A stretch of DNA of 64,000 nucleotides, from assembly GCA_019240635.1 (NCBI GenBank), contig JAFAYA010000103.1, forward strand, positions 10,021 to 74,020, read 5' to 3'. Below, one piece after another: positions 1-64,000 of the stretch (position 1 is the first letter of the stretch; each line of letters begins with the position of its first letter). The notes below the pieces were generated by a model. The model saw nothing but the letters and a program-made list of their open reading frames with translations. It did no database searches and was not told the origin of the DNA. This DNA is from Acidisphaera sp. (GTDB lineage Bacteria > Pseudomonadota > Alphaproteobacteria > Acetobacterales > Acetobacteraceae). Both the position numbers and the translations under genes were made by a program.

Positions 1-428
1 ACCTGATGGGCCCGCTGTTCTGCGCCCGCGCCTTCGTCCGGCTGCGCAAGGCGGCCGGCGGCAAGGGCCGGCTCGTGATCACCGGCTCGGTCGCCGGCCA
101 CCTGCCGACGCCCTCGAGCGCGCCGTACGGCATGGCCAAGGCGGGGGTGAATTCGCTGGTGCGCAGCCTGTCGGTCGAGGTGGCGCCAGACCGCATCAAC
201 GTCAATGCGATCGCCCCCGGGCTGATCCGCACGCCGATGACGCAGCAGCGGCTGGACGACCCGAAGGAGCGGGAGAAATCTTTCGCCGCCATCCCTTGGC
301 ACCGCGCCGGCGAGCCGGAGGAGATCGCCGGCCTGGCACTGTTCCTGGCCTCCGACGCCGCCGACTACGTGACCGGCCAGACCTTCGTGATGGACGGCGG
401 CCTGACCATGCACTGGGGCGGCGGCTAA
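1..428 (+). CDS. Short-chain dehydrogenase/reductase (SDR), C-terminal part; 5' end outside window
   Basis: ORF 6..428 carries the SDR catalytic Y-x-x-x-K (PYGMAKAG), NAIAPG, and the C-terminal YVTGQ..MDGG. The frame is open to the window edge. Confidence 0.85.
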   Translation, partial: LMGPLFCARAFVRLRKAAGGKGRLVITGSVAGHLPTPSSAPYGMAKAGVNSLVRSLSVEVAPDRINVNAIAPGLIRTPMTQQRLDDPKEREKSFAAIPWHRAGEPEEIAGLALFLASDAADYVTGQTFVMDGGLTMHWGGG

Positions 429-442
429 CGGTCCGATCGCTG

Positions 443-459
443 CAGTCGGTTCCCGACTG
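443..459 (+). terminator. Candidate stem-loop after the SDR gene (cagtcgg-ttc-ccgactg)
   Basis: Perfect 7-bp inverted repeat 15 nt after the stop codon. No T-tract follows, so support is weak. Confidence 0.2.
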
Positions 460-483
460 AAGCGTGAATCGGCCCATAAGCGG

Positions 484-3400
484 GTGACTGAAAACAAAGG
501 CCGCGCGGGCTTGAGGGCGCGGCATCCGCCGAGCACACTGCCGGTGCCATCAGCGGATGCCGGAGCCATGCCGGAGCGGGGCGAGCAGCACGCCCATCCC
601 TTCGCGGAGTTCGCCCGATCCGTACGCACCCAGCCGGTGCTGCGCGCCGCCATCACCGCGGCCTATCGTCGTGCCGAGCCGGAGTGCGTGCCCGGGCTGC
701 TCGCGGAGGCCGAATTACCGCCCGAGCAGGCCGCGGCGGCGGAGGCGCTGGCGCGCCGCCTCGTCGGCGCGCTGCGCGCCAAGCGGACGGGCGGCGGCGT
801 CGAGGGGCTGATCCACGAATTCGCCCTGTCGAGCCAGGAGGGAGTGGCGCTGATGTGCCTGGCCGAGGCGCTGCTGCGCATTCCCGACGCGCCGACGCGC
901 GACAGCCTGATCCGCGACAAGATCAGCGGCGGCGACTGGCAGTCGCATCTCGGCCGCGGCCGCTCGCTGTTCGTCAACGCGGCGACCTGGGGACTGATGA
1001 TCACCGGCCGGCTGGTCGCGACCAGCAGCGAGACCGGATTGTCGGCCGCGCTGACCCGGCTGATCGGCCGCGGCGGCGAGCCGGTCATTCGCGGCGGCGT
1101 CGACCTGGCCATGCGGCTGATGGGCGAGCACTTCGTGCGCGGCCAGACCATCGAGGAGGCGCTCGCCGCCAGCCGACGCTGGGAGGCGCGCGGCTTTCGC
1201 TACTCGTACGACATGCTCGGCGAGGCGGCACTGACGGCGGCGGACGCCGCACGCTACGAGGAGGCGTACCGCCACGCCATCACCGCGATCGGCGCGGCCG
1301 CCGCCGGCCGCGGCCTGTTCGACGGCCCGGGCATCTCCGTCAAGCTCTCGGCGCTGCATCCCCGCTACACGCGCGCCCAGCGCGGGCGGGTGATGGGCGA
1401 GCTGGCGGAGCGGCTGCGCTCGATCGCCTTGCTGGCGCGACGCCACGATGTCGGCCTGAACATCGACGCCGAGGAGGCGGACCGGCTGGAACTCTCGCTC
1501 GACCTGCTGGAGGCGCTGTGCGCCGATCCCGCGCTCGCCGGCTGGAACGGCATCGGCTTCGTGGTGCAGGCCTACCAGAAGCGCGCGCGGCCGCTGATCG
1601 ACTACCTGATCGACCTGGCGGAACGGACCGACCGGCGGCTGATGGTGCGGCTCGTCAAGGGCGCCTACTGGGACACCGAGATCAAGCGGGCCCAGGCGGA
1701 CGGGCTGAAGGATTTTCCGGTATTCACGCGCAAGGTGCACACCGACGTCTCGTATCTGGCCTGCGCGCGCCGGATGCTCGCCGCGCCGGAGGCGATCTTT
1801 CCGCAATTCGCGACGCACAACGCGCAGACGGTGGCGGCGCTCCATGCGATGGCCGGGCCGGGGTTCGAGGTCGGCCGCTACGAATTCCAATGCCTGCACG
1901 GCATGGGCGAGCCGCTCTATGAGGAGGTGGTGGGCCCGGCCGGGCTGAACCGGCCGTGCCGCATCTACGCCCCGGTCGGCACCCACGCCACACTGCTCGC
2001 CTACCTCGTGCGTCGGCTGCTGGAGAACGGCGCCAACACCTCCTTCGTGCACCGCGTCACCGACGCCTCGGTGCCGATCGCCGAGCTCGTGGCGGACCCC
2101 GTGGCGGTGGCGCGCACGGTCGATCCGCCGGGCAGCCCGCATCCGCGCATCCGGCTGCCGCGCGACATCGCGGACGGGCGGACCAACTCCACCGGGCTCG
2201 ACCTGTCGGACGAGCAGTGCCTCGCGGCACTCGCCCCGGCCTTGCGCGCCGGCGGCGAACGCCAGCACGTGGCCGCGCCGATGCTCGCGGCCGGCGCGGG
2301 CGAGGCCGCCGGCGCGGCGCGCGAAGTGCGCAACCCCGCCGACCCGCGCGACCTGGTCGGGCTTGTGACGGATGCCGACGACGCGGCGATCGGCGCGGCG
2401 CTGGACGCGGCCGCGGCGGGGTTTCCCGCCTGGTCCGGCCGGCCGTCGGCGGAGCGCGCGGAGGTGCTGCTGCGCGCGGCGGAGACGATCGGCGGGCGCA
2501 TGCCCTCCCTCCTCGCGTTGCTGGTGCGGGAGGGCGGCAAGGCGCTGCCCAGCGCGGTGGCCGAGGTTCGCGAAGCCGTCGATTTCCTGCGCTACTACGC
2601 CCAGCAGGCGCGCGACACGCTGACGCACGCGGACCAGCCGCTCGGGGTGGTTGTCTGCATCAGCCCCTGGAATTTCCCGCTGGCGATCTTCATCGGCCAG
2701 GTTGCGGCGGCGCTGGCCGCCGGCAACACCGTACTCGCCAAGCCCGCGGAGGAGACGCCGCTGATCGCCGCGCGCGCGGTGCGCCTGCTGCACGAGAGCG
2801 GCGTGCCGGCGGACGCGCTGCAGCTGCTGCCCGGCGACGGCGCGGTCGGCGCGAAGCTGGTCGGCGATGCGCGCGCGAAGGCCGTGATGTTCACCGGCTC
2901 GACGGAAGTCGCGCAGCACATCCGGCGCAGCCTGGCACGGCGGCTCGATACACGTCGCCTCCCGGTGCTGGTCGCCGAGACCGGCGGCCAGAACGCGATG
3001 GTCGTGGATTCCTCGGCGCTGCCCGAGCAGGCCGTGTCGGACATCCTGGCCTCCGCCTTCGACAGCGCCGGCCAGCGCTGCTCGGCGCTGCGCATCCTCT
3101 GCCTGCAGGACGACGTGGCCGACCACGTGCTCGACATGCTGAAGGGTGCCGCGGCCGAGCTGCGCGTCGGCAATCCCGACCGGCTCTCGACCGACATCGG
3201 CCCGGTGATCAACCAGGCCGCGCAGCGCCGGCTGCTCGACCACCTCGCGGCGATGCGCGCACGCGGCTATTCCGTGCACCAGGCCGAACTCCCCGCCGCC
3301 TGCGCGCGCGGCAGCTTCGTCGCGCCGACCCTGATCGAGATCCCCTCGATCGGCGTGCTCCCAGGCGAAGTGTTCGGCCCCGTGCTGCACGTCCTGCGCT

Positions 3401-4257
3401 ACCGCCGCGACGCGCTCGACGCGCTGATCGACGCGATCAACGCGACCGGCTACGGCCTGACGTTTGGCGTGCACACGCGCATCGACGAGACCGTGGCCCA
3501 CCTCGCGGCGCGGATCAGCGCCGGCAATGTCTACGTGAACCGCAACATGATCGGCGCCGCGGTCGGCATGCAGCCATTCGGCGGCCGCTTGCTGTCCGGC
3601 ACCGGCCCGAAAGCCGGCGGGCCGCTCTATCTGCGCCGCCTCTGCATCCCCCGCCCGCCGCCGGAGAACGACGTCCCGCCGGCCGACGCGATTGCGCCGG
3701 TGCTGGCCTGGCGCGACCGGCTGCACGAAAAAGGCTTCGGGCAGGCCGCCGCGCGCTGCGAGGCTTTCTTGCGCCGCTCCCCGCTCAGGCATGCGCTCGA
3801 CCTGCCCGCCCCCGCCGGCGAGCAGAACCGCTATTTTCTGGAGCCGCGCGGCACGGTGCTGTGCGTGGCCGACAGCCCGACCGCGCGCTGGCTGCAGGTC
3901 TCTGCGTGCCTGGCGACCGGCAACCGCGCGCTGGTCGCCGACGGCCATCCGAGCCCGTCCGGCGACCCGCTCGCCGGCCTGCCGCCGGTGCTGCGGGACC
4001 GCGTGACGACGGCGGCGGACTGGTCGGCCGCCGCGTTCGACTGCGTCCTCTACGCCGGCCCGCCCGCCGCGCTGCAGGCGCTCGACGCCGCGATCGCCGC
4101 CCGCCCCGGCCCGATCGTCCCGGTGCAGGGCCTCGACGCCGCCGCGCTCGAATCCGGTGCCGAGGACTACGCGCTGGAATGGCTGATGCAGGAGCGCTCG
4201 ATCAGCACCAACACCGCCGCGGCGGGGGGCAATGCGAGCCTGATGACGATTGGGTAG
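484..4257 (+). CDS. putA: Bifunctional proline dehydrogenase / delta-1-pyrroline-5-carboxylate dehydrogenase PutA
   Basis: 1257-aa ORF. The N-terminal half is proline dehydrogenase-like (GEAALT, VKLSALHPRY, YWD.EIKRAQ). The C-terminal half is an aldehyde dehydrogenase (ISPWNFPLAI, ETGGQNAM, GQRCSA). The start is uncertain: GTG 484 or ATG 568. Confidence 0.95.
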   Translation: MTENKGRAGLRARHPPSTLPVPSADAGAMPERGEQHAHPFAEFARSVRTQPVLRAAITAAYRRAEPECVPGLLAEAELPPEQAAAAEALARRLVGALRAKRTGGGVEGLIHEFALSSQEGVALMCLAEALLRIPDAPTRDSLIRDKISGGDWQSHLGRGRSLFVNAATWGLMITGRLVATSSETGLSAALTRLIGRGGEPVIRGGVDLAMRLMGEHFVRGQTIEEALAASRRWEARGFRYSYDMLGEAALTAADAARYEEAYRHAITAIGAAAAGRGLFDGPGISVKLSALHPRYTRAQRGRVMGELAERLRSIALLARRHDVGLNIDAEEADRLELSLDLLEALCADPALAGWNGIGFVVQAYQKRARPLIDYLIDLAERTDRRLMVRLVKGAYWDTEIKRAQADGLKDFPVFTRKVHTDVSYLACARRMLAAPEAIFPQFATHNAQTVAALHAMAGPGFEVGRYEFQCLHGMGEPLYEEVVGPAGLNRPCRIYAPVGTHATLLAYLVRRLLENGANTSFVHRVTDASVPIAELVADPVAVARTVDPPGSPHPRIRLPRDIADGRTNSTGLDLSDEQCLAALAPALRAGGERQHVAAPMLAAGAGEAAGAAREVRNPADPRDLVGLVTDADDAAIGAALDAAAAGFPAWSGRPSAERAEVLLRAAETIGGRMPSLLALLVREGGKALPSAVAEVREAVDFLRYYAQQARDTLTHADQPLGVVVCISPWNFPLAIFIGQVAAALAAGNTVLAKPAEETPLIAARAVRLLHESGVPADALQLLPGDGAVGAKLVGDARAKAVMFTGSTEVAQHIRRSLARRLDTRRLPVLVAETGGQNAMVVDSSALPEQAVSDILASAFDSAGQRCSALRILCLQDDVADHVLDMLKGAAAELRVGNPDRLSTDIGPVINQAAQRRLLDHLAAMRARGYSVHQAELPAACARGSFVAPTLIEIPSIGVLPGEVFGPVLHVLRYRRDALDALIDAINATGYGLTFGVHTRIDETVAHLAARISAGNVYVNRNMIGAAVGMQPFGGRLLSGTGPKAGGPLYLRRLCIPRPPPENDVPPADAIAPVLAWRDRLHEKGFGQAAARCEAFLRRSPLRHALDLPAPAGEQNRYFLEPRGTVLCVADSPTARWLQVSACLATGNRALVADGHPSPSGDPLAGLPPVLRDRVTTAADWSAAAFDCVLYAGPPAALQALDAAIAARPGPIVPVQGLDAAALESGAEDYALEWLMQERSISTNTAAAGGNASLMTIG

Positions 4258-4492
4258 TTACGCTTGGGCCGGACCCGCTCAATAACCCGGGTGGGCCCCG
4301 TAGCCTAGGTTGATCGCGAGTCGCGTTGATCGCGAGAGCGGGGCGAGCGCTCGTGGGGCTGGCTGATCTGTGGCTCGGACCGGCGTAGGTCGCGACCTCC
4401 GGCACAACGGCCGCCTTGACGCAGCCCCGCCGACCGTCGCCACACTCCCGGCCAGGGCGCACCCGTCAGACCGCGCCGGAAGGGAGAGGTCC

Positions 4493-7400
4493 ATGCCGCC
4501 CAGCGACGAGCAGCGCAAGCGCGATATCGTCGAGCGGGCCGCCGCCCTGGCGGGCGAGGCCGACTTCGTCAGGACGTTCTACCGCAACGTCGCCGCCGCC
4601 GACGTGCTCGGCCGCGGCGCCGAAGAACTCCGGGCGGCCGCGCTCTCGGTCTGGGAGTTTTCGGGGGAACGTCGCCCCGGCCGCCCGAAACTGCGCATGC
4701 TCTGGCCGCGCGAGCACGAGTTCCTGGCCGGCCGCGCGGCGGTGCAGATCGTCAATGACGACATGCCGTTTCTGGTGGACAGCGTCACCGGCGCGCTGAA
4801 CGGCCTCGGGCTCACCGTGCATCTGGTCATCCACCCCGTGCTGCCGGCGCGCCGCGACGCCGCCGGCGGCCGCCTGGCGTTGGACGATGCGCACGTGGCC
4901 GACTTCAGCGAATCGCTGATGCATCTCGAACTGGCCGGCCGGGTCGACCCCGAGCGGCAGCAAGCCATCCTCGATCGCCTGCGCGAGGTGCTGGCCGCCG
5001 TTCGCACGGTGGTCGTGGACTGGTCGACGATGCGCAGCATCACCGGCCGGCTCGCCGATCGGCTGGCAGGCGCCGCCCTGCCGGTGCCGGCCTCCGAGGC
5101 GGCGGAGGTCGCGGCCTTCCTGACCTGGCTGACCGAGGACAACTTCACCTTCCTCGGCTATCGCGAATACGCCTTTTCCGACCAGGGGCTCAGCATCGTC
5201 GCCGACGCCGGCAAGGGGCTGCTGCGCGACGACGCCTACGCGGTGTTCGACGGCTTGCGCAACTTCGCGATGATGCCGGCCGAGGTGCAGCAGTTCCTGC
5301 GCGCCCCACAGCTGATGATGGTCTCCAAGTCGAACCGCCGCTCCCCGGTGCACCGCGCCCTGCCGATGGACACGATCGGCATCAAAACCTTCGACGCCAA
5401 CGGCGAGGCCGCCGGGCTGAAGCTGATCGTCGGCCTGTTCACCTCGGCGTCGTATTTCCAGCCGCCGCACGCCATTCCCGTGCTGCGCCGCAAGGTGCAG
5501 CACTGCCTGGAGCGCTCGGGCTTCGCGCCGGGCAGCCACGACGGCAAGGCGCTGCAGCACATCCTCGACGCGTTTCCGCGCGACGAGCTGTTCCAGATCG
5601 ACGAGCCCGGCCTGTTCGATACCGCGCGCGGCATCCTGCATCTCCAGCAGCGCCAGCGCATCGCGCTGTTCGCCCGCCGCGATCCGTTCGAGCGGTTCGT
5701 CACCTGCATCGTCTACGTGCCGCGCGACCGCTATCGCCCGGACGTGCGCAGCCGCATGGGCGCCATCCTGGAGCGCGCGTTCAACGGCACGGTCGCGCTC
5801 GATTCCACGCAGTTCGACGAGTTCGGCCTGGCGCGCATTCATTTCACGCTCGAGACCACACCCGGCCAGGTTCCCGACGCGCCGGTCGCGGACATCGAGC
5901 GCCAGCTGGTGGCGGCCGGCCGGGTGTGGAGCGACCGGCTCGGCGAGGCGCTGGGCGACGGCGGGGAGGAACGGCTGCGCCGCTTCGGCGAGGCGTTTCC
6001 TGCCGCCTATATCGAGCGTTCTTCCGGCGGCGAGGCGATCGCCGACATCGCGGCGATCGAGCGGGTGGAGGCGGGCGCGCCAGTGGTGGCCGCGCTGTCG
6101 CGCCCGGAGCATGCGACCGATGCCGCGCTGCGGCTGAAGACTTTCCATTCCGGCGCGCCGCTGGCGCTGTCGGACGTGCTGCCGATCCTGGAAAATCTCG
6201 GCCTGCGCGTGCTCAACGAAATCCCCTACGAGGTGCGGCCGGCCGGCGCCGCGCAGCCGGTCTGGATCCAGGAATTCGAGCTGCTCTGCACGGGCGCCGC
6301 GGCGGTCGATCCGGCGGCCGCCGGGCCGCGCTTCGAGGAGGCGTTCCGCGCGGCATGGGAGGGCAGTGCGGAGAACGACGGCTTCAACCGGCTGGTGCTG
6401 CTGGCCGGCCTCTCGGCGCGCCAGGTCGGCGTTCTGCGCATCTACTGCAAGCTGCTGCGCCAGGCCGGCAGCAGCTTCAGCCAGGCGTATATGGAAGACA
6501 CCGCGGCGGCGCATCCGCGCGTCGCCGGGCTGCTGCTGGAGCTTTTCGAGGCGTCGTTCGATCCGGCGCGGCCGGCCACCGAACGCCAAGCGGCGACGGC
6601 GCGGATCGATCGTGACATTCTCGATGCGCTCGAAGCGGTCGCCAATCTCGACGAGGACCGGATCCTGCGAAGCTTCCTGCTGCTCGCGCGGCAGACCTTG
6701 CGCACCAATTATTATCTGCGCGATGCCGACGGCCGGCCAAAGCCGTACCTTTCCGTAAAGCTGGCGAGCCAGAACGTCGACCTGCTGCCGCTGCCGCGGC
6801 CGCTGGTCGAGGTCTACGTTTCCAGCCCGCGCATGGAGGGCTGCCATTTGCGCGGCGGGCGGGTGGCACGCGGCGGCATCCGCTGGTCCGACCGGAAGGA
6901 GGATTTTCGTACGGAGATCCTCGGCCTGATGAAGGCGCAGATGGTGAAGAACGCCGTTATCGTGCCGGTCGGCTCGAAAGGCGGCTTCGTCGTGAAGCGC
7001 CCGCCCGCCGGTGATCGCGAGACGCTGATGGCCGAGGTGGTGGAATGCTATCGCACCTTGATGCGCGGCCTGCTCGACATCACCGACACGATCGACGGCG
7101 AAACGCTCGTCCCGCCGGCGGACGTGGTGCGCCGCGACGGTGACGATCCCTATCTGGTGGTCGCCGCCGACAAGGGCACCGCGACGTTTTCCGACATCGC
7201 CAATGGTGTGGCGGATGACTACGGCTTCTGGCTCGGCGACGCTTTTGCCAGCGGCGGCTCGGTCGGCTACGACCACAAGGGCATGGGCATCACCGCGCGC
7301 GGCGCCTGGGAGGCGGTGAAGCGCCACTTCCGCGAACTCGGCACGGACATCCAGACCACCGACTTCACCTGCGTGGGCGTGGGCGACATGTCCGGCGACG

Positions 7401-9262
7401 TGTTCGGCAACGGCATGCTGCTGTCGCGGCACACCAAGCTGCTCGCCGCCTTCAACCACCTGCACATCTTCATCGACCCCGAACCCGATCCGGCGGCGAG
7501 CTGGGCGGAGCGCCAGCGGCTGTTCGCGCTGCCGCGGTCGAGCTGGAAGGACTACGACAAGAAGCTCATCTCGCCGGGCGGCGGCGTGTACGAGCGCACG
7601 GCGAAGTCGATCGCGCTGTCCCCGCAAGCCCGGGAGCGCTTTGGCATCGAGGCGGAGAGCATGGCGCCCGCCGAGCTGATTCGGGCACTCCTGCGCCAGC
7701 CCGTGGACCTGCTGTTCTTCGGCGGCATCGGCACCTACGTGAAGGCCACGCACGAGACGCATGCCGACGCCGGCGACCGCGCCAGCGACGCGCTGCGCAT
7801 CGACGCGCCGATGCTGCGCGCGAAAGTGGTGGGCGAGGGCGCCAACCTCGCGATGACCCAGCGCGGGCGCATCGAATACGCGCTGCATGGCGGCCGGCTG
7901 AACACCGACGCCATCGACAATTCCGCGGGCGTCGATACCTCCGACCACGAGGTGAACATCAAGATCGGCGTGAACGCGATGATCGCCTCGGGCCGGCTCG
8001 CGCCGGAGCAGCGCGCCTCGTTCATCGCCTCCATGGTGGACGAGGTGGCGGGGCTGGTGCTGGCGAACAACTACAAGCAGACCCAGGCGCTGACGCTCGC
8101 GGAGAGCGAGCAGACGGCCGGGCTCGACCGCCAGGTGCGGCTGATGCGCGCGCTGGAGCGGGCCGGAAAGCTCGACCGCGCCATCGAGTTCCTGCCGGAC
8201 GAGGAGGTCATCGCCGAACGGGCCAATGCGAAGCGCGGCCTGACCCGCCCGGAGCTGTCCGTGCTTCTCGCCTACGCGAAGATGACGCTGGATTCGGCAC
8301 TGCTGGGGACCGGCCTGCCGGACGCGCCGGAGCTTTCGGTGGAGCTGCTGGCGTATTTCCCCGAACGGATGCGCGTCCTCTCGCCCGAGGATTTGCAAGC
8401 GCATCGGCTCCGGCGCGAGATCATCGCCACGTGCGTCGCGAACGACCTGATCAACCGCATGGGCGCCGGCTTCGTGACGGACATGCAGGCAAAAACCGGG
8501 CGCGAGGCGGAAGCGACGGCGCGCGCCTACCTGATCGTGCGCGGCGTACTGGAACTGCCCTCGCTCTGGCGCGCCGTCGAGGCGCTGGACAATCGCATCC
8601 CGGCCGCGGCGCAGGCCCGTCTGCTGAAGGCGGTGGCGGCCAATGCCGAGCAGGCGATCCGCTGGTTCCTGGAATCCGGCCTGCCGCTCGACATCGCTGC
8701 GCGTGTCGGCCAGTTCCGGCCGGGTATCGAGGCGCTGGCCGCGCAGCTGCCGGCGCTGCTGCCCGACCCCGAGCGCCGCGTGCACGCCGAGCGGGCCGCC
8801 GGCTTCGCGCGCGAGGGTGCGCCGGCGGAGATCGCGGAGCGCATCGCCCGGCTGTACAGCCTGACCTCGGTGATGGACATCGTGCAAATAAACGAGGCGG
8901 CGCGCGGGGAGGCTCCCGGCGACATCGCCGAGGTGGCGCGCCTCTATTTCGGCGCCGGCCTCGCGGTCGGCCTGCTGACCTTGCGCCGACAGGCGCGCGC
9001 GGTGCCGGCGAGCACGCCGTGGCAGGAGCTGGCGGCGGATGCGCTGATCGACGATTCCTACGCCCTGCAGCGCGACATCGTGCGCCGGGTGCTGGCGGCC
9101 GACGCGAACGGCGCCGCCGGCGACCTGCAGGCCTGGCTCGGCCAGCGCGCCGGGGCCGCGGCGCGGGTGCAGGAAACCCTCGCCGAGATCGGCCGCACCG
9201 CGCCTCCCGACCTTGCCATGCTGGCGGTGGCGAGCCGGCAGATCCGGACGCTGACGGCGTGA
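4493..9262 (+). CDS. gdhB: Large NAD-specific glutamate dehydrogenase (about 1590 aa; GdhB/GdhZ class)
   Basis: Very long ORF with the Glu/Leu/Phe/Val dehydrogenase core (GGIRWSDR, VPVGSKGGFV, AADKGTATFSD, GDMSGDVFGNGML). ATG 4493 is preceded by GGGAGAGG. Confidence 0.9.
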   Translation: MPPSDEQRKRDIVERAAALAGEADFVRTFYRNVAAADVLGRGAEELRAAALSVWEFSGERRPGRPKLRMLWPREHEFLAGRAAVQIVNDDMPFLVDSVTGALNGLGLTVHLVIHPVLPARRDAAGGRLALDDAHVADFSESLMHLELAGRVDPERQQAILDRLREVLAAVRTVVVDWSTMRSITGRLADRLAGAALPVPASEAAEVAAFLTWLTEDNFTFLGYREYAFSDQGLSIVADAGKGLLRDDAYAVFDGLRNFAMMPAEVQQFLRAPQLMMVSKSNRRSPVHRALPMDTIGIKTFDANGEAAGLKLIVGLFTSASYFQPPHAIPVLRRKVQHCLERSGFAPGSHDGKALQHILDAFPRDELFQIDEPGLFDTARGILHLQQRQRIALFARRDPFERFVTCIVYVPRDRYRPDVRSRMGAILERAFNGTVALDSTQFDEFGLARIHFTLETTPGQVPDAPVADIERQLVAAGRVWSDRLGEALGDGGEERLRRFGEAFPAAYIERSSGGEAIADIAAIERVEAGAPVVAALSRPEHATDAALRLKTFHSGAPLALSDVLPILENLGLRVLNEIPYEVRPAGAAQPVWIQEFELLCTGAAAVDPAAAGPRFEEAFRAAWEGSAENDGFNRLVLLAGLSARQVGVLRIYCKLLRQAGSSFSQAYMEDTAAAHPRVAGLLLELFEASFDPARPATERQAATARIDRDILDALEAVANLDEDRILRSFLLLARQTLRTNYYLRDADGRPKPYLSVKLASQNVDLLPLPRPLVEVYVSSPRMEGCHLRGGRVARGGIRWSDRKEDFRTEILGLMKAQMVKNAVIVPVGSKGGFVVKRPPAGDRETLMAEVVECYRTLMRGLLDITDTIDGETLVPPADVVRRDGDDPYLVVAADKGTATFSDIANGVADDYGFWLGDAFASGGSVGYDHKGMGITARGAWEAVKRHFRELGTDIQTTDFTCVGVGDMSGDVFGNGMLLSRHTKLLAAFNHLHIFIDPEPDPAASWAERQRLFALPRSSWKDYDKKLISPGGGVYERTAKSIALSPQARERFGIEAESMAPAELIRALLRQPVDLLFFGGIGTYVKATHETHADAGDRASDALRIDAPMLRAKVVGEGANLAMTQRGRIEYALHGGRLNTDAIDNSAGVDTSDHEVNIKIGVNAMIASGRLAPEQRASFIASMVDEVAGLVLANNYKQTQALTLAESEQTAGLDRQVRLMRALERAGKLDRAIEFLPDEEVIAERANAKRGLTRPELSVLLAYAKMTLDSALLGTGLPDAPELSVELLAYFPERMRVLSPEDLQAHRLRREIIATCVANDLINRMGAGFVTDMQAKTGREAEATARAYLIVRGVLELPSLWRAVEALDNRIPAAAQARLLKAVAANAEQAIRWFLESGLPLDIAARVGQFRPGIEALAAQLPALLPDPERRVHAERAAGFAREGAPAEIAERIARLYSLTSVMDIVQINEAARGEAPGDIAEVARLYFGAGLAVGLLTLRRQARAVPASTPWQELAADALIDDSYALQRDIVRRVLAADANGAAGDLQAWLGQRAGAAARVQETLAEIGRTAPPDLAMLAVASRQIRTLTA

Positions 9263-9525
9263 GCGCCGGGGGCGCCGCGCGGCTGGCGGGATGCGCGCTG
9301 CTGTTCGCGGTGCTTGGCGCAATGGGCGGTGGAATCGTCGGGCTGATCGCCGGGGTCGCGAACCTCACGCTGAACCCGGTCTGCAGCGCTGCCGGCGATG
9401 AGGGAGCCTGCGCGATGGGAATTCCGCAGTTCGTCCTGGGTTTTGCCGGCATGGGCGCGCTCGCGGCGGCAGCCGCGACGCTCACACGCGGCGTCGTTCG
9501 CCAGCGCCGTCCGCCGCCGGGCTGA
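9259..9525 (+). CDS. Small Gly/Ala-rich membrane protein (hypothetical), start overlapping the gdh stop (GTGA)
   Basis: In-frame GTG 9259 overlaps the TGA at 9260-9262. The translation has two hydrophobic glycine-zipper-like segments (LLFAVLGAMGGGIVGLIAGV, FVLGFAGMGALAAAAA). No family recognised. Confidence 0.35.
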   Translation: MSAGGAARLAGCALLFAVLGAMGGGIVGLIAGVANLTLNPVCSAAGDEGACAMGIPQFVLGFAGMGALAAAAATLTRGVVRQRRPPPG

Positions 9526-9534
9526 CGCGCGTGC

Positions 9535-10605
9535 TTATCCGCAGGGAGCGGCGCGGCTGATCGCGGCGCTCCCCGCCAGCTCCGCGCGCACGATCGCGGC
9601 CCCGTCGGCCAGCGCCCGCAGCTTGCCGAACGCGCGGTCGCGGGGCAGGTATTTCATGCCGCAGTCCGGCGCCGGGATCAGCCGCGCGGCATCGACATGT
9701 TCGAGGCCGCGGCGAATGCGCGCGGCGACCTCCTCGGCGCTCTCCACGCTCTCGCGCCCGAGGTCGAGCACCCCGAGCAGGATCGTCTTGGCCGACAGGT
9801 CGCGCAGCACGCCGAGGTCGAGGCCGGGCTGCGCCGCCTCGATGGAGATCTGTCCGGCGATGCAGTCTGCGAGCAGCGGCAGCACCGCGTAGGCGGCGGG
9901 CTTGTCGTGCACGATCGCGGCGTAGCCGAAGCAGACATGCACCACCGTCGGCCCGGGAATACCCGCCAGCGCGCGGTTCAGCGCGGCCAGCGCGTAGCGC
10001 CAGGCGGCGTCCGGCCGCTCCTCCATCCAGGGCTCGTCGAGCTGGATCACGTCGGCGCCGGCGGCCTTCAGCGCGCGCGCCTCCTCGTTCACCGCGGCGG
10101 CGTAGGCGAGCGCCGCCTCCGCCGCGTCGCCGTAGAACTCGTCGCACGCCTGCTGGGTCATCGTGAACGGGCCGGGCAGCGTGACCTTCACGGGACGCTT
10201 GGTGTTGCGGCGCAGGAAAGCGAGATCGCGCAGTTCGACCGGGCCGCGCCGGCGGATCGGGCCGACGATCCGGGGCACCTGGGTGCGCCGGCCGGTGCGG
10301 CCGACGACCTCCGCCGGGTTGTCCACATCGATGCCGTCGACCGACAGGGCGAAGCGGTTGGAGTAGCTCTCCCGGCGGATCTCGCCGTCGGTGATGATGT
10401 CGATCCCCGCACGCTCCATGTCGCGGATCGCGAGCAGGGTGGCGTCGTCCTGCGCAGCCTCGAGCAGCGCGGCCGGCACGCGCCAGATCTCGCTCGCGCG
10501 CACGCGCGGCACGGTGCGCGAGCGCAGCAGCGCGCGATCGACCAGCCAGTCCGGCTGCGGATAGCTGCCGACCACGGTCGTCGGCAGCAGTGCGGGGAGC
10601 TGCAT
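9535..10605 (-). CDS. Cobalamin-independent methionine synthase-like protein (short core-MetE / MetE C-terminal domain family Zn methyltransferase)
   Basis: 356 aa. VVGSYPQPDWL N-terminus, DGEIRRESY, VIQLDEP. Zn-ligand motifs H-x-C (HVCFG) and PDCGM are present. Confidence 0.85.
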   Translation of the reverse strand: MQLPALLPTTVVGSYPQPDWLVDRALLRSRTVPRVRASEIWRVPAALLEAAQDDATLLAIRDMERAGIDIITDGEIRRESYSNRFALSVDGIDVDNPAEVVGRTGRRTQVPRIVGPIRRRGPVELRDLAFLRRNTKRPVKVTLPGPFTMTQQACDEFYGDAAEAALAYAAAVNEEARALKAAGADVIQLDEPWMEERPDAAWRYALAALNRALAGIPGPTVVHVCFGYAAIVHDKPAAYAVLPLLADCIAGQISIEAAQPGLDLGVLRDLSAKTILLGVLDLGRESVESAEEVAARIRRGLEHVDAARLIPAPDCGMKYLPRDRAFGKLRALADGAAIVRAELAGSAAISRAAPCG

Positions 10606-10646
10606 CGGCAGCTGCCGGGGCGTTCGCCGGTTGCGGGCCCGCCGGA

Positions 10647-12425
10647 CTATCCCGCGACGGCCGCGGCGCGGCTGCGGGCGCGGTCCCGCCTGGCCTTGTC
10701 GCCGGCGGCGCGCGCCGCCTCCGTGGCGGTGAACATCTCCAGCCGGTCGAGATCGTCCTCGGCCACCGCTGCGAGTGCGGTGTCGGTGTAGGCGCGGCGC
10801 TCCGGGTCACGCTTGATCGCCCGGCGCACCGCGGCCATGCGCAGCACCATCCGGCCGATGCGCACGTGCTTCTCGACCAGGTCGGCGAGATAGCGCGGAT
10901 AGAACAGCAGCGCATTCTCCACCGGCAGACCGGGCCGGCGGTCGGTGCGCACCTTCCGGCGGAGATAGCCGCCTTCCAGCGGGTGAATTTTTTCGATCGT
11001 CACGCAGCCCCAGAACCACATCAGCAGGAACATCATTTTTCCGGGGCTGATGCCGGTGGCGGCCGCGCGGCGCATCACCCGCTCCATGTGCTCGGGCGTG
11101 TAGTAGGTCCGCCAGGCCAGCCGGTAGGCGTGCTCCCACTCGGCCTTCGACATCAGGGGATGCGCGGTGCAGACATGCTCGAGGTCGTACTTGTTCATGT
11201 CGGGGTCCATCGGCACACCCTGCGCCCAGAGCCGCTTGTGGTCCTCCGAGCCCGGCAGCGGCGTGAGGCAGAAGAACTCCAGCAGGTCGAGCGGCAGCTC
11301 GCGCTGGATGATGCGGATGTCCCGCACGATCGTCTCCGGCGTGTCGGCGGGAAAGCCGAGAATGTAGCCCGCGTAGGTGAAGCAGCCGACGCGCTTCCAC
11401 TCAAGCAGCATCCGGCGGTACTCGGAGATGCGGTTCTGCCGCTTCTTCGCCGCGAGCAGGCTGTCCGGGTTGATGCTCTCCAGGCCGAGGAACACCCGGG
11501 TCACGCCGGCGCGCGCCGCCTTCTCGATGAAATGCGGGATCTTGTGGCAAAGCGTGTCGACCTGGATCACGAAGCGGAAGAACAGCCCCTCCTGCTCGTG
11601 CATCGCGATGAGCCGGTCGAAGATCGGTTCCCAGTTGCGGTTGCGCGCCAGGTTGTCGTCGGTGATGAAAAAGTGGTCGATGCCCTGGGCGAGGTTGCGG
11701 CGAATGATCCCCTCGACGTCATCGGGCGTGCGGTAGCGGGATTTGCGGCCCTGCACGTTGATGATCGTGCAGAAGGAGCATTGGAACGGGCAGCCGCGGC
11801 CGGCGTCGAAGCTGGTCAGCCGGCCGCCCGTGCGCTCGACGCGGGCAGCCGGCAGGATCGGCGGCGGCGCGCCCTCCAGTCCCGGCAGGTCGTCCATGAA
11901 ATTGTAGAGCGGTGCCAATTGGCCGGCGAGCGCGTCGCGCAGCACCGCTTCCAGCCGCCCCTCGGCCTCACCGGCGAACAGCGTGATGCCGAGATCGAGC
12001 GCTGCCTGCAGATCCTCGGGCATCTCCGGCAGCATGGCCAGGCAGCCGGAGACGTGAAAGCCGCCGATCGCCACCGGCACGCCCTCGGCGCGCAGCCGGC
12101 GCGCGATGTCGAGCGCGCGGGGGAACTGGTTGGACTGCACCCCGACCAGGCCGACCAGCCCGGCGCCCGCCTGGCGGATCGCCCGGGCGATGCGCGCCGG
12201 CCGCACCCGCGTGTTGGTCTCGTCGACCGCGGTGATCTCGAGAGCGACGTCCTCGCCGAGTGCGCGCCGGTCGCGCACGTCCAATGCCAGGCCGTGCAGG
12301 GCCGCGAGCGTGTTCGAGGGAATCGCCGAGCGCAGCCACTGGATGACATAGCCGTCGTCGTCGTAGTGCGACGGCTTGATGAGGGTCAGCAGAAAACGGC
12401 GGCGGCCCGGAGTGGCTTCGGGCAT
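10647..12425 (-). CDS. B12-binding-domain radical SAM protein (class B rSAM, about 590 aa)
   Basis: CxxxCxxC cluster motif (GCPFQCSFCT). An N-terminal Rossmann-like B12-binding region (KPSHYDDDGYVIQW ... GVQSNQF ... VAIGGFHVSG). Long C-terminal extension. Confidence 0.85.
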   Translation of the reverse strand: MPEATPGRRRFLLTLIKPSHYDDDGYVIQWLRSAIPSNTLAALHGLALDVRDRRALGEDVALEITAVDETNTRVRPARIARAIRQAGAGLVGLVGVQSNQFPRALDIARRLRAEGVPVAIGGFHVSGCLAMLPEMPEDLQAALDLGITLFAGEAEGRLEAVLRDALAGQLAPLYNFMDDLPGLEGAPPPILPAARVERTGGRLTSFDAGRGCPFQCSFCTIINVQGRKSRYRTPDDVEGIIRRNLAQGIDHFFITDDNLARNRNWEPIFDRLIAMHEQEGLFFRFVIQVDTLCHKIPHFIEKAARAGVTRVFLGLESINPDSLLAAKKRQNRISEYRRMLLEWKRVGCFTYAGYILGFPADTPETIVRDIRIIQRELPLDLLEFFCLTPLPGSEDHKRLWAQGVPMDPDMNKYDLEHVCTAHPLMSKAEWEHAYRLAWRTYYTPEHMERVMRRAAATGISPGKMMFLLMWFWGCVTIEKIHPLEGGYLRRKVRTDRRPGLPVENALLFYPRYLADLVEKHVRIGRMVLRMAAVRRAIKRDPERRAYTDTALAAVAEDDLDRLEMFTATEAARAAGDKARRDRARSRAAAVAG

Positions 12426-12539
12426 GGGCGGATCGACTCCAGACGGTATGGGTCGCTTCCTAGAACAGATCTTCGGCGGGCGAAATCACCCGCAGATTTC
12501 CCGCCCGGTCCTGTCACCCCGCCGCCACGCTGCGCGGGG

Positions 12540-13082
12540 TCACGGCTCCGGCGCGGTACCGTCATGGCGGCCGCCCAGCCGGTCGGTCCAGCCGAGCAGC
12601 ACGCCGGCAATCCCGAAGATCAGGAAAATCGCCGCCTGCCAGAGCACGTCCTGCTTGGGAACAGCGTGGATCTCGAGCACGGTGTCCAGCAGGTCGATGC
12701 CGGAAATGACCGTCATCGCGCCGACCACCTTGATCTTCATGGCATTGAAATCGAGGTGCTCCAGCCAGGGCAGGCGCGCGCCGCCCGCGGCCGGGATGAT
12801 CGGGGCGACGAAATTCTCCCAGCCGCCTATCATCACCATCAGCATGAGGTCGGCAACCAAGGCGAGGTCGACCAGCTTCAGCACGGCCACGATCAGGCCG
12901 GCGGTGGCCATGCCCGGGAGGCCGGCGACGGCCTGGACGAGTGCGACGGCGAACTTCGCCGCCACCAGGCAGAGCGCGGCGAACAGGCCGACATGGATCG
13001 GCGCCAGCACCCAGCGGCCGGCGAACAGCACGCGGCCGCAGAGCGTCGCGAGGGTGGGCGCGGCGCGGGGTTCGCCTTGCAT
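12540..13082 (-). CDS. yqhA: YqhA / UPF0114 family inner-membrane protein
   Basis: The translation aligns by eye with E. coli YqhA (RWVLAPIHVGL, LVDLALVADLMLMVMIGGWENFV, MKIKVVGAMTVIS). ATG 13080-13082 overlaps the lrp stop. Confidence 0.8.
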   Translation of the reverse strand: MQGEPRAAPTLATLCGRVLFAGRWVLAPIHVGLFAALCLVAAKFAVALVQAVAGLPGMATAGLIVAVLKLVDLALVADLMLMVMIGGWENFVAPIIPAAGGARLPWLEHLDFNAMKIKVVGAMTVISGIDLLDTVLEIHAVPKQDVLWQAAIFLIFGIAGVLLGWTDRLGGRHDGTAPEP

Positions 13083-13603
13083 CAGCTTCCTCCCTCCGGT
13101 GCGGCAGGAAGCGGCAGCGCGCGAAGCGGCACCGGCGTGGACTGCACGATCGAGGTCGTGGTCTGGCCGTGTGCCAGGAACCGGTCGATCACCTCGTCCA
13201 GCCGCTCCAGCGACGGCAGATACACTTTCAGCACCAGGCAGTCCTCGCCGGTGACGCGGTGGCACTCCACCACCTCCGGCGTGCGCTTCGCCAGCGCGGC
13301 AACTTTCGGCAACTGCCCCGGTGCCGGGCGCACCCGCACATAGGCGCAGACCGCGTAGCCCAGGGCGGCCGCGTCCAGTTGCAGCGTGTAGCCGGCGATC
13401 ACGCCGGCTTCCTCGAGCCGCAGCATCCGTTCGCGCACCGCCGGCCCCGACATGCCGATGCGGCGGGCCAGCTCGGCGATTCCGATGCGCGGGTCCTCGC
13501 CGAGCAGGCGCAGCAGTTCGAGGTTGCGGGAGTCCCGCAGCAGCCCAGACGGATGAAGGCGCACGGGCGGGTCCCCTTGCCGTTTCGAAAGCGGTCCCGC
13601 CAT
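13082..13603 (-). CDS. Lrp/AsnC family transcriptional regulator
   Basis: 173 aa. Has an HTH (DSRNLELLRLLGEDPRIGIAELARRIGMSGPAVRERMLRLEEAGVI) followed by an RAM/AsnC_trans_reg domain (ECHRVTGEDCLVLKV). Divergent from the EamA transporter gene. Confidence 0.9.
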   Translation of the reverse strand: MAGPLSKRQGDPPVRLHPSGLLRDSRNLELLRLLGEDPRIGIAELARRIGMSGPAVRERMLRLEEAGVIAGYTLQLDAAALGYAVCAYVRVRPAPGQLPKVAALAKRTPEVVECHRVTGEDCLVLKVYLPSLERLDEVIDRFLAHGQTTTSIVQSTPVPLRALPLPAAPEGGS

Positions 13604-13656
13604 TACGCCTTCGGAATGCCATTGGCCAACCGGAAATCTCCTGCCAGCTTCGTGCC

Positions 13657-14538
13657 ATGTCGGAGAACCCGGGGAGCGCCGGCTTCGCCCCGGCCCGGAT
13701 CGCGCCGCGCGTGCCGCCGCATGCCTTCTTCATGGTCAGCGCGGTGTTTCACTATCTCGGCCCGTCGTTTGCCGTGCTGCTGTTCGCGCGCGTCGAGCCG
13801 CTCGGCGTCGCCTGGCTGCGCATTGCCAGCGCCGGCGCGGTGTTCGCGCTGTGGCGCCGCCCCTGGCGGTTTTTCGCGACACGCGCGGCGCGCGAGCAGG
13901 CGGTGGTCATCGCACTCGGCGTGGTGCTGGCGGCGATGAATTCGGTGTTCTACGAGGCGATCGCCCGGCTGCCGCTCGGCACGGTCGGCGCCATCGAGTT
14001 TTTGGGACCGATCGCGCTCGCCGCCTTCGGCCTGCGCACGCGGCGCAATCTCGCCGCCCTCGCGCTGGCGACAGCCGGCGTCTATGTGCTGACTGACGTG
14101 CGCATTGCCGGCGCGCCGCTGGGCTTTCTGTTCGCCTTCGCCAACTGCGCGCTGTTCATGCTGTACGTGGTGCTCGGTCATCGCATCGCCTCGGCGGGCG
14201 GCGGGCTCTCCGGCATCGACCGGCTGGGGGCGGCGATGCTGATGGCCGCGGTGGCGGCCCTGCCCTTCGGCATCGGCGCGGCGGCGCCCGCGTTCAGGAG
14301 TCCGCTGCTGCTCGGCGCCGGCATCGGCGTCGGCGTCTCCTCCTCGGTGATCCCCTATGTCTGCGACCAGCTTGCGATGCAGCGCCTGCCGCGCGCGAGC
14401 TTCGCGCTGCTGCTTGCGCTGCTGCCGGCGACGGCGTCGCTGGTCGGCCTGCTGGTGCTGCGGCAGGTGCCCTCGCCCGCCGAGGCCGCCGGCATCGCGC
14501 TGGTCATCGCCGGCGTAGCGCTGCACCGCGCCGAGTAG
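13657..14538 (+). CDS. EamA/DMT-superfamily transporter (RhtA-like exporter)
   Basis: About 10 hydrophobic segments in two EamA repeats. Shows the typical divergent pairing with an Lrp-family regulator. ATG 13657 chosen. Confidence 0.85.
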   Translation: MSENPGSAGFAPARIAPRVPPHAFFMVSAVFHYLGPSFAVLLFARVEPLGVAWLRIASAGAVFALWRRPWRFFATRAAREQAVVIALGVVLAAMNSVFYEAIARLPLGTVGAIEFLGPIALAAFGLRTRRNLAALALATAGVYVLTDVRIAGAPLGFLFAFANCALFMLYVVLGHRIASAGGGLSGIDRLGAAMLMAAVAALPFGIGAAAPAFRSPLLLGAGIGVGVSSSVIPYVCDQLAMQRLPRASFALLLALLPATASLVGLLVLRQVPSPAEAAGIALVIAGVALHRAE

Positions 14539-14539
14539 A

Positions 14540-14645
14540 GGGGCCTGGGGCATTGCCCCAGCGGGGTCCAGGGGCGGAGCTGGCCAAGGTTCCGCCGGCA
14601 AAGCCGGTGGAATTGCCAGCGGAGGGAGCGCCCCTGGCCTGTTTT
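14540..14645. repeat. Palindromic intergenic repeat, copy A (core ctggggcattgccccagcggggtccaggggc)
   Basis: The core is shared with 56781-56823 and 62492-62534. It lies between the convergent eamA and coaA stop codons. Confidence 0.8.
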
Positions 14646-14650
14646 CCCTT

Positions 14651-15586
14651 TCACGCCTGCCGCAGCCAAACCTCCCCCACCGAATGGTCGGCGCGCTTGC
14701 GCAGCACCACGCGGGCGCGCTGGCGTGTGGGCAGGATGTTCTCGCGCAGGTTCACCAGGTTGATCGTGCGCCAGATGTTGCGCGCCGTCGCCCGTGCCTC
14801 CTCCTCCCGCAAATCCCGGAAGCGCCGGAAGAACGATGCCGGCGACTGGAACGCCGTGCGCTGCAGCAGCAGGAATCGCTCGACATACCAGGTCTCGATG
14901 TCCGCCTCGTCGGCGTCGATATAGACCGAGAAGTCGAAGAAGTCGGACGCGAGCACCGGGGTCGAGGCGGCCTGCAGCACGTTCAACCCTTCGAAGATCA
15001 GCACGTCCGGCTGCGCCACGACTTTTTGCTCGCCCGGCACGATGTCGTAGGTCAGGTGGGAATAGACCGGCGCCTGCACTTCCGGCGCGCCCGCCTTCAC
15101 GTCCGCCAGGAAGCGGATCATCCGCCGGAGATCATAGCTTTCCGGAAAACCCTTCCGCGCCATCAGCCCCCGCTCCTCCAGCACCCGATTGGAATGCAGG
15201 AAGCCGTCGGTCGTGACGAGCTCGACGCGCGGATGGTCCGGCCAGCGCGCCAGGATCGCGCGCAGCACGCGCGCGAACGTGCTCTTGCCCACGGCGACGC
15301 TGCCGGCGATGCCGATCACGTACGGCACGAGGCCGGACGGCAGGCCGAGAAAGGCGTCCTTCACGCGACCGAGGTTGCGCGCCGCCGAAACGTGCAGGTT
15401 GAGCAGGCGCGACAGCGGCAGATACGCCTCCGACACCTCGTCGAGCGAGACCGGCTCGTTGAGGCTGCGCAATTCGGCGAGATCGGCCTGCGAGAGGGTC
15501 AGCGGCGTGCTGGCGCGCAAGGTCGCCCACTCGCCGCGGCTGAAGATCATGTACGCGGCGAGATCGGTGACGCGGTGGTTCGTCAT
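14651..15586 (-). CDS. coaA: Type I pantothenate kinase
   Basis: P-loop [12 protein letters not shown], plus [14 protein letters not shown] and [10 protein letters not shown]. The 311-aa length matches CoaA. Confidence 0.92.
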
Positions 15587-15665
15587 TCGGGCGGGGCCTG
15601 GGCGGCGATGCGGCGAGGGTGCATCCTGGGGTGTCCGGCCGCGGCCAACAAGGTCCGGCACGCGA

Positions 15666-17216
15666 TTGCGGGAGACGACGCTGCCCGAGATCGTCCGCGA
15701 TATCGTCCCTTGGGCGTCCGACCTGCAATCGGTGCGCGCGGCGTTCGGCGAGCGACCCTGCATCCACGACGGCGAGCGCGGCCTCGACTTCGCGGGCATG
15801 ATTGGCCGGGCGGCGACGCTCGCGCATAGGTTGCGCGCCCGGGGCGTCGCGCCGGGGACGCCGGTCGCGACATCGCTGCCCAACGGCATTCCGGCGGTGT
15901 GGACCGCCGCCGCGCTGCGCCTCGCCGGAGCCGCGGAAGTTGCGCTGAACGCGGCGCTGGCGGGCGAGGAGCGGCGCTACTGTCTGGCGCTGTCCGGCGC
16001 CGGCCTGGTCCTGACCACCCGCGCGCAGGTCCCCGCTTTCGCTGCCCTCGGATGCGAGGCCATCGCCGTCGAAGACTTGCCGGACGCGCCCGGCGAGCTG
16101 GCCGGCCTGCCGCCGGTGCCGGGCGACGCTTTCGGGCGCATCAGCTTCACCTCCGGCACCACCGGCCGGCCGAAAGCCATCGTCCACACCCACGCGGCGC
16201 GCTGGATCGCCAACCTGCTGCAGCGGGCGAGCTGGTCGGTGATGCCCGGCCCGGGCAGCCGGCTGCTGCTGATGACGCCCTTCGTGCACGGCGCCGGCAT
16301 GCTGTTCCAGGCGTTTTGCGACCGCGGGGCCGAATGCGTGCTGCTCGACGGCGTGGACCCGCCGAAGCTGGAGGCGTTGCTGAGCAGCGGCGGCATCGAT
16401 TTCATCTTTGCGCCGCCGACCGTGCTGGCGAAGCTCGCCGCCGCCTTCCCGGACCGGCATTTTCCGGGCGTGCGCACGGTGTTCACCGGCACCGCACCGC
16501 TGGTCCCGGCACTCTACGCCAAGGCCCGCGCGCTGTTCGGCCCGGTGGTGCGGGTGACCTATGGGAAGTCCGAGATCGTGAACCCGATCACCGTGCTCTC
16601 CCCCGAACAGACCGAGGCCTGCTACGCCGAGGCCGCGCCGCACGAAGGCGTCTGCGTGGGTTTTCCCGCGACCGGCGTGGAAGTGGAAATCCGCGGCGAC
16701 ACCGGCGCGCCCTGCGGCCCCGAGGAAGTCGGCGAGGTGCATCTGCGCGCCCGCCATATGCTGCGCGGCCTGATCGATGCGTCCGGCTTTCGCCCGCTGC
16801 CCCCCGGCGCCTTCCACGACACCGGCGACCTCGGCCGCGTCGACGCGCAGGGTCGGTTGCATTTGGCCGGGCGCATGGCCGACGTCATCAAATCCGGCGG
16901 CTACAAGATCCACCCCGACGAGATCGAGCGTGCGCTGGCCGGCACCGCGCCCGCGGTTTCGGTGGTGGCGTTGCCCTCGGAATACTGGGGCGAGGTGATC
17001 GTCGCGGTGGCGGAGGGCGCCGATGCCGCATGGCCCGATCGGGCGCGCGCGGCGCTCGCCGGGCTGGCGCGCTACAAGCATCCCCGCGCCTTCATCGCCG
17101 TCGAGGAAATCGCCCGCAACGCGCAGGGCAAGGCGATGCGCCGTCTGGTGCGCGAGCGCCTGCTCGCGCGCTACCGGCTGATCGACGGTCCGCATCCCCT
17201 GCTGGAACGGCGCTGA
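15666..17216 (+). CDS. Adenylate-forming acyl-CoA synthetase / fatty-acyl-AMP ligase family enzyme
   Basis: AMP-binding motifs [29 protein letters not shown] and a C-terminal NAQGK. Start inferred as TTG 15666 (uncertain). Convergent with the PKS operon, with only 7 nt between stop codons. Confidence 0.8.
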
Positions 17217-17223
17217 TGCGATG

Positions 17224-18339
17224 CTATGGCGCCCGCGCGGACAGCCGGGTGGCCCTTGAGGCGAGCGCGAGGGCGCCGGGCCAGGCAGCGCCGAGGCGCA
17301 TCAGCAGGGCCTGGCCGGGCGTCCCCCGGCCGAGCCGATACAGCGCGGAAGCGGAGCGGATCGGCCCGCCGATGTCGCGCCGCATGTGGCGGTGGTACGC
17401 GGCTGCCGGCCGGCCCGCGAGATAAGTCGCCGCGGCCACCGCCGCACTGTGCAGCGCGATCGACATGCCGCTGCCGGTGAAGGAGGCAATGACGCCCATC
17501 TGGTCGCCCAGCCGGAACACGCCGGGGGCGTCCTGCGCCGAGGCTGCGTGCAGAAAGCCATACGGCACGCGGTAGATCGAGAGCGGGCGCGGATCGAGCG
17601 GGGTCGCGCCGTCCAGCCGGGCGCGCAGATGCGGCTCGGTGTCGAGCAGGTCGTTCAGCAAGCCGGACCAGCCGCCTCCCGCGCGCCGCAGCCGCCGCCG
17701 CTGCACGAGCAGGCAGAGATTGGCGCGCTCGCCCTCCACACGCTGCAGGCCGGCATAGCCGCCCGCGAGCAGCAACACCTCCACGTGTCCGGCGAGCGCC
17801 GATCGCTGGGAGTCGGCGAGACGAAGATGCAGCTTGAAGCCGACGAGGTCCTCGGGCGGCGAGGCGGGCACGCGCCGCAGGCCGCGCAGGTCGTGCTTGC
17901 CGGTGGCGAGGAACAGCGCAGCGGCCGGGATTTCGCCGAGCCCCTCGACGGCGAGCGTCACGGGATCGCCGCATCGCGCCAGTGTCACGGCGTGTCCACG
18001 CCGCACATCCGCGCCGGCCGCCGCGGCTTGCTGGCGGAGCGCCTCATCAAGGGTGCGGCGCGACAGCCCGTAGCCGGCGAAGGGCAGCGCCGCCTCGACG
18101 ATCGAGTCGCGGCGGACCAGCCGCACGCCGGTGATCCGGTGTGCCCCGAGGGCGGCGGGATCGACGCCCAGCCGCATCAGGTAGCGCTGCGCCTCGCGGC
18201 TGATGAACTCGCCGCAGATTTTTGGCGCGGGGGAAGCGTCGCGCTCCAGCACCAGCACGCGGCGGCCGGCGCGCGCCAGTAGACCGGCGGCAGCCGCGCC
18301 CGCAAGCCCACCGCCGGCGACGACGACCGGGGCCGTCAC
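17224..18339 (-). CDS. FAD-dependent oxidoreductase / aromatic hydroxylase-like flavoprotein (SrsC-like position)
   Basis: N-terminal dinucleotide fold VVVAGGGLAGAAAAGLLARAGRRVLVLE, then CGEFIS. GTG 18337-18339 overlaps the methyltransferase stop (GTGA). Confidence 0.75.
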   Translation of the reverse strand: MTAPVVVAGGGLAGAAAAGLLARAGRRVLVLERDASPAPKICGEFISREAQRYLMRLGVDPAALGAHRITGVRLVRRDSIVEAALPFAGYGLSRRTLDEALRQQAAAAGADVRRGHAVTLARCGDPVTLAVEGLGEIPAAALFLATGKHDLRGLRRVPASPPEDLVGFKLHLRLADSQRSALAGHVEVLLLAGGYAGLQRVEGERANLCLLVQRRRLRRAGGGWSGLLNDLLDTEPHLRARLDGATPLDPRPLSIYRVPYGFLHAASAQDAPGVFRLGDQMGVIASFTGSGMSIALHSAAVAAATYLAGRPAAAYHRHMRRDIGGPIRSASALYRLGRGTPGQALLMRLGAAWPGALALASRATRLSARAP

Positions 18340-19034
18340 TTCAGCCGCCCAACGCAGAGCCGGAACGGGACGTGCCAGCGCGTCTCGGCCGCGACACCCG
18401 CTTGCTGTAGCAGGCGTGTCCAGTCCGGCTTGCGGAAGCTGCGCGCGATGGAGACCGTGCCGTCCAGCCGCACGATCCGGTGCCAGCCAGCGGCGCGCGC
18501 CAGCACGCGAAAGCCCCAGTAGGGCAGGGCGTGCCGGTGCAGGTCGGCGATGAACCAGCCGCGCGCGGCGTGGCGCTCGAGCCAGCGAAGGAAGTGCAGC
18601 AATTCGGGGTCCGTGAGGTGGTGGGCGAACTGCGAGCTCACGACGAAATCGGGCGAGGGGTCGGGCGCATAGTCGAACACGTTGCCGGTGCGATACGCGA
18701 TCGCCGCCCCGGGCGGCGTGGCGGCCGCGGCGGCGACCGCGCTGCGCGGGTTCAGGTCGATCCCCTCGAGGCTTGCTTGCAGGCCGCGCCGGTCGGCCCA
18801 GCGGCGGACGGCGCGCAGCAGGTCGCCCTCGCCGCAGCCGACGTCGAGGACGCAGAGGTGGGCACCGCGCGGCAGCGCGCGCGTCGCCCGGGCCAGCCAT
18901 CGCAGGGTCGGACGGTGCGTCAGGGTGACGCGGTTGACCGCCGCCAGGTCGTGCAGGCAGCGGGCGTACTCGTCGGCGGTGACGGTTTCGCCGTCCATCA
19001 GCTCGGCTTGCGTGCTGCGGCGGGAGAGGTCCAC
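18336..19034 (-). CDS. Class I SAM-dependent methyltransferase (SrsB-like position)
   Basis: SAM motif I VLDVGCGEGDL. 232 aa. The GTG start lies 5 nt after the PKS stop. Confidence 0.8.
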   Translation of the reverse strand: MDLSRRSTQAELMDGETVTADEYARCLHDLAAVNRVTLTHRPTLRWLARATRALPRGAHLCVLDVGCGEGDLLRAVRRWADRRGLQASLEGIDLNPRSAVAAAAATPPGAAIAYRTGNVFDYAPDPSPDFVVSSQFAHHLTDPELLHFLRWLERHAARGWFIADLHRHALPYWGFRVLARAAGWHRIVRLDGTVSIARSFRKPDWTRLLQQAGVAAETRWHVPFRLCVGRLK

Positions 19035-19039
19035 GGCGC

Positions 19040-20131
19040 TCAGCCGGCCAGCGCGAAGCGGAAGGTTTCGGCGACCATCCCCGGCCCGAACGCCAAGGCC
19101 AGGCCGTGCGCGCCCGGCGCGTTGCCGGAGCGGCGCGCTTCGAGCATGCGCCGCAGCACGAACATCAGCGTCACCGAGGACATGTTGCCGAAATCGTGCA
19201 GCACGGCGCGCGAGTACGCCAGCGCCTCAGGCGGCAAGGCCAGGCCGATCTCGACGGCGTCGAGCACGGTTCGCCCGCCGGCGTGCACCGCCCAGAAATC
19301 GATCGCCTGCGTGCCCTCGCCGCGCAGAATGCCGCCGGGATCGGGCTGCGCCAGCTCCGCGCGCAGCGCCTGGGCGATGCGGCCCGGCACCTTCCCGGAG
19401 AGGTGCATGCGAAATCCCTGCTCGCCGATCTGCCAGGTGATGAGGTCCGCGCTGTCGGGGATCACCGCGGTGCGGAAATCACCGAGGGCGATGCCGTGCG
19501 GCTCGGCGGTGACCAGCGCCGCCGCGCAGCCGTCGCCGAACAGCAGGAACGACAATACGGTTTCGAGATCGGCGGTCTCCTGCAGGTGCAGCGAGCAGAG
19601 TTCCAGGTTCACCACGAGCACCCGCGACGCCGGGTCCGACCGCACGGCTTGGCGCGCCGCCCGCAGCGCGGGGACCGCCGCCGAGCAGCCCATGAACCCG
19701 ATCAGGGTGCGCTCCACATCCGGCCTGAGCCCGAGGCAGGCGGCAAGCTGGAGGTCCAACCCCGGCGCGGTGAACCCGGTGCAGGACGCGACGATCAGAT
19801 GCGTGATCCGCGCGCGCTCCCCGCCGAGGAGCGCCGCCGCGGCGCGCCGCGCCAGCGCCAGCGCGTCGCGCTCATAGGCCGCCATGCGCGCGCCGGTGCC
19901 CGGAAAATCACGGCGCCGGTAGAACCCGTCGGCATCCACTTCGCCCGCCGCGATGTTCCCGGGGCGCAGGCCGGAATAGCGGTGCGCGATGCCGGAGCGC
20001 TCGGCCATGCGATCGAACACGCCGCGCGTCCGCTCGTCCGCCAGCAGTGTCCGCGCAAAAGCGATGAACGGCGCGTGGATGTCGTACTCCGGTACCGCCG
20101 TCGCGATCCCGTTGATATGCGCGACGGTCAA
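19040..20131 (-). CDS. Type III polyketide synthase (chalcone/stilbene synthase superfamily)
   Basis: 363 aa. Cys-His-Asn triad contexts are present (IVASCTGFTAPG, FWAVHAGGRTVLD, DFGNMSSVT). The TTG start at 20129-20131 is nested in the KS stop codon. Confidence 0.9.
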   Translation of the reverse strand: MTVAHINGIATAVPEYDIHAPFIAFARTLLADERTRGVFDRMAERSGIAHRYSGLRPGNIAAGEVDADGFYRRRDFPGTGARMAAYERDALALARRAAAALLGGERARITHLIVASCTGFTAPGLDLQLAACLGLRPDVERTLIGFMGCSAAVPALRAARQAVRSDPASRVLVVNLELCSLHLQETADLETVLSFLLFGDGCAAALVTAEPHGIALGDFRTAVIPDSADLITWQIGEQGFRMHLSGKVPGRIAQALRAELAQPDPGGILRGEGTQAIDFWAVHAGGRTVLDAVEIGLALPPEALAYSRAVLHDFGNMSSVTLMFVLRRMLEARRSGNAPGAHGLALAFGPGMVAETFRFALAG

Positions 20132-21342
20132 TCCGCCCTCCGCAGCACCAGCACGGCATTCAGCCCGCCGAACGCGAAGGAGTTGGACATCGCCACCTCG
20201 ATCGGCGCCGGGCGCGCGCGGTTCGGCACGCAGTCGAGCGCGCAGTCCGGGTCAGGCTCGCGGAAGCCGATGGTCGGCGGCAGCACGCCCTCGCGCAGCG
20301 CGAGCGCGGTCACGATCAGCTCGAGCGCACCGCCGGCATTCAGGCAGTGGCCGAGCATCGACTTGGTGGACGAGACCGGCAGCCGCGGCAGATGGCGGCC
20401 GAAGACGTCGGCGAGGATCGTGGCTTCCGTGCGGTCGTTGAGGCGCGTGCCGGTGCCGTGCGCGTTGACGTAGTCGATCGCCTCAGGCGGCAGCCCGGCG
20501 TCGGTAAGCGCCTCGCGCACGGCGCGCGCCGCACCGGCCGCGTCGGGCGCCGTGAGGTCGGCGGCATCCGCGCTCATGCCGAAGCCGATAAGCTCGGCAT
20601 GGATCGGCGCACCGCGGGCGCGGGCGCGTCGCCAGTCTTCCAGCACCAGGATGCCAGCCCCTTCACCGATCACCAGGCCGGTCCGGTCCTTCGAGAACGG
20701 CCGGCAGAAATCCGGGCTGAGCACGCGCAGCGCGTCCCAGGCCCGCATGAAGCCGACGCAGATCGAGGCGTCGCTGCCGCCCGTGACGGCTACGTCCAGC
20801 ATGCCTGCCCGGATCATCTGGAACGCGAGACCGATCGCGTGGCTCGCCGAGGCGCAGGCGGAGGCGGCGGCGAAGCAGGGCCCGCGAATGCCGAACTCGG
20901 TCGCGACGTGGCTCGCCGGACCGCTCGGCATGACACGGGGGACCGTCAGGGGGTGCAGCCGGCCCGCGCCCTCGCCGTAGAGCGCCTGGTAGGACGCGTC
21001 GAGCGTCTGCTGGCCGATCGCCGCGCCGAGCACCACGCCGGCGCGGCTGGCCGGCACGTCGTGCAGGCTGACGCCGTGCATCGCCTCGCGAGCGGCGACC
21101 AACGCGAGCTGCGCCGTGCGGTCGAGCATCGGCAGACGTCGGCGATCGAAATGCGCTTCCGGCGCAAAACCCTGGAGTTCGGCGGCGGTGCGCACGGTGA
21201 GCCGGTCCGTCGGGATGCCGGCGATCGGCCGGATGCCGCACTCGCCGCGGACCAGCGCCGCCCAGAGCGCGGGGACATCCTGCCCAAGTGCCGCGACGGC
21301 TCCGAGCCCGGTGACGGCGACCCGGCGCGCCGGTGGGCTCAA
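20128..21342 (-). CDS. Beta-ketoacyl-ACP synthase, KAS I/II (FabF/FabB-like, Cys-His-His)
   Basis: AASACASASHAIG (active Cys), VNAHGTGT, GHCLNAGG. 404 aa. The start overlaps the ACP stop. Confidence 0.9.
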   Translation of the reverse strand: MSPPARRVAVTGLGAVAALGQDVPALWAALVRGECGIRPIAGIPTDRLTVRTAAELQGFAPEAHFDRRRLPMLDRTAQLALVAAREAMHGVSLHDVPASRAGVVLGAAIGQQTLDASYQALYGEGAGRLHPLTVPRVMPSGPASHVATEFGIRGPCFAAASACASASHAIGLAFQMIRAGMLDVAVTGGSDASICVGFMRAWDALRVLSPDFCRPFSKDRTGLVIGEGAGILVLEDWRRARARGAPIHAELIGFGMSADAADLTAPDAAGAARAVREALTDAGLPPEAIDYVNAHGTGTRLNDRTEATILADVFGRHLPRLPVSSTKSMLGHCLNAGGALELIVTALALREGVLPPTIGFREPDPDCALDCVPNRARPAPIEVAMSNSFAFGGLNAVLVLRRAD

Positions 21343-21641
21343 CCGGCGCTGCCCGGAGGTGCCGCGGCGCGCCGGTCGAGCACCGCGAGGACGTGCGCCA
21401 GCAGATCGCCCACCGTGCCGAACTCGGCGCCGGCCCGCTCCGCGATCACCGGGATTTCGATGTCGAATTCCGTCTCCAGCCGGAACACCGCCTGGGTCAT
21501 GTCGAGAGAGGCGATGCCGAGCTCCTCGATGCTCGCCTCCGGCTGCAGGAGGCTACGCTCGATGCCGGTTTCCTCGGCCACGATGGCGAGGATCCGCTCG
21601 ACGCGGGGGTCGGAGGTGGTCGAGCTGCGTGCCGCATCCAT
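21339..21641 (-). CDS. Stand-alone acyl carrier protein
   Basis: 100 aa. Phosphopantetheine-site context LGIASLDMTQAV (a variant of the DSL motif). First gene of the overlapping operon. Confidence 0.8.
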   Translation of the reverse strand: MDAARSSTTSDPRVERILAIVAEETGIERSLLQPEASIEELGIASLDMTQAVFRLETEFDIEIPVIAERAGAEFGTVGDLLAHVLAVLDRRAAAPPGSAG

Positions 21642-21735
21642 CAGCCGTTTCCATTAGCCTGTTGCATGTGTAGCGCGGCCTGGCTTGGCAAGATGCGGGG
21701 GCGCTCAGACGTGATCGCGTCCGCGGCCGGCGGCC

Positions 21736-23643
21736 TCACGCCTGCTGATGGAAGTGCGCGTAAACCCGCCGCGCCGTCTCGCGGTTGATGCCGGGAACCG
21801 CCTCGAGGTCGGTGAGCCCCGCCTGCTTCACCCCACGCGCCGAGCCGAAATGGTTGAGCAGGGCGCGCTTTCGTTTCGCGCCGACGCCCGGCACCTCGTC
21901 CAGTTCGCTGCTCACCAGCGACCTTGCGCGGCCGGCGCGATGGGTGGTGATGGCGAAGCGGTGCGCCTCGTCGCGCAGCCGCTGCAAGTAGTAGAGCACG
22001 GGGTCACGCGTCGGCAGCTGGAAGGGCGGGCGGGCGTCCATGTGGAACCACTCGCGCCCGGCGTCGCGATCGGGGCCCTTGGCGATCGCCACCAGCGGCA
22101 CGTCCTGCACGCCGAGATCGGCCAGCACGCCGCGCGCCGCGGAAAGCTGGCCGGCGCCGCCGTCGATCAGCACGAGGTCGGGCCAGTGCGGCGTCGCCTC
22201 GGCGGGCGAGGCGTCCGGGTTCTCCGCGCGCTCGCGCAGCGCGCGGCCGAAGCGGCGCTCCAGCACCTCGCGCATCATCGCGAAATCGTCGCCGGGGGTG
22301 ACCGGGCCGCGGATGATGTATTTGCGGTAGGCATTGCGGGCGAATCCCTCGGCGCCGGCGACGATCATCACGCCATACGGGTTGGTGCCCATGATGTGGC
22401 TGTTGTCGTAGACCTCGATGCGCTCGGGCCGCGCCGGCAGGGCGAACAGCGCCGCCACCGCCTCCAGCAGTTTCGCCTGGCCCGCGGATTCCGCGAGCTT
22501 GCGCTCCATCGCCTCGCGCGCGTTGGTCTCGGCGTGCTGCACCACGGCGCGCTTCTCGCCGCGCAGGGGGACGGCGATTTCTACGCGACGTCCGGCCTTC
22601 AGGCTGAGCGCCTCCGCCACCAGGTCCTGCTCCGGCAGGGTGTGGCTGGCCAGCAGCAGGGGTGGGGGCTTCTTGTCGTCGTAAAACTGGGCGATGAAGG
22701 CGGCCAGCACCTCCGGCGTCTCCTCGGTGCGGGTATGCATCGGGAAGTAGGCGCGGTTGCCGTTGTTGCGCCCGCCGCGCACGAAGAACACCTGCACGCA
22801 GGTCTGCCCCGCGCCCTGCCAGGCCGCGATCACGTCGGCGTCGGTAAGGCTCGCCGGGTTGATCACGCCGCTGCCCTGCACGTGGGTCAGGCCCCGGATG
22901 CGGTCGCGGATGGCGGCGGCGCGCTCGAACTCCAGCGCGCCGGCCGCCTGCTCCATCTCCGCCGCCAAGTCCCGCTGGATCGCCGCCGCCTTGCCCGACA
23001 GGAACGCCTTCGCCTGCGCCACCAGCCTGGCGTACTCCGCCCCTTCGATCCGGCCGACGCAGGGCGCGGAGCAGCGACGGATCTGATGCAGCAGGCAGGG
23101 GCGGGAGCGGTTGGCGAACACGTTGTCGGTGCAGGAGCGCAGCAGGAAGACCCGCTGCATCGCCGTCACGGTCTGGTTTACCGCCCAGGCCGAGGCGAAC
23201 GGTCCCCAGTAGCTGCCGCGGCGCGCATGCGCGCCGCGATGCTTGACGATCTGCGGGAATGCGTGGTCCTCGGTGAGCATCAGCCAGGGATAGGACTTGT
23301 CGTCGCGCAGCACGATGTTGAAGCGCGGCTTCAGCCGCTTGATCAGGTTGGCCTCGAGCAGCAGCGCCTCGGCCTCGGTGTGCGTGGTGACGATCTCCAG
23401 TGCCACGGTCTCCGCGACCATGCGCCGCAGCCGCTCGGGCAGCCGGGCCGGCTGGGTGTAGGCCGCGACCCGCTTCTTCAGGCTGCGCGCCTTGCCGACG
23501 TAGAGCGCCTCGCCGCGTGCATCGAGCATGCGATAGACACCGGATGCCGCGGGCATGGTCGCCAGCGCCGCCTCGATCGCCGCGGCGCCGGTGAGGGGAC
23601 TGGAAACCGGTGCCTCGGTTTTAGGCTGTGGGTCCTCGCTCAT
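21736..23643 (-). CDS. uvrC: Excinuclease ABC subunit C
   Basis: GIY-YIG N-terminus ([25 protein letters not shown]), a UvrBC domain and a C-terminal (HhH)2. Confidence 0.95.
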
Positions 23644-23940
23644 CGTACAGCCAGGGATTAAGGCCGCCGGGCAACCGGCTCAAGGGACGGCCGGGACCGA
23701 TGCAGGGGCGGATTCACCCGCTCCCGGTTCTCCACCGAAGCTGTGGATATGTTTGTGGGCGGGGATGCGGGCAGAACCCGGAGGCCGAGGGATTCCCTGG
23801 CTGTCACGGCTTTGCCCAAAATCGGTGCAGCTGGCTAAGTCTTTGATTTCACGCGACTTCACGATCGCGAAGCCGTGAAGCTCTGAGGAGCGGCCGCCAT
23901 CCGATTGTAATGCTGGGCGGGCGTCCGGCCCGTGGATGAA

Positions 23941-24351
23941 TCACGGGCGACGCCGCTCAACCTCCACGCCGGCCGCCGCCGCGTCGGGGAACACGTCAAG
24001 CTTTTCCACGCGCACGCGGGCCAGAACGACCCGGGAATCCGCCAGACACGCTCCCGCAATCCGCTCGGCCAGGGTCTCAACCAGAAGGACGTGCCCCTCA
24101 CTTACAATTCCCTTTACGGTTTTGGCAACCCCTTCGTAATCAACCACACGCGAAAGTCTGTCGCGGCCGACGGGTTGGCGTGAGAGCGGGCGGGCGCCGT
24201 CATCCTCCACGCCGAGATCGATGTTGATGCGGATACGCTGCGTCTGGCCGTGCTCGTGGGCGTGCACGCCGATCGAGGCCGGCAGCACGAGGTCCCGGAT
24301 GAAGACGTGGCGCAGTCCCCGCGCGGCGTCGGCGATGCGCGTGCTGTCCAT
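23941..24351 (-). CDS. folB: Dihydroneopterin aldolase
   Basis: 136 aa. IFIRDLVL.ASIGVHAHE is a typical FolB N-terminus. Confidence 0.85.
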   Translation of the reverse strand: MDSTRIADAARGLRHVFIRDLVLPASIGVHAHEHGQTQRIRINIDLGVEDDGARPLSRQPVGRDRLSRVVDYEGVAKTVKGIVSEGHVLLVETLAERIAGACLADSRVVLARVRVEKLDVFPDAAAAGVEVERRRP

Positions 24352-24361
24352 GGCGGCGGGG

Positions 24362-25156
24362 CTACTCCTCGATCCCGGCGGCGGTTGGGGGGGCGCTACG
24401 GACCGGACTCCATTGCAGGTGCTGCCCCCCGTCCAGCGCCAGCATCTGCCCGGTCATCGCCGGCAGCGCAAGGACCGCGAGCACGGCGCGCGCCACCTCT
24501 TCGGGCGTGGTGCCGTGGCGGAGCGGCACCGAGGCGCTCTGGCGGGCAAATTGCGCCTCCGTCTGCCGGGCGCTCGGCAGGGTTGGGCCGGGGCCGATGG
24601 CGTTCACCCGGATGCGCGGTGCGAGCGCCAGCGCCATGCTGCGGGTGAGCGCCCAGAGGCCGGCCTTCGACACCGTGTAGGACACGAAGTGCGGCGTGAT
24701 CGACCAGACGCGCTGGTCCAGCATGTTGACCACGACGCCGTGCGCGTCCGCCGGCAGCGCGGCGGCAAACCCCTGCGTCAGCACAAAGGGGGCGCGCAGA
24801 TTAGGCTCGATATGCGCGTCCCAGCTTTGCCGGTCGGCATCGTCCCACTCGTCGCGCTCGAAAGCGCTGGCGTTGTTGACCAGCACGCCGAGCGGGCCGA
24901 CGGCGGCCTGCGCCGCGCCGATCAGGCCGACGGTCTCCTGCTCGTGCGCCAGATCAGCGCGCAGCGCCGCGGCGCGCACGCCCGCCTCGCGCGCCTTCGC
25001 GGCGGTCCGCTCCGCCTCCTCGGTACTGTTGCGGCAGTGTACGGCGACGGAAAACCCGGCGCGCGCCAACGCGAGCACAACGGCGCGGCCGACCCGCCGC
25101 GCCCCACCGGTCACCAGGGCGGCGCGCGGGATGGCGGCCGGGATGGCCTCGTGCAT
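24362..25156 (-). CDS. SDR-family oxidoreductase (pteridine-reductase/FolM-like by context)
   Basis: TGGARRVG cofactor motif, NNAS, and Y-x-x-x-K (YTVSKAG). Its start overlaps the upstream SRPBCC stop by 1 nt. It sits directly upstream of folB. Confidence 0.8.
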   Translation of the reverse strand: MHEAIPAAIPRAALVTGGARRVGRAVVLALARAGFSVAVHCRNSTEEAERTAAKAREAGVRAAALRADLAHEQETVGLIGAAQAAVGPLGVLVNNASAFERDEWDDADRQSWDAHIEPNLRAPFVLTQGFAAALPADAHGVVVNMLDQRVWSITPHFVSYTVSKAGLWALTRSMALALAPRIRVNAIGPGPTLPSARQTEAQFARQSASVPLRHGTTPEEVARAVLAVLALPAMTGQMLALDGGQHLQWSPVRSAPPTAAGIEE

Positions 25157-25626
25157 CAGACCGGCTGGTCGGGCCGCTCCGCCGAGCTCATCTGCTTGCC
25201 TCCGGTGCCCTCGCAGAGCTGCTTGATGCTGACCAGGGACGCCTTCAGGCCGTCGCGGATCGCCGCGTCGCGCCCGCCCTGGAGCCGCTGCATCTGCTGG
25301 GCGACTTCCGGCTTCGGGCTGAAGCGCAGGGTGCAGGTCACCTTTGACGCGTTGCCGGCGGCGGCGACTTCGAGCTGGCCTGAATAGTCGTTCTCGCCGT
25401 CCGAGCCCCAGCGCAGCCGGCGCGCGTCGGGCTCGGCCTTGAACCAGCCGTCGGAGTGGTAGGGATGGCCGTTCGCCTCGCCGTCCAGCGCCACCCGCTC
25501 GCCGCCCTGCGCCTTTGCCTGGTGCACGGTGGGCAGATAGCGCGGCAGATTTTTCACGTCCGACACGAAGCGGAACACGGCATCGGCAGGGGCGTGGACG
25601 TCGATCGAGTCGGTGTAGTCGGACAT
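25156..25626 (-). CDS. SRPBCC-superfamily (polyketide cyclase/dehydrase-like) small protein
   Basis: 156 aa. The N-terminus IDVHAPADAVFRFVSDVKNLPRYLP is typical of SRPBCC/START-like ligand-binding proteins. Confidence 0.6.
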   Translation of the reverse strand: MSDYTDSIDVHAPADAVFRFVSDVKNLPRYLPTVHQAKAQGGERVALDGEANGHPYHSDGWFKAEPDARRLRWGSDGENDYSGQLEVAAAGNASKVTCTLRFSPKPEVAQQMQRLQGGRDAAIRDGLKASLVSIKQLCEGTGGKQMSSAERPDQPV

Positions 25627-25692
25627 TCCCGCATCTCCCTCTGGAGTGAGGGCTGAACGCCGCCCCGCCGCCGCCGGTTCGGCGGCTGCCGG

Positions 25693-26790
25693 TCAGGGCC
25701 GGGCGAAGACGAAGCGGTCGGGAATGCCGCGCGCGGGATCCTGCACGGCGGGCAGCATGTCGAGCCTGACGTTGTCGATGCCGTTCGCGAACCGGATGGC
25801 AGCCTTGAAATTGTCCCAGAGAAGCTCGTGCTGCCTGCATTCCCGGCATCGCTCCGCGCCGCCTACGCCGTGGCCGCCCTGGCTGCGCGGCTTCCAGTGC
25901 GCCTTCAGCAGCTCATAGGCGGGCCGGTCGGTCCTGGCCGTGCGGTTCGCCGCGAGCGTGGCCGCGACGCGGTGGCGGGAGAGCGGCGTGTCGCCCGCGC
26001 GCGGGTTCGCCTTGGCGTCCGGGAACGCAAAGATGCCGCGGCCGGCGAAGGCGTCGAACCGGCCGAGATAGGCCCGGCCGGACTGCCGCGGCAGGCCATG
26101 CGGGGCCACCATCAGGGTCGCCAGATCGACGCCGGCAATCGCCAGGGTTTCCACGGCCATCAACAGATTCTGGCTGCCCGGGACGTAGTGGCCGCTCTCG
26201 TTGTTGATTTCCAGCACGCGGCCCTGGTCGATGCGTATCTCGCCGCCGCAGAGCACGGCCTCGCCGGCCAGGTACGAGGAATGAAAGCGGCCGTCCTGTT
26301 GCAGGTTGCGACCGGCCCAGTGCGGCCCGGTATAGAACTCCCCGCCCATGCTGACGACGTAGCCGGCAAAGCCAGCGGCGATGACGCGCTCCTGGCGGGC
26401 ATCCCGCTGGATGGTGCTGGCCGGCTCGTAGTCTTCGCTGTTTTCCCACCATTTCTGCTGGTAAGCGAGGCCGCCGCTGAATTTCAGCCGATACTTCGCT
26501 GCCTGCGCGGGCGTCAGGTAGCTGGCGCTGCGGTCGGCCAGGTCCACCTCGGCGCCGTGCGCGCCCATGCTCTTGCCGAAGGTCTCGCCGAGCCAGTTTG
26601 GCAGCAGGTTGACGGGAACCCGGGTTTCCTCGGTGAGCCGCGCGACGACCGCCTTGTAGAATTCGAACACCGCCGGCCGGCGCCGTGGATTGATCTCCGG
26701 CGAGCCGCCGCGATCGGCGTTCTTGAGCCAGATGTCGGTCAGCAGGAACAGCCGGCCGAGCAGCGCCACCCGGCCCTGGTCGCTGCGCAT
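25693..26790 (-). CDS. Hypothetical protein, no family recognised; true start may lie upstream (see findings)
   Basis: 365-aa ORF with strong GC3 coding bias. First gene of the hyp-SRPBCC-SDR-folB string. Confidence 0.6.
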   Translation of the reverse strand: MRSDQGRVALLGRLFLLTDIWLKNADRGGSPEINPRRRPAVFEFYKAVVARLTEETRVPVNLLPNWLGETFGKSMGAHGAEVDLADRSASYLTPAQAAKYRLKFSGGLAYQQKWWENSEDYEPASTIQRDARQERVIAAGFAGYVVSMGGEFYTGPHWAGRNLQQDGRFHSSYLAGEAVLCGGEIRIDQGRVLEINNESGHYVPGSQNLLMAVETLAIAGVDLATLMVAPHGLPRQSGRAYLGRFDAFAGRGIFAFPDAKANPRAGDTPLSRHRVAATLAANRTARTDRPAYELLKAHWKPRSQGGHGVGGAERCRECRQHELLWDNFKAAIRFANGIDNVRLDMLPAVQDPARGIPDRFVFARP

Positions 26791-27040
26791 CGCGTGATAA
26801 CTGTCGAGCAGCGAGTCGATCCGGTTCAGGATCGTGTCGCCGGCCCGCTTGCCCGCGGTGATGAACGCCAGATCGGTGGATTTCTGGAACTCCGCTTTCG
26901 TCGGGATGGCAGGGATGGCGGCCTCTTTTCCCGCCGGAGGCGGAGCTGGGGGTTGCGGACCGGATGCCGCTACACAGGCCGGGGCATCATACCAGATACG
27001 TTCATTCCGAGCAATTTATGAAACCATTCGGCGACGGTTC

Positions 27041-29224
<2,184 letters not shown>

Positions 29225-29371
29225 GCCGTTCTTTCCTCAATCCGGGCAAGTGCGCGCGGCGGCAGGAAATGCACGCTCTCGTGGCGCTGCTCGCGGGCAA
29301 GATCACAATCGAACGGGCCGTGCAGCGGCACGCACCTCAGATGGCGCCCGGCCCCGCGAAGGCAACCCGCG

Positions 29372-29695
29372 TCAGAACGGCAGCTTCATGCCGCCTGGCA
29401 ACGCCAGCCCGCCGGTCACCTTCTGCATCTCCTCCGCCGCAGTCGCCTCCACCTTGCGCCTGGCGTCGGCATGCGCCGCGACCACCAGGTCCTCCAGCAT
29501 CTCCATCTCCGCAGGGTCGGCGAGCTTCGGGTCGATACGCACGCGCTTCATGTCGCCCTTGCCGTTCAGCGTCACGCTGACCATGCCGGCGCCGGCCTGG
29601 CCCTCCACCTCCAGGCCCTCCAGCTTGGCCTGCATCTCCTGCATCTTGCCCTGCATCTCCTGCGCCTGCTTCATCAGGCCGGCGAGATTCTTCAT
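29372..29695 (-). CDS. ybaB: Nucleoid-associated protein YbaB/EbfC
   Basis: 107 aa. [13 protein letters not shown] coiled N-terminus and VTLNGKGD.K...IDP. Confidence 0.9.
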
Positions 29696-31554
29696 CAGTC
29701 CTGCTCCGCATTCCGGTTGAGGTCGTCGGCCTCGGCGTCGGCCGGGGGGAAATCCGGCTCGCCGGCGAGCGCGATGTCGCCGGCGGCGACCGAAAGCCCG
29801 TAGGCGTCCGTCGTGCTGTCGTGCACCGCGTCGATCCGCGCACCCGGGAACGCATCGAGAATGGCGCGGACCAGCGGATGGTCGGCGGCGGCGCTGCGCC
29901 GCGCGGCATCGGCCGCCTGGCCCTGCTCCGCGAGCGTCGGCTCGCCGGGCGCCGCCGACAGCGCGATGGTCCAGCGCGTGCCGGTCGCCTCCAGCAGCAG
30001 CGCCGCGAGCCGCGCCGCCAGGTTGCGCGGCGCCTCCGGCTGCGGCCGCAGTTCGATCACCCCCGGCGCGAACCGGACGAGATGCACGGAATGCACGAGA
30101 TGGGCGTGCAGGGTCGGCTCGCGCCGCTCGGCGACCAGCGCCACCACGTCGCGAAAACCGGCGAGGCGCGGCACCGGCCTGGAAAGCACTGGCTCGGAAG
30201 CCACCGGCTCGGCAGGCATCGGGGCGGTTAGCGGCGCCGCCACCGGCGGGCCGTTGGCGACCGCACGAACGCCGCCGCCCGGTGACGGCGGGATCACCGC
30301 CGGCCGCACCGGCGCCGCCGTGGGATCCGCGATCTGGCGGACGAGATCGCCGGGCGTCGGCAGGTCGGCGACGTGGCAGAGCCGTATCAGCACCATGTCG
30401 GCCGCGGCGCGGCGGTCCGGCGCGGTCTCCACCTCGCCGATGCCCTTCAGCAGCATCTGCCAGGCGCGGCCGAGCACCGGGACCGAGAGCCGGTCGGCCA
30501 GCGCCGCGCCGCGGGTGCGCTCGGCCTCCGGCAGGTCCGGGCTCTCGCGCAGCGAAGGGATGGCCTTCAGCCGGCTCAGCGTATGGGTCAGCTCCAGCAG
30601 GTCCTGCAGCAGCGTGCCGGGATCCGCGCCGAATTCGTGCGCCCGGTCGCCGATCGCCAACGCCTCCGCCGGGCGGCCCGCCATCAGCGCCTCCAGCAGG
30701 TCGAACACCGCGCCGCGGTCGGCCAGGCCGAGCATGCGCAGCACCGAGTCCGCCGTGATCGCCGCGTCCGGCGCCTGCGCGATAGCCTGGTCCAGCAGCG
30801 ACAGGCCGTCGCGCACCGACCCGTCGGCCGCGCGCGCGATCAGAACGAGCGCCTCCGGCTCGGCCCGCACGCCCTCCGCCTGCGCGATGCCGGAAAAATG
30901 CGCCGACAGCTCGGCCGCTCCCACCCGCCGCAGGTCGAAGCGCTGGCAGCGCGACAGCACGGTCACCGGCACTTTTCGCAGCTCGGTCGTCGCGAACACG
31001 AATTTTACGTGCGGCGGCGGCTCCTCCAGCGTTTTCAGCAGCGCGTTGAAGGCGTTGCGGGAGAGCATATGGACCTCGTCCACCACGAACACTTTCGTGC
31101 GCGCCTGGAGCGGGCGGAAGCGCGTCGCCTCGATGATCTCGCGGACGTCGTCCACGCCGGTGCGCGAGGCGGCGTCCATCTCCACCACATCCGGGTGGCG
31201 GTCGGCGAGGATGGCGACGCAATCCGGGCACACGCCGCAGGGATCGGCGGTCGGGCCTCCCTTGCCATCGGGCCCGGTGCAGTTCAGCGCGCGGGCAATG
31301 ATGCGGGCCGTCGTGGTCTTCCCCACCCCGCGCACGCCGGTGAGCATGAAGGCGTGCGCCACCCGATCCCGCGCAAACGCGTTGCGCAGGATGCGCACCA
31401 TCGTCTCCTGGCCGATGAGCTGGTCGAACCGGGTCGGCCGGTATTTGCGCGCCAGCACCCGATAGGCCGCGGTCGGCGTCGCCGCGGGTGCGTCGCCGAA
31501 CAGGCCGGGGCCGTCGGGCGGAGGCGGCAGATCGTGCTCGGCGAGGTCGGACAT
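29695..31554 (-). CDS. dnaX: DNA polymerase III subunits gamma/tau
   Basis: AAA+ motifs [13 protein letters not shown] and VDEVHMLS, plus the Zn module CxxC (CGVCPDC). 619 aa. Confidence 0.95.
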
Positions 31555-31610
31555 GCGCGGCGGGACGAGCAGCCGCGGCGGCGGCCCCCTCTCTCTGAGC
31601 CCGGTTGCAC

Positions 31611-31710
31611 GGTGGGAGGCCGGACGAACGACCCGGGCGGAAACTCGTTGCGGCTGCTTCCTTCCGGACCTGACCGGGTTGGCGAGGCGCCCGTCCGCCG
31701 CCGACCTCCC
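31611..31710 (-). ncRNA. ffs: Signal recognition particle RNA (4.5S type)
   Basis: The reverse complement contains the invariant domain IV sequence GGUCAGGUCCGGAAGGAAGCAGC (31653-31675). The ends pair (GGGAGGUCGG / CCGGCCUCCC). It occupies the canonical position upstream of dnaX. Confidence 0.85.
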
Positions 31711-31716
31711 GGCCGA

Positions 31717-31745
31717 AGTATCGTGCCGCGACCATCTGGCCGCAA
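31717..31745 (-). promoter_or_regulatory. Candidate sigma70-type promoter of ffs (-35 TTGCGG, 17-nt spacer, -10 GATACT)
   Basis: The -10 hexamer ends 6 nt before the predicted 5' G of ffs. The hexamers were read from the reverse complement. Confidence 0.35.
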
Positions 31746-31780
31746 GGTTGCTGCCCAGGTTGCTGCCCAGGTTGCTGCCC
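31745..31780. repeat. Perfect tandem repeat, 3 x 12 nt (aggttgctgccc)
   Basis: Three identical units at 31745-56, 31757-68 and 31769-80. They lie between the divergent ffs and nudC genes. Confidence 0.95.
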
Positions 31781-31790
31781 TGGGCCCTGC

Positions 31791-32756
31791 ATGGCAGGGT
31801 CGCGGCGCTCCCGCACCGCCGGATTCCGCGTGACCCTGATCCTCGCCAGCCGCCCCAATCCCTATGCCGGCAGCCCGCTCGATCGCGCCGGGGTGCGGCG
31901 CGAGGATGCCGCTTGGATCGAGGCGGCGCTCGCCCACCCGGAAAGCCTGTTCGTGCCGGTCTGGCGCGCCCGCAGCCTGCTGCGCGGCGTGGAGGAGGGC
32001 CGGCCGGAGGCGGTCTATCTCGCCGGCGCCGCAGCCGAGGCGCTGCGCGAAGCGGGCGGCGCCTGGGCCTTCCTCGGCACCTTGCAGGGACAGGCGGTGT
32101 TCGCCGTCGATGTCAGCGGCGTGGAGGACCCGGCGCCGCTGCTGCCGGCAGGGCTCGGCGCGTTCGAGGATTTGCGGCGCACCGCCGGCGCGCTCGCGCC
32201 CGACGAGGCCTCGGTGCTGGCGCACGCCCGCGGCCTGATGCACTGGCGCACCCGGCACCGCTTCTGCGGCCTCTGCGGGGCGGCCTGCGAACCCGCCAGC
32301 GCCGGCCACATGATGGTCTGCACCGGCTGCGGCGTGCAGCACTTCCCGCGCACCGACCCGGCGGTGATCATGCTGGTCTGGCGCGAGGACCGCGCCCTGC
32401 TCGGCCATTCCCAGCGCTTTCCCAACAGCACGATGTATTCGACGCTCGCCGGCTTCGTGGAGCCGGGCGAGAGCCTGGAGGAGGCGGTGGCGCGCGAGGT
32501 GGCCGAGGAGGTCAGCGTGCGGGTCGGCCCGGTGCAGTACCACTCAAGCCAGCCCTGGCCGTTCCCGGCCAACATCATGCTCGGCTTCTACGCCGAGGCG
32601 CTGTCGGACGCGATCACCATCGACCCCGGCGAGCTGCGCGACGCCCGCTGGTTCAGGCGCGCCGAACTGCGCGACCCCGACGCGCACGGCTTCCAGCTGC
32701 CGCGCCGCGACAGCATCGCCCGCCGGCTGATCGAGGACTGGATGGCGGCGGCGTGA
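31791..32756 (+). CDS. nudC: NAD+ diphosphatase (NADH pyrophosphatase, Nudix with zinc ribbon)
   Basis: Zn ribbon C..CG...........C..C (FCGLCGAAC...MVCTGCG) followed by the Nudix box [21 protein letters not shown]. Start uncertain: ATG 31791 or GTG 31830. Confidence 0.85.
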
Positions 32757-33019
32757 GGGGCCTTTGGCTCTGCCTGCTGCTGCTGGCGGCATGCGGCGGC
32801 CCGGATACGCCGGAGGCGGCCTGCGCGCGCCAGGCGAACGACGACCCGGAGGTGCACCGGCTCGTCATGCTCAGCGGGGGCACGCCGTACCTCCAGCAGA
32901 AATACGAGGGCGAGCTGGCCTATCTGCGGCGCGAGGCGACCTTGCGCTGCCTGCGCTCGCGCGGCCTGGCGCCCCCGGGGGGCGTCGAATCGCGCAAGCC
33001 GCTCGAGACGCCGCCCTGA
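32753..33019 (+). CDS. Small putative lipoprotein
   Basis: GTG 32753 overlaps the nudC stop (GTGA). Lipobox-like signal LWLCLLLLAAC-GG. No family recognised. Confidence 0.5.
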   Translation: MRGLWLCLLLLAACGGPDTPEAACARQANDDPEVHRLVMLSGGTPYLQQKYEGELAYLRREATLRCLRSRGLAPPGGVESRKPLETPP

Positions 33020-33039
33020 AGGAAGGCGCGTCCGGCGCC

Positions 33040-33726
33040 CTACCCGAAAACCTCCGTCCAGGCCGCGCGCAGCGCTTCGTCAGCCTCCGCCAGCCCCGCG
33101 TGCACGCCCTGCGCGCGCAGACTGGTGACGCCGTGCTCGCGGATGCCGCACGGCACGATGCCCGAGAAGTGCCGGAGGTCCGGATCGACGTTCAGCGCGA
33201 CGCCGTGCCAGCTCACCCAGCGAGTCACCCGCACGCCGATCGCCGCGATCTTTTCCTCGCCCCCGCTCCGCCGATCAACGATCCAGATGCCGACGCGCCC
33301 CGCCCGCCGCTCGCCCCGTAACCCGAACCGCGCAAGCGTGCGGATCAGCCACTCCTCCAGCCCCGCGACATAGGCCCGCACGTCCCGCGCTCGCAGCGCC
33401 CCATGCGCCCGCCCCAGATCGAGCATCACATACGCCACGCGCTGCCCCGGCCCATGATACGTCCACTGCCCCCCGCGCCCGGCGACAAAGGTCGGAAACC
33501 GCGCGGCATCACGCAGATCCTCCGGCCTGGCGGAGGTGCCGGCCGTATACAGCGGCGGATGTTCGACCAGCCAGACCAGCTCCGGCGCCCCGCCCGCGCG
33601 GATCGCCGCGACCCGCTCCTGCATGATTTTTAGCGCCCGCGGATACGCGGTCAGCCCGGCGGCAACCTGCCAGTCCGGCGCCGAAATTTCGGGGAGGGGA
33701 GGTGTGATTGAAGGGGCGGAAGGCAT
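33040..33726 (-). CDS. lipB: Lipoyl(octanoyl) transferase
   Basis: [34 protein letters not shown] and GIVPCG motifs. Confidence 0.9.
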
Positions 33727-33759
33727 CGGCTATATCCCAGCGCCTCCTGGCCCCGCGAT

Positions 33760-33845
33760 GCGGTCGTGGCGGAATGGTAGACGCGCAAGCTTGAGGTGCT
33801 TGTGGGGGAAACCCCGTGGAAGTTCGAGTCTTCTCGACCGCACCA
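33760..33845 (+). tRNA. tRNA-Leu (anticodon GAG), CCA encoded
   Basis: Folds by eye. Acceptor GCGGTCG/CGACCGC, anticodon stem CAAGC/GCTTG with loop TTGAGGT, a long variable arm (GGGGGAAACCCC), a TTCGAGT T-loop and a terminal ACCA. Confidence 0.95.
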
Positions 33846-34188
33846 ACATCTTTTTCGATTCGCCTGGGTAGCTTGGGGCGATGTGCCCGTCGGCTGAGCG
33901 ACCACCATACCATTGGACACCCGCTGATCGCCGACGGCTCGAGAAGGTCTATAGCGCCGTGCACAACGAGGGCGCTATCGTACGCCTCGCGCTGCGCCCG
34001 AGTCGCTGGACAGTGCCGCCAATCCTAGAGCCGTTCGAACCCGTGACGGCAGTTGGGTAGACGTTTGGCTGCTGCCCTGCGATGACTGTCACTTCACACA
34101 AAACACGACTAGAAATGCCGCGTTCCCGTCGCCAGTGAAGCGCGGGGCTGCCTCGCAGCATGTAAACGAAGTCCGGAGTAGGAGACAG

Positions 34189-34743
34189 ATGGCGCGGGTA
34201 TCTTTCGACAGTACAAAGAAGCCTTTAGAAGAGTTGCTGAAGCAGGCACATGTTGGGATAATTCAGCTGCCCGACTTTCAACGAAGCTGGGTTTGGAAGG
34301 ACGACGGACTGCGAGCCTTGTTGGCGTCAGTGTCCCGCTCCTTCCCAGTCGGCACCCTAATGACGCTTCAAACGGGCGGAGAGGTAAATTTCAAGCATCG
34401 TCTGATCGAAGGCGCCCCGGGGGAGTACAGGTCGGCAAAGCCCGACTTTCTGTTGCTCGACGGCCAGCAGCGGATCACGTCCCTATACCAACTCACATTT
34501 CGGCAAGACGTGATTCACACCCGTGACGTCCGCAAGCACGCTATTGAGCGCTGGTATTACATCAATATGAACCAAGCGCTCGACCCCTCCGTCGATCGAG
34601 AAGCGGCCATAGTAGGAGTCCGAAAGGACAAGACTGAACTGCGCGGGTTCGAGATTGTGCAGGATCTCTCGACTCCGGAATTCGAGTATGAAAACTGTAT
34701 GTTTCCAGCGAACAAAGTTTTTCATCTGACGAGTGGCAGATGA
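34189..34743 (+). CDS. DUF262 (ParB-like nuclease/NTPase) domain protein; N-terminal piece of a GmrSD-like enzyme
   Basis: LPDFQRSWVW and LLDGQQRITSL signature motifs. ATG 34189 is preceded by GGAGTAGGAG. Low G+C. Confidence 0.75.
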   Translation: MARVSFDSTKKPLEELLKQAHVGIIQLPDFQRSWVWKDDGLRALLASVSRSFPVGTLMTLQTGGEVNFKHRLIEGAPGEYRSAKPDFLLLDGQQRITSLYQLTFRQDVIHTRDVRKHAIERWYYINMNQALDPSVDREAAIVGVRKDKTELRGFEIVQDLSTPEFEYENCMFPANKVFHLTSGR

Positions 34744-36083
34744 AATTTTGCGAATATTGGCAATTTGTGCCGGCTAAAATGCAACTATGGTTTAGATTTG
34801 CCAATGAGGTGCTTGCCGCTTTCAAACAGTATCAAATGCCAGTGATAGCCCTCGACAAGGGTACGTCTCGCGAAGCCGTGTGCCTAGTTTTCGAGAAGGT
34901 TAATACCGGTGGGGAAAAGCTGGACGCCTTCGAGCTCCTCACCGCTATCTATGCTGCGTCATCTTTCGATCTCCGCGTGGATTGGCGCGGCGGCGGCGAG
35001 GCCGGAGAGGGACGGGCCAAGCGGCTAGCGTCAGGTATTGCGTTTCCCAAGAACGTGCTAACGAATTTGCAGCCCACCGACTTTCTGCAGGCGGTGTGCC
35101 TCCTTTACAGTCTTGAGCGTCGTCGCAAGCATACTGCTGCAGGGGAGCCTCAGCCGGTCACTGCGAAACGCGAGGATCTCCTCCGAATTCCCCTCGACCA
35201 ATTCAAGGCGCTCGCCCCACGTGTTGAGTCGGGCTTCATAGCGGCAGGAAAGCTCCTGTTCACCCAGCATGTCTTCAGCGCGCGGGATCTGCCTTACCAA
35301 TCACAACTGATACCGTTCGCCGTCCTTATGGCCGATCTTGGGCCGAAGACGGACATGCTGGAGGTGCGCTCCAAACTGCTCCGATGGTGGTGGTGCGGTG
35401 TTTTCGGCGAACTCTACGGTTCGGCGAGCGAAACTCGGTACGCCAGAGATGTCCAGGAGGTGGCCGCATGGGTGAACGGCGGCGACGAACCGAGCACAAT
35501 CCGCGACGCCATTTTCCGTGCCGAACGTCTGGACACAATGAGCACTCGGTTATCGGCGGCCTACAAGGGGGTCCACGTTTTGCTGATGCAAGCGGGTGCC
35601 AAGGATTTCAGATCGGGCCAATCGTTTGGGCACGCAGTGTATTTTGGAGAGTACGTTGACATCCACCACATCTTTCCAAAAGCTTGGTGCTTGAAGCATG
35701 GCATAAATCATTCTAAACTCGATGCGATAGTAAACAAAACTCCACTGTTTTATAAATCAAATCGAATCATCGGCGGTTCTGCGCCGTCCATCTATCTGTC
35801 TAGGCTCCGTACTGAAGGATCGGTGCAGTCCTCTGAGGAGCTTGATAACATTCTTGCGACGCATGGGATTGACGCGCATACGATGCGGCAGGATGATTTC
35901 GGCACCTTCTATGAGAAGCGCCGCGCGGCGCTTCTCAAGATGATCGAAGCAGTCATGGGTAAAGCCGCCTACCAAGGCGGCGATGCCGAGGATGAGCAGC
36001 CAGCAGCCAATTTTTCGGAGCGCGAGGACGATGAGGACGCAATAGCAGAGGACGAGAGCGCGCTCCCGGCAGATGCACCCTGA
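34740..36083 (+). CDS. C-terminal piece of the GmrSD-like enzyme: rest of DUF262 plus a DUF1524/His-Me-finger-like nuclease domain
   Basis: FEKVNTGGEKLDAFELL (the second conserved DUF262 block). C-terminal DIHHIFPKAW....N..D.IVNKTPL nuclease-like motif. Acidic tail. ATG 34740 overlaps the upstream stop. Confidence 0.7.
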   Translation: MKFCEYWQFVPAKMQLWFRFANEVLAAFKQYQMPVIALDKGTSREAVCLVFEKVNTGGEKLDAFELLTAIYAASSFDLRVDWRGGGEAGEGRAKRLASGIAFPKNVLTNLQPTDFLQAVCLLYSLERRRKHTAAGEPQPVTAKREDLLRIPLDQFKALAPRVESGFIAAGKLLFTQHVFSARDLPYQSQLIPFAVLMADLGPKTDMLEVRSKLLRWWWCGVFGELYGSASETRYARDVQEVAAWVNGGDEPSTIRDAIFRAERLDTMSTRLSAAYKGVHVLLMQAGAKDFRSGQSFGHAVYFGEYVDIHHIFPKAWCLKHGINHSKLDAIVNKTPLFYKSNRIIGGSAPSIYLSRLRTEGSVQSSEELDNILATHGIDAHTMRQDDFGTFYEKRRAALLKMIEAVMGKAAYQGGDAEDEQPAANFSEREDDEDAIAEDESALPADAP

Positions 36084-36104
36084 CCTTCAGCTCACCCGGG
36101 CCCA

Positions 36105-36225
36105 AAAGCTGGCGATCGTCGCGACTAAGATGGCCTCCCAGTGCAACCTGGCACTCGCCTATTCCCACGGCGTCGGCGCCTGCGAGGAAATCCACGCTGC
36201 GCCGGACACCGCGCGCGACTGCACC
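36105..36225 (+). pseudogene. Decayed fragment homologous to the 5' region of maeB
   Basis: It translates as KLAIVATKMASQCNLALAYSHGVGACEEIHAAPDTARDCTA. Intact MaeB (38180-38310) reads [43 protein letters not shown]. There is no start and no continuation. Confidence 0.6.
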
Positions 36226-36266
36226 GCGGAGCGCCGGGAGCTGCCACTCCGACATGATCGTATCGA

Positions 36267-36453
36267 ATGCCACAACGCTCGCCAGTGCTCGAACCCGATC
36301 GCTTCCGCACCGCCGCAGAACACTACGAACCGGGCCGCGTCCCCTACGCCCCAACACTCATCCGCCGCGTCGCCGAAATCACCGCGCTTCGTCCCACGCA
36401 CCGCCTGCTCGACCTCGGCTGCGGACCGGCGCCGCTAGCGCGCGGCTTCGCCT
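36267..36453 (+). pseudogene. Truncated extra copy of the 5' end of the methyltransferase gene at 37261
   Basis: My hand alignment of about 165 nt (36288-36453 against 37285-37450) gives 16 mismatches. Similarity ends just after SAM motif I (LDLGCGPAPLARGFA). Confidence 0.65.
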
Positions 36454-36574
36454 TTCGTGGGCAAGGGATCTTAAGTGGACCGCCTTAAAGTCTCGCATGA
36501 TACCGTCCCTTATCACGGACGGCTGCTTGCCCCGTCGTCGTGGCTCCGATTAGGTCCGCCCCAGGAGGCAGCCC

Positions 36575-36826
36575 ATGCCCGATACCGTTCCAGTCACCAT
36601 CGAAGTCGAGCCGGACGCCGCGGCGGCGCTCGGCGACGAGGCACGACGCGCTCGCGTCGGCCGATTGGTCAGCCGGATGCTTCGCCCGGCAAGCACGGAC
36701 CACCTGTTCGCCGTCATGAAGGCGATTGCGGCCGAAGCCCAGCGGCGCGGCTTCACCGAGGAGATGCTCGAGGAGGAGCTCGCCGCCTACAACGCGGAGC
36801 GTCGGGAGCGGCCATCCCCGGCGTGA
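36575..36826 (+). CDS. Putative antitoxin (83 aa) of the PIN toxin
   Basis: A small ORF with AGGAGG 6 nt upstream of the ATG. Its stop overlaps the PIN gene start (GTGA). The fold was not recognised. Confidence 0.5.
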   Translation: MPDTVPVTIEVEPDAAAALGDEARRARVGRLVSRMLRPASTDHLFAVMKAIAAEAQRRGFTEEMLEEELAAYNAERRERPSPA

Positions 36827-37236
36827 TCGTGTTCGATGCGACGACGCTCGTCAGTGCGACTTTCCGCCGTCAGGGTGTACCTGCCCGGGCGGTGCGCCAG
36901 GCTCTGCAATCGGACCGGGTCGCAATATCAGAGGCGGTGCTCGCCGAGCTGCTCGACGTGCTCGACCGGCCGCGACTCGCGCGCTTCGTCGACCCGGAAT
37001 TGCGCGCCGAATTGGTGGGCCAGCTCGATGCCCTCGGAGTCTTCTTCACCCCCACCGAAACAGTCACGGACTGCCGCGACGCAAAGGATGACAAATATCT
37101 CGAACTCGCCCTCGCTGCCGGTGCAGGGGTAATCGTCAGCGGCGACGCCGACCTGCTCGTGCTGCACCCGTGGCGCGGCGTGCGCATTCTCCGGCCGGTG
37201 GAATACCTCACAGAAACCGGCGTTGGCGCAGGCTAG
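36823..37236 (+). CDS. PIN-domain toxin (TIGR00305-like putative ribonuclease)
   Basis: VFDATTLVSA (first acidic residue), SEAVLAEL, RDAKDDKYLELA and VSGDADLL match the PIN acidic-quartet layout. Confidence 0.75.
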   Translation: MIVFDATTLVSATFRRQGVPARAVRQALQSDRVAISEAVLAELLDVLDRPRLARFVDPELRAELVGQLDALGVFFTPTETVTDCRDAKDDKYLELALAAGAGVIVSGDADLLVLHPWRGVRILRPVEYLTETGVGAG

Positions 37237-37260
37237 GCGGGCCATCCCCTCTGAGGCCCA

Positions 37261-38055
37261 ATGCCCTCCGGCTCCCCCCCACCGCTCGAACCCGATCGCT
37301 TCCGCACCGCCGCGGCGCACTACGAAGCCGGCCGCGTTCCCTATGCCCCAAGCCTGATCCGCCGCGTCACCGAAATCACCGCGCTGCGTCCCACGCACCG
37401 CGTGCTCGACCTCGGCTGCGGGCCGGCGCCGCTGGCCCGCGGCTTCGCCTCGTTTGCCGCCGAAGTGGTGGCGATGGACCCGTCGGCAGAAATGCTGGAC
37501 GCAGCGCGTACCCTGGCCGCGCACACCAAAAACATCCGCTTCGTCGCCGGCAGCTCCTACGACCTCGCCCCCACGCTCGGCCCTTTCCACCTGGTCGTCA
37601 TGGGCCGCTCGTTTCACTGGATGGACCGGGTGGACACGCTGACGCGGCTCGATCGGATCATCGAACCCGCTGGCGCCGTTGCGCTGTTTCAGGACTCCGC
37701 ACCCGCTGTGCCGCAAAATGCCTGGCGGAAAACCTGGCGCGATATCCGCGAGCGCTACGCTCCCGACGCCGAGCCGCACCGGCGCGACCCGAATTGGGTC
37801 CGGCATGAGGCCATCCTGCTCGACTCAGCCTTCGCCCGTCTGGAAACATTTGGCGTCATCGAGCGGCGCGCGCTGGATGTCGAGACACTGGTGCACCGAA
37901 CATTGTCGGTGTCCGCCACCTCGCCGTCGCATCTCGGCGACAAGACGGAGGCCATGATCGCGGACATTCGCGCGGCACTTTCGGATGTGCGCGAGGAGGT
38001 GGTGGAAACCTCCGCCCTGGTGGCCTGGCGCCCGCAGTCCCACACGCAGAACTGA
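37261..38055 (+). CDS. Class I SAM-dependent methyltransferase (small-molecule type)
   Basis: Motif I VLDLGCGPAPLA, post-I AMDPS, and motif II-like LVVMGRSFHWMD. Confidence 0.8.
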   Translation: MPSGSPPPLEPDRFRTAAAHYEAGRVPYAPSLIRRVTEITALRPTHRVLDLGCGPAPLARGFASFAAEVVAMDPSAEMLDAARTLAAHTKNIRFVAGSSYDLAPTLGPFHLVVMGRSFHWMDRVDTLTRLDRIIEPAGAVALFQDSAPAVPQNAWRKTWRDIRERYAPDAEPHRRDPNWVRHEAILLDSAFARLETFGVIERRALDVETLVHRTLSVSATSPSHLGDKTEAMIADIRAALSDVREEVVETSALVAWRPQSHTQN

Positions 38056-38122
38056 TTTTTCAAAACCGATACCCGCCATCCCCGCCCTATGTCAGACTCC
38101 CGCTACGAGGGAGGGCCGGGCC

Positions 38123-40381
<2,259 letters not shown>

Positions 40382-40405
40382 TGCGGCAGGCCTGAAGGGA
40401 GCGGC

Positions 40406-40858
40406 ATGATCTGGCTGCTGCTCGGACTCGGCACGTTCCTGCTGCTGATGGCGGCGCTGCGCGAGTTCGCCCGGGCCGACGTGGCGAGCGTGAAGGCGCT
40501 GATCGCCTGGATCGTGGCGCTGGGCGGCATCGCGCTGAGCCTGCTGCTGCTGCTGTCCGGCCGCGGCCTGTTCGCCTTCGTCGCGCTGCCGCTGCTGGGC
40601 CCGGCGTTCCGCGACCTGTTCCTGGCCCGGCGCCGCCCGGCCGCGCCACCGCCGGGCGCCGCCCGGCCGCCGCCGCGAGCCGGCGCGATGGGCCGGGAGG
40701 AGGCGCTCTCGGTCCTCGGGCTACCCCCTGGCGCGGGGGAGGCGGAAATCCGCGCCGCCCACCTCCGCCTGATGCGGGCGGCGCATCCGGACAACGGCGG
40801 CTCGGACTGGCTGGCCACGCGGATCAACCAGGCGCGCGACGTGCTGCTGGGCCGATGA
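40406..40858 (+). CDS. Membrane-anchored J-domain protein (DjlA-like)
   Basis: Two N-terminal TM segments, a Pro-rich linker, and a C-terminal J domain with HPD (AHLRLMRAAHPDNGGS). Confidence 0.7.
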   Translation: MIWLLLGLGTFLLLMAALREFARADVASVKALIAWIVALGGIALSLLLLLSGRGLFAFVALPLLGPAFRDLFLARRRPAAPPPGAARPPPRAGAMGREEALSVLGLPPGAGEAEIRAAHLRLMRAAHPDNGGSDWLATRINQARDVLLGR

Positions 40859-40937
40859 ACCCTGGGATTGAACCGGCCGGGGATCGTTCTTCTTCGGCGC
40901 GCGTTGTTAGGGCGCTCGCAACCCGGTTCAGGAGCCC

Positions 40938-41213
40938 ATGATGAAAGCGACAATTCTCTTGCCGGCCCTGGCGCTTGCCTTGGGCACCGGCCTGGTGGGC
41001 GCGCCCACGCAGGTGCAGGCCGCCGACGCCCAGCATCCCTACCAGCACATCGACCGCCGCAATGACGCCGGGAATGACACCGGCGACTCGCAGGTCGACC
41101 AGCTCAACAGCGCCCAGCTCGACGAGAACTATCACCCGCAGGGGCAGCAATATCCCGGCGCCGGTGGCCCACCCCCGGGCATGTACCGGCCGGGCGCGCC
41201 GCCGCCCCGCTAG
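40938..41213 (+). CDS. Small secreted Pro/Gln-rich protein (hypothetical)
   Basis: Signal peptide MMKATILLPALALALGTGLVGAPTQVQA-AD. The mature part is low-complexity. Confidence 0.45.
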   Translation: MMKATILLPALALALGTGLVGAPTQVQAADAQHPYQHIDRRNDAGNDTGDSQVDQLNSAQLDENYHPQGQQYPGAGGPPPGMYRPGAPPPR

Positions 41214-41345
41214 GCCGGGCGCCGCCGCGCCCGATGGCGGTGCGCTGGGCCGAAAGCTGAGATCGGCGCCCGCTTGCCGCCGTGCCGGCCGCATGCCACC
41301 AAGCCGGCCTCGCCGCGTTTGCCCGCCAGAGCCGAGGAGAGCCCC

Positions 41346-42239
41346 GTGACCAAGACGCTGCGCAAGGCCGTGCTCCCGGTGGCGGGCCTCGGCACCCGGT
41401 TCCTCCCGGCGACCAAGGCGACCGCCAAGGAGATGCTGCCGGTCGTCGACAAGCCGCTGATCCAGTACGCGGTCGAGGAGGCGCGGGCCGCCGGCATCGA
41501 GCAGTTCTGCCTGGTGACCGGCCGCGGCAAGACCGGCATCGTCGAGCATTTCGACGTGGCCTTCGAGCTCGAGGCCACCCTGCGGGAGCGCAACAAGCTG
41601 CGCGAACTCGCCATGCTCCACGAATCCGCCAGCGAACCCGGCTCCATCATCACCGTGCGCCAGCAGGTGCCGCTCGGCCTCGGCCACGCCATCTGGTGCG
41701 CGCGCGCCTTCGTCGGCGACGACCCGTTCGCGATCCTGCTGCCCGACGACCTCGTGCTGAGCGAGACCCCCTGCCTCAAGCAGCTCGCCGATGTCTACGC
41801 GAAGACGGGCGGCAACGTCGTCGCGGTGACCGAAGTGCCGCGCGAGCAGACCAACCGCTACGGCATCCTCGAGGTCGGCGAGGACGACGGAAGGCTGGTC
41901 GAGGTGCGCGGCCTGGTCGAGAAGCCGGACCCGGCGGTCGCACCCTCCAACCTCTCGATCATCGGCCGCTACGTGCTGGTCGCCGAGGTGATGACGCATC
42001 TCGCCCGCATGGAGCGCGGTGCGGGGAACGAGGTGCAGCTGACCGACGCGATGGCCAAGCTGATCGGCCGCACGCCGTTCCACGGTCTGCGCTACGAAGG
42101 GAGGCGGTTCGACTGCGGCGACAAGGTGGGCTTCCTCGAGGCGCAGATCGCCTTCGCGCTGAAGCGGCCGGACCTGGGACCGGCGGTGCGCCGCTTCCTG
42201 CGCGACTACACCGACGAAGCCGTTGCGGCGGGGGCGTGA
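41346..42239 (+). CDS. galU: UTP-glucose-1-phosphate uridylyltransferase
   Basis: [33 protein letters not shown] signature. GTG 41346 chosen. Confidence 0.92.
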
Positions 42240-42243
42240 GACC

Positions 42244-43686
42244 ATGAGCGCGAACAAGGCTTTTTCGCATCGCTTCGAACCGACGACGCTGCGCGAGTAT
42301 GACATCCGCGGCATCGTCGGACGCACGCTGCACCGCGCCGACGCTTTTGCGATCGGCCGCACCTTCGCCAGCATCGTCGCCGGCGCGCGGCCGGCGTCGC
42401 AGGGCGGCGCCGCGCCGAGTGTGGCGGTCGGCTACGACGGCCGCCTCTCCTCGCCCGAGCTGGAGACGGCGCTGGTCGAGGGGCTGAAGGCGAGCGGCGC
42501 CGAGGTGCTGCGGGTCGGCCGCGGCCCGACGCCGATGCTCTACTACGCCGCGACGACGCAGCAGACGGACGGCGCGGTGATGGTGACCGGCAGCCACAAC
42601 CCGCCGGACTACAACGGCTTCAAGATGATGCTCGGCAGAAAAGCCTTCTTCGGCGAGCAGATCAAGGAACTCGGCCGCCTCGCCGAACGCGGCGAGGTCG
42701 TGCCCGCCGCGCAAGGCAGCGAACGCCGCATCGACGTCTCGGACGCCTATATCGCGCGCGTGGCCTCCGACTGGGACGGCGGCGACCGCCTGCTCGACGT
42801 CGTCTGGGACAACGGCAACGGCGCCGCCGGCGAGGTCCTGCAAAAGCTCGTCGCCGGCCTGCCCGGCAAGCACACCGTGCTGAACGCGACGATCGACGGG
42901 CGCTTCCCCGCGCACCACCCCGACCCCACCGTGCCCAAAAACCTGGAACAGCTTATCGCCGAGGTGCGCCGCACCGAGGCCGATCTCGGCATCGGGCTGG
43001 ACGGCGACGCCGACCGCATCGGCGTCGTCGACGACACCGGCGCGATCCTGTTCGGCGACCAGCTGATGGCCGTGCTCGCGCGCGACGTGCTGAAGGCCAA
43101 GCCGGGCGCCACGATCATCGCCGACGTGAAGGCAAGCCAGGTTCTCTACGACGAAATCGCCCGCGCCGGCGGCAAGCCGCTGATGTGGAAGACCGGCCAC
43201 AGCCTGATCAAGGCGAAGATGGCCGAGCTCTCCGCCCCCTTCGCCGGCGAAATGTCCGGCCACATCTTCTTCGCCGACCGCTGGTACGGTTTCGACGACG
43301 CGCTCTACGCCGCCGTCCGCCTGCTCGGCATCGTCGCCCGCCTCGACACCCCCCTCTCCGCCGTCCGCGCCGCCTTGCCTGCGGTGGTCAACACCCCGGA
43401 ACTGCGCTTCGACTGCGACGACACCCGCAAATTCACCGTCATCGACGAAGTCGCGCAGCGCCTGAAGCGCGACGGCGCTGATGTCGTCGACATCGACGGC
43501 GTCCGCGTGAACACGCCGGACGGCTGGTGGCTGCTGCGCGCCTCCAACACGCAGGCGGTGCTGGTGGCGCGGGCCGAGGCGCGGAGCGCCGAGGGGCTGG
43601 AACGGCTCAAGCAGGAGCTCACGCGACAGCTCGAAGCCTCGGGATTGAGCGCCCCTGACTTCTCCGGCGAGCACGCCGGGCACTGA
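42244..43686 (+). CDS. Phosphomannomutase/phosphoglucomutase (alpha-D-phosphohexomutase)
   Basis: Active-site [13 protein letters not shown], metal loop GLDGDADR, and the GEMSGH sugar loop. Confidence 0.9.
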
Positions 43687-43769
43687 CGAGCGGCGGCCTC
43701 GGCCGGCCACCCTGGACGTGCCGACCGCGGGCTGCATAACGTATCCCGGCAGCGGCGGAGGGTTCGGTC

Positions 43770-44852
43770 GTGAAGTTCGGCCTGATGACGCAGGTCCAGA
43801 TGCCGCGCCCCTGGGGCGAGCAGGCGGAGTTGCGAGCCTACGAGAACGCGATCACCCAGGCGGTCGCCGCGGAGCAGGCCGGCTTCGCCTACTACTGGGT
43901 CACCGAGCAGCACTTCTTCTACGAAATCGGCCACAGCCCCTGCCCGGACATGATTCTTTCCGCGGTCAGCCAGCGGACAGAAAAAATCCGCCTCGGCTTC
44001 GCCGTCATCCTGATGACCGTGCACAACCCGTTCAGCATCGCCGAGCGGGTCGCGACCCTCGACCTGCTCAGCCATGGCCGCGTGGAGTTCGGCATGGGCC
44101 GCGGCTCCACGCCGTACATGGTGGAGGCGCTCGGCGTCGATCACGCGACCCAGCGCGAGGTCGCGCAGGAGGCGATGCAGGCGGTGATGTCGATGTTCGC
44201 CGAGGAGCCCTTCCCGGGTTTTCGCGGCCGGCATTTCGACCTGCCGGAGCGCTACGTCGTGCCGCGCCCAATCCAGCGTCCCCATCCGCCGCTGTGGATC
44301 GCCGCCTCCAACCTCGACACCTACGCGCATGCCGGACGCCAGGGGTTTGGCGTCATCGGCGTCACGCGCAACAGCACGAAGGAGACCAAGCCGGCGATCG
44401 ACGCCTACCGCCAGGCGATCCGCAACGCGGACCCCGCGCAGTTCGTCGGCGCGCAGGCCAACGAGCAGGTCGCGGCCTTCGCGCTCGCCTGCGTGCACGA
44501 GGACGACCGCACCGGCCGCGACATCGCCTGCGCCGCCTCGCGCTGGTACAACGGGGACAACGACGCGCTGCTGAACCCGATCCGCTTCGCCACCGCCGGC
44601 GGGGTAGAGGCGGTGCGCCAGAAATTCCGCAGCCGCACCAACGACGAGCTGATCGAGGACGGCATGGCGATCGGTGGGAATCCCGACACCGTCTGCCGGG
44701 CCGTCGAACGCTGGGCGGAGGCCGGGCTCGACCAGATGATCTTCATTTTGCAGGCCGGCCGCACGACGCACCAGCAGGTCATGCACTCGATCGAGCTGAT
44801 GGGCGAGCAGGTGATCCCGCGCTTCGCCGCTGCGAGCGTCGCGGCCGCCTAG
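43770..44852 (+). CDS. LLM-class (luciferase-like) flavin-dependent oxidoreductase
   Basis: KFGLM N-terminus, and WVTEQHFF..... TIM-barrel LLM pattern. 360 aa. Confidence 0.8.
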   Translation: MKFGLMTQVQMPRPWGEQAELRAYENAITQAVAAEQAGFAYYWVTEQHFFYEIGHSPCPDMILSAVSQRTEKIRLGFAVILMTVHNPFSIAERVATLDLLSHGRVEFGMGRGSTPYMVEALGVDHATQREVAQEAMQAVMSMFAEEPFPGFRGRHFDLPERYVVPRPIQRPHPPLWIAASNLDTYAHAGRQGFGVIGVTRNSTKETKPAIDAYRQAIRNADPAQFVGAQANEQVAAFALACVHEDDRTGRDIACAASRWYNGDNDALLNPIRFATAGGVEAVRQKFRSRTNDELIEDGMAIGGNPDTVCRAVERWAEAGLDQMIFILQAGRTTHQQVMHSIELMGEQVIPRFAAASVAAA

Positions 44853-45058
44853 CGGTCCGATCGCCGCAGCCAGCAGGGAGCCATCTGCATCGACCGCACC
44901 ACATAGAGCCGGACGCGTTCGCTCGCGATCGCCCAACCAGCTGTATGTCCTTGTTTGATCGCGTGATCAAACGGCTCCGGGGATTCCACGTTCGGCCATC
45001 ACGCTCTGGCGGGCCGGGCGGCGTTGGCGCTAGGGTCGGGCCGGGGGAGGGCTCTGCC

Positions 45059-46057
45059 ATGCGCGTATTCCGTATCCTGCGCCCGTTGCTGCTGCTCGGC
45101 GTGCTGACCCAGGGGCTGGCCATGACGCCGCCCACGCCCGCCGCCGCCGACGAACTGACGCCACTGAAGGTCGCCGGCTCGGTGATCTGGTGGGGCCAGA
45201 TCCCGATCATGGTCGCGATCGAAAAGGGCTTGTTCAAGAAGCAGGGGCTGGATGTGACGATGGAGAACATCCCGGCCTCCGGCGATCGCGTCGCCGCACT
45301 GACCGCCGGCTCCGTGCAGTTCAGCAATCTCGGCCGCATCGCCGTGATCACCGAGGCGGCGCGGGGCAACCAGGGCTTCTACTTCTTTGCCAATATCGAC
45401 GATTCGCCGGGCAATGAGGGCTGCTGGGCGCGGCCGGGCTTCGCCAACTTCACCGCCCTGCGCGGCCAGAAGGTCGCCGCCAACACCTCCGCCGAGATCA
45501 CGATGAACGGGCTGCTCGCCAACGAGGGCATGACCGAGAAGGACGTGCAGTTCGTGAACCTGCCGGGCGGCGAGATGGCCGCCGCACTGGCGAACGGCAA
45601 CGTCGACGCCGCCTGCGTCTGGGAGCCGCTGCTCAGCAACGTCAAGAAGGCGGTGCCGGACGGCAAGCTGCTCGGCCTCGACACCGACACGCCGAACTAC
45701 AAGAAGTTCGGCACCATGGCCTCGCCCGACATCGTCATCATCTCGCGCAAGCTGGTGGAGCAGACGCCGGACGTCGCGCGGCGGCTGACGGTCGCGATGT
45801 TCGAGGGGGTCGCCTACACCAACGAGCACCCCGACGAGACGGCGGCGACGGTCGCGCACAACTTCCACAAGTCGCCGGAGGAGGTGCTGGCGGCGATGAA
45901 GCAGTTCAAGTATTTCGGCCAGGACGACTGGCAGCAGCACATGAAGCTGCACGCCCAGCAGATGCAGTTCCTGGCACAGTGGCTGTTCGACAACCACAAG
46001 ATCCCCTCGGTGCCCGACATGGCGAAGTGGGAGAACACGACCTTCGTGCCCCATTAG
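45059..46057 (+). CDS. ABC transporter substrate-binding protein (NitT/TauT, NMT1-like)
   Basis: Signal peptide, then LKVAGSVIWWGQIPIMVAIEKGLFKKQGLDV, which is typical of NMT1/SsuA-like binding proteins. Confidence 0.75.
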   Translation: MRVFRILRPLLLLGVLTQGLAMTPPTPAAADELTPLKVAGSVIWWGQIPIMVAIEKGLFKKQGLDVTMENIPASGDRVAALTAGSVQFSNLGRIAVITEAARGNQGFYFFANIDDSPGNEGCWARPGFANFTALRGQKVAANTSAEITMNGLLANEGMTEKDVQFVNLPGGEMAAALANGNVDAACVWEPLLSNVKKAVPDGKLLGLDTDTPNYKKFGTMASPDIVIISRKLVEQTPDVARRLTVAMFEGVAYTNEHPDETAATVAHNFHKSPEEVLAAMKQFKYFGQDDWQQHMKLHAQQMQFLAQWLFDNHKIPSVPDMAKWENTTFVPH

Positions 46058-46062
46058 GCAGG

Positions 46063-46911
46063 ATGGCGAGCTCCGCGGCGCACGGGGCGGTCGCGCCTCC
46101 CCGAACCGGGCGACCAACCGGGCGACCAACCGGGCGACGGCCCGGGCGGCGCGCCCCGCTCGCGCTGCTGCTCAAATGCGGCTCGGTCGGGGTGTTTCTG
46201 CTGGCCTGGTACGCGGCGACGCGCAGCGGCTGGATTTCGCCGGTCTTCCTGCCCTCCCCCGGCGATGTGCTGGCGCAGGCCACCGCACTGCTGCGCAGCG
46301 GCGACTTGCTGAACGCGGTGCTGGTCTCCTCCGGTCGCGTGTTCGCGGGCTTCGCGCTGGCAGGCCTCGTCGCCGTGCCGCTCGGCATCGTCATGGCGGT
46401 GTGGTGGCCGGCGCGGGCGATCATGGACCCGTTCGTCTCGCTGCTGCGCCCGCTGCCATCGATCACCTGGATACCGCTCACCATTCTCTGGCTCGGCATC
46501 GGCGAGTCGCAGAAGGTGGCGATCGTCTTCCTGGGTTCATGGATCTACGTGCTGTTCTACACGCTCGCCAGCGTCCGGCGGGTCGATCCGATCCTGATCC
46601 GCGCGGCGCGCAACCTCGGCGCGTCGGATTTCGCGGTGATGACGCAAGTGATCCTGCCGGCCTCGCTGCCCGGCATCATCGCCGGCCTGAAGATCACGCT
46701 CGCCATCTCCTGGTCTTGCGTGCTGTCCGCCGAGATGATCGCCGCGCAGACCGGCCTCGGCGCGCTGATCTGGCAGGGCAAGGACTGGGGCGATCTGGCG
46801 ACGGTGCTGGTCGGCATGGTCGGTATCTCCATCACCGTGCTGGTCGCCGACGGGCTGGCCGAGCGGCTGGAACGCCTGTTGCTCCCCTGGGAGCGGCATC
46901 GCCGTCCCTGA
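46063..46911 (+). CDS. ABC transporter permease (NitT/TauT family)
   Basis: EAA-like loop (RAARNLGASDFAVMTQVILPASLP) and 6 TM segments. The start is uncertain because of the N-terminal GRPT repeat. Confidence 0.85.
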   Translation: MASSAAHGAVAPPRTGRPTGRPTGRRPGRRAPLALLLKCGSVGVFLLAWYAATRSGWISPVFLPSPGDVLAQATALLRSGDLLNAVLVSSGRVFAGFALAGLVAVPLGIVMAVWWPARAIMDPFVSLLRPLPSITWIPLTILWLGIGESQKVAIVFLGSWIYVLFYTLASVRRVDPILIRAARNLGASDFAVMTQVILPASLPGIIAGLKITLAISWSCVLSAEMIAAQTGLGALIWQGKDWGDLATVLVGMVGISITVLVADGLAERLERLLLPWERHRRP

Positions 46912-46914
46912 GCC

Positions 46915-47718
46915 GTGCCGCCGATCCTCGCCGCGGAGCACGTCAGCAAGACTTTTCAGGTCGGCCGCGACGAGCCGCTGCTCGCCGTGCGCAACCTCTC
47001 GCTCCAGGTCGAGGAGGGCGAGTTCGTCTGTCTGCTCGGCGCCTCCGGTTGCGGCAAGACGACGGTGCTGAACATGTTCGCGGGCTTCACCCAGCCGACG
47101 CAGGGGCGGGTGCTGCTGCGCGATCGGCCGATCACCGGCATCGAGCCGCGCTGCGGCGTGGTGTTCCAGTCCTATGCGCTGTTTCACTGGAAGACCGTGC
47201 AGGGCAACGTCGAGTTCGGCCTGCGCATGCAGGGCGTGGCGCGCGCCGAGCGCCGCCGGCGCGCCGCGCACTTCATCGAGCTGGTCAAGCTCGGCGGCTT
47301 CGAGCGCCGCTATCCGGCCGAGCTGTCGGGCGGCATGCAGCAGCGCGTGACCCTCGCGCGCATCCTCGCCGCCGACCCCGAAGTGCTGCTGATGGACGAA
47401 CCCTTCGCAGCGCTCGACGCGATGACACGCCAGGTGATGCAGGAGGAACTGCTGCGCATCCAGGAGAGCAGCGGCAAGACCGTGCTGTTCATCACCCACA
47501 GCATCGACGAGGCGCTGATCCTGGCGGACCGCATCGTCGTGATGTCGGCGCTGCCCGGCCAGGTGAAGGCGATCCTGCCGAACCGGCTGCCGCGGCCGCG
47601 CCACGTCTCGGTGCAGCTCTCGGCCGAGTACGCCCGGCTGAAGGCGGAGGTCTGGAAGGAAGTGGGGTTCGAGGTGCGACCGGCCGACGCGCTGCCGCGT
47701 TCACCCGACCGGAGGTGA
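46915..47718 (+). CDS. ABC transporter ATP-binding protein
   Basis: Walker A GASGCGKTT, signature LSGGMQQR, Walker B LLMDEPF. Confidence 0.9.
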   Translation: MPPILAAEHVSKTFQVGRDEPLLAVRNLSLQVEEGEFVCLLGASGCGKTTVLNMFAGFTQPTQGRVLLRDRPITGIEPRCGVVFQSYALFHWKTVQGNVEFGLRMQGVARAERRRRAAHFIELVKLGGFERRYPAELSGGMQQRVTLARILAADPEVLLMDEPFAALDAMTRQVMQEELLRIQESSGKTVLFITHSIDEALILADRIVVMSALPGQVKAILPNRLPRPRHVSVQLSAEYARLKAEVWKEVGFEVRPADALPRSPDRR

Positions 47719-47721
47719 CGC

Positions 47722-48879
47722 ATGTCGAAGAACGATTTTGCCCCCCAGGAATTCGCCGAGCGTCGCGCCCGCGTCTGCCAGGCGATCGGCAATGCGGGGC
47801 TCGACTGGTTGCTGGTGATCCATCCGGTATCGCTGCACTGGCTGACCGGGGCGGACACCAAGAGCTACACCGCCTTCCAGTGTCTGCCGGTTTCCGCACG
47901 GCCCGGCCGGCTGGTGATGTTCACCCGCGCCTCCGAGCGTAGCGAGTTCGAGGCGGACACCACGGTCGATGAGGTGCGCGGCTGGGGCGGCGCCGAGGCG
48001 GAAGACCCGATGGAGGGGTTCGCGCGCCTGGTCGACGAGCTCGATCTGCGCCGCGCCCGCGTCGGCATGGAGGTGCCGGCCTGGTACCTGCATCCCCACC
48101 ACTACGTGCGCATCAAGGCCATGCTGGGCGAGGCGCTGGTCGCCGATCCCTGCACGATCGTGCTCGACATGAAGATGGTGAAGTCGCCGCGCGAGATCGA
48201 CTATGTCCGCGAATCCGCCCGCATCGTCGGCGAGGCGGTCCGCGCGCTGATCGCGGCGGTGGCGGAGGGACGATCCGAGTTGGCACTGGCCGCGGCGGCG
48301 TATCAGACGCTGCTGGCGTCGGACAGCAATCTGCCGGCGAGCACGATCAACCTGGTGACCGGCGAGCGCTGTCACTTCGTGCTGGGCGGCCCGACCTCGC
48401 GCCGGCTGCGGCGCGGTGATCCCGGCTATGTCGAGGTCGGCGCGGCGTTCCGCCGCTACACCTCTACCCTCGGGCGCGCCTGGAGCCTGGGCGAGCCTTC
48501 GGCGCGGCTGCGCGAAATCCACGGCGCGCTCTGCCAGGCGGCGGAGGCCTGCATCGGCGAAATCCGCGCCGGTGCGCCGGCCACCGCGCCGCACGAGGCG
48601 CTCAAGCGCGTACTGGCGGAAGCGGGGCTCGAGCAATACCGCCAGCATACCAGCGGCTACGGCATGGCGCCGGGGTTCCCACCGTCCTGGGGCGAGCCGG
48701 TCAACATGATCGGCGGCAGCAAGTACGTGCTGCGCGCGGGGATGGTGATCTCCGTCGAGCCCGGCGTCTATCTTCCGCGCGAGCGGCTGGGCATGCGGCT
48801 GATCGACAATGTGCTGGTGACGCCGACCGGCTGCGAGGTGCTTTCGACGCTGCCGCGCGACCTCGCTATCGTCCGGTAG
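47722..48879 (+). CDS. M24-family metallopeptidase (Xaa-Pro peptidase/creatinase-like)
   Basis: A creatinase-like N-terminal domain plus a pita-bread C-terminal domain (HTSGYGM, ISVEPGVY, IDNVLVT). Confidence 0.8.
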   Translation: MSKNDFAPQEFAERRARVCQAIGNAGLDWLLVIHPVSLHWLTGADTKSYTAFQCLPVSARPGRLVMFTRASERSEFEADTTVDEVRGWGGAEAEDPMEGFARLVDELDLRRARVGMEVPAWYLHPHHYVRIKAMLGEALVADPCTIVLDMKMVKSPREIDYVRESARIVGEAVRALIAAVAEGRSELALAAAAYQTLLASDSNLPASTINLVTGERCHFVLGGPTSRRLRRGDPGYVEVGAAFRRYTSTLGRAWSLGEPSARLREIHGALCQAAEACIGEIRAGAPATAPHEALKRVLAEAGLEQYRQHTSGYGMAPGFPPSWGEPVNMIGGSKYVLRAGMVISVEPGVYLPRERLGMRLIDNVLVTPTGCEVLSTLPRDLAIVR

Positions 48880-48949
48880 CGTCCGCGCTCACCCAACTGT
48901 CGCCGGATCACCACGCCGATGCAATGATGCCGCCGGTATTGGGCTCGCC

Positions 48950-49870
48950 ATGGAAGCCGCTCTGGACGCATCGCCACACCCCAGGCTCACCGGCGCCGCA
49001 GCCGCGCCGAAAAGGATGCCGCGCCAGGCGCTTGCCGCGCTGCTGCTGCTCGCGCCCTCCGCCGCCTTTCTGCTCGCCTTCTCCTATTGGCCGGTCCTCT
49101 ACGTCGCCGTCGAGTCGCTCACCGCCGGCCGCGGCGGCGCCGATCTCGGCAACTACGCGCGGCTGTTCGCCGACCCGCACTTCGCACAGGCCGTGCGCAA
49201 CAACCTCGTCTATGCGGTCGGCACCATCGCGCCGAGCGTCACCCTCGCCCTGCTGTTCGCGCTGGCGTTGCGGGATTCGACCCGGCTGAACGCGATGCTG
49301 CGCACGCTGCTGGTCATGCCGCTGCTGATCCCGCTGGTCGCCGCCGCAGCCCTGTTCAGCTTCGTGCTGCTGCCCGGACAGGGCCTGCTCGACTGGTATC
49401 TGGCCAGGCTCGGCATCGCCGCGACGAACTGGCTCGGCGACCCGGACCTCGCGCTCGGCTCGATCATCGCGCTCACCGTCTGGAAGAACACCGGCTATTA
49501 CATGCTGTTCTTCATCGCCGGGTTGGCGGCCGTGCCACAGGAGCTGCTGGACGCCGCGAAGATCGACGGCGCGCGCGCTCTCGCCCGCTTCCGCCACGTC
49601 ACCCTGCCGATGCTCGGCCCGACCTTCGGCTTCGTGCTGCCGATCGCGCTGCTGAACGCGCTGACCCAGGTCGATCACGTCGTCACGCTGACCCAGGGCG
49701 GCCCGTCGGATTCGACGAGCCTGCTGCTCTACTACATCTATCAGCAGGCGGCGCAGAACGACGACCCGGGCCTCGCGGCCGCCGCGACGTTGATCAGCGT
49801 CGCGGCACTTCTGGCACTTTCGCTCGGTACGTTCCGCGCCCTCGATCGCGGCATTCACTATGCGAGCTGA
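48950..49870 (+). CDS. Carbohydrate-type ABC transporter permease (UgpA/MalF-like)
   Basis: LLLAPS..FL..F.YWP N-terminus and EAA loop (DAAKIDGARALARFRHVTLP). The start may instead be ATG 49016. Confidence 0.85.
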   Translation: MEAALDASPHPRLTGAAAAPKRMPRQALAALLLLAPSAAFLLAFSYWPVLYVAVESLTAGRGGADLGNYARLFADPHFAQAVRNNLVYAVGTIAPSVTLALLFALALRDSTRLNAMLRTLLVMPLLIPLVAAAALFSFVLLPGQGLLDWYLARLGIAATNWLGDPDLALGSIIALTVWKNTGYYMLFFIAGLAAVPQELLDAAKIDGARALARFRHVTLPMLGPTFGFVLPIALLNALTQVDHVVTLTQGGPSDSTSLLLYYIYQQAAQNDDPGLAAAATLISVAALLALSLGTFRALDRGIHYAS

Positions 49871-50678
49871 GCGGCGCCTGCTGGCGACGGTGGCGATCGG
49901 CGCCGCGGCGATCGCTTGGGCGCTGCCGTTCGCCTGGATGGCCGTCGCCTCGCTGCGCCCCGGCGTGCCGCCGGACATCGCGTCGCTGACGCCGCCGGGC
50001 CCGTTCGGCCTCGGCAATTACGCGCTGGCCTGGCGCAGCGGCAGCTTCCCGCTCTGGTATCTCAACACGCTGCTGATGTGCGGCGGCATCCTCGCCGTGC
50101 AGCTCGTCACGATCACCGCCGCCGGCTACGCCTTCGCCCGGCTGCGCTTCGCCGGGCGTGAAACGCTGTTCGCGCTGTTCATGCTGCAGATCCTGCTGAT
50201 CCCGGCGCTGCTGATCGTGCCCAACCTGGCGACGCTCGTGCGGCTGCACCTGTACGACCGGCTGCTCGGCATCATGGCGCCGTATTTCGCGTCCGGCTTC
50301 GGCGTGTTCCTGATGCGCCAGACGTTTCGCGCCATTCCGCGCGACTACGAGGAGGCGGCGATGCTGGACGGCGCGCGCATTCCGGCACTGATCCGCCACG
50401 TGCTGGCGCCGTTGGCGCGGCCGGGGCTGGTCGCCTTCGCGATCATCTCCGTCACCGCGCACTGGAACGAGTTCCTCTGGCCGCTGATGGCGGTGGTCTC
50501 GCCGTCGCGCCAGGTGCTGACGGTCGGGCTGGCCTCGTTCACCGCCGGCGCCGAAGCAGGCTCGGCCTGGGGCATGGTTGCCGCCGGCACCTTCCTGGTC
50601 GCCGGCCCGCTGCTCATCCTGTTCCTGCTCTTCCAGCGCCGCTTCGTCTCGTCTTTCATGTTTTCCGGAATCAAGTAG
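49860..50678 (+). CDS. Carbohydrate-type ABC transporter permease (UgpE/MalG-like)
   Basis: EAA loop (EAAMLDGARIPALIRHVLAP). Its start overlaps the upstream gene. Confidence 0.85.
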   Translation: MRAERRLLATVAIGAAAIAWALPFAWMAVASLRPGVPPDIASLTPPGPFGLGNYALAWRSGSFPLWYLNTLLMCGGILAVQLVTITAAGYAFARLRFAGRETLFALFMLQILLIPALLIVPNLATLVRLHLYDRLLGIMAPYFASGFGVFLMRQTFRAIPRDYEEAAMLDGARIPALIRHVLAPLARPGLVAFAIISVTAHWNEFLWPLMAVVSPSRQVLTVGLASFTAGAEAGSAWGMVAAGTFLVAGPLLILFLLFQRRFVSSFMFSGIK

Positions 50679-50691
50679 GGGGCGTCCGTCC

Positions 50692-52014
50692 ATGACAATC
50701 ACCCGGCGTGCCGCGATGGGCGCGGCGCTCGCGCTGCCCGCGGCGAACCTCGTGCGCGCCGCGCGCGCCGCCGAGCCCGTCGCCATCGACCTGTTCTTCC
50801 CGGTGCCGGTGCAGGGCATGCTGGCCAACGAGATGCAGACGCTGATCGAGCGCTTCAACGGCCAGCAGCCGGAAGTGCGGGTCACCGCGGCCTACACCGG
50901 CAGCTACGACGACACCAACCTCAAGACCCGTGCCGCCATCAAGGCCGGGCGACCACCCGCTGCCGTCATCATGTCCGCCAATTTCGTGCGGGAATACGTG
51001 ATCAACGACGAGGTGGACGCCTTCGACGACCTGATCGGCCAGGACGGCAAGACGCCGAGCGAATACATGGACGCGTTCTGGCCGGCGCTGCGGCCGAACG
51101 CCGTGATCGACGGGCGCGTCTACGGCATTCCCTTCCAGAACTCGACGCCGCTGCTCTACTATGGCGTCGATGCGTTCAGGGACGCCGGGCTCGATCCCGA
51201 CCACCCGCCGGCGACCTGGGCGGAGTGGGTGGACGCGGCGGTCAAGCTGACCAGGCCGAACGGCCAGCGCTGGGGCCTGATGTTCCCGGGCACCTACGAC
51301 TACTGCGGCTGGATCACCAGCGGGCTCGTCATGTCCAACGGCGGCCAATATTTCAACCACGACTACGGCGGGGAGGTGTTCTACGACGCGCCGAGCGCAC
51401 TGGGCGCGCTGTCGCTGCTCGACCTGATGGTCAACAAGCACAAGGCGATTCCACCCGGCGTGTCGGACGCCAACGCCTGCACCGGCGCGTTCTTCGCCGG
51501 CCGCACCGGCATGATGGTGCTCTCCACGGGCTCGCTGAGCTTCGTGCGCAGCAACATGAAGTCGCCGTATCGCGTCGCCTTCATGCCGCGCAACCTGCGC
51601 AACGCGGCGCCGATCGGCGGCGGCTCGCTGATCCTGCCGAAGGGCAACACGCCGGAGCGTCGGCAGGCCGCGTGGAAGCTCGTCAACTGGCTGACCAGTC
51701 CGGAAATATCCGGCGAATGGAGCCGCTTCACCGGATATTTCGCGCCGCGCAAGGCGGCGTACGACCTGCCGGATATGAAGGCATACGTGCAGCAGTATCC
51801 GGACGCCAAGGTGGCGCTCGACCAGCTGCAGTACGCGGTGCCGTGGTTCGACACCTACAGCACCGTCGCGGTGCGCAAGGCAATGGAGGACCAGGTGCAG
51901 GCGCTCCTGTCCGCCAAGACCACGCCGGCGGAGGCGGCGGCGGCGGCGCAGAAGGGTGCCGACGCCTTGCTGCGTCCCTATGTCGAGCGCACGGCATTGA
52001 AGCTGCCGGCCTGA
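50692..52014 (+). CDS. Extracellular solute-binding protein (family 1), Tat-type signal
   Basis: TRRAAMGAALALPA twin-arginine leader. About 440 aa, typical of sugar/polyol binding proteins. Confidence 0.85.
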   Translation: MTITRRAAMGAALALPAANLVRAARAAEPVAIDLFFPVPVQGMLANEMQTLIERFNGQQPEVRVTAAYTGSYDDTNLKTRAAIKAGRPPAAVIMSANFVREYVINDEVDAFDDLIGQDGKTPSEYMDAFWPALRPNAVIDGRVYGIPFQNSTPLLYYGVDAFRDAGLDPDHPPATWAEWVDAAVKLTRPNGQRWGLMFPGTYDYCGWITSGLVMSNGGQYFNHDYGGEVFYDAPSALGALSLLDLMVNKHKAIPPGVSDANACTGAFFAGRTGMMVLSTGSLSFVRSNMKSPYRVAFMPRNLRNAAPIGGGSLILPKGNTPERRQAAWKLVNWLTSPEISGEWSRFTGYFAPRKAAYDLPDMKAYVQQYPDAKVALDQLQYAVPWFDTYSTVAVRKAMEDQVQALLSAKTTPAEAAAAAQKGADALLRPYVERTALKLPA

Positions 52015-52027
52015 GCCGCGGCCCGTA

Positions 52028-52744
52028 TCAGGCGATTCCCATGTAGATCCGCTGCACCTCCGTGTTCCCCGCCAGCTCCTCCGCCGGCCCCTCCAGCACG
52101 GTGCGCCCGGTCTGCAGCACGTAGGCGTAGTCGGCAAGTTCCAGCGCCAGTTCCACCGACTGCTCGGCGAGCAGCAGCGGCAGCCCGGTCTCATTCAGCT
52201 GCACCAGCGCCTCGTACATCCGCTCCACTACCGCCGGCGCGAGGCCGAGGCTCGGCTCATCCAGCATCAACAGCTGCGGGTCACTCATCAGCGCCCGGCC
52301 GAGCGCCAGCATCTGCCGCTCGCCGCCCGAAAGCGTGCCGGCGCGCTGCCGGCGCCGCTCCGCCAGGCGCGGAAACAGCGCATAGACGCGCTCCAGCATC
52401 GCCGCCGCGCGGCTACGATCGGCGAGCACCGTCGCGCCCAGCCGCAGATTCTGCTCGACGCTCTGCTGCACGAACAGCCGCCAGCCCTCGGGCGACAGCG
52501 CCAGGCCCTGGGCAACGATCGCGTGCGCCGGCCGGCCGGCGATGTCGCGGCCCTGCCAGGCGATGCGGCCCGCCGCAGGCGGCACCAGCCCAGCGATGGC
52601 GTTCAGCGTCGTCGTCTTGCCCGCGCCGTTGGCGCCGAGCAGCGCCACCACCGAACCCGCCGGCACGGCGATCGAGATGTCGGCCACCCCGACCAGGTCG
52701 CCGTAGCGCACCGCCAGGTGCTGCACCGAGAGCACCGCGCTCAT
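52028..52744 (-). CDS. livF: Branched-chain amino acid ABC transporter ATP-binding protein
   Basis: GANGAGKTT, LSGGERQML, LMLDEPS. 238 aa. Confidence 0.9.
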   Translation of the reverse strand: MSAVLSVQHLAVRYGDLVGVADISIAVPAGSVVALLGANGAGKTTTLNAIAGLVPPAAGRIAWQGRDIAGRPAHAIVAQGLALSPEGWRLFVQQSVEQNLRLGATVLADRSRAAAMLERVYALFPRLAERRRQRAGTLSGGERQMLALGRALMSDPQLLMLDEPSLGLAPAVVERMYEALVQLNETGLPLLLAEQSVELALELADYAYVLQTGRTVLEGPAEELAGNTEVQRIYMGIA

Positions 52745-53502
52745 GGCGGATTTCGCCGCCGGCGCAGCCGCCGACCCGCAAGGCTGCGCCCGATATACGC
52801 CTCGACCACCGCGGGATCGTCCACCACCGCCCGCGGCACGCCCTCGGCGATCACCTTGCCCTGGTTGAACACGACCGCCCGCTCGGCGAGCGACAGGATG
52901 ACCTCCATGATGTGCTCGACGACGATCAGCGTGATGCCGCGCGCGTGCAGTCCGCGCACGAAGCCGATGGCGTCGCGCACCTCGGTCGGGTTGAGCCCGG
53001 CCAGCGCCTCGTCGAGCAGCAGCAGACGCGGCTCGGTGGCCAGCGCGCGGGCGATCTCCAGCCGCTTGCGCCCGGGCGTACCGAGGCCGCCCGCCCGCGC
53101 CTCCGCCTGCCGCGCGAGCCCGGTGACCTCCAGCATCTCGCGCGCCCGCTCGCGTGCGTCGCGGCGGTGCGGATGGCGCAGGAAAGCGCCGACCATCACG
53201 TTCTCCAGCACCGTCATGTCCTCGAAGGTGACGGGCACCTGAAAACTGCGCGCCATGCCAGCGCGGGCGTGCGCGTCGGCCGGCGCGCGCGTCACCTCCT
53301 GGCCGGCGAAGCGGATGAGCCCGGCAGTCGGCTGGGTGTCGCCGGCCAGGCAGTTGAAGAAGGTGCTCTTGCCGGCGCCGTTCGGCCCGATCAGGCCGAC
53401 GATCTCACCCTCGCGCACGGTGAGCCCGGCGCCGTCCACGGCGCGGAAGCTGCCGAACGCCTTGACGATCCCGGTCGCCTCGAGCAGCGGTTCAGGCGGC
53501 AC
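52741..53502 (-). CDS. livG: Branched-chain amino acid ABC transporter ATP-binding protein
   Basis: GPNGAGKST, RLEIARAL, LLLDE. 253 aa. Confidence 0.9.
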   Translation of the reverse strand: MPPEPLLEATGIVKAFGSFRAVDGAGLTVREGEIVGLIGPNGAGKSTFFNCLAGDTQPTAGLIRFAGQEVTRAPADAHARAGMARSFQVPVTFEDMTVLENVMVGAFLRHPHRRDARERAREMLEVTGLARQAEARAGGLGTPGRKRLEIARALATEPRLLLLDEALAGLNPTEVRDAIGFVRGLHARGITLIVVEHIMEVILSLAERAVVFNQGKVIAEGVPRAVVDDPAVVEAYIGRSLAGRRLRRRRNPP

Positions 53503-54436
53503 GCCGCGGTCGCCAGTGCAGCAGCTCGAGCAGCCCGCCCGGCCGGAACCGCGCGATCGCCAGGATGATGGCGCCGTAGACGATGTAGGTCAGCCCGCTG
53601 CCACTGCCGCCGAACGCCGCGTTGGTCGCCTGCTGCACCGGCACCAGGATCACCGCGCCGAGCACGGGCCCGAACAGCGTGCCCGCGCCGCCCAGCGCCG
53701 CGACGATCACCATCTGCACGGAAACCAGGATACCCAGCACGCTCTCCGGATCGACATAGCCGACCATCACCGCGTACAGCGACCCGGCGAGTGCGGTGAA
53801 CCCGGCCGACAGCAGCAGCGCGACCAGCTTGTAGCGCAGCACCGGCACGCCGAGGCTGAGCGCCGCGCGCTCGCCGGCGCGGACCGCGCGCAGGTAGTAG
53901 CCGGTGCGGCTGCGCGCCATCGCCCAGGTCACCCACAGCAGTGCCGCCTCGACCGCGGCGAAGATGTAGAAATACGGCAGCGGGCTGAGGAACGAGAGGT
54001 CAGCCAGGCCGCGCGGCACCGCCGGCCCCATCAGCCCGACCGCCGCGCCGAGCAGCGGCCAGTTGCCGACGACGATGCGGATCAGCTCGGCCACCGCGAT
54101 CGTCGCCATCGAGAAATAGTGGCCGCGCAGCCGGAAGGTCGGCACTCCTATCAGCAGCGCCAGCACCAGCGAGACCGCGATGCCGAACGGCGCGCCGGCG
54201 ATCGGCGGCCAGGCGAACAGCTTGAACACCAGCAGCGATGCATAGGCGCCGGCGCCGAAGAACACCGCGTGGCCGATCGAGACCTGCCCGGCGTAGCCGC
54301 CGATCAGGTTCCAGGCGGAGGCGGAGATCGCGGTCAGCAGCACCAGTGCCGCGACGCGCTGTATGAACGGGTCGCCCACCGCCGCCGGCGCGGCCAGCAG
54401 CAGCACCACCGCGGCGACGCCGAGACCGATCCTCAC
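53492..54436 (-). CDS. livM: Branched-chain amino acid ABC transporter permease
   Basis: WNLIGGYAGQVSIGHAVFFGAGAY signature. The GTG start overlaps the livH stop (GTGA). Confidence 0.85.
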   Translation of the reverse strand: MRIGLGVAAVVLLLAAPAAVGDPFIQRVAALVLLTAISASAWNLIGGYAGQVSIGHAVFFGAGAYASLLVFKLFAWPPIAGAPFGIAVSLVLALLIGVPTFRLRGHYFSMATIAVAELIRIVVGNWPLLGAAVGLMGPAVPRGLADLSFLSPLPYFYIFAAVEAALLWVTWAMARSRTGYYLRAVRAGERAALSLGVPVLRYKLVALLLSAGFTALAGSLYAVMVGYVDPESVLGILVSVQMVIVAALGGAGTLFGPVLGAVILVPVQQATNAAFGGSGSGLTYIVYGAIILAIARFRPGGLLELLHWRPRRAA

Positions 54437-55290
54437 GCCTGCCCCAGCAGCCCCTGCGGGCGGAACCACAGCAGCACCACGAACAGCGCATAGACAACGA
54501 CGTCCTGATAGACCGCGCCGATCAGGTATGCGGAGAGCGCCTCGATAACGCCGATCGCCAGCCCCGCGAGCAGCGCCCCCGGCACGCTGCCGAACCCGCC
54601 GAGGCAGACCGTGACGAATGCGATCAGCGCCAGCGATTCCCCGACCGTCGGGGATATGTAGTAGAACATTGCGATCAGCGCGCCGGCGATGCCGGTGCTG
54701 GCGGCACCGATGCCCCAGGCCAGGCCCTGCATGCGGTCCGGCCGGATGCCGACCAGCTGCGCCGCCGCGCGGTCCTCGGCCACCGCCAGCAGCCGGCTTC
54801 CGAGTGCGGTGCGTGTAAGCAGCAGGTGCAGGCCGACCGTCAGCACCAGCGCGACCGCCCCGGCGAGCAGCCGTGCCGCCTGCAGGCGCAGCCCGCCGAT
54901 CGCCACCGTGCCGCCGACCAGCGTGTCCGGCAGCGTCACGAAATTCGCCGAGAAGATCCAGAACGCGGTGTAGCGCAGCAGCAGCGCGAGGCCGAACGTC
55001 GACAGGATTTGCGCCAGCATCGGCCCGCGCGTCACGTGGCGGATGATTGCCGCGTAGACGAACAGGCCGAGCAGGAACAGCAGCGCGGCGGCCAGCGGCA
55101 CGAACACCAGCGGCGGCAGGTGCAGCAGCGTGTAGGCGACGAAGGCCACGTACATCGCCAGCATCACGAAGTCGCCATGCGCGAAGTTCACCACGTTCAT
55201 CATGCCCCAGATCAGCGTCAGCCCGGAGGAGAACAGGGCGTAGACGGCGCCGAGCAGCAGGCCGCTGACGATGACCTGGGCGAGGATCAC
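54433..55290 (-). CDS. livH: Branched-chain amino acid ABC transporter permease
   Basis: LLLGAVYALFSSGLTLIWGMMNVVNFAHGDF signature. GTG 55290 chosen. Confidence 0.85.
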   Translation of the reverse strand: MILAQVIVSGLLLGAVYALFSSGLTLIWGMMNVVNFAHGDFVMLAMYVAFVAYTLLHLPPLVFVPLAAALLFLLGLFVYAAIIRHVTRGPMLAQILSTFGLALLLRYTAFWIFSANFVTLPDTLVGGTVAIGGLRLQAARLLAGAVALVLTVGLHLLLTRTALGSRLLAVAEDRAAAQLVGIRPDRMQGLAWGIGAASTGIAGALIAMFYYISPTVGESLALIAFVTVCLGGFGSVPGALLAGLAIGVIEALSAYLIGAVYQDVVVYALFVVLLWFRPQGLLGQA

Positions 55291-55960
55291 CGGCCGGCGT
55301 GGCGGGCGGTGAACGAGACGGGCCAGTGACCGGCGCCGGCGCGCATGCCGTTGGCACTCCGCGGATTGCCTTGGAACCGTGGCGTTCGGCCTGACGTGGG
55401 GTTTGGCCGGACCTCCGATGCTGGCACGCCCTCCGCTGACGCGTCGAGCGGAACGATCGCGCTGTGCGCGACTGGGCCTTGCTGCGGCGCGGAGGTGCTG
55501 GCCTTGTCGGCACGCTCGCCGCACGGCATACAATCGTCAGCCTGCTTGCGGTGGGCCGCGAGCCGAAATAACCATTGGTTGACAAGGTGATCGAGACATT
55601 TCCTGCACCTGAGCGTGATGTGGCTTGGGTGCCGATCCTATGTGGCCGCTGGGCCACAGCATCTCGCGCGTAGCGCGCATAAAAGTAGACAATGCATAAA
55701 AAATTTGACAATCGGGGCTTAACCCGGCATTACCGGCAACGAAAGTTGTGGCGGCGGTGAACCGGAACGGAAGGGAATTGTTAACCACCGCGTCGGCGTC
55801 GCCCAACACGGCGCCCGTCGCCTTCCATCGAAAAACGGCTGGAGAGACCACCGGATCAAGCCCGGGGGCCGCAGGGACGATGGCGTCCGCGGCAACCCCG
55901 AGCCGGACGGGACAGAGCAGGACAGGGCCGGGCATCGCACCCGGGAGTTTGGGGAAGACA

Positions 55961-56704
55961 ATGTATATCACGTCCGAAACGGTCATCGCGCGCCAGCCGA
56001 TCACCACCGCGATCAAGCTGTTCGCCGACGGCGCCAACCTCGACGACATGCTGCGCATCTACACCGCCGGTGAGGCGGACGGCTTCACCACCAATCCGAC
56101 CCTGCTGCGCAAGGCCGGTGTGACCGACTTCGCCGCCTTCGCCCGCACCGTGCTGGCGCACATCACCGACCTGCCGATCTCCTTCGAGGTGTTCTCGGAC
56201 GAGTTCGCGGAGATGGAGGTGCAGGCCCGCCGCCTCGCATCATGGGGTCGCAACGTCTACGTCAAGATCCCCATCACCAACACCGCCGGGCAGAGCTCGG
56301 TCCCGCTGATCCGCACGCTGTCGCGCGACGGCATCAAGGTGAACGCCACCGCCATCATGACGCTGCGCCAGGTCGCGCAGACGCTGGAGGTGCTGGCCGA
56401 CGACGTGCCGGCGGTGGTCTCCATCTTCGCCGGACGCATCGCCGACACCGGGCGCGATCCGGTCCCCGTGATGAGCGCCGCGGTCGCGATGGCGGCGAGC
56501 AAGCCGGCGGCCGAGATCCTGTGGGCCAGCCCGCGCGAGGTGTTCAACATCCACCAGGCGCAGGCCTGCGGCTGCCATATCATCACCGCGACCCCCGATA
56601 TTCTGAAGAAGCTGAGTATGGCGGGCATGGACCTCGACCGGCTGTCACAGGACACCGTGCGCATGTTCCGCCAGGACGTGCTGGCCGCCGGGTATCAGCT
56701 CTAG
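55961..56704 (+). CDS. Transaldolase-family protein (small TalC/FSA-type)
   Basis: FADGANLDD, GFTTNPTLL and VKIPIT (Schiff-base Lys context). GGGAG...GGGGAAG lies upstream of ATG 55961. Confidence 0.8.
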   Translation: MYITSETVIARQPITTAIKLFADGANLDDMLRIYTAGEADGFTTNPTLLRKAGVTDFAAFARTVLAHITDLPISFEVFSDEFAEMEVQARRLASWGRNVYVKIPITNTAGQSSVPLIRTLSRDGIKVNATAIMTLRQVAQTLEVLADDVPAVVSIFAGRIADTGRDPVPVMSAAVAMAASKPAAEILWASPREVFNIHQAQACGCHIITATPDILKKLSMAGMDLDRLSQDTVRMFRQDVLAAGYQL

Positions 56705-56709
56705 AAAAA

Positions 56710-56830
56710 GGCCAGGGGCGCTGCCCCTGGACCCCGGCAAAGGCAGAGCCTTTGCAATCCTTCACTTGAAGTAAAGGGGTCTGGGGCATTGCCCCAGCGG
56801 GGTCCAGGGGCAGAGCCCCTGGCCTTGCCT
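56710..56830. repeat. Palindromic intergenic repeat, copy B (two inverted arms, MITE-like)
   Basis: 56711-56736 is the exact reverse complement of 62509-62534. The direct arm at 56781-56823 carries the shared core. Confidence 0.85.
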
Positions 56831-56849
56831 TCTCCCCGGAGACGACCCG

Positions 56850-57614
56850 ATGCCGATGCCCCCCGCCCTGGTCCTCGCCGCCGGCCTCGGCACGCGCATC
56901 CGCGCCGTCGCCGGCGACCTGCCCAAGCCGCTGATCCCGTTCGGCGGCCAACCGATCCTTGCCCACAATCTGCGCTGGCTGGCGGCCGGCGGGGTGCGGG
57001 ACGTCTGGATCAACCTGCACTACAACGCCCGGCGCATCACCGAACTCGTGGGCGACGGCGCCGGCTTCGGCCTGCGCATCCGCACGCTGTTCGAGCCGGA
57101 GCTGCTGGGGACCGCCGGCGCGCTCGCCAATCTCGCCACCCAGGCACCCGAGGCGGTGCCCGGCGCGGTGCTCGTCGTCTATGGCGACAACCTGCTGCGC
57201 TTCGATCTCGCGGCGCTGCTCGCCGCGCATCGCCGGCGCGACGCCGCCGCGACGATCGCGCTGTTCGATCGCGACAGTCACGTCCATACCGGCATCGCCG
57301 GCGGCCGCGTCGAAACCGGCGCCGACGGCCGCGTGCTCGCCTTCCGCGAGGGCGGCGCGCCGATCGCCGGGCGCGATCTCGTCAACGCCGGCGTCTACGT
57401 CGTCGAGCCCGCGGTGCGCCGGCTGATCGTGCCGCGCAACGGCGGCCCGGCCGTGGATTTCGGTCGCGACGTGTTCCCCGCCATGCTGCGCGAAGGCTTG
57501 CCGCTGTTCGGCCACGTCATCGAGGACGAGGGGTTCTGCCTCGGCCTCGACACGCCGGAGAGCCACGCCGCCGGCACCGCCCTGCTCGACGCCGGCCGGA
57601 TCGTGCTCGCCTGA
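56850..57614 (+). CDS. hddC: Sugar-phosphate nucleotidyltransferase (HddC-like D-glycero-alpha-D-manno-heptose-1-phosphate guanylyltransferase by context)
   Basis: LAAGLGTRIR.....PKPLIP NTP-transferase signature. Sits in the operon with gmhB, gmhA and hddA. Confidence 0.7.
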   Translation: MPMPPALVLAAGLGTRIRAVAGDLPKPLIPFGGQPILAHNLRWLAAGGVRDVWINLHYNARRITELVGDGAGFGLRIRTLFEPELLGTAGALANLATQAPEAVPGAVLVVYGDNLLRFDLAALLAAHRRRDAAATIALFDRDSHVHTGIAGGRVETGADGRVLAFREGGAPIAGRDLVNAGVYVVEPAVRRLIVPRNGGPAVDFGRDVFPAMLREGLPLFGHVIEDEGFCLGLDTPESHAAGTALLDAGRIVLA

Positions 57615-58183
57615 TGCGCCCGCCCGGAAAGCACCCTGCGCTAAGGCACCGGGCCGTGTTCCTCGACCGCGACGGCGTGCTCAACGCCGTGGTCATGCGC
57701 GACGGCAAGCCGGCCTCGCCGCGCCGCCCCGAGGAGTTCGTGCTCGAGTCCGGGGTGGAGGACGCGCTCGGCCGGCTGCACGCCGCCGGGCTGAAGCTGT
57801 TCGTCGTCACCAACCAGCCGGATGTCAGCCGCGGCCTGATGGACGACGCGGCGCTGGACGCGATGCACCGGACACTGCGCGAGCGCCTGCCGATCGCCGA
57901 GATCGCCTGCTGCCGGCATGACGATGCGCAGGGTTGTGCCTGCCGCAAGCCCAAGCCCGGCATGCTGCTCGATCTCGCCACGCGCTGGGATTTGGCCCTG
58001 GCAAAGAGCGTGATGATCGGCGATCAGGACCGCGACATGGCGTGCGGCCGCGCCGCCGGCTGCGCCACGATCCAGCTCGCACGGCCGTACAACAGCGGCG
58101 CCGGCGCGCAGCACAGGGTTGCCGATCTGGCCGCCGCGGTCGCCATAATCCTGCAACAGCTCGGGTCCAGTATCGCCGCCTGA
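57614..58183 (+). CDS. gmhB: D,D-heptose 1,7-bisphosphate phosphatase (HAD)
   Basis: FLDRDGVLN (DxD), VVTNQ, and the Zn/GmhB motif CCRHDDAQGCACRKPKPGM. GDQDRD. Confidence 0.8.
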   Translation: MRPPGKHPALRHRAVFLDRDGVLNAVVMRDGKPASPRRPEEFVLESGVEDALGRLHAAGLKLFVVTNQPDVSRGLMDDAALDAMHRTLRERLPIAEIACCRHDDAQGCACRKPKPGMLLDLATRWDLALAKSVMIGDQDRDMACGRAAGCATIQLARPYNSGAGAQHRVADLAAAVAIILQQLGSSIAA

Positions 58184-58254
58184 CTGCGACGCGTCCGTTT
58201 CATCGTCCGTTAGCGCCTCGCTCCTAGAAGGCCCTCCAGCAGCAAGGCAGACCG

Positions 58255-58860
58255 ATGTTCTCCGCGCATTTCCTCGCCGCCCTGCAGACCGCCCTGGGCC
58301 GCATCGACCACGCGGCGATCGAGGCGATGGCGCACGACCTCGCGGCGGTGCGCGCGCGCGGCGGCCGCCTGTTCATCCTCGGCGTCGGCGGCGGTGCCGG
58401 CCACGCCGGCCACGCGGTGAACGATTTCCGCAAGATTTGCGGCTTCGAGGCTTACGCGCCGACCGACAACGTCTCCGAACTGACCGCCCGCATCAATGAC
58501 GAGGGCTGGGAAGGCTGCTACGCCGCCTGGCTGGACGGCAGCCGGCTGCGCGCGGAGGACGGGCTTCTGGTGTTCTCGGTCGGCGGCGGCAGTGCCGAGC
58601 CGCCGGTCAGCATGAACATCGTGCGCGCGCTGGATCGCGCGCGTGCCGTCGGCGCCACCATCACCGGCGTCGTCGGCCGCTCCGGCGGCTACACGGCGGA
58701 GGTCGCCGACAGTTGCTGCGTCGTCCCGACCGTCGATCCGGCGCTGGTTACGCCGCTGGTCGAGGGCATGCAGGCGGTGGTCTGGCACCTGCTGGTGGCG
58801 CACCCCGCGCTGGCGCGGCAGGCCGGCAAGTGGGAGCAGCTCGCCGCCGCGGCGCAATGA
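58255..58860 (+). CDS. gmhA: SIS-domain sedoheptulose-7-phosphate isomerase
   Basis: SIS fold pattern (LFILGVGGGAGHAGHAVNDF, LLVFSVGGGS). The call rests on operon context. Confidence 0.7.
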   Translation: MFSAHFLAALQTALGRIDHAAIEAMAHDLAAVRARGGRLFILGVGGGAGHAGHAVNDFRKICGFEAYAPTDNVSELTARINDEGWEGCYAAWLDGSRLRAEDGLLVFSVGGGSAEPPVSMNIVRALDRARAVGATITGVVGRSGGYTAEVADSCCVVPTVDPALVTPLVEGMQAVVWHLLVAHPALARQAGKWEQLAAAAQ

Positions 58861-59885
58861 GCGCGGGACCGGCCGGCGTGGTCACCACCCGCACGCCGTT
58901 GCGCGTGACGCTCGGCGGCGGCGGGACCGATCTCGAGAGCTACTACCGCCACGGCGGCGGCTTCATCTTCGCGATGGCGCTCGACAAGTACATCCACGTG
59001 CACGCCCACCGCCCGGTGTTCGACCGGCGCGTCGTCGTCAATGGCGCGACGCTGGACGACGCGGACCCCTCGGCGCACCCGCTGGTCCGCGCCGCCCTGC
59101 GCCGGCACGACGTGGTGGACCGCTTCGAGCTGGCCTCGCTCGCCGACATCGCCGGTGGCACCGGCCTCGGCTCCTCCAGCTGCTTCCTGGTCGGCCTGCT
59201 GAACGCGTTGCACGCCATGGCCGGCCGGCGCGCCGGGGCGCCGGCGCTGGCCGAGGAAGCCTGCGCGCTGGAGATCAACGCGCTGGCGCGCGGCATCGGC
59301 AAGCAGGACCAGTACATGGCCGCGTTCGGCGGCCTGACCACCTTGCGCATCGCCGCGGACGGCACGGTCGCCGTGGCGCCCGTGGTGCTGGACGCGGACG
59401 TGGAGGCGGCCTTCCTGCGCCACACACACATCTACTACACCGGACTGCGGCGCGACGCCGCGGTGGTGCTGTCCGAGCAGAACACCGCGATGGCGGACGC
59501 GGGCAGCGGCCGCCACCAACAGGTGCAGGACAGCCTGGATTACATCCGCGATCTCGGCTACCGCATCCTCGCCGCCTGGCAGGCGGGCGACCTGGACGGC
59601 TGGGGACGCATGCTCGACGAGCACTGGCAGCACAAGAAGCGGCTCTCCAGCCGCATCAGCTGGCCGAAGATCGACGCTCTCTACGAGAGCGTGAAGCGCG
59701 CGCACGGCGTGCTCGGCGGCAAGGTGATCGGCGCCGGCGGCGGCGGCTTCCTGATGCTGTTCTGCCCCGGCGACGGCACCGCGCTGCAAGCCGCCATGCA
59801 CGAACAGGGCATGCCGCGCCTGCGCTACGCAATCGACCGGACCGGCAGCCGCGTGCTCTCCGCCACCCCACTCGATCCCCCGTGA
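58857..59885 (+). CDS. hddA: GHMP-family sugar kinase (HddA-like D-glycero-alpha-D-manno-heptose-7-phosphate kinase)
   Basis: RTPLRVTLGGGGTD N-terminus, GHMP motif II (GGTGLGSSS) and motif III (KVIGAGGGGF). ATGA overlap with gmhA. Confidence 0.75.
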   Translation: MSAGPAGVVTTRTPLRVTLGGGGTDLESYYRHGGGFIFAMALDKYIHVHAHRPVFDRRVVVNGATLDDADPSAHPLVRAALRRHDVVDRFELASLADIAGGTGLGSSSCFLVGLLNALHAMAGRRAGAPALAEEACALEINALARGIGKQDQYMAAFGGLTTLRIAADGTVAVAPVVLDADVEAAFLRHTHIYYTGLRRDAAVVLSEQNTAMADAGSGRHQQVQDSLDYIRDLGYRILAAWQAGDLDGWGRMLDEHWQHKKRLSSRISWPKIDALYESVKRAHGVLGGKVIGAGGGGFLMLFCPGDGTALQAAMHEQGMPRLRYAIDRTGSRVLSATPLDPP

Positions 59886-60454
59886 TCCCGCACCATCTGG
59901 CGATCGAACTCACGGATTTCGGCAATGTTGCGGTGGCCGGGCCGATGGCGGCAGTGATGGCGGCCTGGCTGTGGTTCACCGGCCAGCGGGTGCTGGCGGG
60001 CATCCTCGCCCTCAACATGGGCTGCGCCGTCGCCGCGACCGTGGTGCTGAAGGAGGTGTCGCGCACGCTCGGCGGCGAGTTCTACGGCACGCCGCTGCAG
60101 CTCTCCACCGGCGCGCCGAGCGGCCACGCGGTGATGAGCATGGTGACCTACGGTGCGCTCGGCGTGCTGTTCGCGGTCGGCAGCCGCGGCTCACTGCGGG
60201 TGCTCGCGGTGGCGCTGGCCGGTCTGCTGATCGTCGGCGTCGCGGTGACGCGGGTGACCCTGCACGCGCACACGCCGGCGGACGTAGCGACCGGCCTGAT
60301 CCTCGGCGGCGCGTTCACCGCGCTCACCGCGGTGGCCGCGCGTCACACGCGCGGCGCCTGGCCGGCGATGACGCCGCTGCTGATCGGTGTCGCCGTCGTG
60401 GCGCTGGCGATGCAGGTCTCCGGCCTGCGCCTGACCAGCGCCGACTTCATGTGA
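59882..60454 (+). CDS. PAP2-superfamily membrane phosphatase
   Basis: PSGH and TRVTLHAHTPADV (SRxxxxxHxxxD-type) acid-phosphatase motifs. 5-6 TM segments. GTGA overlap with hddA. Confidence 0.7.
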   Translation: MIPHHLAIELTDFGNVAVAGPMAAVMAAWLWFTGQRVLAGILALNMGCAVAATVVLKEVSRTLGGEFYGTPLQLSTGAPSGHAVMSMVTYGALGVLFAVGSRGSLRVLAVALAGLLIVGVAVTRVTLHAHTPADVATGLILGGAFTALTAVAARHTRGAWPAMTPLLIGVAVVALAMQVSGLRLTSADFM

Positions 60455-60495
60455 GGCGGCGCCGAACACGAAGCCCCAGGACAATCGCCGCGCCG

Positions 60496-61695
60496 CTATC
60501 TGCCCAGCCCGATCGCCCCTTCGCGCGCCAGCTCCGCCAGCTCCGCCTCGGCGTAGCCTGCCTCGGTCAGCACCTCGCGCGTGTGCGCGCCCGCCTCCGG
60601 CGGCTGACGGCGCAGCGGGAGCGGCGCGTCACCGAGGCGCAGCGGCAGGCCGGGCAGGCGCGCGCGGACGGACGGCGACAGCGCGACATCGAGCAGCGCG
60701 CCGGCGGCCAGCAGGTGCGGATCGTCGAACAGGTCGGCGGGCTGCGCCACCGGCGCGCAGGGGATGCGCGCCCGCCGGCAACGCGCGATGATCTCCGCCG
60801 AGGGCAGCGGCGCCAGCAGCGCGGCGAGCGCGGGGACCACACGTGCCCGCTCGCGGAACAGCCCCTCATAGGTCGCGAGCGCCGGATCGTCGCGCAGCGC
60901 GCCGACATCGAAGGCCGCGCAGAAGCGCTGCCAGTGCGCCGCGCTGGTGACCCCGACGAAGACCGGCGCGTCGGCGGTGGCGAACACGTCGTACACCGGC
61001 CAGGACGACACCCGCGCCGGCATTGGCGGCGGCGGCGCGCCGGTGAGCGCCGCCGCCGCCATGTGCTGGCTGACCAGGAACGCCGTCGCCTCGAACAGCG
61101 CGCTGTGCACGATGCCGCCGCGGCCGGTGCGGTCGCGCTCGCGCAGCGCCGCGAGGATCCCGACGACCCCGAACACGCCGCCGAAAATGTCGATCACCGA
61201 GGCGCCGGCGCGCAGCGGCCGGCCGGGCGGGCCGGTCATGTAGGCGAGCCCCGCCTGCATCTGCACGACCTCATCGAGCGCCGGCAGGTCCTCGTACGGG
61301 CCGGGCAGGTAGCCCTTCAGCGCGCAGTAGACGAGGCGCGGGTTGAGCTTTTCCGCGCTCTCCCAGTCCAGGCCGAGCCGCTGCATGGTGCCCGGCCCGA
61401 AATTCTCCACCAGCACGTCCGCTCGGGCGAGCAGGCGCCGCGCCGCCGCGAGGCCGGCGGGATGCTTCAGGTCCAGCGCCACGCTGCGCTTGTTGCGGTT
61501 GAAGGCGCCGAAGAAGCCGATGCCAAAGCCCTGCAGGCGCCGCGTGCGCTCGCCCTCCGGCGGCTCGATGCGCAGCACGTCGGCGCCGAGATCGGCCAGC
61601 ACCAGACCGCAGCTCGGCCCCATGACGGTGTGGCCGAAATCGAGCACGCGCAGCCCGCTGAGCGGGAGCGCGGCGTCGTCCTCTGGTCGGTCCAA
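60496..61695 (-). CDS. Family III CoA-transferase (CaiB/BaiF)
   Basis: GLRVLDFGHTVMGPSCGLVLADLGADV N-terminus and VENFGPG. Confidence 0.85.
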   Translation of the reverse strand: MDRPEDDAALPLSGLRVLDFGHTVMGPSCGLVLADLGADVLRIEPPEGERTRRLQGFGIGFFGAFNRNKRSVALDLKHPAGLAAARRLLARADVLVENFGPGTMQRLGLDWESAEKLNPRLVYCALKGYLPGPYEDLPALDEVVQMQAGLAYMTGPPGRPLRAGASVIDIFGGVFGVVGILAALRERDRTGRGGIVHSALFEATAFLVSQHMAAAALTGAPPPPMPARVSSWPVYDVFATADAPVFVGVTSAAHWQRFCAAFDVGALRDDPALATYEGLFRERARVVPALAALLAPLPSAEIIARCRRARIPCAPVAQPADLFDDPHLLAAGALLDVALSPSVRARLPGLPLRLGDAPLPLRRQPPEAGAHTREVLTEAGYAEAELAELAREGAIGLGR

Positions 61696-61815
61696 GACGG
61701 CCCTCCTGGGGCAGGATGGAAAGCCGGCCCGGCCCGGTCAATCCCGGCGGGCCGGCGAACCATAGGCGGGGCAAAGCGTTACGCCGGCGTCATCAACGCA
61801 CACGAACGCACAGCC

Positions 61816-62478
61816 ATGCTCAGACTGCTTCGCCTGGCGGCGCTGGCCGCGATCCTCGCCGCGAGTGCCGCGATGCCGCGCGCCCAAGCACAGGGGGCGG
61901 ACGCCCAGCAACTGGTCAACGACGCCGCCGGCACGGTGCGGCAGATGCGCGCCGCGCCGGAGGTCCGCCGCTCCGGCGTGCTGCGCCGGGCACGCGCGAT
62001 CATGGTCTTTCCCAACCTGATCCGCGCCGGCTTCCTGGTGGGCGGCGAGGGCGGCCAGGGCGTGCTGCTGGCGCATGCCGGCCGCGGCTGGAGCGATCCC
62101 GCCTTCTATGCGCTGGGCTCGCTCAGCGTCGGCGCGCAGGCCGGCGTGCAGGACGCCTCCGTCGTGCTGTTCATCATGACGCAGCGGGCGCTCAACTCCT
62201 TTCTGAACAACAACACTTTTACGCTGAAGGCGCAGGCCGACTTTGCGGTAGTGACGATCTCGCAGGCCTCGGAGGCGCAGCTGCACAACGCCGATGTCGT
62301 GGTCTGGACCCAGGCGGCCGGGCTGTATGCCGGGCTGACCGTGGACGGCACCGACATCAAGCAGCGGCTGGAATACGACCAGGCCTATTACCGCCGGCCG
62401 GTCAGTGCCGCGCAGATCATCTATGGGCGCGCCTACAACCGTGGCGCCGGCGTCATCCGCGGCTCGCTCGGCGGATAG
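61816..62478 (+). CDS. Secreted SYLF (Ysc84/DUF500) lipid-binding domain protein
   Basis: Signal peptide, then AGFLVGGEGGQGVLL....WSDPAFY..GSLSVGAQAG, which is typical of the SYLF domain. Confidence 0.7.
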   Translation: MLRLLRLAALAAILAASAAMPRAQAQGADAQQLVNDAAGTVRQMRAAPEVRRSGVLRRARAIMVFPNLIRAGFLVGGEGGQGVLLAHAGRGWSDPAFYALGSLSVGAQAGVQDASVVLFIMTQRALNSFLNNNTFTLKAQADFAVVTISQASEAQLHNADVVVWTQAAGLYAGLTVDGTDIKQRLEYDQAYYRRPVSAAQIIYGRAYNRGAGVIRGSLGG

Positions 62479-62487
62479 CCGGGTGAT

Positions 62488-62537
62488 GGGGCTGGGGCAT
62501 TGCCCTAGCGGGGTCCAGGGGCAGCGCCCCTGGCGTT
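62488..62537. repeat. Palindromic intergenic repeat, copy C
   Basis: gctggggcattgccctagcggggtccaggggcagcgcccctggc, between two convergent stop codons. Confidence 0.8.
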
Positions 62538-62544
62538 GCCCATT

Positions 62545-63678
62545 CTAGCGCTCGGCAAAGCGGGCGAGCGCTGCGCGGTCCACCTCGACGCCGAGCCCGG
62601 GTCCGTCGGGCACGCGGACCACGCCCGCCGCGTGCTCGATCGGCCGCATCAGCAGCGCCTGGCGGATCGGATGCTCGGTGCGGTCGAATTCCAGCATCGG
62701 CTCGAGCGGCGCGAGCGAGGGCGGAGTGTGCGAGGGCAGCACCGCCAGCAATTGCAGTGAGGCGGCGATCGCGATGCCGGTGCCCCAGACATGCGGGTTG
62801 TATCGGACGCCGTACGCGGCGGCCATGTCGGCGATCTTCTTGCATTCGCTCAGTCCGCCGGCGGCGCAGGTATCGGGCTGCACGATATCGAGCAGGCGCT
62901 GCTCGAGCAGCGCGCGGAAGCCGAAGCGGGTGAACTCGCACTCGCCGCCGGCGATGGGTATCGCCAGCGCCGCCTTCACCGCGCGATGGCCGGAAACATC
63001 CTCGGGCGGCACCGGCTCCTCGAACCAGCCGATGTCCAGCTCCTCGATCATCCGGCCGAGCCGGATCGCCGCCACTGCGTCGTAGGCGTGGTTGGCATCG
63101 ACCATCAGCCCCACTTCGGGCCCAATCGCCTGACGCACGGCGCGCGCCATGCGCGCATCCTGCTCGACGCCGAACCCCACCTTCAGCTTGACCGCGCCGA
63201 ACCCTTCGGCGACGTAGCCGGCCGCCTCCCCGGCGAGATAGCCGGCGGGATCGCCGGCACGCCGGCGGTACAGGCCGGTCGCATAGGCGCGCACTTCCGT
63301 GCGCAGCGGCCCGCCCATCAGCCGGCAGGCGGGCACGCCGAAGTGCTTGCCCTTGATGTCCCAGAGGGCAATGTCGATGCCGCTCAGCGCCTCGACCACC
63401 ACGCCCTTCTGGCCGTGATCGCGCAGCCTTGCATAGACCTCCTGCCAGACCCACTCGGTCGCCAGCGGATCGGCGCCGATCAGCCAGGGCGCGACGGCCT
63501 GCACGACGGCGGCCGTCATCGGCGCGGGGCCGTAGGATTCGCCCCAGCCGACCAGGCCGGTATCGGTCTCGACCTCCACCACCATCGCCATGCGCGTGTC
63601 GTACCAGGCGCGCGAATAGGCGAACGGCTGCGACAGCGCGGCCGACAGGATATGCGCGCGAATGCCGGTGATCTTCAT
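62545..63678 (-). CDS. Enolase-superfamily enzyme (mandelate racemase/muconate lactonizing family; sugar-acid dehydratase-like)
   Basis: MKITGIR......P, GWGE, ALWDIKGK, metal-ligand blocks (VDAN, EEP, GE), and the C-terminal HVWGTG. Confidence 0.85.
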   Translation of the reverse strand: MKITGIRAHILSAALSQPFAYSRAWYDTRMAMVVEVETDTGLVGWGESYGPAPMTAAVVQAVAPWLIGADPLATEWVWQEVYARLRDHGQKGVVVEALSGIDIALWDIKGKHFGVPACRLMGGPLRTEVRAYATGLYRRRAGDPAGYLAGEAAGYVAEGFGAVKLKVGFGVEQDARMARAVRQAIGPEVGLMVDANHAYDAVAAIRLGRMIEELDIGWFEEPVPPEDVSGHRAVKAALAIPIAGGECEFTRFGFRALLEQRLLDIVQPDTCAAGGLSECKKIADMAAAYGVRYNPHVWGTGIAIAASLQLLAVLPSHTPPSLAPLEPMLEFDRTEHPIRQALLMRPIEHAAGVVRVPDGPGLGVEVDRAALARFAER

Positions 63679-63689
63679 GGCGCCGCGCG

Positions 63690-64000
63690 TCAACCCCCGG
63701 GTGCGCCCTGGGCGTGCACGTAGAGCGCGTAGAGGGACTGGCTCGCCGCCATGAACAGCCGGTTGCGGTGGCGGCCGCCAAAGCAGAGATTGGCGCAGCG
63801 CTCCGGCAGCGCGATGCGGCCGATCGGCTCGCCGTCCGGCGAGAACACCATCACCCCGTCGCGATCCGGCGTCATGCCCCAGCCGCACCACAGGTTGCCG
63901 TCGGTATCGCAGCGCAGCCCGTCCGGCGTGCTGCCGGTGGCGTCGATCAGCATCCGCCCGTTCGCCGCCCGTTCGCCCTGCACCTCGAAGACGTAGATCG
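63690..64000 (-). CDS. SMP-30/gluconolactonase/LRE-family protein, C-terminal part (5' end outside window)
   Basis: PDGLRCDTDGNLW and NLCFGG......LF beta-propeller lactonase motifs. The frame is open to the window edge. Confidence 0.75.
   Translation of the reverse strand, partial: IYVFEVQGERAANGRMLIDATGSTPDGLRCDTDGNLWCGWGMTPDRDGVMVFSPDGEPIGRIALPERCANLCFGGRHRNRLFMAASQSLYALYVHAQGAPGG

Follow-up and report, generated by a model that had tools for sequence, protein, structure and literature searches.

An operon pairing a NodE-like ketosynthase and acyl carrier protein with a type III polyketide synthase in Acidisphaera: a candidate pathway to phenolic lipids

The stretch of Acidisphaera DNA analysed here (the window, 64,000 nt) contains genes for an acyl carrier protein (ACP), a β-ketoacyl-ACP synthase (KS), a polyketide synthase of type III (PKS), a methyltransferase (MT), and a flavoprotein, with a ligase gene converging on them, raising the question of which of these genes act together and what they make. 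The original prediction was of a six-gene pathway to a phenolic lipid in which the ligase loads the ACP. The comparisons described below indicate that the conserved unit is five genes, ACP, KS, type III PKS, class I MT, and flavoprotein, and not six, and that its product is probably a methylated, oxidised phenolic lipid whose fatty chain is assembled on a carrier protein encoded by the operon itself.

Organization and conservation of the operon

All six predicted open reading frames are present in the ORF calls for the window, with domains assigned using Pfam and NCBIfam profiles (Table 1), and re-reading of the sequence bore out the original prediction as to gene junctions, initiation and termination codons, and catalytic motifs.

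Table 1. Features of the locus (window coordinates)
Feature	Coordinates	Strand	Domains or remarks
Acyl carrier protein (ACP), stand-alone, 100 aa, operon gene 1	21339..21641	-	PF00550
NodE-like elongating β-ketoacyl-ACP synthase (KS), 404 aa	20128..21342	-	Pfam ketoacyl-synt N and C domains
Type III polyketide synthase (PKS), 363 aa	19040..20131	-	Chal_sti_synt N and C domains
Class I SAM-dependent methyltransferase (MT), 232 aa	18336..19034	-	Methyltransf_23/25/11
FAD-dependent oxidoreductase (flavoprotein), 371 aa from GTG at 18339	17224..18339	-	FAD_binding_3 N-terminus
Spacer, 94 nt, uvrC stop to ACP start	21642..21735	-	Presumed own promoter and ribosome-binding site
Convergent acyl-CoA synthetase-like ligase, judged outside the operon	15666..17216	+	AMP-binding domain

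The ACP stop codon TGA and the KS start codon TTG share the TTGA at 21339-21342, and the KS stop codon (TGA, 20128-20130) overlaps the PKS start (TTG, 20129-20131), which has a GGAGG 7 nt upstream. Five nucleotides (GCGCC) separate the PKS stop codon from the GTG of the MT gene (first base 19034), and the GTGA at 18336-18339 is common to the MT stop and the flavoprotein GTG. The median gaps in related loci, which are extrapolated values, are +2 nt for ACP-KS, -4 for KS-PKS (54 loci), +5 for PKS-MT, and -4 for MT-flavoprotein; judged from these, the tight packing of the five genes is not chance, and the junctions show a real operon with translational coupling. Neither a sigma-70 consensus nor a terminator was found in the stretch before the ACP gene, so that read-through from uvrC is possible.

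A gene-neighbourhood comparison of the PKS, as the original prediction had proposed, found the KS and ACP to be co-conserved with it. The KS gene precedes the PKS gene, and the order of the unit is colinear, in 54 of the 77 informative related loci, with ACP orthologues (41-70% identity) directly before the KS in 45; the MT gene is present, after the PKS, in 75/80 loci and the flavoprotein gene in 59/80, and every further gene family is limited to about 10 loci or fewer. Each of the three KS orthologues examined by reverse look-up was part of this operon, the surroundings differing in all three cases, and L081, the closest relative, carries these five genes next to sdhCDAB. Gene content and order thus show co-inheritance of the five genes in the Acetobacteraceae, other Rhodospirillales, and Burkholderiaceae; the Sphingomonadaceae have a similar arrangement, Novosphingobium plasmid pLA3 carries DUF2147-ACP-KS-PKS-flavoprotein, and the operon is present in hundreds of proteobacterial species. 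Because sister clusters exist with PKS-MT-flavoprotein only, the ACP-KS pair appears to be an optional starter-unit module, and as the KS from Novosphingobium shows just 44% identity, recruitment of the pair may have occurred more than once. No KR, DH, ER, or AT gene was found in any cluster among the related loci, L081, and the three KS look-up loci.

The flanking genes are core genes as first described, uvrC having its complete set of domains and coaA encoding a pantothenate kinase of type I (437.8 bits on TIGR00554, whose cutoff is 235), but a core-genome setting does not extend to the related clusters, which occupy other contexts, some on plasmids. Each context examined (L081 and the three KS look-up loci) is different, and none of the related loci compared has the cluster near either uvrC or coaA. 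Literature searches agree that the six-gene combination is not a characterised one; it is nonetheless common and has in part been noted by genome mining, and the product is not known for any member of the proteobacterial family (PMC8776678).

The convergent ligase

Seven nucleotides separate the ligase stop codon (TGA, 17214-17216) from that of the flavoprotein gene (CTA on the plus strand, 17224-17226), and no terminator-like or sigma-70-like site was found at this junction. This adjacency, together with an intact adenylation core that includes SGTTG and a C-terminal GK motif, and with the ftp precedent as cited in PMC10896814, is what commends a model in which, in an Ftp-like manner, a fatty acid is activated by the ligase and transferred to the cluster ACP, for extension by the KS and cyclisation by the PKS. 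We nonetheless regard this model as very improbable. No ligase orthologue lies beside any of 81 PKS loci, and a scan to a distance of 10 kb from the cluster in 80 species loci yielded none, with only five matches at 27-29% identity; the ligase is likewise absent beside the cluster in L081 and L164-L166, and in the nearest relatives a DUF2147 gene holds its position. None of the 73 loci containing ligase orthologues (44-66% identity) has a PKS, KS, ACP, MT, or flavoprotein gene, and their recurrent neighbours encode MmgE/PrpD (28), CoA-transferase III (21), and acyl-CoA dehydrogenase (18), with TctC and DctM genes also present, an overall setting of carboxylic-acid catabolism and transport.

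The best solved relatives of the ligase are FadD13, MenE, and malonyl-CoA synthetase, and no fatty acyl-AMP ligase (FAAL) was found among its PDB matches. It aligns end to end with FadD13 (query 41-500 to 45-512), a span that leaves no room for the FAAL insertion, and the extra segment of ~20 residues that the original prediction had suggested looking for is absent relative to FadD13. The ligase therefore resembles acyl-CoA synthetases such as FadD13, not FAALs. Membership of the ligase in the pathway thus falls away, and on the comparative evidence it is judged not to be part of the operon and to play no part in it.

The operon enzymes and a proposed pathway

The phosphopantetheine serine of the ACP is Ser45 (LGIASLD), where the protein lines up with NodF and with E. 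coli AcpP at its DSL serine. It matches PF00550 (E = 7.9e-09) and falls below every NCBIfam AcpP cutoff, the best model scoring 41.5 bits against 71. The KS has a complete Cys-His-His condensing triad (Cys163, His295, and His332, with Lys327 also in place), so that the predicted catalytic residues of both proteins are intact. It scores 422 bits on the fabF equivalog, under the cutoff of 493.75, and passes that of the broad PRK07314 'KAS II' subfamily (407.5 bits against 387); it shares 49% identity with S. fredii NodE, and 51% and 54% with the KSs of other ACP+KS cassettes (in Paracoccus and Xanthomonas), compared with 40% and 43% with the FabF proteins of E. coli and B. subtilis. Its orthologues are labelled 'nodulation protein E' in IMG, and its best plasmid matches lie in nodF-nodE beside nodABC, in ACP-KS beside an LpxD-like acyltransferase, and in ACP-KS beside a GNAT gene. 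Taken together, these similarities show the KS as a catalytically intact member of a NodE-like group in the FabF family, a group that travels as ACP+KS cassettes beside an acyl-using enzyme.

The PKS, which is 100% identical to a protein of an Acidisphaera MAG, retains the predicted catalytic contexts of Cys117 (ASCTGF), His283 (VHAGG), and Asn316 (FGNMSS), all invariant in 84/84 family members. In the alignment with its best solved relative, M. tuberculosis PKS18, Trp233 (kept in 83/84 members) corresponds to Leu266, a position equated with ArsB Trp281 and ArsC Gly284 (PMC7064976, PMC6274091, PMC9927152). The enzyme is thus predicted to be of the resorcinol type, with Trp233 at the site that steers ArsB towards aldol (resorcinol) cyclisation. 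In the 84-member alignment, no column distinguishes KS-adjacent PKSs from the rest, and the PKS therefore shows no specific adaptation to a private ACP. Its canonical basic ACP/CoA-docking residue is displaced by one position (HAGGR-T, not HPGGP-K/R), and both points count against the pathway favoured below.

The MT matches PRK06202 (E = 5e-39), and MT-flavoprotein fusions also occur (P0175 and P0221); the MT may act by either O- or C-methylation, which its sequence cannot distinguish. The flavoprotein is a divergent geranylgeranyl-reductase-superfamily protein with a class A flavoprotein fold. Its top NCBIfam matches, TIGR02032 of that superfamily (81.9 bits) and then QhpG, are below their cutoffs, and its AF2 model (pLDDT 90.6) matches phenol/pyrrole halogenases and aromatic hydroxylases in Foldseek with TM scores of 0.7-0.8. 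All 22 of its plasmid matches lie beside a type III PKS, and in 11 loci a canonical FAD_binding_3 hydroxylase replaces it at the same position, no locus having both. It is probably a ring hydroxylase. The geranylgeranyl-reductase score and the halogenases as best structural matches count against the chemistry in the pathway that we favour.

We think it more likely than not that the operon makes a membrane phenolic lipid, with a NodFE-like cassette supplying an acyl-ACP starter to a resorcinol-type PKS, and to this extent the original prediction of a phenolic-lipid type III PKS operon that brings a dedicated ACP and an elongating KS is supported. The cell's own FabD would malonylate the private ACP, and the KS would elongate or tailor a fatty acyl chain on it with borrowed housekeeping FabG, FabZ, and FabI, as NodFE does. 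The acyl-ACP would then pass directly to the type III PKS, for which ArsA to ArsB/C, HidC, and CylI are precedents (PMC6274091, PMC8086630). Addition of three malonyl (or methylmalonyl) units and cyclisation would yield an alkylresorcinol or alkylresorcylic acid, whose ring would be methylated by the class I MT and hydroxylated by the flavoprotein to an alkyl-methoxy-hydroquinone or -benzoquinone, as in srsABC and pkqABC.

Alternatively, the KS-ACP pair may make no reduced fatty starter, with either one or a few non-reductive condensations passing a β-ketoacyl- or poly-β-keto-ACP to the PKS, or the ACP delivering malonyl extenders, so that the product is not a plain alkylresorcinol. The lack of KR, DH, and ER genes from the cluster and the full condensing triad of the KS are compatible with this, and NodE itself yields incompletely reduced, polyunsaturated chains. 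However, the sister clusters retain this PKS, MT, and flavoprotein in the absence of the KS-ACP pair, which suggests that the ring chemistry is the same there with an ordinary acyl starter; diagnostic PKS substitutions are absent; and other cassettes of the KS group adjoin acyltransferases that use fatty acyl chains, making this alternative unlikely. Least probable of all is that the KS and ACP are ordinary fatty-acid-synthesis or other lipid-pathway genes that neighbour PKS-MT-flavoprotein by chance. Although the KS clears the 'KAS II' cutoff and about 30% of family loci do without KS and ACP, the sub-cutoff fabF and AcpP scores, the low identity to E. coli FabF, the absence nearby of fabH, fabD, fabG, and acpP, the conserved 4-nt overlap with the PKS gene, and co-location with the PKS gene in four families and in all three reverse look-ups all argue for a dedicated pair, as originally proposed, rather than for housekeeping FabF and AcpP.

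The step catalysed by the flavoprotein offers a further alternative, in which it is a reductase (geranylgeranyl-reductase/MenJ-like, saturating a side-chain or ring double bond) or a halogenase, and the product a reduced or halogenated methylated alkylresorcinol and not a quinone; we give this a small but appreciable chance, slightly above that of a non-reduced starter. Besides the TIGR02032 match, it is favoured by the annotation of some orthologues as 'menaquinone-9 beta-reductase' in IMG, by the top Foldseek matches (the halogenases PltM, Bmp2, FasV, and PltA), and by an invariant K40-I-C42-G-E motif in the family, which we take to resemble the KPCGG motif of geranylgeranyl reductases. HidB of the hierridin pathway is also described as acting reductively (PMC8086630). 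Nevertheless, the WxWxIP halogenase motif is absent from both the sequence and the family consensus, the aromatic hydroxylases 3-hydroxybenzoate 6-hydroxylase and PqsL fit the model nearly as closely as the halogenases do, and QhpG is a hydroxylase of the same superfamily. The mutually exclusive substitute in the 11 loci is moreover a canonical PF01494 aromatic hydroxylase (E = 1.7e-67), in keeping with the ring hydroxylation that we prefer.

Relationship to known systems

The alkylresorcinol-to-alkylquinone operons srsABC of Streptomyces griseus and pkqABC of Mycobacterium smegmatis have the same PKS-MT-flavoprotein order in one operon (PMC9927152, PMC10896814), a resorcinol-type PKS with Trp at the ArsB-281 position, and the cyclisation, methylation, and hydroxylation expected here. 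The originally proposed match to srsABC thus holds for gene order and probable chemistry but not for the enzyme families, as the operon has a class I Rossmann-type MT whereas SrsB orthologues fall within the isoprenylcysteine carboxyl methyltransferase family (PMC6669644), and the flavoprotein is the divergent one described above. The actinobacterial PKSs compared are only about 31-34% identical to that of the window, and the three genes that make up each operon as described include neither an ACP nor a KS. A soluble MT and an FAD oxidoreductase are also found in the three-gene phenolic-lipid modules hidABC (Cyanobium), the planctomycete MT-oxidoreductase-PKS operons, and a Deinococcus radiodurans PKS-MT-oxidoreductase trio, all without a dedicated ACP or KS; for HidC, an acyl-ACP starter has been proposed (PMC8086630, PMC10896814). 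The hid and planctomycete operons differ in gene order, and the D. radiodurans trio has an MT 33% and a PKS 38% identical to those of the window, with no BLAST similarity detectable between its oxidoreductase and the flavoprotein.

The rhizobial NodF/NodE pair and similar ACP+KS cassettes likewise place a FabF-family KS after a private ACP, lack reductive enzymes of their own, and adjoin an acyl-consuming enzyme, but the consumer here is a type III PKS, not the NodA N-acyltransferase, and there is no nodulation context. In arsABCD of Azotobacter vinelandii, too, type III PKSs that make alkylresorcinols receive ACP-bound long chains straight from a dedicated fatty-acid-making system (PMC6274091), although ArsA and ArsD form a type I FAS, unlike the discrete type II-style KS and ACP here, and there are two PKSs in the ars locus; PKS identity to ArsC of about 29% has been reported for enzymes from Acetobacteraceae (PMC8776678). 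In Myxococcus xanthus, the ftp locus combines FAAL, ACP, and type III PKS, the chain being activated by the FAAL, whereas the operon described here has a KS instead and no co-conserved ligase. RpsA of Rhodospirillum centenum, the only characterised Rhodospirillales type III PKS found in the literature, converts C6-C20 acyl starters to alkyl-dimethyl pyrones and resorcylic acids (PMC6274091).

Organization and conservation of the five-gene cluster

The ACP, KS, type III PKS, methyltransferase and flavoprotein genes are arranged in that order on the minus strand of the window, which has a G+C content of ~71%, and direct reading of the sequence agrees base for base with the layout and junctions of the original prediction. 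The ACP stop and KS start overlap in TTGA (21339-21342), the KS stop TGA is nested with the TTG start of the PKS gene (20128-20131) which GGAGG precedes by 7 nt, a spacer of 5 nt lies before the methyltransferase GTG, and the methyltransferase stop and flavoprotein start share GTGA. The flavoprotein stop codon is separated by 7 nt from that of a convergent AMP-binding ligase gene. The catalytic residues, also predicted to be intact, are all present: C163/H295/H332 in the KS, C117/H283/N316 in the PKS, and the Ser within GIASLD of the ACP. An Acidisphaera sp. MAG (Acetobacteraceae) encodes a protein with 100% identity to the PKS. A promoter and terminator scan of window positions 15000-24000 found nothing relevant.

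Features of the cluster and its flanks, with tblastn matches to the window proteins in 80 loci encoding related PKSs
Feature	Coordinates	Strand	Assignment	Loci with a match
ACP	21339-21641	minus	100 aa; Pfam/NCBIfam domain	45/80
KS	20128-21342	minus	discrete 404-aa enzyme; Pfam/NCBIfam domains	54/80
Type III PKS	19040-20131	minus	Pfam/NCBIfam domains	
Methyltransferase	18336-19034	minus	class I SAM-methyltransferase Pfam families	75/80
Flavoprotein	17224-18339	minus	Pfam/NCBIfam domains	59/80
AMP-binding ligase	end at 17216	plus	Pfam/NCBIfam domain	5/80 (27-29% identity; not adjacent orthologues)
coaA (flank)			TIGR00554, 437.8 bits	

PKS relatives were collected by scanning one genome of each GTDB species with a pattern, which found them in 378 species, and the best 80 loci (PKS identity 61-76%) were searched by tblastn with the six window proteins. 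Matches to the methyltransferase, flavoprotein, KS and ACP are invariably colinear with the PKS gene in these 80 loci, and the KS is found in 54 of the 77 that have enough upstream sequence. When all ORFs of the 80 loci were clustered, no other gene family was common to more than about ten of them, and the conserved unit is five genes. The median extrapolated junction gaps across the related loci are small (+2, -4, +5 and -4 nt in operon order), and the tight coupling is therefore itself conserved. A reverse look-up of three KS orthologues on other long contigs placed all three in ACP-KS-PKS-methyltransferase-flavoprotein operons whose genes overlap by 4 nt; the genomic surroundings differ among the three. 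One locus (L009, 11160-14518) has an otherwise standard operon with three ORFs between the PKS and methyltransferase genes, encoding an unannotated 172-aa product, an ADP-ribosyltransferase-domain protein and an ADP-ribosylglycohydrolase.

The cluster had been placed in the core genome rather than in an island, and its flanking genes are indeed coaA and uvrC; however, neither gene lies near a related cluster in any of 81 loci. The cluster therefore travels as a cassette, and its location between core genes is peculiar to the lineage of the window. In the closest relative (L081, PKS 83% identical) the five cluster genes are followed by a second methyltransferase gene and a DUF2147 gene, beside sdhCDAB. 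The cluster lies a few kb downstream of these genes for succinate:quinone oxidoreductase (L081 1919-5385); this single case would be of interest should the product be a quinone, but may be a coincidence. Plasmid pLA3 of the cultured Novosphingobium pentaromativorans US6-1 carries DUF2147-ACP-KS-PKS-flavoprotein, with the DUF2147 gene ahead of the ACP gene and the methyltransferase gene divergently transcribed.

The ACP-KS cassette, the ligase and proposed starter supply

The original prediction gave the PKS its own starter-unit machinery, in a six-gene pathway with the ligase loading the ACP. This is right in spirit for the KS and ACP, which are private to the cluster and co-conserved with the PKS, and wrong for the ligase. 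No ligase orthologue lies beside a cluster in any related locus, L081 and the three reverse look-ups included, and homologues of the PKS, KS, ACP, methyltransferase, flavoprotein or coaA are found in none of 73 loci (0/73) with ligase orthologues of 44-66% identity recovered by a metagenome scan. In other genomes the ligase thus has unrelated neighbours, most recurrently MmgE/PrpD (28 loci), family III CoA-transferase (21) and acyl-CoA dehydrogenase (18), together with TctC and DctM transporter components, a setting of carboxylic-acid catabolism. Among solved structures the ligase is most closely related to FadD13 (an acyl-CoA synthetase), MenE and malonyl-CoA synthetase, and its PDB matches at E <= 1e-20 include no FAALs; its residues 41-500 align with 45-512 of FadD13, so that there is no space for the FAAL insertion for which inspection had been proposed. 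It is expected to be a CoA ligase for a short or dicarboxylic acid.

The close convergence of the ligase and flavoprotein genes is no evidence of a common function. A DUF2147 gene lies 3' of the flavoprotein gene in the nearest relatives of the window (L001 7646-8014, L006 5035-5397, L081 13792-14262 and others) and is apparently an accessory gene in this cluster family. It is missing from the window, where the ligase abuts instead at 17217-17223, suggesting that the 7-nt junction is a rearrangement boundary and not a functional coupling.

The KS scores 422.1 bits on the fabF equivalog TIGR03150, below the cutoff of 493.75; the ACP reaches 41.5 bits on its best model, against a cutoff of 71, and fails every AcpP model, and a search of the window with E. 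coli AcpP gave no match at E <= 1e-8. The pair is flanked by uvrC and the PKS gene, not by a fab cluster. The housekeeping assignment to FabF and AcpP is therefore rejected, and the predicted distinctness of the pair is upheld by these scores and by its co-conservation with the PKS. A housekeeping acpP-fabF pair, sought for use in a phylogeny, was found in none of 160 loci, and pairwise identities of the KS were used instead; they are 40% to E. coli FabF and 43% to B. subtilis FabF (themselves 54% identical), 49% to Sinorhizobium fredii NodE, and 51% and 54% to the KSs of ACP+KS cassettes from Paracoccus and Xanthomonas sacchari, and by this measure the KS appears nearer to NodE and the cassette enzymes than to housekeeping FabF.

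The best KS-matching plasmid records are all two-gene ACP+KS cassettes adjoining an acyl-using enzyme, namely nodF-nodE by nodABC, one by an LpxD-like N-acyltransferase and one by a GNAT, and KS orthologues carry the IMG label 'nodulation protein E'. In rhizobia, NodF and NodE act with the housekeeping FabD, FabG, FabZ and FabI to provide a special acyl chain for NodA. The cassette of the window resembles this system in having a private ACP gene directly coupled to a following gene for a FabF-family KS with Cys-His-His, and in its want of dedicated AT, KR, DH and ER genes, none of which was found in the window operon or among the conserved cluster neighbours; the host FAS would presumably be used here. 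Given this analogy and the missing genes, we infer most simply that the cassette would tailor a fatty acyl chain on its private ACP and hand it to the type III PKS encoded immediately downstream. Acyl-ACP is used directly by other type III PKSs, as in transfer from ArsA to ArsB/C and by HidC and CylI (PMC6274091, PMC8086630).

No column of the PKS alignment separates clusters with a neighbouring KS from those without one, the criterion being conservation of 85% or more in one set together with 25% or less in the other, and clusters without KS and ACP are scattered over the PKS tree. We therefore interpret the ACP-KS cassette as a starter module that is optional and has repeatedly been lost; it has possibly also been gained more than once, because the Novosphingobium KS is only 44% identical. 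No KS-PKS or ACP-KS fusion protein occurs among the top 120 KS homologues. Residues 283-288 of the PKS read HAGGR(T/S) after the catalytic His throughout the family, so that the basic residue comes one position before its counterpart in HPGGP(K/R), the sequence of PKS18 and a Streptomyces enzyme; a site near it has been discussed as an ACP/CoA-docking residue (PMC7064976).

The type III PKS and its probable tailoring enzymes

The best solved relative of the PKS is PKS18 of M. tuberculosis, a long-chain alkylpyrone synthase (E = 2.3e-43). Trp233 of the PKS aligns with PKS18 Leu266, a position occupied by Trp281 in the resorcinol-forming ArsB and by Gly284 in the pyrone-forming ArsC (PMC7064976, PMC6274091, PMC9927152). 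Trp is found there in 83/84 PKS family members, and from this resorcinol-directing residue the product is predicted to be an alkylresorcinol or alkylresorcylic acid.

The methyltransferase matches only class I SAM-methyltransferase families in Pfam (Methyltransf_23/25/11/12), with no match to the ICMT family, and is 33% identical to that of a PKS-methyltransferase-oxidoreductase trio in Deinococcus radiodurans. The flavoprotein belongs to the geranylgeranyl-reductase/class A flavoprotein superfamily, in which it is divergent, and all of its matches in the plasmid collection (22/22) lie beside a type III PKS gene. Fusions of methyltransferase and flavoprotein (589 and 595 aa) and of flavoprotein and DUF2147 (514 aa) occur among the homologues (P0175, P0221, P0186, P0222), and offer Rosetta-stone-type support for the three probably functioning jointly.

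The AlphaFold model of the flavoprotein (pLDDT 90.6) matches the phenol/pyrrole halogenases PltM, Bmp2, FasV and PltA as well as aromatic hydroxylases in Foldseek (TM 0.7-0.8), and the GxGxxG motif is present; a flavin-dependent halogenase, which these matches raised, was set aside because the WxWxIP motif is missing, with no WxW in the protein or in a 30-sequence family consensus. In 11 Lichenicoccus-type loci (L013, L018, L024, L025, L028, L031, L040, L043, L056, L057, L066) a canonical FAD_binding_3 hydroxylase (E = 1.7e-67, 523 aa) occupies the operon position of the flavoprotein, and no locus has both. We lean towards ring hydroxylation as the most likely role, with reduction or another reaction also possible. 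Eight of the 11 loci (not L031, L043 or L066) contain a dienelactone-hydrolase gene, just upstream of the ACP gene where the sequence covers that region, and in L013 a SNF2-helicase gene lies between the methyltransferase and hydroxylase genes.

Relationship to known systems and other features of the window

Modules of type III PKS, methyltransferase and flavoprotein make alkylresorcinols and polyketide quinones, which Azotobacter, Streptomyces and mycobacteria use as lipids of the cyst or envelope or as alternative carriers of electrons. Dedicated chains are known to be fed to type III PKSs by a type I FAS (Ars), by a FAAL and ACP (Ftp), or by a FAAL, ACP and type I PKS (Cyl). The cluster differs from Ars in having a discrete KS and ACP and no multidomain type I FAS (ArsA/ArsD), and from Ftp in that no FAAL is co-conserved with the PKS. 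It shares with srsABC/pkqABC a type III PKS that has both the Cys-His-Asn triad and Trp at the ArsB Trp281 position, and a methyltransferase gene directly downstream; the flavoprotein gene, which overlaps the methyltransferase stop, may correspond to srsC. However, SrsB orthologues belong to the isoprenylcysteine carboxyl methyltransferase (ICMT) family (PMC6669644), whereas the methyltransferase here is of class I. The match to srsABC claimed originally therefore holds for organization and probable chemistry, but is not orthology throughout. In three actinobacterial plasmid-record loci (L155, L162, L163) the type III PKS gene's neighbours differ, with no methyltransferase or flavoprotein homologue.

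The combination had also been considered uncharacterized. The full-text literature searched, whose coverage is incomplete, yielded no account of an operon that joins ACP, KS and type III PKS, so that one may have been described elsewhere; but the PKS-methyltransferase-flavoprotein logic is known from srsABC, pkqABC, hidABC and planctomycete operons (PMC9927152, PMC8086630, PMC10896814), and genome mining of the Acetobacteraceae noted the PKS, methyltransferase and FAD trio, its product stated to be unknown, with ACP and KS unmentioned (PMC8776678). The finding is thus a phenolic-lipid cluster of a known kind in a five-gene version that is common but uncharacterized, in a proteobacterial branch that is large by the pattern scan and for which no product has been reported. 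Tools of the antiSMASH type already mark these loci as type III PKS clusters.

A NodFE-like KS and ACP pair would be a further route to feed a type III PKS, besides Ars and Ftp/Cyl, and the two-gene module might be portable for altering phenolic-lipid side chains. A wider reading, tentative and on balance rather doubtful as a whole, is that NodFE-type cassettes translationally coupled to type III PKSs are a widespread hybrid route in hundreds of alpha- and betaproteobacterial species, with cultured carriers in Novosphingobium (N. pentaromativorans US6-1), Lichenicoccus (L. roseus KEBCLARHB70R) and Burkholderia (sp. L27); that the starter which the type II KS would build on the private ACP is unusual (very long, unsaturated or beta-keto) and passes directly to the PKS; and that the role of the resulting alkyl-methoxy-quinones would be primary, such as that of an auxiliary quinone in respiration or of a lipid in the envelope. 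Polyketide quinones have such a role in mycobacteria. The main reading of the five-gene cluster is a clear biosynthetic hypothesis that can be tested in cultured organisms, but it will not surprise specialists.

Elsewhere in the window, a tRNA-Leu(GAG) gene (33760-33845) is followed by a low-GC stretch (0.55 at 34001-36000, against ~0.70 elsewhere). Here two GmrSD_N/DUF262-like ORFs lie side by side (34135-34743; 34740-36083), perhaps a single gene interrupted by a frameshift, along with a PIN-domain ORF (36475-37236); the region 33760-37236 resembles a small island linked to the tRNA gene and carrying genes of defence or toxin type. The long ORF assigned to dnaX (29695-32112) contains a bacterial SRP RNA of the small type (31612-31709, minus strand, 57.2 bits), and the true dnaX start must therefore be downstream of the maximal ORF start. 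At 9535-12425 on the minus strand, a MetE-like (Meth_synt_2/URO-D) gene, taken as its maximal ORF, runs ~160 nt into the upstream gene for a B12-binding radical SAM protein; the two genes possibly constitute an unusual module for methyl transfer.
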